Assembly: GCA_030390025.1 (NCBI GenBank)
Contig: CM059432.1
Location: 94,614,001 to 94,678,000 of the forward strand
Length of the DNA: 64,000 nt
From: Squalus acanthias
Taxonomy: Eukaryota
Reading direction: 5' to 3'
Shown in pieces: positions 1-64,000 of this stretch (its first letter is position 1; every line of letters begins with the position of its first letter). The position numbers were made by a program, and so were the translations under genes. The notes under the pieces are model-generated. The model saw nothing but the letters and a program-made list of their open reading frames with translations. It was not told the DNA's origin and made no database searches.

Positions 1-451
1 AGATTCTTTCCTTCATCACTTGGGCCATAATCTGGCAGAGAGGATCGCCCGCTGTTTACAGAACCTGTCTGAATTTTCATTCCATTTATTTCAATGATTT
101 CAGGCGGGTTTTATAAAGGCAAGCCAATTAATTTAGGTTATAACCAAAAGTGGATTGATCCTTAATATTACAAACCATTTCAAGTAAAAAAAGATTAAAT
201 TTCCGATTACTAGGCCTTGCCTGATGGTTGCAGAATGTTCTGTCAGCTAAGTACTTAGCACACCAAAAAAAAACAGCAGTTACAACCATCAGCTACAGAG
301 TTTGTACCTACGACCAGCACTTTTAATATTTATGTCTAGATGTGTCATAAAGATGCCAAAAGTTAAGTAACAAACCAGAATGAACTGTATGTAACATACT
401 ACTAGCAGGAAAATAACAATGCAATATGTTCAAATAAAAAATATTGAATAC

Positions 452-566
452 CCTGTTTAGAGAGCTTGGAATCTGGGTCAGACAGTCGACTGTTTTTGAA
501 GCTACTGTGGTTAGTCAGCACTGCAGACATTTTTATCTTCATTTTTCCATCACCTTGCACTTCCTC
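452..566 (-). CDS. L3MBTL4: L3MBTL-family gene, coding exon 5 (EEVQGDGKMKIKMSAVLTNHSSFKNSRLSDPDSKLSKQG)
   Basis: Not in the ORF track; translated by hand. Acceptor gtgctgcag|GAG, 38 open codons plus 1 nt, donor CAGG|GTATTC. Ends SKLSKQG, like L3MBTL3 SAVLKQG just before the first MBT repeat. Confidence 0.65.
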
Positions 567-2826
567 CTGCAGCACAATCAAGTTAATAATGTTCCAGTCG
601 TGAAATGCAGCTCAAAAGCAAGTGTCAGAGTCTGTCTTTTTAAAAGTTGCATTTTGCACCTTGTCTGAAAACATCACATGACATGCCTTCAGTTTCTGCG
701 GCTGCATAAAGTAAGCCCTTCTACACTAGATCAAAAATTATTAACACCCTGGGTACGCCAGATGTATTTACAATTTGCACCACATTAATGTGTTTTTGTT
801 ACCGCATAATAACTTATTTTGTTCCAAATTAAAATGACCCACTAGGGCTTTTGATTTTAATAATACTGTTCTGCCAATCATTTTAATATGCCAAGATTAC
901 ATTTTCCTACCAACTGCTAATGTTGCATTAAATAAATTGATTATGTGCAGAAATATCTCATGCAACATTAAGCATGAAGATTTTCAAAGCAATAAAGCTC
1001 AAATAAATGAGAAAAATGTGGTCAGTCTGAAGCCTGTTAATTCTTTACCAAAGCTCTCAGGAATCTGAGCTGCATAATTCTCGCTGTAGTTCAGAGTAAT
1101 CATTTCCCATCACTGAGGATTAGGTTTAACCTAAAATTGATCACTGCAAGCACCTGTACAGTTCTCACATTTGACTGACATTAAACCTGATTTTTTAAAA
1201 CCCTTTCTGTTGATATTGTATATATATTACCAGTGTAGATCTACTTTTCTTCACTGAAGTATTTCTTTTTTCTGGGTTCTTTGTTTCGATTAAATTGTAT
1301 ACCACAAATAACATTCCATTCTTCAAGTTTATATTGCTGCAATTATTTATCTCTTAAGCATCATAAACATTTAATACAGTACTCCACTACAGTATTTTTG
1401 CTTCTCGCATGCATAGATAACATAAATTCAGTAATTTTGGAGGATAACAGGTCTGAGCATCTCTGTATCTCTTTTAGTTACTCCAGGTTTGCTGATTTCT
1501 CATCATTTTTGGTGCAGTATTTGATACAGCAGCCAGGGCTCTCATCCTGCCTTTCCCTGTGCTCAGCGCACCCACTGCATCATTGCTCTCCTCTTCTACC
1601 AGGCACCAACGCAATGCCACCCACCCGCAAAGGATGGCTTAGTGTTAGTGAGGGCAGAGCATAAGTTGGGGTACATAGCACAAGTGGTGAAGAGAGTGAT
1701 AAGGTTGCTGATGAGCAGTCAGGTATAGCTGTCCTGTGGGACAGAAGATGCCTGCCTTTGGTTGAGGAGCCATGCAACCTGGATCTCAGAGGTCCAGCTT
1801 TTAAAAGAGTGCTGACAAAACAGCTAAACAACGTTCAGGCTTTCAATGAGGAGTCCAGGCGTGTATGGCAGATGGTGGCTCAGATGGCGGAGTCCACTAC
1901 CTGCATCTGCATGTCTGCACAGGTCTGCAGCCCAGCATGGTGTGCGTGGCAGCTTCAGTATGAAGTGCACCAGAGGAATCTTGTCACCATGTCGCTGGGA
2001 AGTTTCAGGTGGCTAAACCTGCTGGCCTTGATCTCCCTCTGTAAGACGTACATAGCAAGCCATGATGATTTGGGAAACCTTTGCAAGGCTATCCTACACA
2101 GTGGAACTAATAAATAATAATAAATCTAACTGTGTTTGTCACTTTGCAGAGACAAAAAAAGTGAAACATTTACTCTGTGTTTATTTAAAATTAATGCTCC
2201 CACTTATATCCTCTTTCTTTCAAAGCAAAAGCACCATTCAGATTAATGATCTGCGCGGATTACCAATATTCAGATTAGCTGTGTTCTGCTGTAGCTGTAT
2301 GAAAGAAAATGCAATTACAAGAATACCATTAGATTCAAAGCAACGATGGTGGGCAAACTCAGAGCAATGTGGGTTCTCAGCAGTAAGAGGCTGTAGTGTT
2401 ACTGTAGTGTTGTATAATCAATGTAGTCTTTGGTTCTCATTTGTCTCAAGAGCACAGTTTAACAATCACTTAATACTGAGTTTGTGTACTTGGCCTATAA
2501 ATGATGCTTACACTGCAGTTACCAATCTCAGATGGGAAATGAAATATCAGTTCCAGCCAAGCATTAGTGTTTGCACCATCTGGCTAAAAGGGTAGATTTT
2601 CTGTTTCATTTCACCTTATTACTCAGTTCCCAGGTGCAGTGAAGAAGAAATTGGAAGGGATGGGGGAGAGATCCATTACATCAGGCCTCTGCCCCCACTT
2701 TGCTGCCCTGGGATCTTTGGGGATCCCAAAATGGTTGAGACTGGGCCTGCATCAGCATCAGCAGTAGGCACAGAATCAGCTCAGGATGCAGATGAGATGG
2801 GAGGGGGTGCTTCTGGCTCTTCCATC

Positions 2827-3853
2827 TTACTTCTGTATGAGTGCACCGACGGGTCTCCAATCAAAAGGGTTTTGAGACCACCTGGCTGCTACGGATTGGG
2901 CTGTGAACAGATTTACACTACAAATTGTGTCGGCGTGCCATCTGAACAACAACTCAGCCGGGAAAGAACTCAACGTTTCCTTCTGCGGAAGGCGACTTAC
3001 CCATGAATCCCACCCAAAATACCTGGACGTCACCCTGGACAGGACGCTCACCTATTGGCCTCATCTCACCAACACCAGCCAAAAAGTAAAAACCAGAATG
3101 AACCTGGTCCGGAAACTCGCTAGAACGTCATGGGGGAGCACAGGCAGAACACTTCATACCGCAACAGTGGCCCTCGTCTACTCTGCTGCGGAATACTGCT
3201 CTGCCTCATGGTCCTGCAGCTGCCACACAAGGATCGTGGACATGCGGCTAAATGCCGCCCTGAGGATGGTGTCAAGGCGCTCAAATCCACTCCAACTGAG
3301 TGGCTCCCGGTGCTGTCCCGCATTGCCCCGCCTGCCATTCACCACGACGCCACCGTGCTGAGTGAGATCGAAAAAAATCATGAGCAACATCGACCTTTCC
3401 ATTCAAGAAGACTTGAAAAACCCACCATGAAAATCATGCCAGCCATTCCGGGAAAAGCAGCCAATATTCACGCAGCTGGTATCGATGCACTATCCAGATG
3501 GACAGAATCATGGGACGCATGCAACATAAAGAACCAACACCTCATCAGTGACCCAACAGCAGAGGTCCCTGGCTTCGATCTCACTCAAAAACAGTGGACA
3601 GCGCTCAACCGAATCCGCACAGGGCATGGACAATGCAGCTACCTGCTCCACAAGTGGAAGATGTGGGACGACCCAAAGTGCGACTGTGGCAATGAGCCCC
3701 AGACCATGGAACACATCACATCGACCTACCCACTAAGATCTGTTGCAGGAGGCACCTCACTTCTCCACTCGGCATCTCCGGAGGCCATCGAATGGAGAGC
3801 CAAACTAGACATCCCATTATAAGCTTTTCCCGTCATACGAAACAACAACAACT
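2827..3853 (+). mobile_element. Vingi/Ingi-group non-LTR retrotransposon, 3' part, frameshifted
   Basis: ORFs 2903-3361 and 3130-3822 give PKYLDVTLDRTLTY, ALVYSAAEYC, WLPVLSRIAPP and LNRIRTGHG...CDCG..QTMEHI with no RNase H in between; 3' end CATACGA followed by a (AAC)n tail. The 5' boundary is approximate. Confidence 0.75.
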
Positions 3854-3995
3854 ACAGATTTAGCGCCAGTGAATAAAATTGTCAAGTAAACACAACATGT
3901 GATGCAGACAACTGCAAAATGAAATCTTCAGGCTTGATTAAATCTCACTTATTAAAAATATGTAACAAGGTAAATATCTACAAACATCAACAAAC

Positions 3996-4128
3996 CATGT
4001 AGCCATCTTCAAAATCTTCATCAGAGTCTTCCTTTGGGTTCACACTCACTTTCCTCTTTCGCTTTTTGATACGTTTCAGTATTGTTCCAGCATTTCGCTT
4101 CACAGGTGCAAGGTCCACAATGGGTTTT
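3996..4128 (-). CDS. L3MBTL4: L3MBTL-family gene, coding exon 4 (KPIVDL...LKRIKKRKRK...EDGYM), basic NLS-like patch
   Basis: Acceptor ctccgacag|A (an alternative in-frame acceptor would extend the exon to 4140), donor ATG|GTTTGT; phase 2 to 0. Resembles L3MBTL1 LLKPMKKRKRR and L3MBTL4 RKRKLNMDSKE. Confidence 0.75.
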
Positions 4129-6420
4129 CTGTCGGAGAATCTTACAGTGAAATATGACTTAGATATCCAAGCTCCAACAGTATCACACACAAATTTAAGT
4201 ATTTCACTGAGGTTATTTAATTTAATACTGTCAACTTTGATCTTTGATGTATCAAAATAGCCTCATGTTCTCTTTTATAAGGACGCCACTGAAAGCAAAA
4301 AAAAGATAAATATGCTATGGAAAAATTAAGCAGGAAAAAGTTGCGCCCCAGATTCGTAGGTTGTCAAGTGCTGCATTAACATGCAACATACATATATATA
4401 AGATTTCAAGCTGTGCTTTTTCTTCAGTTTCTAAACAAAATGCAGGGTCATATGTCTGACAGTGAAATCTGGATATTAGTTCACTCATGAGAAATAGCTG
4501 GGTTAGTATTGTGCTTTATGTAGTCTTAGAGTGTGAAATAAATTAAAACTAAATCAAAATATCCCCTTTCTAATCTACAATGTCTTGAACTGTTAATAAC
4601 TACTATGATTATAATATGGTGTAATGTCTTCTAATGGAAATTACTGGGTACTCTGCATTGAGGCACTCTGTGAGCATTCTTCAAGGAAAAGGAGATGCCT
4701 CATCTGCATGGGATCGTCAGGCCACTGCAGGCGCAGGCCCAGCTTCATGCCATCCCTGGAATGCCCCGGAAATCCTGCAGAATGTAAATGTGAAAACCTG
4801 AAGGAATCTGGTAAGAGAGCAGCACTATTGTGCCAAAAAGTAGGTGGCGTAACAGAGCAAACAAGTGTGGGTATTAAAAGCAATGGTGTGGGAATAAGAG
4901 GGTGCTGGATAAACTGTGAGGCTTCTCTTTTTTTTCTAGGGAACTTGGGAATTTACCCTAATTAGTCTCCCAACACCTCAAATTTAAAATTCTCATCTTG
5001 TGTTTAAATTTATTCATGTCCTTGCCCCTCCCTATTTCTGTAATCTTCTCCAGCCCCACAACCCCCACTCCCAAACACTCCATTCCTTTGACTTTGGTAA
5101 CAAAAATGTATGTCACAGTCAGAAGGCAGAAGAGTGTGGAGATTATCCTTAAAGGAAGTTCATCCTTGAGGTGCCACTAGACAGGATTCCAGCCGCCGCC
5201 CCCCCCTACCCCCCGCCCCCACCCCTAAAATTTGATTGTGTGAAGCGAGTAAGAGGAGTTAAATAACTGTGAGAGTTTAGTGCTAGTGGGAATTAAAGCT
5301 AACACAGGACCTCGGTTTAACATTTCATCCGAAAGATGGCATCTCCAAGAGTACCATACTGGAGTGTCAATGAGATTATCTGTTTAAGTCTCTGGAGTGA
5401 GGTTTGAACCCAAAAATCTTCTCACGTGGAAATGAGAGTGCCACCGTTGAGCCAAGGCTGGCACCATGGGAGTGGAGTAGCAGCCAATATAACACGCTTG
5501 TTCAAGAAGAGAGAAGGATAAACCAGGTAACTATTGACCAGTTAGTCTAATGTCAGTTCTGGGCAAACTTTTAGAATCCACATTTCATGTTAAAATTAGT
5601 GAGCCTTTAGAAATGCATGGATTAACCAAGGACAGCCAGCATGCTATCCTTGCTGTTTGCCAAACCCACAACTTTAGTGTTGTCAGCAAATTTCAACAGT
5701 ATGTTCCCTATATCCAAATCATCTATATAAACACCAAGAACAAAAGTGGACTCAGCACTGACTCCAGTGTGCAATCCTTCTCTATTCCAAACAACACCCA
5801 TGTACTCTAACTCTTGTTTCCTGTCCATTAACCACCTTTCTATCCATATTGCTAAGTTTTATCAAACAGGTTCTGAAAATTCTTATACACCACATCTACT
5901 GCATTCCCATTATCTATCTGCTGCATTCAGCCCGTGCAGCTTCTCATAGAATCATAGAAGTTTACGGCACAGAAGGAGGCCATTCGGCCCATTGTGTCTG
6001 TGCCAGCCGAAAAAGAGCTATCCAGCCTAGTTCCACTTTCCAGCTCTTGGTCATTAGCCCTGTAGGTTATGACACTTCAAGTGCATATCCAAGTACTTTT
6101 TAAATGCAATGAGGGTTTCTGCCTCTACCACCCTTTCAGGCAGTGAGTTCCAGACTCCCACCACACTCTGGGTGAATAAAGTTCTTCTCAACTCCCCTCT
6201 AATCCTTTACCAATTACTTTAAATCTATGCCCCTGGTTATGCCTCCTTCTCTGCTTCCTATTCACTCTACCTAGGCCCCTCATACTTTTATACACCTCAA
6301 TTGAGTCGCCCCCTCAGCCTCCTCTGTTCCAAAGAAAACAACCCCAGCCTATCCAATCTTTCCTCATAGCTAAAATTTTCCAGTCCTGGCAACATTCTTG
6401 TAAATCTCCTCTGTACCCTC

Positions 6421-6536
6421 GCGTTTCCCACATTACAACAGTGACTCCACTTCAAAAGTACTTCATTGGCTGTAAAACGCTTTGAGACGTCCAGTGGTTG
6501 TGAAAGGCGCTATATAAATGCAAGTCTTTCTTTCTT
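6421..6536 (+). mobile_element. DeuSINE (SacSINE1/AmnSINE1-like) 3' fragment
   Basis: CATTACAACAGTGACT...CTTCAAAAGTACTTCATTGGCTGTAAA...GAAAGGCGCTATATAAATGCAAG(TCTT)n, a sequence repeated many times in the window. Confidence 0.75.
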
Positions 6537-6733
6537 TACTTTCTCTAGTGCAATCACATCTTTCCTGTTTGTATGCAGTACTCTAGCTGTGGCCTAACTA
6601 GTATTTTATACAGTTCAAGTATAACCTCCCTGCTCTTATATTCTATGATGCGGAGATGCCGGTGTTGGACTGGGGTGGACAAAACTGAGAGGTCGCACAA
6701 CACCAGGTTATAGTCCAACAGTTTTATTTGAAA

Positions 6734-6775
6734 TCACAAGCTTTCGGAGCTATCGATTGCCCCTTCCTCAGGTGA
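6734..6775 (-). ncRNA. Minimal type I hammerhead ribozyme motif (mirror copy, sense to the host pre-mRNA)
   Basis: Exact reverse complement of 6873-6914. Confidence 0.7.
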
Positions 6776-6872
6776 AGTAAATAGATACAGAATCGCCAAA
6801 GCATATATAGATAGAGAACACATGCTTTGTTCTCTATCTATATATGCTTTGGCGATTCTGTATCTATTTACT

Positions 6873-6914
6873 TCACCTGAGGAAGGGGCAATCGATAGCT
6901 CCGAAAGCTTGTGA
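6873..6914 (+). ncRNA. Minimal type I hammerhead ribozyme motif
   Basis: UCAC-CUGAGGA-A-GGGGC(aaucgaua)GCUCC-GAA-AGCU-U-GUGA: stem I UCAC/GUGA, conserved core, stem II, palindromic stem III. Confidence 0.7.
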
Positions 6915-7692
6915 TTTCAAATAAAACTGTTGGACTATAACCTGGTGTTGTGCGACCTCTCAATCTTATATTCTATGCCTTGGCTAATAAAGGAAATGAC
7001 TCTGTAGGCCTTCTTAAGCCTCTCCCTCCAAATGACAGATGTGGCAGAAAGTGGGCAAGACAAGGCAGCCACTGCAGCATCGGATGTGGTGCAATAGTTG
7101 CACAGCCATCTCACTAACCAACACAAATAGGCAGAGGGCCACCTGACCCAGGAAACTCCCACAGAGACTCAGCAGCCAGCCACTTCACAGTGTTTAGGCC
7201 GTTTTTCCAGGGTTTCTGTGGCTCTTCTGCCAAGGTTACGGCAGACGAGCGGAAAAATCCTGAGGAGATTCACCCCCACCGATCGCACAGGCACTGAGCA
7301 CTTATAGCACAACAAATTGGGTCTGATTTATCACAAGCCCAGATTGAAAATCATGCGAAGTATATGGAATTCTGCACCTGAATTTTCAATACCTGCTCTC
7401 ATCACACAAAGCTCTGCACCAGAAGCTCTAATTCACTTCAATATTCAAAGCGTGGTCGCTCCAATTCTTCACAGTCTCACTATTACTCACTCAGAATTGT
7501 ATTCTATGGACCTAATTATACACTTTAATGTTCTATTTGGCTTTAAACTGCCATTATACAGTGTGGTGACAGCTTTCATGTTTAAGATTCTGTTCCCAAG
7601 TAACAGGCCTACATCCAATAAAAACAGAAAGATCTTTATTTTAGCATTAGATTTTGCTGAGTCTCTCGAAGTAGCTTTTCACTCCTACTTAC

Positions 7693-7843
7693 TTATCTTT
7701 GTATAGCTGCTGACAGTTTGTGCCACAGAAACGGCCATTTTGATTGAACTCTGCCATTGTCCCATACCTTCCACAGTTTTCACAGCAGCAGATGCCTTCC
7801 ATGTGGGACAAGTCATTTGTGCAACCATCTTCAGTAATGCCTT
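7693..7843 (-). CDS. L3MBTL4: L3MBTL-family gene, coding exon 3 with an FCS-type zinc finger (CENCGRYG...RFCGTNC)
   Basis: Acceptor cacaacag|AAG, donor GATAA|GTAAGT; 151 nt, phase 1 to 2, in frame with exon 2. The Cys pattern resembles L3MBTL3 CENCCQYG...YCSQNC...KDK. Confidence 0.85.
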
Positions 7844-8371
7844 CTGTTGTGACACACAATAAGAAAACAATCAGCAAACCAATATACAATAGGCTCAGGC
7901 TCACTTTATTACTGCACCAATACCTTCACCCTCATCACTCATCATTACCAAGCTCCTCATGCGCCAGTGAATTAACTTTAAGATCTTTGTCCTCCATGGC
8001 CTTGTCCCACCTTACTTCATGGCCTTGTCCCACCTTACTTCAGTGATCTCCTGAAGCTGTATGTCCCTCCATGCGCCCACCTATCCTCTGACACTTGCCC
8101 ACGCTTTGTTCCTCACTCCCTTCACTCCGCCATCAGTGGCTGCTCCTTTGGTCACTACACCCCACCCATGGAACTCTTTTTCAGCATGGTTACCCTTCAA
8201 AAGCCTCCTTAAGACCTTACTCCTTCATTTTTCCACCCAACCCTTATTCGCCCCTTTCTCCTCCTGCTTAGTGTTTACTGTCTGTCTATTGCTCTGTAAA
8301 GCATTTTCTCTCTGAACACTAAGAATGAAGTAAAAACACACTTTTTTCATTCATACAGTTGTAAAATAGAT

Positions 8372-8595
8372 GTCCTTGCCAACATCTATCCCTCAGCCAA
8401 CATCACTAAAACAGATTATCTGGTCATTTATCTCATTGCTATTTGTGAATCTTTGTTGTGCACAAATTAGCTGCCACGTTTCCCTACATTACAACAATGA
8501 TAACACTTCAAAAGTAATTCATTGCCTGTGAAGTGCTTTGGGATAACCTAAGGTCGCGAAAGGTGCTATATAAATGTAAGTTCTTTCTTTCTTTG
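8372..8595 (+). mobile_element. DeuSINE 3' half
   Basis: CACTAAAACAGATTATCTGGTCATT...CCTACATTACAACA...GCTATATAAATGTAAG(TTCT)n. Confidence 0.7.
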
Positions 8596-9980
8596 TTCAG
8601 ACTTACTTATTATTTCCCAGAGCCTCTGTTTATCCTCCTACTATCACCAAGTTTTTAAACCCAGCTTGGCATCAACTAGATGCACAACTTAATCCATAAC
8701 ATTTTTGAAGGAATTGTGATCCTGTTTTATTTTGATGCTGTGTTGCTACTCTAAGCTTAAAAAGGTTAGATTTAGAAATGTATGTAATTCCCTAACCCAC
8801 AAGTAAAGGAGTATTTCAAACACCTTCCTTTGGAATACTTAATTAAATCCTGTATATTTTTTCTTATCTAAGAATTTATTCCTCTGTACCATTCATTTAG
8901 AAATAAATCTTTATTTATATTAGAGAGATGGCCTAGATTAAGAATGCTCCATGACTGCTGTCTATGAGAATCTTTGATTGCCCACAAAGAGAAAACAATC
9001 AGAGGAAGCACTTTGTTTCCCTTGCTTCTTTTTATGTGTCTTTTCCCTCTTTACTGTTATGCACTATTCCTCACCAAAACATAGTGCCATTAGCAGAAGT
9101 ATGTGACCATGAGACACACAATCCTATTCCAGGCAATCCTACCTCCATTTTTTCTTCCTTCCTGTGAGAAGTACCTACTCCTGACGTCACAGACTAGACT
9201 TGAAACTTGCTGTGTGAAGCCCTTAAGCAGAGATCTATTTTATGCACTGTCCTTTTCCCACTAGCCTTGGAGATTGAATCCAGCCCAGACTGGTGGGAAT
9301 CAAGATTCCTTTGTTGAACCGCAAGATCCTACATGAAACATGTTTGGCTAATCTCAACCCATTTATCGGGGATGTTAATTCACATCAAAAATTGCCCGCA
9401 TTTCCAGCACTAAGCTTGGCATAAGCCTGGCTGGTGTAGGATATGGAATAATTCACACTGGTGATGTAGGAGACTGGGGAGAGAATTTTACTGTGCATCT
9501 GGCCATGGTAAACTGACCTGACAGTGCTTGACGTCAACACTGTGCATCAAAAGTAGGAAAATGTATCATTTTCCAGCACTGGCAACCTTTTTGGGTGCGT
9601 ATCCAAGATATACAAGATGGCTGCTGCTAGGCTGGCAGTTCCATAAAAAGCTGTTCATTGTGCACCTCTATCCATGGGAATCTGCTGCCATCCTTTGCCC
9701 TTTCTCTCCCAAATCTCCTCGCTTCCACTGTTCAAGTTCCCCATGCTCCATTAGTTGGTGCATTTTAGCCCTGATTCCAAGTTAACTCCAAGTTAACTGC
9801 TATTTTAAATCGCCATTACCCATCCCCCACCCCTCTGCTCTCTGCTTCTCTCACTGAGCTGCTTAATTCACTTCTCAAATTTGGTTTCAGAATTCCTGGA
9901 CTTCTCTGGACATCAAGACTACGGGCTGGATTTTGAATGACCCGTGGAGTCGGGTTTGGAGTCGGGGGGGGGGGGGGGGG

Positions 9981-10822
9981 TTAAGTGACTGGGCAATAAG
10001 GCGGCAGATGAAGTATAATGTGAGGACATGTGAGGTTATTCACTTTGGTATGAAGAATAGGAAAACAGAATAATTTTTAAATGGCGAAAAACTATTAAAT
10101 GTTCAGAGAGATTTAGGTATCCTCGTACAGGAAACACAGAAAGTTAGCACGCAGGTACAGCAAGCAGTTAGGAAGGCAAATGGCATGTTGGCCTTTATTG
10201 CAAGGGGGTTGGAGTACAAGAGTAAGGAAGTCTAACTATAATTGTTCAGGACTTTGGTGAGACCACACCTGGAGTACTGTACACAGTTTTGGTTTCTTTA
10301 TCTGAGAAAGGACATATATGCCATAGAGGCGTTGCAACGAAGGTTGATCACTAGATTGATCCCTGGTATAAGAGGATTGTCCTATGAGGAGAGATTAGTA
10401 GATTGGGCATATACTCTCTGGAGTTTAGAAGAATGAGAGGTAATCTCATTGAAACATATAAGATTCTGAGGGGGATTGACAGGGTAGATGCTGAGAGGTT
10501 GTTTCCCCTGGCTGGAGCGTCTAGAACTAGGGGGCATAGTCTCAGGATAAGGGGTTGGCCATTTAAGACTGAGATGAGGAGGAATTTCTTCACTCAGAGG
10601 GTTGTGAATCTTTGGAATTCTCTACCCCAAAGTGCTGTGAATGCTGAGTCGTTGAGTATATTCAAGGCTGAGATAGATAGAATTTTGGACTCTAGTGGAA
10701 TCAAGGGATGTGGAGATCGGGCGGGAAAGTGGAATTGAGGTTGAAGATCAGCCAGGATCTTATTGAATGACGGAGCAGGCTCGAAGGGCCGTGTGGCCTA
10801 CTCCTGCTCCTAATTCTTATGT
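9981..10822 (+). mobile_element. CR1 LINE 3' fragment
   Basis: LVRPHLEYC, LEFRRMRGNLIETYKI, RTRGH, FFTQRVVNLWNSLP; 3' UTR ending CCTACTCCTGCTCCTAATTCTTATG. Confidence 0.9.
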
Positions 10823-13392
10823 TAATGCCATTTTAGGACTCAACTGGGCGGAGCTTGTGCGATGCATGCTGCACGCAGTATCAGCTGATGGTTCAGCCAA
10901 AGAGGAGCCCAAAGTTAAGTACTTATTTATTTTTTGGGGATAGCATGAGCTGGGTACTCCTCCAGGCTGCTGTTGCATGGGTCTCACTCTCCAACACCAC
11001 CACAGCCCTCGCAAACAGAGCGCCCCCTCCAACCTATTGCGGTGGCCTGGAGCCGGCAGTGTGCGTTAGAACGCTCTTTTTCCACCCGCTGACCCTTTGT
11101 TAATGAGGCCCGGCCCTCAAAATGGACCGGGCTTCCTGTTAGCCGTCCGGAAACCACATGGAAGGAAAATCTGCCCCATTGTCTCACATGACGACTGGCC
11201 ACTTGGACACAGTAAAAGGGTGGCTCATGCTCATAGGACCAAAGCTCAACATGAATTAGTGTCTTCAGGAGAGGAGCCGGAAAACTGTATTCTATCCTCA
11301 CATGTTATTATAGTTCTAATATATTCTTTAACTGTTGACTCTATCACATTGAAATTCTGTTCATACTCTGTTTATTTGAAATAGTGTAAACAGATTCACC
11401 AGCAGTAGGAGTTTTTATATACAGCTTTCAATTTAACTGGTATTCTACATTGTTGTTGTTTGATTATAGCTATAAAAATTGTACTAATCCATCCTAGCAA
11501 ATTAGAATGAGCACTTTCTCTCTTTGATGGCTTCTAAAAGTCATTATATAATTCCTCACCGATCAGGTTTATTCATTCAGTGGACAAGATATATGGATAC
11601 AAATGTTACAATATAATCGCATCACATACCACATTCTGAAGATAGCCCGTCACATTCAAATCACAGGGAATAATGATCTTTTAGAGTTTCACTGTTTCTT
11701 CTAAATAAAATTGAGTTGTAACGGACAATTTATGAGAAGTTTATGGCATTTCAGCTCCAGCATTCTTGTGTGCATATAAAGTAATATCTGAGTGCTTTGT
11801 TACATCACAGATAAATCTTTTGAAAAGCGCTATCAACAAAGATAAGCACACACATCTACTCCAAATTGATGTGTTTTTGGGTAATCTCAATTCAGTTTCC
11901 AGTGCCAATCAGCACAAAATTGCAATCAAACGTTGCCACCAGCTAGCAATTATTAGGCACTCCTGTTCTGAAAGGCCACGAGAGGAGAATGCCTGAAATA
12001 GAAAAGCACATTGGTACAGGTGCTTCACTGAAAATGGAGATTAGAGTGGTGATTCCACAATCCAACACTACCAGCAGGGGAGTGCATCTAGGAAACTGTG
12101 AGCATACAAACCATAATTTTCACCCATTAAAATTAATATACGGAAAATCACAAACTATATGCATAAAATTTCCTAAGATGTACGTCCTGCAAGTTCCCCT
12201 TGAGCACCAAATCGCAGAATCACCCAGAAGCTCACAGCAGTTCTGCTTTTCATCCAGCTAATGCCATCTCTATCCTGGATGTATTTGGTGCTACAACCTT
12301 ACTCAAATTGGAAAATATGTTCCACTTAACAAATCATTCAATCCTTTGATGAGCACATGCCCAAGAATATGTTTATAGATTGCAAGCACAGCCACAGCAT
12401 GGGTTCATCACCTAAAAATAAGAAGGCCTTTAACTGTGCATCCTCTTAATGATAATTACACGGAAACAAAAGTACAATCAGCAAAATTAATCTGTTTAAT
12501 TTTCAGCTTGAAAATCACTATCATTATTATTCAGAATTCAGGGGCACCAAACTTTCTCTGAAACCCTTCTGATTAATCCGCTACAGGCTGCTCTATTATT
12601 AGTTGTTCCTTCATTTCTCCAACTCTAACTCTTCAATTTCTTCCTCCTTCATTCTATTATGTAGTACCCAAGGAGGTGCATTTCCACAGGGATTCTCCCT
12701 ATTGTCTGCTGTAACTTTGGTGGAAGAGTCACAGAAATCCCGGAAAGTTTTTTGGGGGTTTCTGTGGCTCTTCCACCAAAGTCATTGCTTTTCTGGATTT
12801 CCACAGCTCTTCAGCCGAAATTACGGCAGACGATCAGGAAAACCTCCGCAGCAATCCCCCCCCAACCCGCCGTCCACCTGTGTCTTTCCTTCTCCACCTC
12901 ATAATATTTTTTTCTGTAATTCTTGCACTGTTATCTGCTTCGGTATCCTTTTCTTGCTCATTCAGCACATTTTTTTATTCTCCAAGTCTAACCTGATTAA
13001 TGTTCTTTACTACTAATTTTGTTATTATTTCCTTCCAAATCTATTTGTTACTGAGCTTTCGAAATATGGTTTTGTGTTATGATTTATTGAGCAACTATGA
13101 TCATTTCACAGAAGAACTCTGTAATAACAATTATACAACTTAAATATAAATGCTTGCTTATATTCAGCATAAGAAACTCTGATCACTAAATACAGGTATG
13201 TTGAAAGTGTCATTTAGAATTGTGTTGCACTTTGCTGTATATTTCCTAGTTTTTCTGTTCTATCAATCGATTATAATTACCTGCCTACACACAGTACCCT
13301 ACTCGCTTTCCTTTCCTTTATAAAAAATGCAATCTTTTTCAGCAAACCCTGAGCCTCAGGTCCACACATTCCTATTTAGCCAGTGCAGATAA

Positions 13393-13768
13393 AAAAAAAG
13401 ATTTGCATTTATATAGCGTTTTTCACAATCTCAGGACGTTCCAAAGCACTTTACAACTAATTTACACAGCAGCCAATTTACGCAGAGCAAGGTCCCACAA
13501 ACAGCAATGAGATAATGACCAAATAATCAGTTAAGGGATAGATATTGGCCAGGACACCAGGGAGAACTCCCCTGCTCTTCTTTGAATAGTGCCATGCGAT
13601 CTTTTACACCCGAGAGGGTAGATGGGGCCTCGGTTTAATGTCTCATCTGAAAGACAGCGCCGCCGAAGTGTCAGCCGAGATTATGTGGTCAAGTCCCTGG
13701 AGTGGAACTTGAACCCACAACCTTCTGACTCAGAGGCAAGAATGCTACCACTGAGCCAAGGCTGGGGA
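13393..13768 (-). mobile_element. DeuSINE, near full length with internal deletion
   Basis: Tail, Deu core and tRNA-like head (reverse complement of ...CTTGAACCCACAACCTTCTGACTCAGAG...CTACCACTGAGCC). Confidence 0.75.
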
Positions 13769-14889
13769 CCTAAATGCCAGAAGCAGAGTACACAAGGTTA
13801 GAGCTCTTCTTTGCCTGAATATGGAGCAACATGAAGCTGGCAGTATAATTTGACGGTGCTGGTTCAAACTGTTTTAAATAAAGTGCTAATGTCAAACCAA
13901 TACCTGCAGTATAACAACAAAAATAGTTCACCCTCAGATGAAAAATCTGCACCCCATAATATACTTTGTCACAATACCATGGTTGTTCTTTTCTTAAAAA
14001 TAAAAAAATAGAACAGTGGACTGGATGAGACAGTAAGTTAGACAGTGGCTTCTTAACCTCAAATCTGGCCCAGACTGCTCGATAGACAGGTCCAAAATTC
14101 CATGGAGCCATTTGTCCTGATGTTGCTCTGCTGAGCTGAGACTTCCACCCACCAATTCTCTCCAGCACTGACCCACCATAAATCACATGGTTAGCTCATT
14201 TAAGTTACCATTAGTGTTGGCTGAGCACAACTCTCGTGCAACACAGGAATACTGCGCTGAGGGGGTTGGAAATCGACAATAGTAGCCTTTAAAAAGCCTG
14301 GAATAGCTGAAGACATGCAGCAGTTGGGGGAGCAGCAGGTAAATACTCAACAGTTTGAAAGACTGAGCAGACTATGAGGTAGTTATAATAGATCACGCAT
14401 ATGAGATTTTGTGGCACTTTTTAAAAATGTCTTCAAGTAGAGGAACAGACAGGAGGCACTAAAAGAAGGGAACAGGACACTGAAGGAGGTCGAGAAGAGC
14501 CCACAATTGCAAAGGAGCTAATCTACATACATTCCTGGATGCAATGCAGCAAAACAGAGAAAGATTGCTGGATGCCTGTAAGAGGAAACTTCAGAAAAAT
14601 ATATTGGGTGCCACAAGGAGGGAGTGGCAGCACCTCTCTCACCCAGAACTGCAGACCAGGGCCAGAAAATTGACCTGACAAAGGCAGGCAAGGTAAACAC
14701 CGCCCACGCTCCCTTTTCTTCCTTGGGCACCACTGACATTATCTTACTGTTCACTTTTGAAAATAATAGCTGCACACGTAACCTTTCACACTGCATTGTA
14801 GTTAATTCTGTATCTTACAATATGTATTTACACCTCCCCTAACTGGAATTAGTTGCATGCAGAAGCTTTAAGTCTTTGCTTTCTCATTC

Positions 14890-15285
14890 CCATCCTATCC
14901 AATCTTTCCTCATAGCTAAAATTCTCCAGTACTGCCAACATCCTCGTAAATCTCCTCTGTACCCTCTCTAGTGTAATCACATCTTTCCTGTAATGTGGTG
15001 ACCAGAACTGTACGCAGTACTCTAGCTCTGGCCTAACTAGTGTTTTATACAGTTCAAGAATAACCTCCCTGCTCTTATATTCTATGCCTCGGTTAATAAA
15101 GGAAAGTATCCCGTAAGCCTTCTTAACCACCTTATCTACTTGTCCTGCTACCTTCAGGGATCTGTGGGCATGCACTCCAAGGTCCCTCTGTTCCTCTACA
15201 CTTAGTATCCTTCCATTTAATATGTATTCCCTTGCCTTGTTAGTCCTCCTCAAATGCATGGTCTCACACTTCTACGGATTTAATT
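14890..15285 (-). mobile_element. CR1 LINE RT fragment
   Basis: ORF 14849-15259: RDLGVH, KAYGILSFINRGIEYKS, LVRPELEYCVQFWSP. Confidence 0.9.
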
Positions 15286-15602
15286 CCTTTTTTTAATTTC
15301 ATTCTAAATTACCCATGGTGTATTTTGGCACTATTCATGGGCATTAGCCACTCCGACACCAGTCATCCACATGTACATTTATTACAATAGGCTCCAGGCA
15401 GCATTGAATGTGCATTGTGGGAAGCTCCAGACCCGATTGGAAACGGCAGTGCAGTCATTACGGGGTGGAAACGGGATTGAATTTCTAGACCTCAAAAAAT
15501 TAAATTGCCATTCAAGCGCTAACAATGCACTGGAAATGGCATTTAAATTTGAGGCCATCAAAAGCTTTCCTACATTGCTCACAGTATTTAATGTTTCCTT
15601 AC

Positions 15603-15723
15603 CTTGAACACTGTAGGAATTCCTCTTTACATCTGGAGTCTCAGCAGCAATCTGTGCACTGGGTTCTCCATCCTGTTCATCAGTAGTGATAATCTCTAGG
15701 GCCCCAAACTCATTCATTTGAAA
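15603..15723 (-). CDS. L3MBTL4: L3MBTL-family gene, coding exon 2 (FQMNEFGALEIITTDEQ...YSVQ)
   Basis: Acceptor ttttcttattag|TTT, donor CAAG|GTAAGG; 121 nt, phase 0 to 1. Continues SDLK|FQMNEFGALEII, as in L3MBTL3 SDLK|FRVNEFGALEVI. Confidence 0.85.
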
Positions 15724-17221
15724 CTAATAAGAAAATTAAAGATTTATTACTACTTCAGTGTAAGAAAACATCATTTGGCAGCCCTGCAAACAAGAACAGT
15801 TAATGAAACAAAATGGTTCTCTATATGGGAAAGTGTTGGCACTTAATTTACTGTTTGAACAGTGAATGGACAACATTTGATTCCACAGCTAACAAGAAAA
15901 AAACTGTTTTTAAAGCAATACATGTACATGATGACTCGTGGCTGCAGTAGGAATTCATTCACAATGAAGGTTAAACTCAATTCTGCCTTTACCTAACACT
16001 GGATTGTTCAAGAAATGTTCATTTTAAGTAAAGATGCATTTTAACCATCAAAAATCTGGAATATAAATACATTTCTAATTATACTCTGAACATATTATTT
16101 TGATTTCAATTGGGATAACAAAATTATATTTTGTGCTCCTATTATGTAAGCTATGATCTTGTGTATTGTAATTCCTATCACATCCCCATACTATTGATGG
16201 ACTGACAAGACAGGTAGTGATTTGTTCCAAATCTCTGTCAATAAATTCTGTATGTAAATTGCCTCAACTTACAATTTTCCCTCTCCTCTCTCCTGGCATC
16301 TATTTCATCACCTTTTGGTGCCAATCCATAATGAGATTAGAAACTCAAAACATGAGGGGACAACCTGGCTGAGAATTTCTGCCTTGGTAGAAACATGGTA
16401 AAGATTCAGCATGGTGGGGGGGGGGGGGGGGAGGGGGGCTTTACACCCGTCCAACTTTCCACCACCAACCCCAGCAAACTTTTGGGATCAGCCTCATTTT
16501 CTGTAATTCTGGAAGATTCGCGGCAGGGTTCCACCCGGGGAGGGGGTTGTGGTGGCAGCTGCCGGCTTTTAGTGCCTGGAATACAGGGCAGTGCCACTTG
16601 CATCTGGACCAACTGAAGAGAATCTCAACATTTTTAAAAATTTCACAGGATGTACAAGTGCAATCAACCAACCCAAGATAGATTGAACTCTTTCAGAGGG
16701 TCTTTTGAAATTTAAATCCTCTCCCTCACACATCGCGACATTGAATGTCAGGAACATACTGACACTTCTTAAATTCAGCGTTGCTACAACATTAATGACA
16801 GAAAGTGTGACATAACATATTCAATGGCCGTCATCACTTCTTGCGGAAAATCTTGTAAGTGATGGCAGGTGGTGGGGAGGGGGCAGAATGGATCCCCATC
16901 CAGAACTGATTCACCCTAAACTGGGCAGAAGCATAGTGGCAAGTCTTATCTCACATATGCGTGGCATTGTATGTAAAGGTCATCTTACAAATGAACAGAA
17001 ACATTAATATTTTATTTTCACTGAATGTTTTGTTACATATCCAAAAGGAACACTTTCTACAAAATAAATCCTGTTTCTTAGAAAAACAACAGCCTGAAAA
17101 ATAAAAAAAAGTGCAAGTAATAGTTATAAATTAAAGAAGTCAATCTTGCATAACGTTGCATACAATGAGTTAAGACAAGTACAGTCCTCGGGTGAAGCAA
17201 GGTTAGGCGGCAGGAGATAAT

Positions 17222-17655
17222 TAGAACGAATTGCATTTATATAGCACTTCACAGCCAATGAAGTATTTTTGAAGTGTAGTAACTGTTCTAATGTAGGTAC
17301 CGCGGCAGCCAATTTGCGCACAGCAAGGTCCCACAAACAGCAATGTGATAATGACCAGGTAATCTGTTTTAAGGTGTTTGTTGAGGGATAAATATTGACT
17401 AGGACACCTGGGGCGGGGGGAACTCCCCTGCCCTTCTTCGAAATAGTGCCATGGGATCTTTTACGTCCACTTGAGGGGTTAGACAGGGCGTCGGTTTAAC
17501 ATCTCATCCAAAAATCAGTGCCTCTGACAGTGCAGCACTCCCTCAGTACTGGATTGTCAGCCTAGATTTTGTGCTCAAGTCCCTGGAGTGGGACTTGAAC
17601 CAACAACTTTCTGATTAAGAGATGAGAGTGCTACCACTGAGCCACGGTTGGCACC
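17222..17655 (-). mobile_element. DeuSINE, near full length
   Basis: Same tail, core and tRNA-like head as 13393-13768. Confidence 0.8.
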
Positions 17656-18639
17656 TCTGGACCAGAGCATGCAGTGGTGACATCGCAGTGCCTGCACTGG
17701 GGGAAGGAAGTAATTACAGCATGACATGTTTACAAAAGGTTAAGAGAAGGTGTGCGCAGATGTAAAGTTTTTAAATATATTATTAGTCAATCTCCCGTGG
17801 TGTTTCAAACAGTAAGTCAGAGAATATTGTCACTCTTCCAATTGTCTCTGCTGTCATCGTGGTGCTGCTTCTGTTCTTTTTTTTCCCTTTTGGGTGGGAG
17901 TTATTGGGTGGTATGGCGAGTAAAGAAGTGACATCAGGCTGTGGGTTGGATTAGGTGTGGGGGTTGCATAGAAAATGTGGTCCACAGCTGCTCCTTTCCC
18001 ATCCCGTGTCCTCTATCGCTTTACCTTCCTGCTACCCATTCCATTTCCTGCCACCCTCTCACTCCTATTACTACCCCACCTCTTTCACTTTCAACAACCC
18101 ACGCAAACTCTGTTTCCTCCCCTCCCCCTTGCTCTGTTGTCACTCACCACACGGTTAACCCTCCATCCATTCCCCCCGCACTGCGCTCACTCCTTCCAGT
18201 TTGGGAAAAGCCAAGTGCAATTAATGAGAAGCCAGAGGTTCCATCACCCTCAACCCATTTCCTCCCTCTGCTATCTTCATTTCTGATCTGCTTACCTTTG
18301 TTTGCTTTAAAATTCAATTTGTTTATTTTCCCCAAAAGTCTAATTATAATAAGGAAATAAACTAAGGGATTAAGCTGAAAAACAGGCATGGGGAGCGTGA
18401 AGCACCATCTGACCGCGCCCATTCAAAGTGGGCAGGTAGCATACAAAATTTGTGCTGCCTGCTCATTTACATGATTGGAGCGCTGAGCTCAGCGCTAAAC
18501 ACGCTACTGGTTGGCTTAGCACTCAAGAGAGGGACCAATATCGGGTGCAGTCTACGGGCCAATAAAATATTGCCTAGGCTCTCTGCACTGCTTAAAGGGG
18601 AGGTGCTTTGTTACAGAAGCTCCTCATTGTCACTCTGAA

Positions 18640-19300
18640 GCCAAGGCTCAACAGGGAAGAGAAAGGGCAAGGAGGTTCTCAGATGCAGCACTGGAGGCCT
18701 TGGTCCTGGGGCTGCACAGAAAACGACAGGTCCTCTACCCGCAGTGGGACAGGAGGCCTTCCAGGCAGCATGCCAAAAGGCAGTGGGAGGAGATAGCAGA
18801 AGCCGTCAGTGCGATGTGTGTTGCCCCCAGGACCTGGATCCAAAGCCGCAAGAAGTTTAATGACCTCACACGAGTGGTCAAGGTGAGTGAATTCATCTTC
18901 AAATGCCGTATCCCACCAACTGCACTACTAGCCTCACACACCGCTCAATGCACCACACCCCATCACTCACCTACCAACAATCTCTGGCAATCACGACTCA
19001 TACCTCACAATCATAGCTTCATCTCACCCTCACACACTTACCACTGTTGCAAGATTCCCACCCACATCTCACTCCTTGCACACACTGCCAGCTACTCAAC
19101 CATGATAGGCACATCACCCAAACACATTGCAGCACACTCACTGATAGACTTCCCTTTCTCTTGCAGGCCAAAGTGGCAGATGGGTGGAGGGGAAGCCCGT
19201 CTTCAGAACCTCACTGAGCTGGAGGAGACAGTGCTGGAGATCATTAGAGGAGCCACACTGAGGCCATGGTGAGTGGCGAGGTTGAAAGCATTGCTGATGA
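18640..19300 (+). pseudogene. Harbinger Myb/SANT-like DNA-binding protein gene, intron-containing and disrupted
   Basis: RFSDAALEALV...KRQWEEIAEAVSA...RTWIQSRKKFNDLTRVVK|gtgagt (18883), acceptor ttgcag at 19166, then a GGGEARLQNLTELEE remnant. Confidence 0.7.
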
Positions 19301-19999
19301 GGGTATGCTCATAACTAATCTTTCTTCTCACATCCCACTTCCCCCTCATCCCACAAACTCTTCTCACTTACGAGCTGCTGATGGTGTAAGCATGCACATT
19401 TTACTGATGCCATCGTGGCTGGGTTTACAAGTGTGGAAAGGGGCTTGCAGGGTCTCACAGCAATTCAGCAATCTGTGCTCCAACAGATGGCTAGGAATGC
19501 TGAGGCGTCGCCCTGGGGGAGTGGTAGTGGCTCCGTGGAGCAAGAACCTGCTGTCCTACTCCTACCCTTGCCACTCCGCCAGGGCCCTTGCTGCTGCCAG
19601 TCAGCCAACCAGCCCAGACAGCTCCATCTGTGCCAAGGTGGTGCAGTCTACAGCCGGGCCTTCTAGGCCCAGAGCTGCTCGAGGTTGTCCTGCAAGGCCA
19701 TCTGCAGTCTCCCCATGTAAAGGCAGCAGCCTTCCACCAGCCATGCTGCAGCCACTGGGGTAGCACTGCGTAAGAGCACTAGAGTAGGCAAAGGAACACA
19801 AAAGACAGACACTAAGGGAATGCACACGGGTTGGTTGACGTTTTTGTGTAGTTTTGCATTGATTCATTTATAAATTATGTTTGGAATGTTTGTTTTGTGG
19901 TGGCTCTCATTTCAGCTTTGTGCCCAAGAGCTATGATGTTCCGTGACAGAGGGATGGGAAGGTGGGAAAGTGGTGAGCAACAGGGAGCTAGGGTTTCAT

Positions 20000-21097
20000 T
20001 CAGGGGAACCGGATTCTGATGAGGCACTCATGGACAACCCGTCCGGAACGGGAATCTGCTGCCTGCCTCCTCCCTTCCTTCTCCTCCTCCTCCTCCTGAG
20101 GTGGTTGCAGAACACGTGGTGGCAAGGGCTGCATCCTCATGATGGCCAAGTTGTGGAGGATACAGCAGACCACCACAAAATGGGACACCACTCCAGCGTG
20201 GAGGGCTCCTCCCAAGCGGTCACAGCAGCGGAACTGTTGCTTTAGCACCCCGATGGTCTGCTCAATGACGTTCCTCATGGTAGCATGGTTCTCATTATAT
20301 GAGTGCTGGCCAAGAATGGTGGGGGTGCAGAGGGGAGTCAGCCGCCAGGTGTAGAGCAGATAGCCCTCGTCACCAAGCAGCTACACTCTAGTTCAACATG
20401 GAGGCTGGAAGATTGCTGGCACACTGGACTGGCGCAGGATGAAGGCATCATGACTGCTGCCAGGATACCGGGCAGTCACCATTATGATGTGCTGGGCGTG
20501 GTCGCACACCAACTGTACATTAAGTGAGTGGTAGCCTTTGAAGTTGCAGTACATCTCAGGATTGATATGCGGTGCCCGCAAAGTCACGTGTGTGCAGTCG
20601 ATTGCGCCCTGCACTATGGGGAAGCCCAATATCCTGGCAAAGCCACTTGCATGCCCCTCTCTATACAGAGAGAAGACAAGGAAGTCCCATCTCCTTGAGT
20701 ACACAGCCTCTGTGACCTCTTGGATGCAGCGATGGATGGCGAACTGGGAGATGTTAGCTTTGTATCCTGCGCCAGACTGGAAGGATCCGGTGGTGAAAAA
20801 ATTGAGGGCCACGGTGACCTTGAGGGCCACTGGGAGAGCCGTGGTCGCCTTCCTCCAAGGCTACAGGTCTGGTTCCAGGAGGTGGCAGAGTTCTGTGACC
20901 ACCTCCTTGGTGAAGCAGAACCTCCGAATACAGGTAGGAGAAGTGCTTTCGGAAGACCCTAGGTGGGTAAGGCCTCCTGCTGAGAGCCCTCCTGCCCATC
21001 CTCCTCCTCCCTCTGTGAGCAGCTTGTCTCTTTGCTGTCTCTGCTCCATCTCTCTGCCATACTCCAGCACGAGGGGGACTGCAAGTAGAGCCCCCAT
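20000..21097 (-). pseudogene. Harbinger (HARBI1-like) DDE transposase with frameshifts and stops
   Basis: LKVTVALNFFTTGSFQ, GAIDCTHV, KGYHSLNVQLVCD, ARYPGSSHDAFIL, VIEQTIGVLKQQFRC and CCILHNLA spread over several frames. Confidence 0.9.
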
Positions 21098-22952
21098 GAC
21101 TGAGAGAAAGTGGTGTGAGCAGAAACCTTTAAATGAGAAGCAAGGCGTTTTGCACTTGCAGCAACACTCCCTGTCACCTCACCAACTTTAAATAACTGTA
21201 GAAAGCTCCAAACAGTTGCACAAACTTACATAGAGCCAGTAGAAATCAAAAAGCAAGTCACCTGCAAGTTGTTGCTGAACCCTTTAAATAGCGCCGGTGG
21301 TGGGGGAGTCCCTTGTGCAGCTGATTGCACGTTCAGCTGTTTGTGTTTTGGAGAGGGCGTAGAATGGAGTGGCAACGTCGAAAATGGCAGGTTGTGCGTC
21401 AAATCAGCGTTGTACACTGATTGACGTCACAATCTGCCTCATTACTATTTTTCTAATGAGCGCAGGCAACAGCAAAGCTGCCGACCTGCCCAAAATGGCA
21501 GCTGCTGCGGGACACACCGGAAGTGGGCGGAAGCGAGGCAACCACCATTTTTTTGCCAAAACCAGCCTTAACAGCAGGCGCTAAGATGCCAAATTTCACA
21601 GCCCCCTGAAGGAAATTTTTTTTTTTTAACTGCTTTAAAAGTATCTCTCTTACAAAAAGGACCACAGGAAGCAGCTTATGGTTGTTCCTGGAGCTTCGGC
21701 TGGACTTTATAGCTTCTTTGGCAGGCAGGCATCCTAGACGTACCCCGGTTGGTTCGGTACTTGTCACTGCAGGCAAATGAGGGATCCTTCCCTGGCCCCT
21801 GAAAGTCAACAGGTTGGATGCGCCCCATCATGGAATTTCAAGGCCCTTTCTGTCACCCTGGACTCTCTCTGTCATCCCCATTCTCTCTAACCCAGTCTTT
21901 CTCTCTCTTCCTCAGCTTAACACATTTTCTAAAGTTTATAGAACACAAATCAAAAGCTATAACACATGTGCAATCAGAACACTGCCATTTTTCCCTCTCA
22001 CACACATACACTGCCTCTTTTTAAAATACTCAATAAAACTTCAAATTTGTCCTCTTGTTTTTCAAAATTATTTAAAGAAAAACTAGAGTGGAAAATGCCA
22101 GTAACTAAAGAAAAATACTCCAATTAGCACAGCTGACTGAACGGTACGGCTGAATCCTGGAATATTAAGCACAATGCATATGCTCAGACTTCAAAATTTA
22201 CATTCAGCTCAAATAGGCACAACTCCGTGCAAAAATATCAAGTTCAAGCCCAGGCTTCTGGGAGATCCTGTGGCCTTCAAGTAAAAATGTTAATGAGGCA
22301 TTAAAAGACACAAAAGTCAATTCAATGGATAAATGTAATTATGTTACTACGAAATAAGTTTCTTTATTTTATTTAAACCCTTATTTTGAACATTAGAAAT
22401 GACAGTTATTGGAAAAAAAAGGCAGATGAAAATTTTTCAGAAAGCATTTGAGCAACATGTGAGGACCCAGTGGCCAGATTGTGCAATCGGAGTAATGAAC
22501 TTACATAAGCAAAACCCATGATAAATTTTCACATAAATATATATAATGGGTAAAAGGTGACGTCAAGCTGTGAAGAAAGTCTTGATGAATTATATTATAG
22601 ATGAATTAGTCATAAGAACATATGAAAGTATACAATGAAATAAAGCCATCTAACCAATCAAGACCATTCCTACAAAACATTTACACTATCATTTGAGTCT
22701 CCACAACTTACTGAAGTAGTGAAATTCCTCGACACTTAGAGCTAACATACAGAAGTGTTCTTTAACGTGCAGTAATTTTATGGTGAATTCTTCAATCCTG
22801 CATTCGTAAGTGGAGCTAAGAAAGAGGGGGCAGGCAGGGACAGAGCTACAACACTGTACCACTGAATCGCCAAGGCGCACTCCGTTTAAAATCAGCTTCC
22901 CGCTGCAAGTAGGATAAACGGCACAGAAACAGGCCATTCGGCCCAACCAGTC

Positions 22953-24738
22953 TGTGGTAACACAATACAGCTTCCTGTGACTCGAACTTTATTGCATCAC
23001 TTCCTGTGATTAGTCCAGGATAAATACTGGACTGATCAGTTGGATCCTGGAGAGGCATAGAGTAAGACCTCTTTTGTATGTAGCACCTTTTTAGTTGATT
23101 AAAGCTTACTTTAAGTTCACCACGCGTAAGGCTCATTCTTACGACAATAATTGGCCTCTTTTGGTTACACCATCCACTATCGACCTGGCAAGGAGAATGT
23201 GGCTCCGGATACCCTCACACGAGCATTCTGCTCCGCCATGGCACCCTCTACGCTCGTAGACATCCATGATGGGTTGTGTCATCCGGGCGTTACTCGCATG
23301 CTACACTTCGTGCGGTCCCGAAATCTCCCATTCTCTACCGGGGATGTAAAGAAGATGTGCTCGGACTGCAGAGTCTGTGCGGAATTGAAACCTCGGTTTT
23401 TCCGCCCCTCGGGTGGTATACTCATACATGCGACCCAGCCAATGCAACGGCTTAGCATCGATTTTAAGGGGCCGTTGCCCTCTTCAACTCGCAACACTTA
23501 TCTATTGACCATGGTCGATGAGTATTCCCGTTTTCCGTTTGCCTTTCCCTGCCCCAATATGCTGACGACCACGGTTATCAGCTGCCTTGAGCAGGTATTT
23601 GCTTTCTGTGGCATGGCATCCTATGTTCATTCGGATCGGGGCCCTTCTTTTATGTCAGGAGAACTCAAGGCCTATCTCTCGGAATGGGGTATTGCTGCCA
23701 GCAAAACAACGCCTTATCATCCGGTCGGGAATGGGCAAGTCGAGCGTTTTAACGCTATCATCTGGAATGCGGTACGTCTGGCTTTGAGATCTCGGGGCCT
23801 ACCCAACCAGCAATGGGAAGCAGTACTTCCAGACGCATTACACTCCACACGGTCCCTCCTTTCGACCGCCACAAATACGACGCCTCATGAACGGTTCTTC
23901 CGATTTCAGCGTCGCTCATCCTATGGGATATCTCTCCCGTCGTGGCTGACTGCACCGGGACCAGTGCTACTCCGAAGATATGTCCGGGCGTCTAAGAATG
24001 ACCCCCTGGTAGATGAGGTTGAGTTCACTGACGTCAACCCTACCTACGCCTATATTCGGTATCCTGACGGTCGGGAATCTACCGTGTCATTGCGGGATCT
24101 GGCTCCCTGCCCGCCGAAACATAGAGGGACACCAGGGGATGATATTGTACCAGGCACATCTCTGGGCTCGCCAGGTGCCTCTCATCACGATCTGGATCTG
24201 ACGCCGGCTGGTACCTCACTCCAGCGTGCCGACCTGGGGCAGACTGACTATGAGCCCGTCGGGGCTCGCACGCGCAGCCACGATCCACCCCGTACCGTAC
24301 GCTCGGAAACGGATCTGCCACAGCCCTGCCCGACACCCGTTCGGGCACCAGTACACAGTCAGGATCGTCCTGACCCCTCACAGAGCGGGCTGGATCACTC
24401 GGACTCTGGTCCACGGCCCGCGGCGGGTAAACGGGCTAGGGGCCCTCTACCGCTACGAGAACCCAAACGGGTGCGGCTCTCCCTCGTCCAGCGGCTACGA
24501 AATGGAGGGAGCATCCCGGCCTCCTAATCTTTTGGGGGGGAGAATGTAGTAACACAATACAGCTTCCTGTGACTCGAACTTTATTGCATCACTTCCTGTG
24601 ATTAGTCCAGGATAAATACTGGACTGATCAGTTGGATCCTGGAGAGGCATAGAGTAAGACCTCTTTTGTATGTAGCACCTTTTTAGTTGATTAAAGCTTA
24701 CTTTAAGTTCACCACGCGTAAGGCTCATTCTTACGACA
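22953..24738 (+). mobile_element. Ty3/Gypsy LTR element, internally deleted (integrase only)
   Basis: 194-bp LTRs at 22953-23146 and 24545-24738 (TG...CA, one visible mismatch); 5-bp TSD CAGTC; PPT GGGGGGGAGAA; inserted in a CR1 3' end. Confidence 0.92.
23151..24527 (+). CDS. Gypsy integrase ORF (RNase H tail, HHCC zinc finger, DDE core), uninterrupted
   Basis: YRPGKENVAPDTLTR; H-x4-H...C-x2-C; SIDFKGP, HSDRG and GQVER catalytic motifs. First in-frame ATG at 23238. Confidence 0.8.
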   Translation: MASFGYTIHYRPGKENVAPDTLTRAFCSAMAPSTLVDIHDGLCHPGVTRMLHFVRSRNLPFSTGDVKKMCSDCRVCAELKPRFFRPSGGILIHATQPMQRLSIDFKGPLPSSTRNTYLLTMVDEYSRFPFAFPCPNMLTTTVISCLEQVFAFCGMASYVHSDRGPSFMSGELKAYLSEWGIAASKTTPYHPVGNGQVERFNAIIWNAVRLALRSRGLPNQQWEAVLPDALHSTRSLLSTATNTTPHERFFRFQRRSSYGISLPSWLTAPGPVLLRRYVRASKNDPLVDEVEFTDVNPTYAYIRYPDGRESTVSLRDLAPCPPKHRGTPGDDIVPGTSLGSPGASHHDLDLTPAGTSLQRADLGQTDYEPVGARTRSHDPPRTVRSETDLPQPCPTPVRAPVHSQDRPDPSQSGLDHSDSGPRPAAGKRARGPLPLREPKRVRLSLVQRLRNGGSIPAS

Positions 24739-25062
24739 CAGTCCATGCCGGTGTTTATGCTCCACTCGAGCCTCCTTCCGTCTTTCCTCATCTAAATCTA
24801 TCAGCGTAACCCTTTATTCCCTTCTCCCTCAAATGCTTGTCCAGCCTCCCCTTAAATGCATCAATACTATTCGCTTCAACCACTCCCTGTGGTAGCGAGT
24901 TCCACATTCTCACCACTCTTTGGGTAAAGAAGTTTCTTCTGAATTCCCTATTGGATTTCTTGGTGACTATCTTATGTTGATGGCCTCCAGTTATGCTCTT
25001 CCCCACAAGAGGAAACATTCTCTCTGTATCCACTCTATCAAAACCTTTCATAATTTTAAAGA
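24739..25062 (-). mobile_element. CR1 LINE 3' fragment (host of the Gypsy insertion; its tip continues at ~22915-22952)
   Basis: FFTQRVVRMWNSLP; the 3' UTR GGCCATTCGGCCCAACCAGTC|CATGCCGG is split at the TSD. Confidence 0.85.
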
Positions 25063-25379
25063 CTGCATGAACAGTAACACAGTATTTGCCAATTCTGGCC
25101 CACCTTTCTAAAATTCATCAGGGTAGTAAACTAGTTCAACACAGGTTAATGCACAGGTACAGCCCTAATACTATTTTAGTTTGTTAATTATTTGTCAACC
25201 ACCAATTAAAAGGCAAATGTGCATTTCAACCCTCATCACATTAATTGTGCCTACTATAAAGGTTGCATTAAGGCTGCAGTTTGTCAGGAGCGCACCAGAA
25301 AGTAGCACAGAGACACAATATAGAAGCTGTTTCAATCCACAGAGCAGCATAGGTACATCAGCAAGTCTCACTTTACTGG

Positions 25380-26050
25380 ACATGATGACAGACAAAGAGG
25401 AGCAGCAGAAGAGGACCAGGGATGTCCAAGGCCATAGGATAACAGTCAAGACACACTACTACCTCAGACAGCTTGTCTACTGCAGCCAACAGATTTACCT
25501 CAACCTCTCTGAGAAGTAAAGAAAGAAAGACTTGTATTATTTACATAGCGCCTTTCACGACCACTGGACGTCCCAAAGCGCTTTACAGCCAATGAAGTAC
25601 TTTTTGAAGTGTAGTCACTATTGTAATGTAGGAATAAGTCCCATGTAATGGAATTATGCCTCATCAAGGAAGCCATAGATGAACTTTTGGAGTGTCCACG
25701 ATACCCGTACCTTATGGAAATTATGAGTTACCCGCTTATTCCAGATTGACAAGTTAAACAGTTGGTTCCTCAGAAACACCAACTGAGCAACTATTGTGCC
25801 CCTCAGCAAAGGGCCTACAACAAAGTACCTCATTGAGCAGACATTTGGCATACTAAAACAGCAGCTCCAATGTTTGGATTGCACTGCCAGAGCACTAAAA
25901 TAGTTGACATGTTGCAAAATGGAATGTGTCTGTTTGCCGATGAAGAACAAGCCATGGTATAGGAGCCAGAGGAGACGGAGTTAATAGCAGACTAGCTACC
26001 GAGGAGACAGCATAAATCCACAATGCTCTGATTGAGAATTTCTTCCCTTG
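25380..26050 (+). pseudogene. Highly decayed Harbinger transposase fragment, interrupted by a DeuSINE tail (25518-25633, minus)
   Basis: Manual translation gives YLNLSE near 25500 and IEQTFGILKQQLQCLD near 25830-25880. Confidence 0.55.
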
Positions 26051-26264
26051 AGACTTGCCCTTACATTCAATTTGACTTTACTTCCTCTTTTTTTCATGAA
26101 CTGTTCCTTATTACAACTGATTATCTAGAAATTATTAATTTTAAAAGGAAGCAATGACTGCAAAGTTTAAGGGAATTTGTTGTATCTTTATTTCAGTAAT
26201 AGTGTATATGTAGTGTGTATTTAGCAATGATGTGCTGCTGTGTTATCCCTTTGTGTCACATGTA

Positions 26265-27485
26265 CAGACAGAAAACAGAGAGTAGAAATAAACGGGTCAT
26301 TTTCGGATTGGCAGGATGTAACTAGTGGGGTACCACAAGGATCAGTGCCTGGGCCTCAGCTAGTCACAATCTATATCAATGACTTAGATGAGAGGACCGG
26401 GTGCAATGTTTCCAGGTTTGCTGACGATACAAAGCCAGGTGGGAAAGTAAACTGTGAGGAGGACACAAAGAGGCTACAAAGGGATATAGACCGGTTAAGT
26501 GAGTGGGCAAGAACATTGTAGATGGAGTATAATGTAGAGAACAGTGTTCCCTGTAAAGGTGCGCGGCCGCGCACTGCTCCAGGGAACCCGCGCAGCCGGC
26601 TTGCCAGCATTTCAATGTAAAAACCGCACATGCGCAGTATTTTGAATGGCCCACGCAGCCACTTAAAGGGGCCGTGCAGGGCCAAAAATAATTACAGGGA
26701 ACATAGGTGGTGAAGTGTGACGTTAACCACTTTGGTAGAAAAATATTTTTTAAATAGTGAGAGACTGGGAAAGGTTGGTATTCAGAGGGACCTGGATGTC
26801 CTTGTGCACGAATCACAGAAAGTTAACATGCAGGTACAGCAAGCAATTTGGAAAGCAAATGGTATGTTGGCCTTTATTACAAAAGGATTGGAGTACAAGA
26901 GTAAAGAAGTCTTACTGCAATTATATAGGGCCTTGGTGAGACCACACCTGGAGTATTGTGTATAGTTTTGATCTCCTTACCTAAGGAAGGATATAATTGC
27001 CTTCGAGGGAGTGCAACTTAGTTTCACTAGACTGTCCTTTGAGGAGAGATTGAGTAGACTAGGCCCATATTCCCTAGAGTTTAGAAGAATGAGAGGTGAT
27101 CTCATTGAAACATATAAAATTCTTCAAAGGCTTGACAGGGTAGATGCTGGGAGGATGTTTCCCCTGGCTAGGGAGTCTAGAACAAAGGGCACAGTCTCAG
27201 AATAAGGGGTCGGCCATTTAGGACTGAGATGAGGAGAAATTTCTTCACTCAGAGGGTGGTCAATCTTTTGAATTCTCTACCCCAGAGGGCTGTGGAGGCT
27301 CAGTCGTGAGTACATTCAAGACAGAGATCAATAGATTTTTGAATATTCAGGGAATCAAGGGATATGGGGATAGTGCGGGAAAGGTGGAGTTGAGGTAGAA
27401 GATCAGCCATGATCTCATTGAATGGCGAAGCAGGCTTGAAGGGCCGAATGGCCTGTTCCTGCTCCTATTTCTTATGTTCTTATGT
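26265..27485 (+). mobile_element. CR1 LINE 3' fragment
   Basis: DRKQRV, SGVPQGSV, FADDTK, LVRPHLEYCV, RRMRGDLIETYK; tail TTCTTATGTTCTTATG. Confidence 0.9.
26542..26706. mobile_element. hAT-type MITE (165 bp) inserted in CR1
   Basis: TIRs CAGTGTTCCCTGTAA / TTACAGGGAACATAG; degenerate 8-bp TSD GTAGAGAA / GTGGTGAA. Confidence 0.7.
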
Positions 27486-28581
27486 ACTAGTACACTGTAA
27501 TCTTTTTAGTGCATAATCTTAACATACTATTAAAATGAGTCGTTGTGAAGGCATCCTGAGAAGTCTCCTGAAGACCTGCATACAATTTCACTGCCAATTA
27601 CACCAACTGGTGTGTGATCACTGCCAAATGATCATGCAAGTATGTGCCAGTTTCACTGCCAGCTGCCACAATGCTTTCTTCCTGAGCCACTCATTCTCCC
27701 CCGCCCACCCCCACTGCCCCCCAGGAATGTCAGCGGATGGCTACTAGGGGACAAGGTATTACCCCCCCCCACCCCACCCACCTCTATATCTAGCTGATAA
27801 CACTTCTCTGCAACCCCACGACACCTGAGCAACACAGGAATAATAATAGCCATGGGACCACCTGGAACATCATTGAACTCACCACTGGCATCGTGAAGCT
27901 AACGTTCTGGTGCCTTAATTATATGCTGTGTAAAAGACAGTGTCATATACTATCTGCACCTTCTCTGAGATTGACTCAACCAGAGATGGGACTCTTTTCT
28001 GGATTTTGTAAGTGCACAATATTTGTGACTTCATGGAGCCTCCCAAATGTTGTTCCTGGGGGTTATGGATGATATGTAGCAGTTAGTAGGTTCTGATTAA
28101 TTTTCTCTCTATCTGCTCAGGTGATCTCTACACCCTGCTAGTTGACCTTATGCCTATCTCTTTGATCTAACTGGCCAATTTCATCCTTTTTAAAAGTGGG
28201 TCTGCTTATTCCCTACCCAATGTGATCTCTTTCTCTCTCTGGCTTTCTCCTGCAGTTATTTTGATTTAGAGCGACATGTCTCCATTCGTCCTACTTTGCT
28301 GGAAGGGTGAGTTTTCCTGATCATATTTGTTTAGCTGAGTATCTTGTTTTCTTGACATACAGCATTAAAGTCAGTTTATATTTTCTGCTGTTAGCCAACA
28401 TTATGTGACACAAATGAAACAGAGTCATCTCCTGTGCCTGTTGCCTTACTCATTTTACAATAACAATGCACACTACTTTTTGTTACCTTTACTTTAATAT
28501 GTCTTGTTTAATTGTAAAACTGCTCATTTTGGTACTGTATTTTCTTTCAGAAAATATTTTTTCTACTTTTTTTGACAACTA

Positions 28582-29289
28582 GTTGCTAAACCCTTGGCAT
28601 TGGCAGGTAACAAAATATTCTAGGTCCAAGAATCCAATACAGATTTATTTCAGAATGTAGCATGATACATGTGTAAATAGAATCGAATATTTGTTTTTCC
28701 AGTCTCTACACTTCAGATTTTGTTGATCTTAAACAGATTGTTAAGATGTGTGGTATCATATCAAACATATTTGAAACACATTTGATGAAAGAACGCTCAT
28801 TTCATAAGTGCTTTGAAAAGATGAATTTTGATGTTCACCGGTACCTTGGATAATCTTAGTGAGCTCATTAATGCCTGAAGTGTCATGACTCTCTCAGAAT
28901 TACTTGAATTTCAAATACTAATATTTGAAATTCCTGTAAATAGTGGCAAATGAGAAAACTGCCTATGTTATGTTATTGTAAGTTTTCATAGTTGCAAAAG
29001 ATTTTTCAATTATTTAAGATTAAAGGTCAAATTTGTGTGTGCACTCTCACCATAGCTCTGGTATAGCTCTGGTGGGAGTGCACTGGTAGGCCTACAAATT
29101 AGGCTGAGACCCACAAGGGAACATCTTAACAATCTGTTTAAGATCAACAAAATCTGAAGTGCAGAGACTGGAAAAACAAATATTCAATTCTATTTACACA
29201 TGTATCATGCTACATTCTGAAATAAATCTGTATTGGACTCTTGGACCTAGAATATTTTGTTACCTGCTTAGTGCCAAGGGTTTAGCAAC
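28582..29289. repeat. Local inverted duplication (arms 28582-28749 and 29121-29289)
   Basis: ~168-bp arms are reverse complements with only a handful of differences; spacer ~370 bp. Confidence 0.9.
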
Positions 29290-31115
29290 CCTTGGGTCCT
29301 GACCTAATGTCGAAGTTCCCGGAAACCTTGTTTGGGGAAGAGCCTCTGCCTGTCCCAAACAAGACTATCATCACTTGCGGAGCGGAGGCAGTGACTCCCA
29401 ACACTGGGAGTTCTTATGTCCCAGGTTCTCAGAGGAACCCAGCATAGGATCAATGGGGGTATAACCCGCTAAATGACAGTAATGGGTCTTACCTGGGAGC
29501 CCACTCGTGGCCTGGACCCACGAAGGTAATGGAGTACATTTTTTTTAATGTGCTAAACGTGGCACCTTTACAAAGTCCATAAGCTCTTGGGGTAGACAGA
29601 GACCTTTAGACTTCAAGGAAAGAGTAAAATGGTCAGATACAAGCTGTCCTTGCCATCTGCTGCCACCCAAAAACTCTGTTCCTTGGATATTCCTGCAAAT
29701 GTCTGAACAGAAAGATATTCTTCTATCTCCCTAACCCAATCAACAAACCAATGTCACAAGGTTGTAGATTCAAATCCCAATACAGACTTGAGCACATAAA
29801 TTAGACCAACACTTCAGTGCAGTACTAAGGGACTGCTGCATTGTCAGAGGTGCTGTCCTTCAGATGAAATGTTAAACCAAATTCTCATCTGCATTGTCAG
29901 ATTTGAGTTGCCAACCCTCCCGGATTGTCTGTGAGTCTCCCAGAATCTCCCAGGCACTACTGCGAGGAATTTGGCAGAAAAAAACCATAAGGAAGTAGAG
30001 TTCATACTTCGGGATTCAGACTTTCTTTTTCAAACCATTTTGTCTCTGTTTGTGATGTCCCTGCATATTCCATGAGGTCCAGCTCAGTCATTCTTTATTT
30101 GAAATGAACGAGTGGGTCACCACTCACTGGCTCGAGCTTGCAGAATCCTATGTGCGCATGCTGCCCAGCTGGAGACTTCATTCAAAGGCCAATCCCGGCT
30201 CTGATTTGCCATGGCGATAGGTGAGAACTCAATTGATGCAGGTTGCTGCTGTTCCCACCCCTGGACCATGGTATGTCCAGCAGACCTGGGGTAAGAAATG
30301 GGTATGGGAAAATAAATTGCATTTGCTCATCTGCCCTTGGTGGAGAGAAGCAGCACATCGACGAACATTTCACAACAAGATCTAATCAACAAAAATGATT
30401 AGTATCAGAAATGGTCAAAATAAATCAATTCATCAAATGACATTGATTTATAACACCACAAATAATGCACTCTCAATACATGAGGAATTTCAGGCAGTTT
30501 ATAGACACAGCCTAATGCATCTATAGGATTATCAAGTTGCACATATTACTTTCATTAAAGCCAGAACCACAATTGAGCTTTAGTTATTGTATAAAACCAC
30601 AATAATAATTAGGCATTAATAATGTCTTCAAAAGAAAATAGTTTACTCGCTATACTATTTAAGTGCAAAACTGAAGCCAGGCCTCTGAGGTGCTGTATTT
30701 CATTCAAACACTGTTAATTTAGGGCATTACACAATAGCAGAGATATAACCACTGCTGAAGTGATGACATGAGTAATGTTGCTTTCTCGTCTCTCAGGCTG
30801 CAGCTTCTCTGCATGATTCCTTTGATCTAATACAGGAACTACCGTAACAAAGGATCACTTAATGCCATCACACAGGGAAATGCCACATTCGGCTCTATAC
30901 ATTACATGCGTTGGAATGTAAGTGGCAGATGAAGAGTCACGGGTCAGAGGAAAAAACAAATAATAAAGGACTAGAAACAGAGAATGACATAAATATGACA
31001 GATTGGAAACTGAATTACACAAGGAAGTGCCTCTGTCTAACTGAAAAAGAAGGAAAAATTGGCAAGATGGCAAAAGGGAGGAAATAACTAGAGTGATGGG
31101 GAGAGTGAAAATAAA

Positions 31116-32879
31116 GGGCTGGATTTTGCCAGCGCTCAGAGGGCGGATTTGGAGGCGGATCCGCTGTCAAAATAGCAAAACAGCAAAGATTGACAGCAGG
31201 TAGGAAACCCGCTGTCAACCCGCCTCCACGTGAGTCTCCCAGGTGTCGGGTCTGTCTGCTGGGGAGACAATTTAGATAATTAAATGGCTTTTTAACAGCC
31301 AATTTATTGCTATTTTGAGGCTACCTTGCAATTTTACATGCTACCCCATGGGTTAACCGCTGCTCGGGGAACACGCCAGCTCATCCTGTCGTGAGTTGAG
31401 TCTGCTTTGATGTATTTGATAAGCTGACAGCAGCAGAAGTGGTATAAAGGATGCCATGTTGCAGATGTTCAGTTTCAGAGCTCAGAAACTGTTGGTTACT
31501 GCATTTATAGAGATTTATTTAGCTTGCAAGTGTTTAGAGCCAAATGTATAATCAGTGCCACCTCATTGGAACAACCTCTCTCACCATTGACAGATCGCTT
31601 CGGTCATCTCACCTGCAGTTGCCATCTATTGCAGCAACATCGGTGCCCTTGGAAAAAACACACCTTGGTCCTCTGAGTCCTTCTACGATCAGCCCTAACA
31701 CCAACATCACCAGGCACACCAACATCACCAACAACACCACCAGCCTTTTCCGCCAACACCTGATGCTGCACAGGACACAGAGCATCAGCCCCTGACAACA
31801 TTGCTGCCCGGGAGGCCAGCGATGGCATCACCATGGCCAGATTTACTTCACTTGATGCTGTAAACCCTGGCTGCCACATGATGCGCCAGGTTGACACCAT
31901 CCCACACCAGCATCCCTTTAATGTCCAAGCCATTCCATTCACACTCATCACGATAGCGGGGGGGGGGGGGGGGGGGGGGGAGGTGGAGTTATGTCTCAAC
32001 ATTCACTGGAACTCAGTGAGACACTTTCTCAAGGTGCGCACAGATCTGTCCAATAAGGTGAAGTGTTGAAAATATAGATTTCACTGTATGACAACACATT
32101 ACCAGAAACTTCACATGAACATTGGCTAAACCACTCAAGTGCCTACCCTTCTGTGTTGTTAGTTGGTATGCTTGCAGTAGGATGAGGGTGAGTGTGAGGG
32201 GTGGCTAGTGAGATGGGGAAGTGATAATGTAGATAGAGAGGGATGGGTGGAGGTGCAAGGTAAGTTGGTGTGAGTAAGGATGTGCAGGAGTAGGGTAGGG
32301 AAGGCAGAGTGATGGGGATGCGCTGAGTGGCACAGCAGGGTGAGGTTGAGTGTGGCATTGCAATAACGTTTCATGATCTACTAAGATCATTGAAAGGTTG
32401 GCGCCACTGCAGCCAGGCACTCCTGACAACATCCCTGCTCATGTCCTGCTGTGCAATGTACAACCAGACTGCGTTGATATCCTGGGGAGGTCTCTTCCGC
32501 CCATGGGAAGGGAAAAGAAACTCACTGCGTGCTGTGACTCCCTCCATAAGCATATGGAGGGAGTCATGCGTGAGCCTGGGTGCAGACGTGCACCTTTGTG
32601 CAGTGCTTGTCAGTGTTTGCAGCACCTCAATACTGCAGAACACTGACAGCACACATGTCAAAATCAATGTGGCCATGGTCCCTTTAAGGAAACTGGCTGA
32701 TGACACGTCATCAAATGACGTCATCAGACCCGCTTCCTGTTAATTGGCTAGGAACCCCACTTAACAAGGCCAATCTACGGAAAATAATTTTGAGAGAGCG
32801 GCTGCAGACGGGAGCGGGACCGGAACCCACCAACCAGCTCTCCTGCCGCCATCCCGCCTCCGCAGGGAAAATCCAGCCC
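31116..32879. mobile_element. Non-autonomous Harbinger derivative, copy 1
   Basis: TIR GGGCTGGATTTT / AAAATCCAGCCC; 3-bp flanks AAA/AAA; Myb-like remnant on - (32371-32724, ...WLQWRQPFNDL). Confidence 0.8.
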
Positions 32880-33721
32880 AAAGAGTGGAGACAGAGAGAG
32901 AATGCAACGGATTGGTACATATGCCCATCATATTATAGAGCGGTGCCTGCTCACACTGTATGGCACACAGATTCATCCACAACATATTGCATTTAGGTTT
33001 TTTTCAATGAGACTTCGAAACATAGAAACATAGAAAAATAGGAACAGGAGTAGGCCATTCGAGCCTGCTCCGCCATTCAATATCATGGCTGATCCTCTAA
33101 CTCAATAAAACTTACCAAAGTTGTTTATATTGTAGTAAATTATTAATCTTTTGAAATGTTATTGTGGAAATAATTATTTTTGACAAATGCCTGTCTGTAC
33201 ACTGTTCTAACTTTGTATTGATACTATTGTTGATTTTCAATATAAAATGATCAAAAATGTTTTCTTAATGTTTTTTCTATAAATCTGTGAAACTCCTAAG
33301 AGAAGTGATTTAACACAAGAACCAGAAAATTGCACAAATTATACAGCTTTTAGTATATTCTATATTATTAACAAATACAATACAAAGGTTCTGTATATTG
33401 CAATAACCTTGAATCTCTGAATTTTTATATACAAAGATAAAACTGAGTTTTTTGTAATTATCAACCTGCTATATAAAAAGTAAGTTAAAACATAATGGCC
33501 TAGAAATTCAGGCGTGAACATTTTTGGGGGTGCAGAGTGGCCGCATTTCTCGGCCAAATGGTTTTAAAAGAAATCCTGTCTTTGCACAGGTTACTAGCTA
33601 ACTGAAGGCAACCAAAATCTGCATGTACAGAACAGGTGCTGCGTAATTTCTTTCTTAAGAAAGAAAAACTCAGTAGTCCAAGAATCCTGTCTGGAAGTGC
33701 CACAGATGTACAGTTTCAAAT

Positions 33722-33980
33722 ACATGGCACTATTCAAAAAAGAGCAGGAGAGTTCTCCCTGATGTCGTGGCCAATATTTATCCCTCAACCAACTATCACT
33801 AAAACAGATTATCTGGTCATTATCTCATTGCTGTTTGTGGGATCTTGCTGTGCAAAAATTAGCTACCACATTTCCTAAGTATAACTATGAAGACACGTCA
33901 AAAGTACTTCATTGGCTATAAACGCTTTGGGACATCTGGAGGTCGTCGAAAGGTGCTACATAAACGCAAGTTCTTTTTAT
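33722..33980 (+). mobile_element. DeuSINE 3' half
   Basis: Deu core and tail, as in the other copies. Confidence 0.7.
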
Positions 33981-35005
33981 TTCATTCTGTTCATGACAAT
34001 AGTACCGGAAGGCTCAAATTCTGCTTTTTTTCTTTCTTCTCTTTTTTTCCAGATATACTAAGGACATAAGATGCTATACAAATATAAGTTCTTTATTTCT
34101 TATCTCAGTTGAAAACACTACCTGCTGCTTCATGCTGATGCCCTTTATAGCAGACAAAGAGAATGGTTTTCTCAGGAAGGGGACTGTCGAGTGGATATTT
34201 GTGCATTTAAAATGGATATAAACATTTAAAGGGAAATTTTAAATTTGGTTGCTGACTGTATCTCTAATGACAAAATTTATCTACAGCCAATGCAGAGGAC
34301 AGTCAAGCAAGAAATCACAATCCTAAGTTTTGTATTGCAAAGGAAAATCAGTACTCAATAGTTAATGCATTTTGGAAATGAGAAAGCTCGTTTGTTGTGT
34401 ATTTTCACAACTTCAAACTGCAAGTTATCTTACAACCAAAGCATTCCATTCTTGAATTAGCAAATACAATGAATATTTAATAGCTTACCTTCTAGTCCTT
34501 TATGTTTCATGCAGCACATTCGCAACATTTTACAATTTAAAAAAAGCAGACCAGCCAAATAGAACAGGAAATGACTACTCCTGACTGCAGCTTACTAAAC
34601 CCAGAAATAGCCTGCAGTAAACCAAATGAATAATGTATTGTGTGTAATCTCAACATTACATGATTGTACAAAATAATATCTACAGTATGGAATACTTTAC
34701 AAGGTTCAATCAATTTGGTGGCAGTGTTTCAGCAAATAATTTATCACAGTATACCTCAAAGTCTATACAAGGCTTTTCCACTGTTCATTTCTAATTAATT
34801 CAATTTCTATTCTGAGTACTGAGAAAATTGAACACAAAAATTAATTTAAAAAAGGGTAGCCATCGATGGGGACATTGCAGGCTTGGAAGAAAAATCAGCA
34901 AGTTTATAGATGATGCCAATGAAGAACAATCCAACCATATTTGGAAAGATTTAGATAACAGGGTCATAGTTGGCAGATGCAATTCAATGTGCACAAGCAT
35001 AATGT

Positions 35006-38000
35006 TGTGGCTGCCGCGAAGCACGAATTGAGGCCGAGTCAATATGTGGAGCACATGGCTTTTAATTACATACTCCTTGGCAAAATGGCTGCTACAACTT
35101 CTCTCTGCAAAACCCTACTGGTTGAGGGCGACGCCCGCTCTTTTTAAGTTCACACTGAGGGCGACGCCCGCTCCTTTTTTCATGCCTTAAAGGCAGCATG
35201 CGCCTTAAAGGCAAGGTGCCCGATTTATTGTCCACGGACGGAAAAGTGGATTGCGCCCGTTTAGGTGGCGATCCGCCACACAGCTCCCCCCAGAATCCGC
35301 TTAGGAGGTGTGGACGAGACGGTGCGGCGGTCTGATGGGCCGGCCGGAGCGACTCTTGTAGGATGCCGGTGGACGTGGAACGGCCGGGCGTGGAGCAGCC
35401 GGGTGAACTGGCTTGAGGGCAGGTCGGCCGCATGGCGGTGGACGAGCTACAGGGACCTGCTCACCGGGCTCCGAGTGTGCTGGCTTGAGTCGGTCAACCG
35501 ACACTTTTTCGGTCCTGTCGCCCACTTGCAGGGTGAAAAATTTGTCCCCAGCCTGTAGCATCTTGTAGGGCCCGTCGTACGGGGGTTGAAGGGGTCCGCG
35601 GTGGGCGTCGTGCCGGACGAAAACGAACCGTGCCTGGTGCAGGCTTAGTGGGACGTGTGAGGTGGATTCGCCGTGTCGGGCAATGGGCACCGGGGCGAAC
35701 TGTAGCGCCAGTGAGGCGAAGTCATGGCGTTGCTGGTCGGCTGACCAGGGTGTCGTGGCGGTGGACAGGAACTCGCCGGGTACGCGCAGCGGCTGACCGT
35801 ACACGAGCTCTGCTGCCGATGTGTGGAGGTCTTCTTTAACCGCGGTGCGCAGGCCGAGGAGGACCCACGGGAGTCGGTCGGTCCAGGCGCCGTCCTGGAG
35901 GCTGGCTCGAAGAGATGCCTTCAAGTATCTGTGGAACTGCTCACACAGTCCGTTGGCTTGGGGGTGGTACGCTGTGGTGCGGTGAATGGTCACCCCGAGA
36001 TTGCGTGCGACGGTGGTCCAGAGTTCAGAGGTAAATTGCGGACCTCTGTCCGACGTCATATCGGAGGGGACGCCGAACTGTGCGACCCAGGTGCTGACGA
36101 AGGCTCTGGCGATGTCGGCGGTGGTGGTAGAGATCAGTGGAATTGCCTCGGGCCAGCGCGTGGTGCGGTCAACGATCGTCAGCAAGTGCGTGTGGCCTTG
36201 CGACGGCGGCAGGGGCCCGCGATGTCCACGTGGATGTGGTCGAATCTATGCGAAGGGACGGTAAACTCCTCGAGGGGTGCTTTCGTGTGTTGCTGCAACT
36301 TGGCCCGTTGGCAGGCTAGGCAGGAGTTGGCCCAAGTACGCACATCCTTGCGAAGGCCGCGCCAGACAAAGCGGTTGGCTACCATTTTGATGGATGCGCG
36401 GGTGCCAGGGTGGGAGAGGTTGTGGAGAATCTCGAATACCCGGCGGTGCCAGGACGCTGGGACGACGGGCCGAGGTTGACATAGGGATATGTCGCACTTC
36501 ACCGTGACTGCGGTTGGGCCACAGGCGACATCGGCCAGGCGTAGCCCTGGTAGGTTGGTAGGTGCGGAGAGCAGATCAGGGTCGGTGATCTGGTCTGCTG
36601 CGAGTTGAGCGTAGTCGACTGCCAGGTGTGCGGCGTGGATGGTGGGGCGGGAGAGGCAGTCGGCTACCACATTGTCTCGGCCGGAGACGTGTTGGATGTC
36701 CGTGGTGAACTCGGACACTGCCGCGAGCTGGCGCTGCTGCCTGGCGGACCAGGGGTCGGTTGTCTTTGCTATTGCGAATGTCAGGGGTTTGTGGTCGACA
36801 AACGCAGTGAAGGGGTGGCCCTCCAGCAAAAACCGAAAATGGCGGACCGCCAGGAACTGCGCGAGGAGCTCACGGTCGAAGGTGCTGTACTTGACCTCTG
36901 GGGGGCGTAGTTGGCGGCTGAAGAAGGCAAGTGGTTGCCAGGCGCCGTCGACCCACTGCTCATACACGGCGCCGACCGCGTGGTCGGAGGCGTTCGTGGT
37001 GAGCGCTACCCTGGCATTGGGCCGTGGGTGCGCGAGCAGGGTGGCGTTGGCGAGCGCGGTCTTGGTGGAGTCGAAGGCGGCTGATGCGTCTGCCCCATTC
37101 GACCGCCATCTTGCCGCTCCTGCCCCAGAGGGCTTCATACAGGGGCTTCATGAGGGACGCCGCTTTGGGGGTGAAGCGGTTGTAGAAATTCACCATCCCG
37201 AGGAACTCCTGGAGGCCTTTATGGTGGTGGGACGGGGAAATTGTTGGACGGCCTGCACCTTGGTGGGCAGGGGAATGGCCCCAGCAAGGGTGATGTGGTG
37301 GCCAAGGAATTCGATCTTGTCCAGGCCGAACTGGCATTTGGCTGGGCTGAGGATGAGCCCGTGGTCGCTGAGGTGCCCGAACAGGATGCGAAGGTGTTCG
37401 AGGTGTTCCTGCTTGGAGGAACTGGCTACCAGGATGTCGTCCAGGTAGACAATCAGGAACTTCAGGTCCCGAAGGACCGAGTCCATGAGCCGTTGGAATG
37501 CCTGGGCCGCGTTTTTGAGGCCGAAGGGCATCCGCAGGAACTCGAAAAGGCAGAAGGCGGTGATTACGGCCATCTTGGGGACGTCCACGGGGTGGACGGG
37601 GACTTGGTGGTAGCCGCGCACCAGGTCGACCTTGGAAAAGACTGAGCGGCCGGCCAGTCTAGCCGAGAAGTCTTGGATGTGCGGCACGGGGTACCGATCA
37701 GGGGTGGTGGCGTCGTTGAGGCGGCGGTAATCCCCGCAGGGGCGCCAACCCCCGCCTGGTTTTGGGGCAATCTGGAGTGGGGAGGCCCAGGGACTGTTGG
37801 AGCGGCGGATGATGCCGAGCTGTTCCATGGTGGCAAACTCGGTCCGCCAGATCTCCAGTTTGGCCGGGTCCAGCCTGCGGGCATGGGCGTACACTGGGGG
37901 GCCTGTGGTGGGGATGAAGTGTTCCACCCCGTGTTTGGCGGCCTCCGCGGAGAAGGTCGGATTGGTAAGGGCCGGGAATTCGGCCAGCAGTGCCGAGTAG

Positions 38001-39427
38001 TCATCCGTGGCCCGGGCGTGGCACTGTGACGCCATGTCGGCGGGTTGACGGGGGGCCATGGCGCCCAGGATGGGGGACATGGTGTTCATGTCCACGAGGC
38101 GGTGTCGAGGGATGTCTACCAGTAGGCCGTGGACGCACAGGAAATCTGCGCCGATGAGAGGGGAGAGCACCTTGGCAGTGATGAACTCCCATCGGTAGCG
38201 GCGACCAGCGAGGTCGAGGGTGACTGTGCGGGTGCCGTACGTCCGGATGTCCGAGCCGTTAGCAGCAGCCAGCGCCGGTCCTCGTTTGCCCTTTTGGATG
38301 TCGAGGGCGGAGGCCGGGATGATGCTGTCCTGAGCTCCAGTGTCGCACAGGAACCGGCGGCCAGTTTTGTCATCCGTGACGTACAGCAGGGAGCCCGCGT
38401 GGCCCACGGCCATCGCGGGGGCTGGTACGGGGGCGGACTTGAAAGAGCAGGGAGGTGTGCACCGTTGTGCCCTGGCGCCGAACCGTGCGTGGTAGTAACA
38501 GTGGCCCGGGTTAGTGGGGCGCGAAGGCCCCGTGAGCCCGGTGGCTGGGCCTTGTGGCCGCGTGGTGGCTGGTGAGGGGCACGCCCAGGCAATGGCTGCC
38601 AGGTCCGGAGTGACGTCGCGGCTGGAGTGAGCGGACAGCAGCTTGTCGGCCTCATCGGCCAGGGCTTCCAGGTCTGTGAGGCCGGACGCCACGATCGCTG
38701 GGCGGATGCTGAGAGGTAGCTGGCGGATGAACAGCGTGCGGAAGAGGGATCTGGGTGGGCTCTCGTCGGTGAGGGAGAGCATGTGGGAGAGGAGGTCTGA
38801 CGGTGAGGCATCACCGAGGCCTGGAAGGTCGAGGAGGTGGCAGTTTCGCTGGTATGTCGAGGCCGTAAATTTTTTAAGGAGCGCGGCCTTAAGATGTGCA
38901 TACTTGCCCTCCTCTGGTGGGTTCTGCAGCGCTGTCCAGACCTTCGTAACTGTGGAGCTACCGAGTGATGTGACGAGGTAGTCGTACTTCGTCCCATCTG
39001 TGGTGATGTGTCGCAGCCGGAATCGGGACTCGGCTTGGAGGAACCAGGCTTCGGGCTGGTTTTCCCAAAACTCCGGCAGTTTCACGGAAACTGCGTTCGT
39101 GTCCGCCATTGCAGTGCTCGGAATACGTTCTGAGCGTCGAGGTCACCAATATTGTGGCTGCCGCGAAGCACGAATTGAGGCCGAGCCAATATGTGGAGCA
39201 CATGGCTTTTAATTACATACTCCTTGGCAAAATGGCTGCTACAACTTCTCTCTGCAAAACCCTACTGGTTGAGTACGACGCCCGCTCTTTTTAAGTTCAC
39301 ACTGAGGGCGACGCCCACTCCTTTTTTCATGCCTTAAAGGCAGCATGCGTCTTAAAGGCAAGGTGCCCGATTTATTGTCCACGGACGGAAAAGTGGATTG
39401 CGCCCGTTTAGGTGGCGATACGCCACA
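35006..39427 (-). mobile_element. Full-length Ty3/Gypsy LTR retrotransposon, CsRn1/Kabuki-like
   Basis: 275-bp LTRs at 39153-39427 (5') and 35006-35280 (3'), about 6 mismatches by eye; PBS TGGTGACCTCGACG (tRNA-Trp-like); PPT GGGGGGAGCTG; PR-RT-RH-IN order. Confidence 0.95.
35301..39109 (-). pseudogene. gag-pol polyprotein with three apparent frameshifts (~37220, ~37095, ~36212)
   Basis: Gag VKLPEFW...CYYHARFG...C; protease FLCDTGA; RT RPCGDYRRLN...YLDD; RNase H YSTFDRELLA; integrase HPG...C..C, TSDRGPQF, ANGLCEQ, GPY. Confidence 0.9.
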
Positions 39428-39705
39428 ATAACATAATTACTATGGAAGCAACAAACAAAAAGAGAGTATGTTTTAAATCAAATGGAATTCAATGTCAGTA
39501 AGTGTGAGGTGGTACATTTTCGTAAAAAAAATTAAAGCAATAATTATACTTTGAAAAGGGAAAAGCTGGTTGATATGAAAGAGCAGAGGATTTGGTAGTT
39601 CAGGTTCACAAGACACTAAAAGCAACACTTCAAGTGGATCAAGCTATTAAAAAAACTAAAGGAATGCTGCGTTTTATGGCACATGTATAGAACATAAAAG
39701 TCAAG

Positions 39706-40811
39706 GGTCTAGAAATTCGATGATGCTGTGCTTTTTTAAAAATACAAGCGTAAAACGGGTGCAAAACGTCCAATATGGCGTGCGCATGGAGACTGAAGTG
39801 CGCTACCTGCGGTATTGGGATAGGCATTAAAAGAGGTGTTCAGGACCGCGCCCGAGACAGGCATTAGGTCCCTTGCATAAGCAAATAAGGGACTTAGCGC
39901 ATGCTTGATGCCTCCTTTATCAAACTGCATCCCCCTAAACACAGCCAGTGCCGGGTCAGCTGCGTTCAGGAAAACTAGGTCTTTTTTTAATTATTTGTTC
40001 ATGGGATGTGGGCGTCGCTGGCAAGGTCGACATTTATTGCCCATCCCTAATTGCCCTTAAGAAGGTGGTGGTGAGCCGCCTTCTTGAACTGCAGAGGGCA
40101 GTTAAGAGTCAACCACATTGCTGTGGGTCTGCAGTCACATATAGGCCAGACTGGGTAAGGACGGCAGATTTCCTTCCCTAAAGGACATTAGTGAACCAGA
40201 TGGGTTTTTACGACAATCGGTAGTTTCATGGTCACCATTACTGATACTAGTTTTTAACTCCAGATTTATTTAATTAATTTAATTTTTTAATTCCCCCACT
40301 GCCTGTGATCATTAATCCAGGTCTCTGAATTACTAGTCCAGTAACATAACCACTATGCTACCGTACCCCAGCCTAATCTGTGGGCCTTAAAGGGACCACT
40401 GAAGGCTGCCACCAAAAAGGTAAGTGCTCCACCCAGCTCCACATTGAAACCATGAGCTGCTGCCGGTCACCGCTCGACCCCACTTCCAATCACTGCCTCA
40501 ATCCCCCCTCCTTATCGTTACCTTGACCGCCCCCCTACCGATTGCCACTTCGACCACCCTCCTGGTCGCTACCTCGCCCCCTCCCACTCATTACCTCGAA
40601 CCCCTTCTGATCACCCCCTCTCCCGGTCTCTCCCTCTTGAAAGACCTATCTGCGTCACCAGCAGCAGCTTGAAATTCAAATGATGTGCACCAGTGAGCTG
40701 CCTAGGAATGCCCAGCAGACATCTGCAGCCTGTCAGTCTGATATAAGTGATGCCAGCACAGGAATCAATCCCTGCACCCAGTTCGTGCCAGTGTGAACCA
40801 ATTTCTAGGTC
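39706..40811. mobile_element. Harbinger-type MITE carrying a nested SINE
   Basis: TIR GGTCTAGAAATT / AATTTCTAGGTC; 3-bp TSD AAG. Confidence 0.75.
39982..40369 (-). mobile_element. tRNA-derived SINE
   Basis: Minus-strand head GGGGTACGGTAGCATAGTGG (A-box-like); A-rich tail at 39982-40000. Confidence 0.65.
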
Positions 40812-42885
40812 AAGACATCATGGTGAATTCTATATAAAACTTGACTAAGACCACAGCTGGAGTACTGTATACAGTTTTGGGCTCCACGCTATAGGATGTT
40901 GAAGTAAGAGAGAAGGTACAGCTAAGATTCACTAAGATGCTGCTTGGGATGAGGAATTACAAGTATGAAGAAAGTCAGAGATTAAAGGGTGATTTGATGT
41001 TTAAAAGCATGAAGGGATGGGAGAGGATAAATAGAAACAGATTGGTTCAAATGACTAAGAGGTCTAGATCAAGGGGACACAAATATAAGATTAAATATAA
41101 GAGATTTAGGACTAAGAGCAAGAGAAATGTTTTTACACAGAGGGTTGTGAGACTATGGAATGCATTGCCAGATTTAGTGACTGAAGCAGAGACTGTATCA
41201 GTATTTAAGAATAGGTTAGTTCAGTAGTTGAAGGAAAGAGGGATAAAGGGATATGGGAACAGCTACATGATATTAGGACTATTGCTCATGGAGGGGTATA
41301 AACAACACAGACTGGAAGCCCGAATGGCCTGTTTCCATATTGTAATTTCATGGATAGTCTACATTTTGCTGACTAGGAATTGAGTTGCGTAAATGTGGAG
41401 GAACAGAATACAAAACCAAAGGCATTGGACTGTTGGTGTATACGGTGTTGGTCAGACCCAATCTGGAGTAATGTATGTGGTTCTGGTTACAAGATCACAA
41501 GATAGGTAGAGATGAGGGAAGTCATTCAGCCCATCTTAGCATATCCATTTGCAAAGACCCTACAGCCCTCCCACCTCCCATCATGACCTCCAACTTTCTT
41601 TTAAATAAATGAATCGAGGGTTTTTGTCTCCACTCTACCATGTGCTGATCATTCTTTAAGTGAAGAAGAACTTTCATAAGAAGAATATTAAGGCCCTGGA
41701 AAGGATGCAGAAGTGAGCAACAAAAATGATGCTCTGGTTTGAGGAATTTAAATGAGGAACCATGAGCAATAGTTAAGAATTTGAGCTTCTTTCTTTCAGA
41801 AAATTAGAGACTTACAGATAATTTGAAAGAAGTTATCAAGATTTTGAAGAAAATTGACAAAGCTGAGCCAGGCACATTGTTCTCTGTGGGGGAAGATTTA
41901 AATACATAAGTTAAAAATAGTATACTGGAGGTAGGTAGGGAAGTCAGGCAAAATATTTCTTATCCAAAGGGTAACAGACTTGTGGAATAAGTTACCAGAG
42001 GAGACCAGCATAAATGTGTTCAAGACAATTCAATGCGTTTCTGGCGAGAGGAGTTTGAATGATAGAGGAATAAGGATTGATCTCTGAACAAGAAATGGGC
42101 TGGTTGGGCCGAATAGTCTTTTTCTGTTCCTAAAAATGTTTGTTTTAGGTTCTTTTGCAGGGGATACATCTAAATATAACCAGACTTCGTCTGTTTGGTC
42201 ATATCATGCTGAATCAAACAAATGATGAATGATACATCTCGATAAGTTCAATGTGGCACAGAAACAGTACTGAATAAATAAAAAGAAACAAATTGCATGT
42301 AGCGCTAAGCAGAAAATTATGGTGCAGATTAATTAGGATCCGTAAAGAGAAAAGATAAATTAACATTTTAGGTATAAGCCTTTGTTATAACTGAAAACTG
42401 AAAAATGAGAAAACATTCTAGTACGGCTGGGAAAAAAGGATGAAGGGCATCAAAAAAGAGGGATCGATTTTGACTTTTGCACGACCGAACAGCAGAGCGT
42501 GCTCATCGTTTGCTCATTCTGGCGAGAAAGAGGCTCTGGCCTCATTACAGTTTGACTTAACCGGTGTCCCAGGTTTGTTCACTGCCGGATAATCTTAGCA
42601 GTGGAGCGTTACCTTTGGCCTCAATAACCCTAGGCTAGAGAGCAAGGAACAGGGGAAAGAATCAGTGGGGGTTCCCAATGCTAATCACTATCTTTTCCTC
42701 GAAGTGTGCATCAGTGTGGACATTGAGAAAGGATAGGAATGGTCTCGGTCGTCATGCCCCCATTCCCCCCACAAGTTCAAACAACCTGCCGACACTCACT
42801 AGCTATGCTCACGCATAACTCTTTTTACACAAAGATTGGTGATAATGTGGAATTTGCAGATAACATTGATGCATTTAGAGTCATA

Positions 42886-43575
42886 GGGGGCTAAATTCGG
42901 TTGATTTGCACCTCCCGTTAGCGCCCTAGAGGGCGCTAATGGGGCGCAAATCAACTAACGCCTGGGCGCGGCGCCGCTAACACCTCCCGCGAAGTTCAGC
43001 AGGTGGTTAGCGGCAGCGCCAACCGTTAGCACGGCGCTGCGCCGCCGGCGATGACGTCATCGTCGTGCGCAGTGCCCCGCTCACGCCCCGGCTGTAACAT
43101 ATGTCCGCCGGGGTCAGGGGGGCCTACCTGCGGCCGCGGCAGCGCTAGTTAAAGGGGAGGTGGCGGCCGGCCATTTTTGTTGCTGGCCGCCTGCCAGCAC
43201 CTGCCCCCGTTGCTGTCCCCGGCCCTCGTGAAGTCCCCCCACGGGATGCTGGCTGCTCTCCGTGAGCCCGGCACTCCTCTTGAGTGCCGGGCTCGTTTGC
43301 CGGCACTCCCGATCCCTGGTGGCCCAGCTGGGCGCTGGGACATGCTGCGCCAGGCCCCTCCCCTTTAATAAGGGGAGGAAGGCCTGCAGTACCGTGGTGC
43401 GACGTGCCGCAGCGCTGCGATATTGGCTCGCAGCGCCCCAAGAGGGACGCGGGGCACTTCCAGTAGTGCCTCTCCTCCCTCTCGGGGCGCTACCTGGGAA
43501 AATCGGCCGTGGGGGCGCTGACTTTTTCGGGGTGCTAAAATTAGCGCCAAAGGGGCGCTACCCAATTTTTACCCC
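42886..43575. mobile_element. GC-rich Harbinger-type MITE
   Basis: Ends GGGGGCTAAATTCGG / CCCAATTTTTACCCC; 3-bp TSD ATA; multiple subterminal TTAGCGCC/GGCGCTAA motifs. Confidence 0.75.
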
Positions 43576-44530
43576 ATAGATTCATAACGGCACAGAAGGA
43601 GGCCATTCGGCCCATCGAGTCCGTGTCGGCTCTCTGTAGAGCAATCCAGTCAGTCCCATTCCCCCGCTCTATCCCCATAGTCCTGCAAGTTTATTTCCCT
43701 CAAATGCCTGTCCAGTCTCCCCTTGAAAACATTGAGTGTCTCCGCTTCCACCACTTCCGTCGGCATCGAGTTCCAGGTCATCACCACTCGCTGCATAAAA
43801 AAGTTTTTCCTCACATCCCCCTGTATCTCTTGCCCAAAACCTTAAATCTGTATCCCCTAGTCCTTGTACCATCAACTAGTGGGAACAGCCTTTCCCCGTC
43901 TAGCCGATCCAAACCCGTCATAATCTTGAACACCTCTATTAAATCACCCCTCAACCTCCTTTGCTCTAATGAAAGCAAATCCAGCTTCTCCAACCTGTCC
44001 TTGTAGCTAAGATCCCCCATCTCCGGAACCATTCTGGTAAATCTCCTCTGCACCCTCTCAAGGGCCTTCACATCCTTCCTAAAGTGTGGTGACCAGAACT
44101 GGACGCAATACTCCAGTTGTGGCCTAACCAGCGCTTTATAAAGGTTCAGCATAACTTCTCTACTTTTGTACTCAATGCCTCTATTTATGAAGCCCAAGAT
44201 CCCATATGCTTTGCTAACCACTCTCTCAATATGTCCCGCCACCTTCAGGGACCTATGCACATTAACTCCCAGGTCCCTCTATCCCTGCACACTCTTTAAA
44301 ACTGTGCCATTAAGTGTATATTGACCCTCCCTGTTCCTTCTGCCATAATGCATCACCTCACACTTCTCTGTATTAAATTCCATCTGCCACTTGTCTGCCC
44401 ATTCTGCTAACCTTTCTATGTCCTGTTGCAGTCAATTGGTATCATCATCACTGTTTGCCACACCCCCAAGTTTGGTGTCATCGGCAAATTTAGAAATTCT
44501 ACTCTGTATTCCAATATCCAGGTCATGTAT
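43576..44530 (-). mobile_element. CR1 LINE 3' fragment
   Basis: ORF 43811-44260 LVRPQLEYCVQFWSP...RRLRGDLIEVFK; FADDTK near 44480; 3' UTR and tail. Confidence 0.9.
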
Positions 44531-45105
44531 ATATATCAATATATATCAGCTTAATGCATACATGAGGGAGAAGGGAACAGAGGGATACGGGAGATGGATG
44601 TGAAGAGGCAATTAGAGAGGGAGGAGGCTCGTGTGGAGTATAAACACCCGGCACAGATCAGTTGGGTCAAATGGCCTGTTTCTGTGCTGTAGATTCTATG
44701 TAATTCTAAGTAATAAAAAATTGCTGCATGGGTGCTAGACCCTGTGTCACTGTGCCCCTGTATGAATCACAACCTTCAGGAAAAAGAGAAAATTGTAGGG
44801 AAAGCGGCAGGAACAAATAAAAAAAATTTTAAATGCCCGTTTCTACCAAAATGTAGTTCTGTTCTCTTTGCAAGACGTTTTTCCATCATGAAATAATTTA
44901 AAAGTAGGAGGTTAGATGGCACACATCTGAAGCAAAGCACAAGCACCAGGAGGCAGAAATGGAGTGCACTTGATTTGAAGACTGGCCACAATATAGCAGA
45001 AATTCACCATAAAACAGCAACAGATTGTATTTGAAGACCTGAGCATGAAAGTGTAAGACAAAGTGGTTTGGGCACCATTATGTGACAGCAGAGCTTGCTC
45101 CTTAT

Positions 45106-45358
45106 GAAAGAAAGACTTTTATTTATAAAGTGCCTTATCACATTGCTGAGAAATGTCTCAAAATGCTTCACACAAATTACTCTGAAGTGTAGTCACTGTT
45201 GTGGTAGCCAATTTGCATACAGGAAGATCCTCCAGACAGCACTGAAATAAATAACCACTTCATTATTTATTTTGGTGGTGTTGGTTTTGGGAAGAATGCT
45301 GGTCATGACACGGAGATAACTCCTTTCTCTTCTTTGAAAAGTGTCATGGGATGTTTGA
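45106..45358 (-). mobile_element. Diverged DeuSINE 3' half
   Basis: GAAAGAAAGACTT..ATTTATA...GAAGTGTAGTCACTGTTG. Confidence 0.55.
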
Positions 45359-46101
45359 AAATAATTCGGTTTGTTGTATGGGATTCAGTGCACCCATGCT
45401 TTGCTTTTGCCCACCCCAATGATCTACCACTGATCCCAACTGATTTTCCAGAGTCAGGCTAATTTGCATATTTTAGGCAGGCTCCCCAGGAGCAGGTGGA
45501 AAATGGCTACAGCCCTGAAATTAATCAAATAATATAAACCTTTAAAAATAATGCCTTAGCCCATGCAATTGACTGGCCTGAAATCAGTTGCACAGGCTGA
45601 AGATGTCATTGTATTTTTAAATCCCTTTACACATCAGCATAGCAACCCTGGATGTCAGGGCGTACAGACATTCCTAGCGCTCACCGATGCCAAGGTGCAA
45701 ATGATAGGAAATACATTGGATAATGTAAATCCTTTATTTGCGTACGATTACAATATGCCAATATGCCCACCCAGAGCTGGTGGGGCAGCTCCCGAAGAAT
45801 TTACTGCCACATTATAGCTGGGAGCCAGAGTAACTCAAGCAGAAAATCTTGCCCTATATATCATACACAAAATCATAATTGTAGCTGCAATACTAGATGC
45901 CAAATTCCCAATCTTATCCATGATATGGGATGAAGGCACAAGCAGAGACCAGGCACACAGGAAGGGAGGGGGAAATCTGAGGGCAAGCTGCCCTGGGGTA
46001 CTCACATTTGACTATTAGTGCCCAGCATGGTGTGAAATTGGCAGAAACCTTAGAGTAAGTCACGCACCTGCATTTTCTGCAGGGAGGAAATCAAAAGTAA
46101 A

Positions 46102-47674
46102 GGCCGTGAATTTAATGGAGGAGGCGGGATGGTGGCGGGAGAGCTGGTTTCCTGTTCTGGTCCCGCTCCAAGCTGCAGTCGCTCTGTAGACGTGATTGTC
46201 CCTTGATTAGCCTTATTAAGCCCACCCTGCGGGCTTCCCGTCAATTAACAGGAAGCGGGTCTGATGATGTCATTTGATGACGTGTCATCAGCCAGTTTGC
46301 TTAAAGGGACCACGGCCACGTGGAGTTTGATGGTTGCTCTGTCAGTGTTTGACAGCATTCAGGTGCTGCAAACACAGACAATCACTGCACAAAGGTGAAC
46401 GCTTGCACCCAGGCTCTCCATATGCTTATGGAGGGAGTCACAGCACGCAGAGAGGTTCTCTTCCCTTCTAAGGGCGGAAGAGACCTCCCCAGGACACCAA
46501 CTTACCTTGCACCTCCACCCAACCCTATCTATTTACTTTATCACTGCCCCATCTCACTAGCCACCCCTCACACTCTCCCTCATCCTACTGCAAGCATACC
46601 AACTAACAACACACAAGGGTAGGCACTTGAGAGGTTTCGCCAATGTCCATGTGAAGTTTCTGGTAATGTGTTGTCATACAGTGAAATCTATTTTTCCAAA
46701 AGTGCCCCTTATTTGACAGATCTGAGCGCACCTTGAAAAGTGTCTTACTGAATTCCAGTGATTGTTTAGTCATAATTTCCCCCCCACCCCCACCTCCGCT
46801 ATAGTGCTGAGTGTGCATGGAATGGCTTGGACATTAAAGGGATGCTTCATGGTGCTGGTGTGGGATGGTGTTAACCTTGCGCATCATGTGGCAGCCAGGG
46901 TTTACTGCGTCAAGTGAAGAGAATCTGGCCATGGTGATGCCATCGCTGGCCTCCCGGGCAGCAATGTTGTCAGGGGTTGATGCCCTATGTCCAGTGCAGC
47001 ATCAGGTGATGGCGGAGAAGGTTGGTGATGTTGTTGGTGATGTTGGTGTGCTTGGTGATGTTGGTGTTGGGGCTGATCGTGGAAGGATTCGTAGGACCAA
47101 GGTCTAATTGTTTCAATGGCTCCAATGTCGCTGGAATAGATGGCAGCTGCAGGTGAGATGACAGAAGCGATGTCAATGGTGAGAGAGGTTCTCCCAATGA
47201 GGTTGCACTGGACATACAGTTGTATCTAAAAACTTGTAAGCTAAAGAAATCTCTATATGTATTAAAAATGCAGTAACCAACATTTTCTGCACTCTAAAAC
47301 TCACCATCTGCAACATGGCATCCTTTACACCATTTCTGCAGCTGTCATCTTTTCACAAACATCAGAGCAGTCTTAAAACACACCAGGTTGAGCTGGCGTG
47401 TTCTCCGAATAGCAGGTAACCCGTGGGGGAGAACGTAAAATTAGAAATAAGCCTCAAAATAGTCTTAAATTGGCTCTTAACAAGCCATTTAACAATCTGA
47501 ATTGTATCCCCCGCCGCTTGGTGTCAAGTCAGTTTTCCGCTGACAGACCCGACACCTGGGAGACTTGCGTGGAGACGGGTTGACAGCGGGTTTCCTACCC
47601 GCTGTCAATCTTTGCTATTTTGACAGCGGATCCGCCTCCAAACCCGCCCCCTGAGCGCTATTAAATTCGCAGCC
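46102..47674. mobile_element. Non-autonomous Harbinger derivative, copy 2 (inverted relative to 31116-32879)
   Basis: Body is the reverse-complement homologue of copy 1; TIR GGCCGTGAATTTAAT / ATTAAATTCGCAGCC; 3-bp flanks AAA/AAA. Confidence 0.8.
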
Positions 47675-48981
47675 AAAATGTTGGTGTTGAGGGCGAGGCA
47701 GCAGAGAAGGAAAGAAAGAAATACAATGGGGTAATTTTTAAACTCTGTTTTTTAAGTTATATTAGAATCCACCATGCTGCGAGCCCTATTTATATGCAGA
47801 CCCATGGGAGTCATTTTTACCTTCACCGCCTAGGTAGTAATCTGATAAAGCAGATTGCCTGCCCTTTGTAGATTCCACCCGATTTCATTCCCATCGATTT
47901 CAAAATCGGGTAGGTTCTACAATGGGTGAGTGATTTGCTCCGCCAGATTACCACTCAGGCACTGGCGGTAAAAATTTACCTCATGAAGTCTATTTTGAAC
48001 AGGAGCCGCCGTGCCCCAGGATTTATAATTGGAGATAGTCCAATACTTTTCATGCTTAGGGAGGTACGAAACAACCTGTCTGGCAAGTATTCTGATTTTC
48101 GCTCCTGGCAAAAACAGATGAGTACTTACATCAGGCAGTTTATGTCAGCATCATGTGAATCTCTTGCCCTGTAGCCCAAACCAACATTGATAGAGCAGTG
48201 GAAGTATTATTCTAAACTACCCAAATTAATACCTCGATGCTTTTTAACTTGACCAATTTCTATGAATCAGCTGCAACTTTTTAAACTGCAAATCTGTAGC
48301 TGTACTATACACAAGAGTAACAGAGAGGCCAATTCCACACACATATGGCTTCTCATGCTACAATATGTAGATCATGAATGTACTACCTACAATTACAATT
48401 TACATGGTAAAGCTCTGCCTAGCACACAGCAACTAATGCAATTCAATGGTATGACAATTCACTGTTCCTGTAAACCGACAAGTTCAAAGTCAACCGCAAA
48501 TAATTTTTTTACAAATAAATAAAGTTTTAAGTTTAATCCATATTGATGAGATTTTGCAGCTACTAATCACCTTCAGTTAGACACAGAAAAAGGTGCTGGA
48601 GTCTTTAGCTGAGCCTTCACTACAAATCATTTAAACAATAACTGAATTCAATTGTAACTTTATACCAGCTAAGCCTATTTGCCAGGAATTGTTCAATGTA
48701 GTCAGGTGCAGGGTCAGTGAATGGTTGGCAGTATGTATCACCATGCCGCTCCCGCACCCCTCGTCCTCGCCACGTCCTCAACAGTTTCAGTAAAATTTGA
48801 ATGAGGCTCTTTCCTTACTTAATACGGCATAATATATTTTAGCTAAATAAACTTGCCAACAAATTCAAAAATGTAAAAAAAAAATTTACTGATTGTCTAA
48901 GCAGCAAATTAAACTGTCTGGGTTTGTGTAATTATGATTGTATATTTGGAGGGTTTTTTGAAGGGTGAGTTGCTGTACTTA

Positions 48982-49346
48982 CAGGAAACTCTTTATTAAC
49001 TGGCACCGACGGGACCGGCGTGGTGCCGGTTAATCAAAAAGTCCGGATAACGGAGAGTTAATATCTACCAACGTACGAGAGCCCCGTACACATTGACATG
49101 CGCCTGCATTCGGAGCTCCGTCTCCCCGGGGACCGCCAGCTGACCATCTGTCGTGTCCGCTGCCTACCCGGGCTGCACATTCCCCTCCCAATCTACACGC
49201 TCCGATACAAGGCAAATGCCTCGGGGTTTTTTTTCAAGTTAATCTTAGACGAGAGATGAAGGAAAACCCCGGTTACCTACTCAAGAATTTTGCCAGTTAA
49301 GAGAGATTTCCAGATATTTGGGTGCCGGTTAATAAAGAGTTTCCTG
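48982..49346. mobile_element. Tc1/mariner (pogo/Tigger-like) MITE, 365 bp
   Basis: 26-bp TIR CAGGAAACTCTTTATTAAC(T/C)GGCACC with one mismatch; TA TSD on both sides. Confidence 0.9.
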
Positions 49347-49398
49347 TATTATGCAGAAGTGAGAAACTTGAAAACTTATGAAAGTTACTGATGCATAC

Positions 49399-49557
49399 CT
49401 TTAGGTCACTGCCAGGCAAGGTACCCACTCCATTTTTCCATTCCATGGCACTATATATATCAAAGTCCTGCACATCAGCTGCATTGCTTGATTCAGCTTC
49501 TTCATCTATTCTTTCAATTTTGATTGGTACAGCCTGCCAGCCTTTTTCTTCAGACAT
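49399..49557 (-). CDS. L3MBTL4: L3MBTL-family (lethal(3)malignant brain tumour-like) gene, first coding exon (MSEEKGWQ...SAMEWKNGVGTLPGSDLK)
   Basis: ATG at 49557; 53 codons ending AAG|GTATGC (phase 0 donor). DFDIYSAMEWKNGVGTLPGSDLK matches the L3MBTL3-type N-terminal motif (FDVFSVMDWKDGVGTLPGSDLK). The paralogue (L3MBTL4 vs L3MBTL3/1) is an inference. Confidence 0.8.
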
Positions 49558-51664
49558 CTTCCTCCCACCTTCTGAATTGCTTACTTAAAGGTCATGGGGA
49601 AATAAAGGAAGGAATCATTACAAACTACTCATCAAGCTATTTTAAATAAAAAAGGACTGAACATTTATAATACTTTAATCATACTGCTGATTTATTTTTG
49701 ATGCAGGAATACAATTAGAATGAAGCAAAACAGGCTTATGAAGATACAGATATACTGTAATAACTACTGCTTTGATTTACAACACTCAAATTGACCAGTA
49801 CCATATAAAAGTCTGGGGAAAATTTGCAGAAATTGTTTGAAGGCTGAAATTAAAAGTGATAAATTACACAAGAGATTCCACATATTTTTCTTAGTTTACA
49901 CTTATCTGGGATGTACTCTAATAAAAAGCTGAGAAGTAATCAGAAAAATCAGCTGATCACAGTTGGGCCAGATTGTTGTATATCTGACTCAAAATTGATC
50001 ACAGATCATAAACATTTGATTTTGGGATAAATCACAATTGTGAAACATTAAAAGTTTCATAGTTGCTGAAAAAAAACGCAGAACATGCCAAGGCTGGGAA
50101 TCTTGTATGCTTATTTTTCCTATCTAATGATTCAACTTTAATCAAATGAAGTGTGACAATAAATTAACATTTCTATAAACTCCAATCTACCTCACTCACA
50201 GAGATAAGTTTACCAAAAGATAAGATTAGTTGAAGCTTACATTCTGTGTAAACACTGCCTTGTTTAAAGAGAGAATAATTAATAGGGCAACAGCTACAAA
50301 AATGAAAGAGGGTTCAGTGTTAGTAAGTATTGAGAAAATATTGCTAAATTCTACCCTTGAATGGAAATTATTCATTGTATACTAAACAGAACAGGGTCCA
50401 GCACAAGAGATTAGGATTTGAGTTTTTCTTCAAATTGGATTTCCATTGCAGCTAAACTTTGGCTTCAGGGCTGTAATATGAATGAAGTGGCACTACTGTC
50501 ACCAGTGGCAAAAGTGACACCTCAAAAGAGTGTTGTCATCCCCCCATCACTGGTGCAGCAATATAAACACGCCATCACCAGTTGTAATGTTTTCCAATCA
50601 CAGCTAGAGTCCTTATTAGCTAGCTCAAACAGACCAGCAATGCAGTCACTACATTGCTAGTCTACACTGACATTCTCCAATCACCGGGCAAGGTCTAAAG
50701 GCAGAAAATAAAATTTGTTATTCTGACTTTTTCTTGAATAACATAAATACATAGAATTTTACAGCACAGAAACAGGCCATTCGGCCCAACAGGTCTATGC
50801 CAGTGTTTATGCTCTACATGACGCTCCTCCCAGCTTACTTCATCTCACCCTATCAACATATCCCTCTATTCTTTTCTCCATCTAACTTCCCCTGTAGTAA
50901 CTGTACTGTAGTTATCATGGAAATGTAATTTACATCCTATGTAGAGCCCTATCTTTAACCATTTCAACATAGCAGATAAGTTGGAAGTCATGTGGGGCAA
51001 GGGATTTCCTTGCAGCATATCAAATAGCAATGGGTGCCAATGGGAGTGGGCTCAAACAGAACAATTATGTAGATTTTTATTTTGTTGCTACTGAATGGAA
51101 GAACACAAGGTCACATCTCCATTCCCCACAAAGTAAGGTTACAGCACATCTACATTCAGCTTGACAGCAACTCCAGCTCCAAAATCGGCAGCAAACTATG
51201 AATATAAACAAAAATAAAAGTGCATATTCTGCCAAAAGCAGTGCACATCAGCAAAAAGAAGCTTTTGTTCTATGCCTGCAATGACAGTGCTGTCACTGAC
51301 AGCAGCATAAATGCAAAGCAACTTGCTATTCAAGGCAGTTGTATTTTAGGCAATCAGGGAGCTGAGATGCAGAACTATTAGAGTCACCTTTCCACAGGCC
51401 AGCAAAGTGATTTCACAAAGTGGCTAATTTTGCATGGGCCTTCCACAGCTGTTAGGGAAGGTACCAGCCATTGCCAACTAGTTGCAGCTTGTGATTTTAA
51501 CACAACTGTTTTGGATGCAGCTACTGTAGGCACAACCCAACAATATAAAACAAGGCGGTTTCTACAGCTGTGGAAATGGCAGCCAGTATTGGAGAACTGC
51601 TTGAGGAAGCCGTTCTCCAATATAAATCCAGCAATGGTTGATTATTGAGGGAGGTTCCAAGTGT

Positions 51665-51787
51665 TGCTCAAATGTTTCCTACATTACAACACTGACTACA
51701 CTTCAAAAGTACTTCATTGGCTGTAAAGAGCTTTGGGACGTTCTGAGGTCATGAAAGGCGCTATATAAATGCAATTCTTTCTTTTTT
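51665..51787 (+). mobile_element. DeuSINE 3' tail
   Basis: GTTTCCTACATTACAAC...GAAAGGCGCTATATAAATGCAA. Confidence 0.7.
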
Positions 51788-52020
51788 TATAGGGAGGGAC
51801 GGACAAAAATATCTGAATACAAGTTATTCTGGGTTGCTTCTGTAAATCTCCTTGTAACCACTTACACATGTATGTAAAATAGATGATATGCCTGCCTTCT
51901 TCAGCAGGAACTGGTGTGTGGAGACCTAAAAAATGGGAATGGAAAATAATATAAAAATATCTTGCAAACAAAACATAAATCCACTTTGAGCTCAATCAAT
52001 CGAAACTTCAAAGCTTGTTT

Positions 52021-54260
52021 ACATAGAATCATAGAATGGTTACAGCACAGAAGGAGGCCATTCAGCCCGTCGAGCCCGAGCCAGCTCTCTGCAAGAGCAC
52101 TTCAGCTAGTCGCAGTCCCTCGCCCTTTCCCCGTAGCTCTGCAATTTCTTTTCCTTCAGGTGCTTATCCAACTCCCTTTTGAAAGCCGTGATTGAGTCTG
52201 CCTCAACCACCGTTTCAAGCAGTGCATTCCAGTATATAACCACTCGCTGAGTAAAAAGATTTTCCTCATGTCGCCTTAGGTTCTTCTGCCAATCACCTTA
52301 AATCTATGTCCTCTGGTTCTCGATCGTTCTGCCAATGGGAACAGTTTCTCTCTATCTACTCTGTCTAGACCCCTCATGATTTTGAACACCTCTATCAAAT
52401 CTCCTCTCAACCTTCTCTGCTCTGAGGAGAACAACTCCAGCTTCTCCAGTCTATCCACGCAACTGAAGTCCCTCATCCCTGGAATTATTATCGTAAATCT
52501 TTTCTGCACCCTCTCTAAGGCCTTCACATCCTTCCTAAAGTGTGGTGCCCAGAATTGGACACAATACTCCAGCTGAGGCCGAACCAGTGTTTTATACAGG
52601 TTCATCATAATTTCCACGTTTTTCTACTCTGTACCTCTATTCATGAAGCCCAGGATCCCGTAAGCCTTTTTAACTGCTTTCTCAACCTGCCCTGCCACCT
52701 TCAACGATTTGTGCACATATACCCCCAGGTCTCGCTGTTCATGCATCCCCTTTAGGATTGTACCCTTTAGTTTATATTTCCTCTCTCATTCTTTCTACCA
52801 AAATGTATCACTTCACACTCTTCTGCATTAAATTTCCTCTACCACATGTCTGCCCATTCCACCAGCCTGTCTATGTTCTCTTGAAGTCTATCACTAGCCT
52901 CCGCACTGTTCACTATACTTCCAAGTTTTGTGCCATCTGCAAATTTTTTAATTGTGCCCTGTACACCCAAGTCCAATTCCTTAATATATATCAAGAAAAG
53001 CAGTGGTCCGAGAACCGACCCCTGGGGAACACCACTTCCTGTCCGAAAAACAACCGTTCACCACTACTCTCTGTTTCCTGTCACTTAGCCAATTTCATAT
53101 CCATGCTGCCACTGTCCCTTTTATTCCATGGGCTTCAACTTTGCTGCCAAGCCTCTTATGTGGCACTTTGTCGAACGCCTTTTGGAAATCCATGTACACC
53201 CACGTCAACCGCATTGCCCTCATCAACCCTCTCTGTTACCTCATCAAAAAACTCAATCAAGTTGGTTAAACGCAATTTGCCTTTAACAAATCCATGCTGG
53301 CTTTCCTTAATTAATCCACACTTATCCAAGTGACTGTTAATTTTGTCCCTGATTATTGTTTCTAAAAGCTTCCCCAATACCAAGGTTAAACTGACTGGCC
53401 TGTAGTTGCTGGGTTTATCTTTACACCCTTTTTTGAACAAGGGTGTAACATTTGCAATTCTCCAGTCCTCTGGCACCACCTCTGTTTCTGAGGAGGATTG
53501 GGATATTATGGCCAGTACCTCCGCGATTTCTTCCTTCACTTCCCTCAGCATCCTAGGATGCATCCCATCCGCTCCTAGGGACTTATCTACTTTAAGTACA
53601 GCCAGCCTTTCTAGTACCTCCTCTTTATCAACTTTTATCCCACCCAGTATCTCCTCTACCTCCTCCTTCACTATGTCTATGGCAGCATCTTCTTCCTTGG
53701 TGAAGACAGATGCAAAGTACTCATTTAGCACCTCAGCCATACCCTCTGCCTCCATGCATAGATCTCCTTTTTGGTCCCTAATCGGCCCCACCCCCCTCTT
53801 ACTACCCATTTACTATTTATATGCCTATAGAAGACTTTTGGATTACCTTTTATGTTAGCTGCCATTCTATTCTCATGCCCTCTCTTTGCCCCTCTTATTT
53901 TCTTTTTCACTTCTCCTCTGAACTTTCAATATTTAGCCTGATTCTCAGATGTATTCTCGACCTGACATCTGTCATACGCGCTCTTTCGTCATCCAGGGAG
54001 CTCTGACTTTCATTGCCCTACCTTTCCCCCTAGTGGGAATGTACCTCGCCTGTACCCAAACTATTTCCTCTTTAAAGGCAGCCCATTGTTCCATTACAGT
54101 TTTGCCTGCCAATCTTTGATTCCAATTTACCCGGGCCAGATCCGTTCTCATCCCACTGAAATTGGCCTTCCTCCAATTAAGTATTTTTACTCTAGATTGC
54201 TCCCTGTCCTTTTCCATAGCTAATCTAAACCTTATGATACTGTGATTGCTGTTCCCTAAA
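52021..54260 (-). mobile_element. CR1 LINE, 5'-truncated ORF2 with deletions
   Basis: LNWRKANF, LNEYFASVFT, PEDWRIANVTPLFKKG, NYRPVSLT, SQHGFVKG, LVRPQLEYC; CATAGAATCATAGAA tail. Confidence 0.92.
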
Positions 54261-55254
54261 TGACATATCCATATCCCTCGGTTTCAGTAATCTCATTTAC
54301 AATACTGTAATCATAATGATACAATCTTTCTAGCCCAATATGACATTGCACCATTTTTATGCCACTTCTAGGTGGCAGACTGAGCCCCAGTGAACCTCAA
54401 CAAAAATTACATGGTGATGCCGCCTGATTGACCCTAATCCACAGTGATTTACTAAAAACTTAATGTGCCCTTTTAATACAGAAAGAAGATACATGATCCG
54501 TGGTTTACATGCCTCAATAGCAGCACTGACTGCAGTGCTAATGCAATTTTATGTCGGCAAAACAGCAACAAAATATAGCCTGAAATGCTTTCAAAAGGCA
54601 TATTAATGCTAAACATTGCTTTAAGATAGATTATTACTCTAGTTATTACTTAATACATAAGACAGGGACATTAATAGTGCAATTTCACTCCAATTATTTT
54701 TTCAATAGCCTTTGTATTAAATAAAGCAGATAAAATACATCAGAGGTGTATTTATATTATGGATGAATGAACGGCTTTACATTAAATCTAAGCCAAATGA
54801 AATCCAGGCCAAATCTCAAAGCATTCAAATCATTACTCCCTATCTCCAGCTTAATCGAAAACTGAGAAGTTGACTCAGCTCCAAGTTTCCATTTTCCACT
54901 GAAAATAAAAACCTTTAAAAAACTCAAATATAAGCTTATCCAAGTTCAACTCTAATAAACTTTGATTTGGTTCAACTCTACTCCACGGTCTAAATTCAGA
55001 TTCCACTGTCCAAATAGCTGTCATCCGTAGCATTATGTGTACACTTTTATAACTATGTTCCACTGTCTTTAAATTTTAAATGCTGTGATTATTTGCACGA
55101 ACACCTTTGCGGCTTTCTGCGCATGCAGATGGTAGACCGAAGCCGCTCTTGCGCAGTACCCAATGGTGCCACAGTTGTGGCCTGCACCGTGGGCCATGCT
55201 TTCCTCGGCTCTGTGCGGAGAAGATGACGGTATCCGTTGGTGGCCGGGGGGAAA

Positions 55255-58200
55255 CAGAGGATCGAAGGGGGGAAAAGAGAGGGTCGGCGGGGGGGGGGGG
55301 GGGGCGGGGAGAGAGAGGATCGAAGGGGGGGGAAGAGAGAGGATCGAAGGTGGGAAGAGAGAGAGGATCGGGGGGGGGGAGAGAAAGGATCGAAGGGGGG
55401 GAGAGAGAGGATCGAAGGGGGGAAGAGAGAGAGGATCGAAGGGGGGAAGAGAGAGAGGATCGAAGGGGGGTGAAGAGAGAGGATCGAAGGGGGGGGAAGA
55501 GAGAGGATCGAAGGGGGGGAGAGAGAGAAGATCGAAGGAGGGATAGAGAGGATTGAAGGGGGAGAGAGAGAGGATCGAAGGAGGAGAGAGAGAGGATCGA
55601 AGGGGGAGAGAGAGAGGATCGAAGGAGGGAGAGAGAGAGGATCGAAGGAGGGAGAGAGAGGATCGAATAGGGAGAGAGAGGATCGAAGTAGGGAGAGAGA
55701 GGATCGAAGGAGGGAGAGAGAGGATCGAAGGAGGGAGAGAGAGGATCGAAGGAGGGAGAGAGAGGATCGAAGGGGGAGAGAGAGGATCGAAGGGGGAGAG
55801 AGAGAGGATCCAAGGGAAAGATAGAGGATCGAAGGGGGGGAGAGAGGATCGAAGGGGGAGAGAGGATCGAAGGGGGAGAGAGAGAGGATCGAAGGAGGGA
55901 GAGAGAGAGGATCGAAGGGGGAGAGAGAGAGGATCGAAGGGGGAGAGAGAGAGGATCGAAGGAGGGAGAGAGAGAGGATCGAAGGGGGAGAGAGAGATGA
56001 TCGAAGGGGGAGAGAGAGGATCGAAAGGGAAGAGGGAGGATCGAAGGGGAAGAGGGAGGATCGAAGGGGGAGAGAGAGAGGATCGAAGGGGAAGAGAGAG
56101 GATCGAAGGAGGGAGAGAGAGAGGATTGAAGGGGGAGAGAGAGGATCGAAGGGGAAGAGAGAGGATCGAAGGAGGGAGAGAGAGAGGATCGAAGGGGGAG
56201 AGAGAGAGGATCGAAGGGGGAGAGAGAGAGGATCGAAGGGGGAGAGAGAGAGGATCGAAGGGGGAGAGAGAGAGGATCGAAGGGGGAGAGAGAGGATCGA
56301 AGGGGAAGAGAGAGGATCAAAGGAGGGAGAGAGAGAGGATCGAAGGGGGAGAGAGAGGATCGAAGGGGGAGAGAGAGAGGATCGAAGGGGGAGAGAGAGA
56401 GGATCGAAGGGAGAGAGAGAGGATCGAAGGGAGAGAGAGAGGATCGAAGGAGGGAGAGGATCGAAGGAGGGAGAGGATAGAAGGAGGGAGAGGATAGAAG
56501 GAGGGAGAGGATAGAAGGAGGGAGAGAGAGAGGATCGAAGGAGGGAGAGAGGATCGAAGGGAGAGAGAGAGGATCGAGGGGGGAGAGAGAGGATCGAAGG
56601 GGGGAAGAGAGAGAGGATCGAAGGGAGAGAGAGAGGATTGAAGGAGGGAGAGGATAGAAGGAGGGAGAGAGAGAGGATCGAAGGGAGAGAGAGAGGATCG
56701 AAGGGAGAGAGAGAGGATCGAAGGGAGAGAGAGAGGTTCGAGGGGGGAGAGAGAGGATCGAAGGGTGAGAGGATCGAAGGAGGGAGAGAGAGGATCGAAC
56801 GGGGGGTGAGAGGATCGAAGGAGAGAGAGAGAGGATCGAAGGGGGGGAGAGAGGATCGAAGGAGGGAGAGAGAGAGGATTGAAGGAGAGGAGAGAGGATC
56901 GAAGGGGGAAAGAGAGAGGATCGAAGGGGGAAAGAGAGGATCGAAGGGGGAAAGAGAGGATCGAAGGGGGAAAGAGAGGATCGAAGGGGGAAAGAGAGGA
57001 TCGAAGGGGAAAAGAGAGAGAATCAAAGGAGAGGAGAGAGGATCGAAGGAGGAGGAGAGAGAGAATCGAAGGAGGGGGAGAGAGAGAATCGAAGGAGGAG
57101 GAGAGAGAGAATCGAAGGGAGAGAGAGAGAGGATCGAAAGAGGGGAAGAGAGGATCGAAGGGGGAGAGAGAGAGGATCGAAGGGGGAGGAGAGAGAGAAT
57201 CGAAGGGAGAGAGAGAGAGGATCGAAAGAGGGGAAGAGAGGATCGAAGGGGGAGAGAGAGAGGATCGAAGGGGGAGGAGAGAGAGGATCGAAGGGAGAGA
57301 GAGAGAGGATCGAAGGAGGGGAAGAGAGGATCGAAGGGGGAGAGAGAGGATCGAAGGGGGAAAGAGAGGATCGAAGGGGAAAAGAGAGAGAATCAAAGGA
57401 GAGGAGAGAGGATCGAAGGAGGAGGAGAGAGAGAATCGAAGGAGGGGGAGAGAGAGAATCGAAGGAGGAGGAGAGAGAGAATCGAAGGGAGAGAGAGAGA
57501 GGATCGAAAGAGGGGAAGAGAGGATCGAAGGGGGAGAGAGAGAGGATCGAAGGGGGAGGAGAGAGAGAATCGAAGGGAGAGAGAGAGAGGATCGAAAGAG
57601 GGGAAGAGAGGATCGAAGGGGGAGAGAGAGAGGATCGAAGGGGGAGGAGAGAGAGGATCGAAGGGAGAGAGAGAGAGGATCGAAGGAGGGGAAGAGAGGA
57701 TCGAAGGGGGAGAGAGAGAGGATCGAAGGGGGAGAGAGAGAGGATCGAAAGAGGGGAAGAGAGGATCGAAGGGGGAGAGAGAGAGGATCGAAAGAGGGGA
57801 AGAGAGGATCGAAGGGAGAGAGAGAGAGGATCGAAGGGGGAGAGAGAGAGGATCGAAGGGGGAGAGAGAGGATCGAAGGGGGAGAGAGAGAGGATCGAAG
57901 GGGGAGAGAGAGGATCGAAGGGGAAGAGAGAGGATCGAAGGGGGAGAGAGAGAGGATCGAAGGGAGAGAGAGAGGATCGAAGGGAGAGAGAGAGGATCGA
58001 AGGAGGGAGAGGATAGAAGGAGGGAGAGGATAGAAGGAGGGAGAGGATAGAAGGAGGGAGAGGATAGAAGGAGGGAGAGGATAGAAGGAGGGAGAGAGAG
58101 AGGATCGAAGGGAGAGAGAGAGGATCGAGGGGGGAGAGAGAGGATCGAAGGGGGGAAGAGAGAGAGGATCGAAGGGAGAGAGGATTGAAGGAGGGAGAGG

Positions 58201-61200
58201 ATAGAAGGAGGGAGAGAGAGAGGATCGAAGGGAGAGAGAGAGAGGATCGAAGGGGAAGAGAGAGGATCGAAGGAGGGAGAGAGAGAACCGAAGGGGGAAG
58301 AGAGAGAGGATCGAAGGGGGAGAGAGAGAGGATCGAAGGGGAAGAGAGAGGATCGAAGGAGGGAGAGAGAGAGGATCGAAGGGGGAGAGAGAGAGGATCG
58401 AAGGGGGAGAGAGAGAGGATCAAAGGGGGAGAGAGAGAGGATCGAAGGGGGAGAGAGAGAGGATCGAAGGGGGAGAGAGAGGATCGAAGGGGGAGAGAGA
58501 GGATCGAAGGGGAAGAGAGAGGATCAAAGGAGGGAGAGAGAGAGGATCGAAGGGGGAGAGAGAGGATCGAAGGGGGAGAGAGAGGATCGAAGGGGGAGAG
58601 AGAGAGGATCGAAGGGGAAGAGAGAGGATCAAAGGAGGGAGAGAGAGAGGATCGAAGGGGGAGAGAGAGGATCGAAGGGGGAGAGAGAGAGGATCGAAGG
58701 GGGAGAGAGAGGGGATCGAAGGGGAGGAAGAGAGAGGATCGAAGGAGGGAGAGAGAGAGGATCGAAAGAGGGGAAGAGAGGATCGAAGGGAGAGAGAGAG
58801 AGGATCGAAAGAGGGGAAGAGAGGATCGAAGGGGGAGAGAGAGAGGATCGAAAGAGGGGAAGAGAGGATCGAAGGGGGAGAGAGAGAGGATCGAAGGAGG
58901 AGGAGAGAGGATCGAAGGGGGGAGAGAGGATCGAAGGGGGAGAGAGAGAGGATCGAAAGAGGGGAAGAGAGGATCGAAGGGGGAGAGAGAGAGGATCGAA
59001 AGAGGGGAAGAGAGGATCGAAGGGAGAGAGAGAGAGGATCGAAGGGGGAGAGAGAGAGGATCGAAGGGGGAGAGAGAGGATCGAAGGGGGAGAGAGAGGA
59101 TCGAAGGGGGAGAGAGAGAGGATCGAAAGAGGGGAAGAGAGGATCGAAGGGAGAGAGAGAGATGATCGAAGGGGGAGAGAGAGGATCGAAGGGGGAGAGA
59201 GAGGATCGAAGGGGGAGAGAGAGAGGATCGAAAGAGGGGAGGAGAGGATCGAAGGGAGAGAGAGAGAGGATCGAAGGGGGAGAGAGAGGATCGAAGGGGG
59301 AGAGAGAGGATCGAAGGGGGAGAGAGAGTATCGAAGGGGGAGAGAGAGAGGATCGAAAGAGGGGAAGAGAGGATCGAAGGGAGAGAGAGAGATGATCGAA
59401 GGGGGAGAGAGAGGATCGAAGGGGGAGAGAGAGGATTGAAGGGAGAGAGAGAGGATTGAAGGAGGGAAAGAGGATCGAAGGAGGGATTGAGAGGATCGAA
59501 GGGGGAAGAGAGAGGATCGAAGGGGAAGAGGGAGGATCGAAGGGGAAGAGGGAGGATCGAAGGAGGGAGAGAGAGGATCGAAGGAGGGAGAGAGAGGATC
59601 GAAGGGGAAGAGAGAGGATCGAAGGGGGAGAGAGAGAGGATCGAAGGGGGAGAGAGAGAGGATCGAAGGAGGGAGAGAGAGGATCAAAGGAGGGAGAGAG
59701 AGGATCGAAGGAGGGAGAGAGAGGATCAAAGGAGGGAGAGAGAGGATCAAAGGAGGGAGAGAGAGAACCGAAGGGGGAAGAGAGAGAGGATCGAAGGGGG
59801 AGAGAGAGAGGATCGAAGGGGGAGAGAGAGAGGATCGAAGGGGGAGAGAGAGAGGATCGAAGGGGGAGAGAGAGAGGATCGAAGGCGGAGAGAGAGGATC
59901 GAAGGGGGAGAGAGAGAGGATCGAAGGCGGAGAGAGAGGATCGAAGGGGGAGAGAGAGAGGATCGAAGGGGGAAAGAGAGAATCGAAGGGGAAGAGAGAG
60001 AGAGGATCGAAGGGGGAGAGAGAGGATCGAAGGGGGAGAGAGAGGATCGAAGGGGGAGAGAGAGGATCAAAGGAGGGAGAGAGAGAGGATCGAAGGAGGA
60101 GGAGAGAGAGGATCGAAGGGGGAGAGAGAGGATCGAAGGGGGAGAGAGAGGATCGAAGGGGGAGAGAGAGGATCGAAGGGGGAGAGAGAGGATCGAAGGG
60201 AAAGAGAGAGGATCAAAGGAGGGAGAGAGAGAGGATCGAAGGGGGAGAGAGAGGATCGAAGGGGAAGAGAGAGGATCGAAGGGGGAGAGAGAGAGGATCG
60301 AAGGGAGAGAGAGAGGATCGAAGGGGGAGAGAGAGGATCGAAGGGGGAGAGAGAGGATCGAAGGGGAAGAGAGAGGATCAAAGGAGGGAGAGAGAGAGGA
60401 TCGAAGGGGGAGAGAGAGGATCGAAGGGGAAGAGAGAGGATCGAAGGGGGAGAGAGAGAGGATCGAAGGGGGAGAGAGAGAGGATCGAAGGGAGAGAGAG
60501 AGGATCGAAGGGAGAGAGAGGATCGAAGGGGGAGAGAGAGAGGATCGAAGGGAGAGAGAGAGGATCGAAGGGAGAGAGAGGATCGAAGGGGGAGAGAGAG
60601 AGGATCGAAGGGGGAGAGAGAGAGGATCGAAGGGGGAGAGAGAGGATCGAAGGGAGAGAGAGAGAGGATCGAAGGGGGAGAGAGGATCGAAGGGGAAGAG
60701 GGAGGATCGAAGGGGGAGAGAGAGGATCGAAGGGGGAGAGAGGATCGAAGGGGAAGAGGGAGGATCGAAGGGGGAGAGAGAGAGGATCGAAGGGGAAGAG
60801 AGAGGATCGAAGGGGGAGAGAGAGAGGATCGAAGGGGGAGAGAGAGAGGATCGAAGGGAGAGAGAGAGGATCGAAGGGAGAGAGAGAGGATCGAAGGAGG
60901 GAGAGGATAGAAGGAGGGAGAGGATAGAAGGAGGGAGAGGATAGAAGGAGGGAGAGAGAGAGGATCGAAGGGAGAGAGAGAGGATCGAAGGGGAAGAGAG
61001 AGGATCGAAGGAGGGAGAGAGAGAGGATCGAAGGGGGAGAGAGAGGATCGAAGGGGAAGAGAGAGGATCGAAGGAGGGAGAGAGAGAGGATCGAACGGGG
61101 AGAGAGAGAGGATCGAAGGAGGGAGAGAGAGAACCGAAGGGGGAAGAGAGAGAGGATCGAAGGGGGAGAGAGAGAGGATCGAAGGGGGAGAGAGAGAGGA

Positions 61201-63370
61201 TCGAAGGGGGAGAGAGAGGATCGAAGGGGGAGAGAGAGAGGATCGAACGGGGAGAGAGAGAGGATCGAAGGGGGAGAGAGAGAGGATCGAAGGGGGAGAG
61301 AGAGGATCGAAGGGGGAGAGAGAGGATCGAAGGGGGAGAGAGAGGATCGAAGGGGGAGAGAGAGGATCGAAGGGGGAGAGAGAGGATCAAAGGAGGGGGA
61401 GAGAGAGGATCGAAGGGGGAGAGAGAGGATCGAAGGGGAAGAGAGAGGATCGAAGGGGGAGAGAGAGAGGATCGAAGGGGGAGAGAGAGAGGATCGAAGG
61501 GAGAGAGAGAGGATCGAAGGGAGAGAGAGAGGATCGAAGGAGGGAGAGGATAGAAGGAGGGAGAGGATAGAAGGAGGGAGAGGATAGAAGGAGGGAGAGA
61601 GAGAGGATCGAAGGAGGGAGAGAGGATCGAAGGGAGAGAGAGAGGATCGAGGGGGGAGAGAGAGGATCGAAGGGGGGGAAGAGAGAGAGGATCGAAGGGA
61701 GAGAGAGAGGATTGAAGGAGGGAGAGGATAGAAGGAGGGAGAGAGAGAGGATCGAAGGGAGAGAGAGAGGATCGAAGGGAGAGAGAGAGGTTCGAGGGGG
61801 GAGAGAGAGGATCGAAGGGTGAGAGGATCGAAGGAGGGAGAGAGAGGTTCGAACGGGGGGTGAGAGGATCGAAGGAGAGAGAGGATCGAAGGGGGGGAGA
61901 GAGGATCGAAGGAGGGAGAGAGAGAGGATTGAAGGAGAGGAGAGAGGATCGAAGGGGGAAAGAGAGAGGATCGAAGGAGGGGAAGAGAGGATCGAAGGAG
62001 GGGGAAGAGAGAATCGAAGGAGGAGGAGGAGAGAGGATTGAAGGGGGAGAGAGAGAGAATCGAAAGAGGGGAAGAGAGGATCGAAGGGGGAAAGAGAGGA
62101 TCGAAGGAGGAGGAAAGAGAATCGAAGGAGGAGGAGGAGAGAGGATTGAAGGGGGAGAGAGAGAGAATCGAAAGAGGGGAAGAGAGGATCGAAGGGGGAG
62201 AGAGAGAGGATCGAAGGGGGAGAGAGAGAGAATCGAAAGAGGGGAAGAGAGGATCGAAGGGGGAGAGAGAGAGAATCGAAAGAGGGGAAGAGAGGATCGA
62301 AGGGGGAAAGAGAGAGGATCGAAGGAGGAGGAGAGAGGATCGAAGGAGGAGGAGATAGGATCGAAGGGGGAAAGAGAGGATCGAAGGGGGAAAGAGAGAG
62401 GATCGAAAGAGGGGAAGAGAGGATCGAAGGGAGAGAGAGAGAGGATCGAAGGGGGAGAGAGAGAGGATCGAAGGGGGAGAGAGAGAGGATCGAAGGGGGA
62501 GAGAGAGAGGATCGAAGGGGGAGAGAGAGAGGATCGAAAGAGGAGGAGAGAGGATCGAAGGGGGAGAGAGAGAGGATCGAAGGGGGAGAGAGAGAGGATC
62601 GAAGGGGGAGAGAGAGAGGATCGAAGGGGGAGAGAGAGAGGATCGAAGGGAGAGAGAGAGGATCGAAGGGGGAGAGAGAGAGGATCGAAGGGGGAGAGAG
62701 AGGATCGAAGGGGGAGAGAGAGAGGATCGAAGGAGGGGGAGAGAGAGGATCGAAGGGGGAGAGAGAGAGGATCGAAGGAGGGGGAAAGAGGATCGAAGGG
62801 GGAGAAAGAGAGAATCGAAAGAGGGGAAGAGAGGATCGAAGGGAGAGAGAGAGAGGATCGAAAGAGGGAGAGAGGATCGAAGGGGGAAGAGAGAGAGGAT
62901 CGAAGGGGGAGAGAGAGAGGATTGAAGGAGGGGGAGAGGATCGAAGGGGGAGAGAGGATCAAAGGGGGAGAGAGAGGATCAAAGGGGGAGAGAGAGGATC
63001 AAAGGGGGAGAGAGAGAGGATCGAAGGGGGAGAAAGAGAGGATCGAAGGGGGGAGAGAGAGGATCGAAGTGGGGGAGAGAGAGGATCAAAGGGGGAGAGA
63101 GAGAGAGAGGATCGAAGGGGGAGAAAGAGAGGATCGAAGGGGGGAGAGAGAGGATCGAAGTGGAGGGAGAGAGAGGATCGAAAGAGGGAGAGAGGATCGA
63201 AGGGGGAAGAGAGAGAGGATCGAAGGGGGAGAGAGAGGATCGAAGGGGGAAGAGAGAGAGGATCGAAGGGGGAGAGAGAGGATCAAAGGGGGAGAGAGAG
63301 AGGATCGAAGGGGGGAGAGAGAGGATCGAAGTGGGGGGAGAGAGAGGATCGAAGGGTGAGAGAGAGAGAG
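55255..63370. repeat. Purine-rich minisatellite array, ~17-23 bp variable units around the core GAGGATCGAAGG
   Basis: About 8.1 kb of (GA)n-GGATCGAA-Gn units; the long ORFs here are low-complexity artefacts. Confidence 0.97.
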
Positions 63371-63384
63371 ATGAGCTCGGAGGG

Positions 63385-64000
63385 GGGAGAGGAGGTCAGG
63401 AGCTTTGGGGAGAGAGGTCAGGAACCCGGTGGCGGGGCGGGGAGGGCCGGTAAAGAACATGGAGAGCACAGTGGGGATGGGGGAAGAACGTGGTCCAGGT
63501 CTAAAGTGGGGGTGTGAGCAGGAACGTGATCCAGATGGGAAGACAGATCATGTTCTTCCAACACCACCTCCACCCCCTTTACACCCGCACCACATTCTCC
63601 CTCTCCTCCCCCTGGATCTGGTTGATTTCTCGGAAAGCTCATATGTGTGGCAAGTGACATCATAGGACTGGACGAAATCCGGAAGTCATGACACTGCAAC
63701 TATTCACTTCATACCCAATAAACCTGTTAACAATCTGTGACCCACACACAATATCCCATCTTTGGGGACGGTGGAAGGTCAGGAACTTGTTGCGGGGCAG
63801 TCAGTAACTTGGGCAGGGGGAAAAAGTCATGATCTTGGCGGGGGAGGTGGGGAGCGGGAGAAGGTCAGGAACTCGGGTGGGGGTTGAAGGTCAGGAACTT
63901 GTTTGGGAGGGAAAAGGTCAGAAACTAAGGGGGTGCAGGTTAGGAACTTGTTAGGGGGGCAGGAATTTGTTTGTGGGGAGGGGGGGAACGAAGGTCCTAA
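63385..64000. repeat. Degenerate G-rich repeat with an AGGTCAGGAAC core
   Basis: AGGTCAGGA(A/G)C-like motifs at ~63393, 63415, 63775, 63862, 63887, 63914 and 63937, separated by G runs. Confidence 0.55.

Follow-up and report, generated by a model that had tools for sequence, protein, structure and literature searches.

A 316-bp insert in an intron of an L3MBTL-like gene of Squalus acanthias very probably (we would put this at around 85%) represents a single retrotransposition by an abundant shark family of Penelope-like elements that was truncated within the terminal repeat and left behind a head-to-head pair of copies with one tail. Several features that characterise EN+ Penelope-like element (PLE) insertions are found together at this site, namely a hammerhead-bearing terminal repeat, an inverted 5′-truncated copy, a one-sided tail, two fixed ends and a short target site duplication (TSD). 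The locus is a clean, ordinary example of an already described insertion pattern, and the doubly 5′-truncated copy was probably dead on arrival. An initial annotation, made from the sequence alone, had proposed a Penelope-like origin, and the structure of the insert (hammerhead repeat, inverted copy, tail and TSD) supports this. One locus matters little by itself; its value lies in recording, at the level of single bases, the completion of a PLE insertion, a step that is still open in the literature cited here.

Geometry of the insert and its genomic setting

The window analysed is a stretch of 64,000 nt. The 14-mer TCTTATATTCTATG occurs twice, at 6634-6647 and 6964-6977, and these two TSD copies, which are A/T at 11 of 14 positions (an AT-rich site), are separated by 316 bp. 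Between them lie two arms, 6686-6820 and 6828-6962, which are complementary at 135/135 positions and enclose a 7-nt apex loop (6821-6827). All of these dimensions had been given in the initial annotation, and they were reproduced to the base. The left side alone carries an extra 38-nt segment (6648-6685), previously left unexplained, which we identify as a Penelope ‘tail’ on the − strand. The family’s two end points lie 40-42 nt apart around this tail, and the left end of the insert extends 3 nt into the target duplication, such that 6645-6647 are shared between the left TSD copy and the family’s own end.

The left arm is a 5′-truncated pseudo-LTR copy whose sense strand (−) has the direction of the host gene; read on the − strand, it runs from the hammerhead through the 3′ part of the repeat and into the tail. 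The right arm is a tail-less pseudo-LTR copy with its sense on the + strand, where it shows the same order without the tail, so the two copies stand head to head. The family sequence of the right copy begins at 6818 and spans 145 nt. At the apex (6818-6830), the ACA, the 7-nt loop and the TGT are family sequence, and the two copies overlap there by 3 bp. A single additional A at 6963, between the end of the right arm and the right TSD copy, is probably untemplated. MITEs and fold-back DNA transposons have inverted repeats at both termini, and occur as many copies of uniform length that share ends and interior; the insert departs from the first of these features, as 38 nt are unpaired at its left end.

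The immediate insertion target is the decayed C-terminal region of a LINE ORF2 (6541-7017, − strand), which we take to be of the CR1 class. A paralogous LINE copy at 14965-15126, identical at 106/118 positions across the site, holds the 14-mer only once, and the duplication is therefore real. The peptide of this paralog matches LINE RT/APE-endonuclease proteins of sharks, rays, birds and turtles (141 of 483 candidates at E ≤ 1e-20). The 3′ end of an abundant SINE is seen within the host LINE, at 6421-6540.

The LINE itself lies in a 3,564-nt intron (4129-7692, − strand) that leads from an FCS zinc-finger exon to the next coding exon of the L3MBTL-like gene, and the insert sits 715 nt from the intron donor. 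Exons found by tblastn on the − strand at 7844-7692 and about 4139-3996, together with GT at 7692 and AG at 4129, bracket this interval and bear out the host-intron position claimed initially, with the refinement that an old LINE within the intron was the direct target. For a 54-residue exon at 7856-7695, 9/9 candidates were L3MBTL-like proteins of cartilaginous fishes; the closest such protein (92%), labelled Heptranchias perlo, maps to five − strand exons from 49.6 kb down to 0.45 kb.

Several further repeats were observed in the window. Upstream of where the coding exons of the L3MBTL-like gene begin to map lies an 8-kb tandem array (55306-63368) with about 383 copies of a 20-22-bp purine-rich unit, and the large intron of that gene holds gag-pol frames of the LTR-retrotransposon type (RVT_1, DUF7041) with long open stretches, at 35301-39142 (−). 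At 18520-20860, a Myb/SANT-like frame (+) and a DDE_Tnp_4 frame (−) face each other, presumably as the remnant of a Harbinger-type transposon. We also see an open frame of 458 aa with integrase core and zinc-binding domains at 23151-24527 (+), a LINE-like 3′ remnant that ends in short ACA repeats at 2876-3850 (+), with one frame that gave no Pfam match at E ≤ 0.01, and an imperfect 69-bp palindrome (84%) at 12714-12782 that is possibly a small DNA-transposon remnant.

The element family in public sequencing runs

Contigs of four public runs were aligned to positions 6500-6848 at 92% likeness. Runs X1 and X5 derive from two samples of organism A in two studies, X6 from organism B, and X19 again from organism A, where we guess the material to be RNA. 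The family is very abundant in the contigs of these runs, with 38,447 matched in X1, 27,861 in X5, 28,730 in X6 and 1,918 in X19, counts that include the SINE and LINE flank. Summed depth declines from the tail towards the apex, which is not a measure of copy number and may reflect differences between subfamilies. In X6 cover is absent at 6764-6848, a gap that was not taken as evidence of age.

The joints between family sequence and foreign flank point to two fixed ends. All 15 joints listed, of 210, fall either at 6644-6646 (nine) or at 6686 (six); they derive from other copies of the repeat and have sides shorter than 30 letters, and in 14 of the 15 the foreign flank is the T-rich tail of another SINE copy, a frequent landing site. 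A further 61 contigs of X5 depart at 6645 into dissimilar flanks (agreement 0.38). Our insert has these same two fixed ends, the one with the tail on its left and the one without, in mirror image, on its right. Contigs that pass from 6647 into LINE sequence (13 in X5 and 3 in X19) resemble paralogs rather than an empty allele of the locus. In one contig each of X1 (depth 795) and X5 (depth 152, with two letters between), the LINE site at 6646 is joined directly to the tail-less family end at 6686, and this joint may be an amplified second insertion at the same LINE position.

Could the hairpin be a fold-back artefact of assembly or library preparation, built on a single Penelope end? Among the pieces listed (32 of about 99,000) there is no contig across the apex, as such an artefact would have it. 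However, both outer ends coincide with the family’s two natural end points, the empty paralog confirms the 14-bp duplication, and on either side of the insert the host LINE picks up again in register. A chimera would not make these features, and we give an artefact hardly any credence.

The contigs also describe what lies beyond the apex. Among the 24 loose ends listed, of 558, we see ends behind 6820 in 10 contigs of X1 and 2 of X19, and ends before 6818 in 7 contigs of X5 and 1 of X19, and their letters are mutually consistent. This shows that other copies of the family extend beyond the apex, and that the loop and 6818-6820 are ordinary parent sequence. Within the arms, both copies carry G at position 6691, where A makes up 67-74% of the depth in X1, X5 and X19 and the G allele the remaining 26-33%. 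The three differences seen in the DNA runs recur in X19, where neither A>G nor T>C reaches 5%; the contigs pool the family, so this speaks neither for nor against editing.

On the − strand, 6720-6712 can pair with 6671-6663 to form a 9-bp stem (6663-6720) whose loop contains the tail-less end point. The enzyme of PAc, a Poseidon-type PLE of Anolis, is described as cutting both target strands and extending them from two start sites, one on either side of the tail (Frangieh et al. 2024, PMC11167929), and by analogy with PAc the 9-bp stem is a candidate start structure for reverse transcription. The 146-nt strand that holds the stem folds overall no better than shuffles (z 0.60).

These observations bear on the initial annotation’s view of the 316-bp hairpin as a non-autonomous unit, transcribed and then remobilised in trans by a Penelope enzyme. 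The perfect arms, the clean TSD and the abundance of the family would suit such a unit, as would the terminal repeat within the insert, pLTRs alone having been reported to mobilise sequence in trans (PMC3846280). However, the family runs on beyond the loop, the loop is parent sequence, and the ends of the insert are the usual ends of the family. Remobilisation is also unlikely because, in an RNA re-copied from the hairpin, half of the start stem (its 5′ strand) would be tied up in the duplex, and because RNA beyond the tail is absent: PAc is reported to require RNA beyond its start sites, in the form of the first 172 nt of its ORF (PMC11167929), whereas the insert ends at the tail. No second copy of the insert is present in the 64-kb window, which is a weak argument in the same direction. 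Overall, a mobile hairpin unit is improbable, and we retain the reading of a single truncated retrotransposition.

Searches further afield concerned the family ends and the tail, and none of them led to an RT/GIY-YIG reading frame. Four scans of metagenome, genome and viral contigs, in collections that are mostly non-animal and so uninformative here, gave 0 loci with the family-end pattern, and a protein word search with the tail reading frame gave no candidate. The one HMMER match to the tail frame among 1.84 billion proteins, a horsehair worm repeat protein, was rejected, its score being the sum of 15 weak stretches. We found no description of the shark family in the open literature; it may be catalogued in Repbase or Dfam.

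Hammerhead motifs and the fate of the insert in pre-mRNA

Each arm contains a minimal type I hammerhead motif (min-HHR) of 42 nt. The motif at 6734-6775 (−) is the only one in sense in the host pre-mRNA, with a predicted cut after 6738; that at 6873-6914 (+) is antisense to the host gene, with a predicted cut after 6910. Both comprise a 4-bp stem I, CUGAGGA followed by one extra A, a 5-bp stem II, GAAA, a palindromic AGCU and U17. The initial annotation had named a CUGAnGA...GAAA core with a 4-bp stem I and an AGCU stem III in each arm, and these elements are indeed present in both. Its assignment to the minimal type I class agrees with every listed feature of the published min-HHR consensus, i.e. 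CUGANGA-H, a stem II with G10.1-C11.1, GAAA, a palindromic N-N′, U-H and a stem I of at least 3 bp. A descriptor built from that consensus gave two matches in the window, both being the arm motifs, and 0 matches in 100 shuffles of the first 55 kb. The Rfam model search that had been proposed alongside the assignment returned no hammerhead family at E ≤ 10; the min-HHR, as defined in print, is a descriptor rather than an Rfam model (PMC4209133). A microRNA precursor was rejected, as none of the 12 Rfam matches comes near its gathering score and all of them reflect nothing but the long stem.

A sister subfamily is represented by 23 contigs of X1, 12 of X5 and 27 of X6 with a loose end behind 6750. 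Its hammerhead core is kept, and it departs from the insert only at N7, in loop II and in a single stem II pair, where A-U replaces G-U. In the insert, loop II (6890-6897 on +, and its mirror) contains a palindrome of 6 nt through which co-folding yields an alternative dimer, with a duplex of −6.3 kcal/mol; this palindrome is missing from the sister subfamily.

Two further signals were noted in the arms. A TATA-like TATATAT at 6839-6845 (+) stands 27 nt before an Inr-like TCAC and is mirrored at 6809-6803 on the − strand, and by analogy with PLEs described in print (PMC3846280) these pairs are possible outward-facing core promoters. A poly(A)-like AATAAA occurs in the sense arm at 6728-6723 (−, mirrored position). 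A sigma-70 scan was set aside as inapplicable to animal DNA.

Computed folding suggests that the hammerheads form in one context and not in the other. In one arm alone, the pairing probability is about 0.6 for stem I and about 0.96 for stem II, whereas in the complete insert, with a folding energy of −259.6 kcal/mol, both are 0.000. As the host gene lies on the − strand, the antisense arm would be transcribed first, and the sense arm would zip into the 135-bp duplex while emerging, with hammerhead folding blocked. The masking persists in the computation at 6/6 transcript lengths that have a scorable stem II (seven were tried), and the initial annotation’s proposal that a long duplex would mask the ribozyme is in line with this prediction. 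The two hammerheads are on opposite strands, and a cis dimer on a single RNA is never possible; self-cleavage of related hammerheads is described as weak, occurring as dimers or only with protein (PMC4209133, PMC11167929). With no hammerhead folding predicted, no partner in cis and weakly cleaving relatives, it is unlikely that the host intron would be cut by the hammerhead. It is plausible, by analogy, that the duplex would be edited or diced (by ADAR or Dicer) as a by-product, siRNAs that match inverted regions of Penelope copies having been reported from transformed Drosophila (PMC3681739).

Another explanation would be that the host has retained the insertion to regulate either the L3MBTL-like gene or the transposon family, with the insertion acting as a source of siRNA, a switchable intronic ribozyme or a poly(A) site. 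The strength of the perfect 135-bp duplex predicted in the pre-mRNA, the AATAAA in the sense arm and the Drosophila siRNAs from inverted Penelope copies would all be compatible with such a role. However, the perfect identity of the arms is explained by youth or by conversion between them, the insertion lies within another dead repeat, and nothing shows cross-species conservation of the insertion or an effect on expression, so that we regard a retained regulatory role as very improbable.

As to the age of the insertion, the arms and the duplication together give 149 paired positions with 0 differences. By the rule of three this bounds divergence at about 2%, while the host LINE and its paralog diverge by 10%; the insertion is therefore younger than the host LINE. 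The youth that had been proposed at the outset thus stands as relative youth, and conversion between the arms could hide some of the age.

A proposed route of insertion and the closest known systems

The junctions, together with the biochemistry of PAc, suggest how such a structure could have arisen. A staggered cut of the target would leave two 14-nt 3′ overhangs, and both 3′ ends would prime reverse transcription. The + strand end would anneal to the RNA at the distal start site through a 3-nt match, giving rise to a tail-bearing cDNA, while the − strand end, after one extra base, would prime at the proximal start site and copy 145 nt. This tail-less cDNA would then snap back, its last 3 nt pairing 7 nt upstream in a natural 3-bp stem, and would go on to copy itself. 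Finally, the self-copied strand would move onto the tail-bearing cDNA and join it, giving a head-to-head pair with one tail. The loop stands in the cDNA orientation on the − strand, and therefore belongs to the tail-less cDNA. The tail must come from elsewhere than the tail-less cDNA, and any model therefore requires two primed ends.

For the joining step we lean towards the snap-back of the second cDNA, and consider the annealing of two long cDNAs at the 3-bp overlap to be the less probable route, though one with a substantial chance. Snap-back is the simplest account of the symmetry of the apex and of the identity of the arms, including the G that they share at 6691, and its junction uses the ACA at the mirror position, one of 7 ACA in 6648-6820. 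Its stem is marginal on its own, at +0.3 kcal/mol as DNA, and the shared G lends snap-back weak support because it is a common allele; for these two reasons the annealing of two cDNAs retains an appreciable probability. Self-priming on an antisense template was inferred from such junctions in 2013 (PMC3846280), and the first-strand cDNA is an antisense template of that kind. Self-annealing of 3′ ends has also been proposed for L1-linked inversions (bioRxiv 10.1101/2024.12.14.628481); among the literature matches listed, none gave a snap-back model for PLEs.

The two primed ends, the 3-nt priming match and the 3-bp apex overlap could be counted across thousands of copies in a shark genome. Should small RNAs specific to the apex, or a bias in intronic orientation, be found, leftovers of this kind would offer the family a means of limiting itself. 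More broadly, and as a speculation that we think unlikely to hold, short fold-back Penelope insertions might steadily supply shark pre-mRNAs with perfect duplexes of 100-200 bp. The antisense-first order would silence their own ribozyme and poly(A)-like signal, such that they would be tolerated in introns that purge single sense copies; they would supply siRNA against the whole family; and their apexes would record a cDNA snap-back that explains head-to-head Penelope repeats with no need for the antisense RNA template of the 2013 proposal.

Among known systems, non-LTR retrozymes are described as non-coding units of about 300 bp with a type I hammerhead, derived from PLE termini, with one cartilaginous fish among their hosts (Li, Clavereau and Pollet, bioRxiv 10.64898/2026.07.22.740005). 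The insert resembles them in being non-coding, about 300 bp long, equipped with a type I hammerhead and derived from a PLE terminus. However, retrozymes as described there are head-to-tail tandems with their hammerheads on one strand, whereas the insert is head to head; with one motif per strand and no tandem repeat at the locus, membership of this class was rejected.

Dual min-HHRs on opposite strands, with about 100-700 bp between them, have been described (Cervera and De la Pena 2014, PMC4209133), and the shark motif shares with the metazoan PLE min-HHRs of that study the CUGANGA with one extra base, the G10.1-C11.1 pair and the palindromic 15.2-16.2. Its short stem I, UCAC/GUGA, is as in the lamprey motif of the same source. 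The species rows of that article that we consulted do not include a shark, and the 6-nt loop II palindrome is a feature of the shark motif.

The likeness to PAc is one of structure, not of sequence comparison. As reported for PAc, two end points bracket the tail near a stem-loop downstream of the hammerhead, the target is AT-rich, and the geometry requires extension of both target strands. The ORF of PAc is described as starting at stem II, whereas the shark hammerhead core has no ATG.

A further close match is to the complex insertions of EN-bearing PLEs, which are reported to combine a pLTR, an adjacent inverted 5′-truncated copy, a one-sided tail and a TSD (Arkhipova et al. 2013, PMC3846280; Craig et al. 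2021, PMC8557442), with a tail of 30-40 bp at one end described for PLEs in several sources (PMC8557442, PMC11167929, PMC3846280). Unlike those insertions as described, the shark insert has no ORF, and both of its copies stop within the terminal repeat. Its junction overlap of 3 bp is shorter than the 15 bp of Pen2a_Av, and its 14-bp TSD is longer than the 8-10 bp of the rotifer examples (PMC3846280). In common with the EN+ insertions, the shark insert has a head-to-head copy overlapping a direct copy, a tail in the 30-40-bp range at one end, a short TSD, an AT-rich target, and TATA-like and Inr-like motifs.
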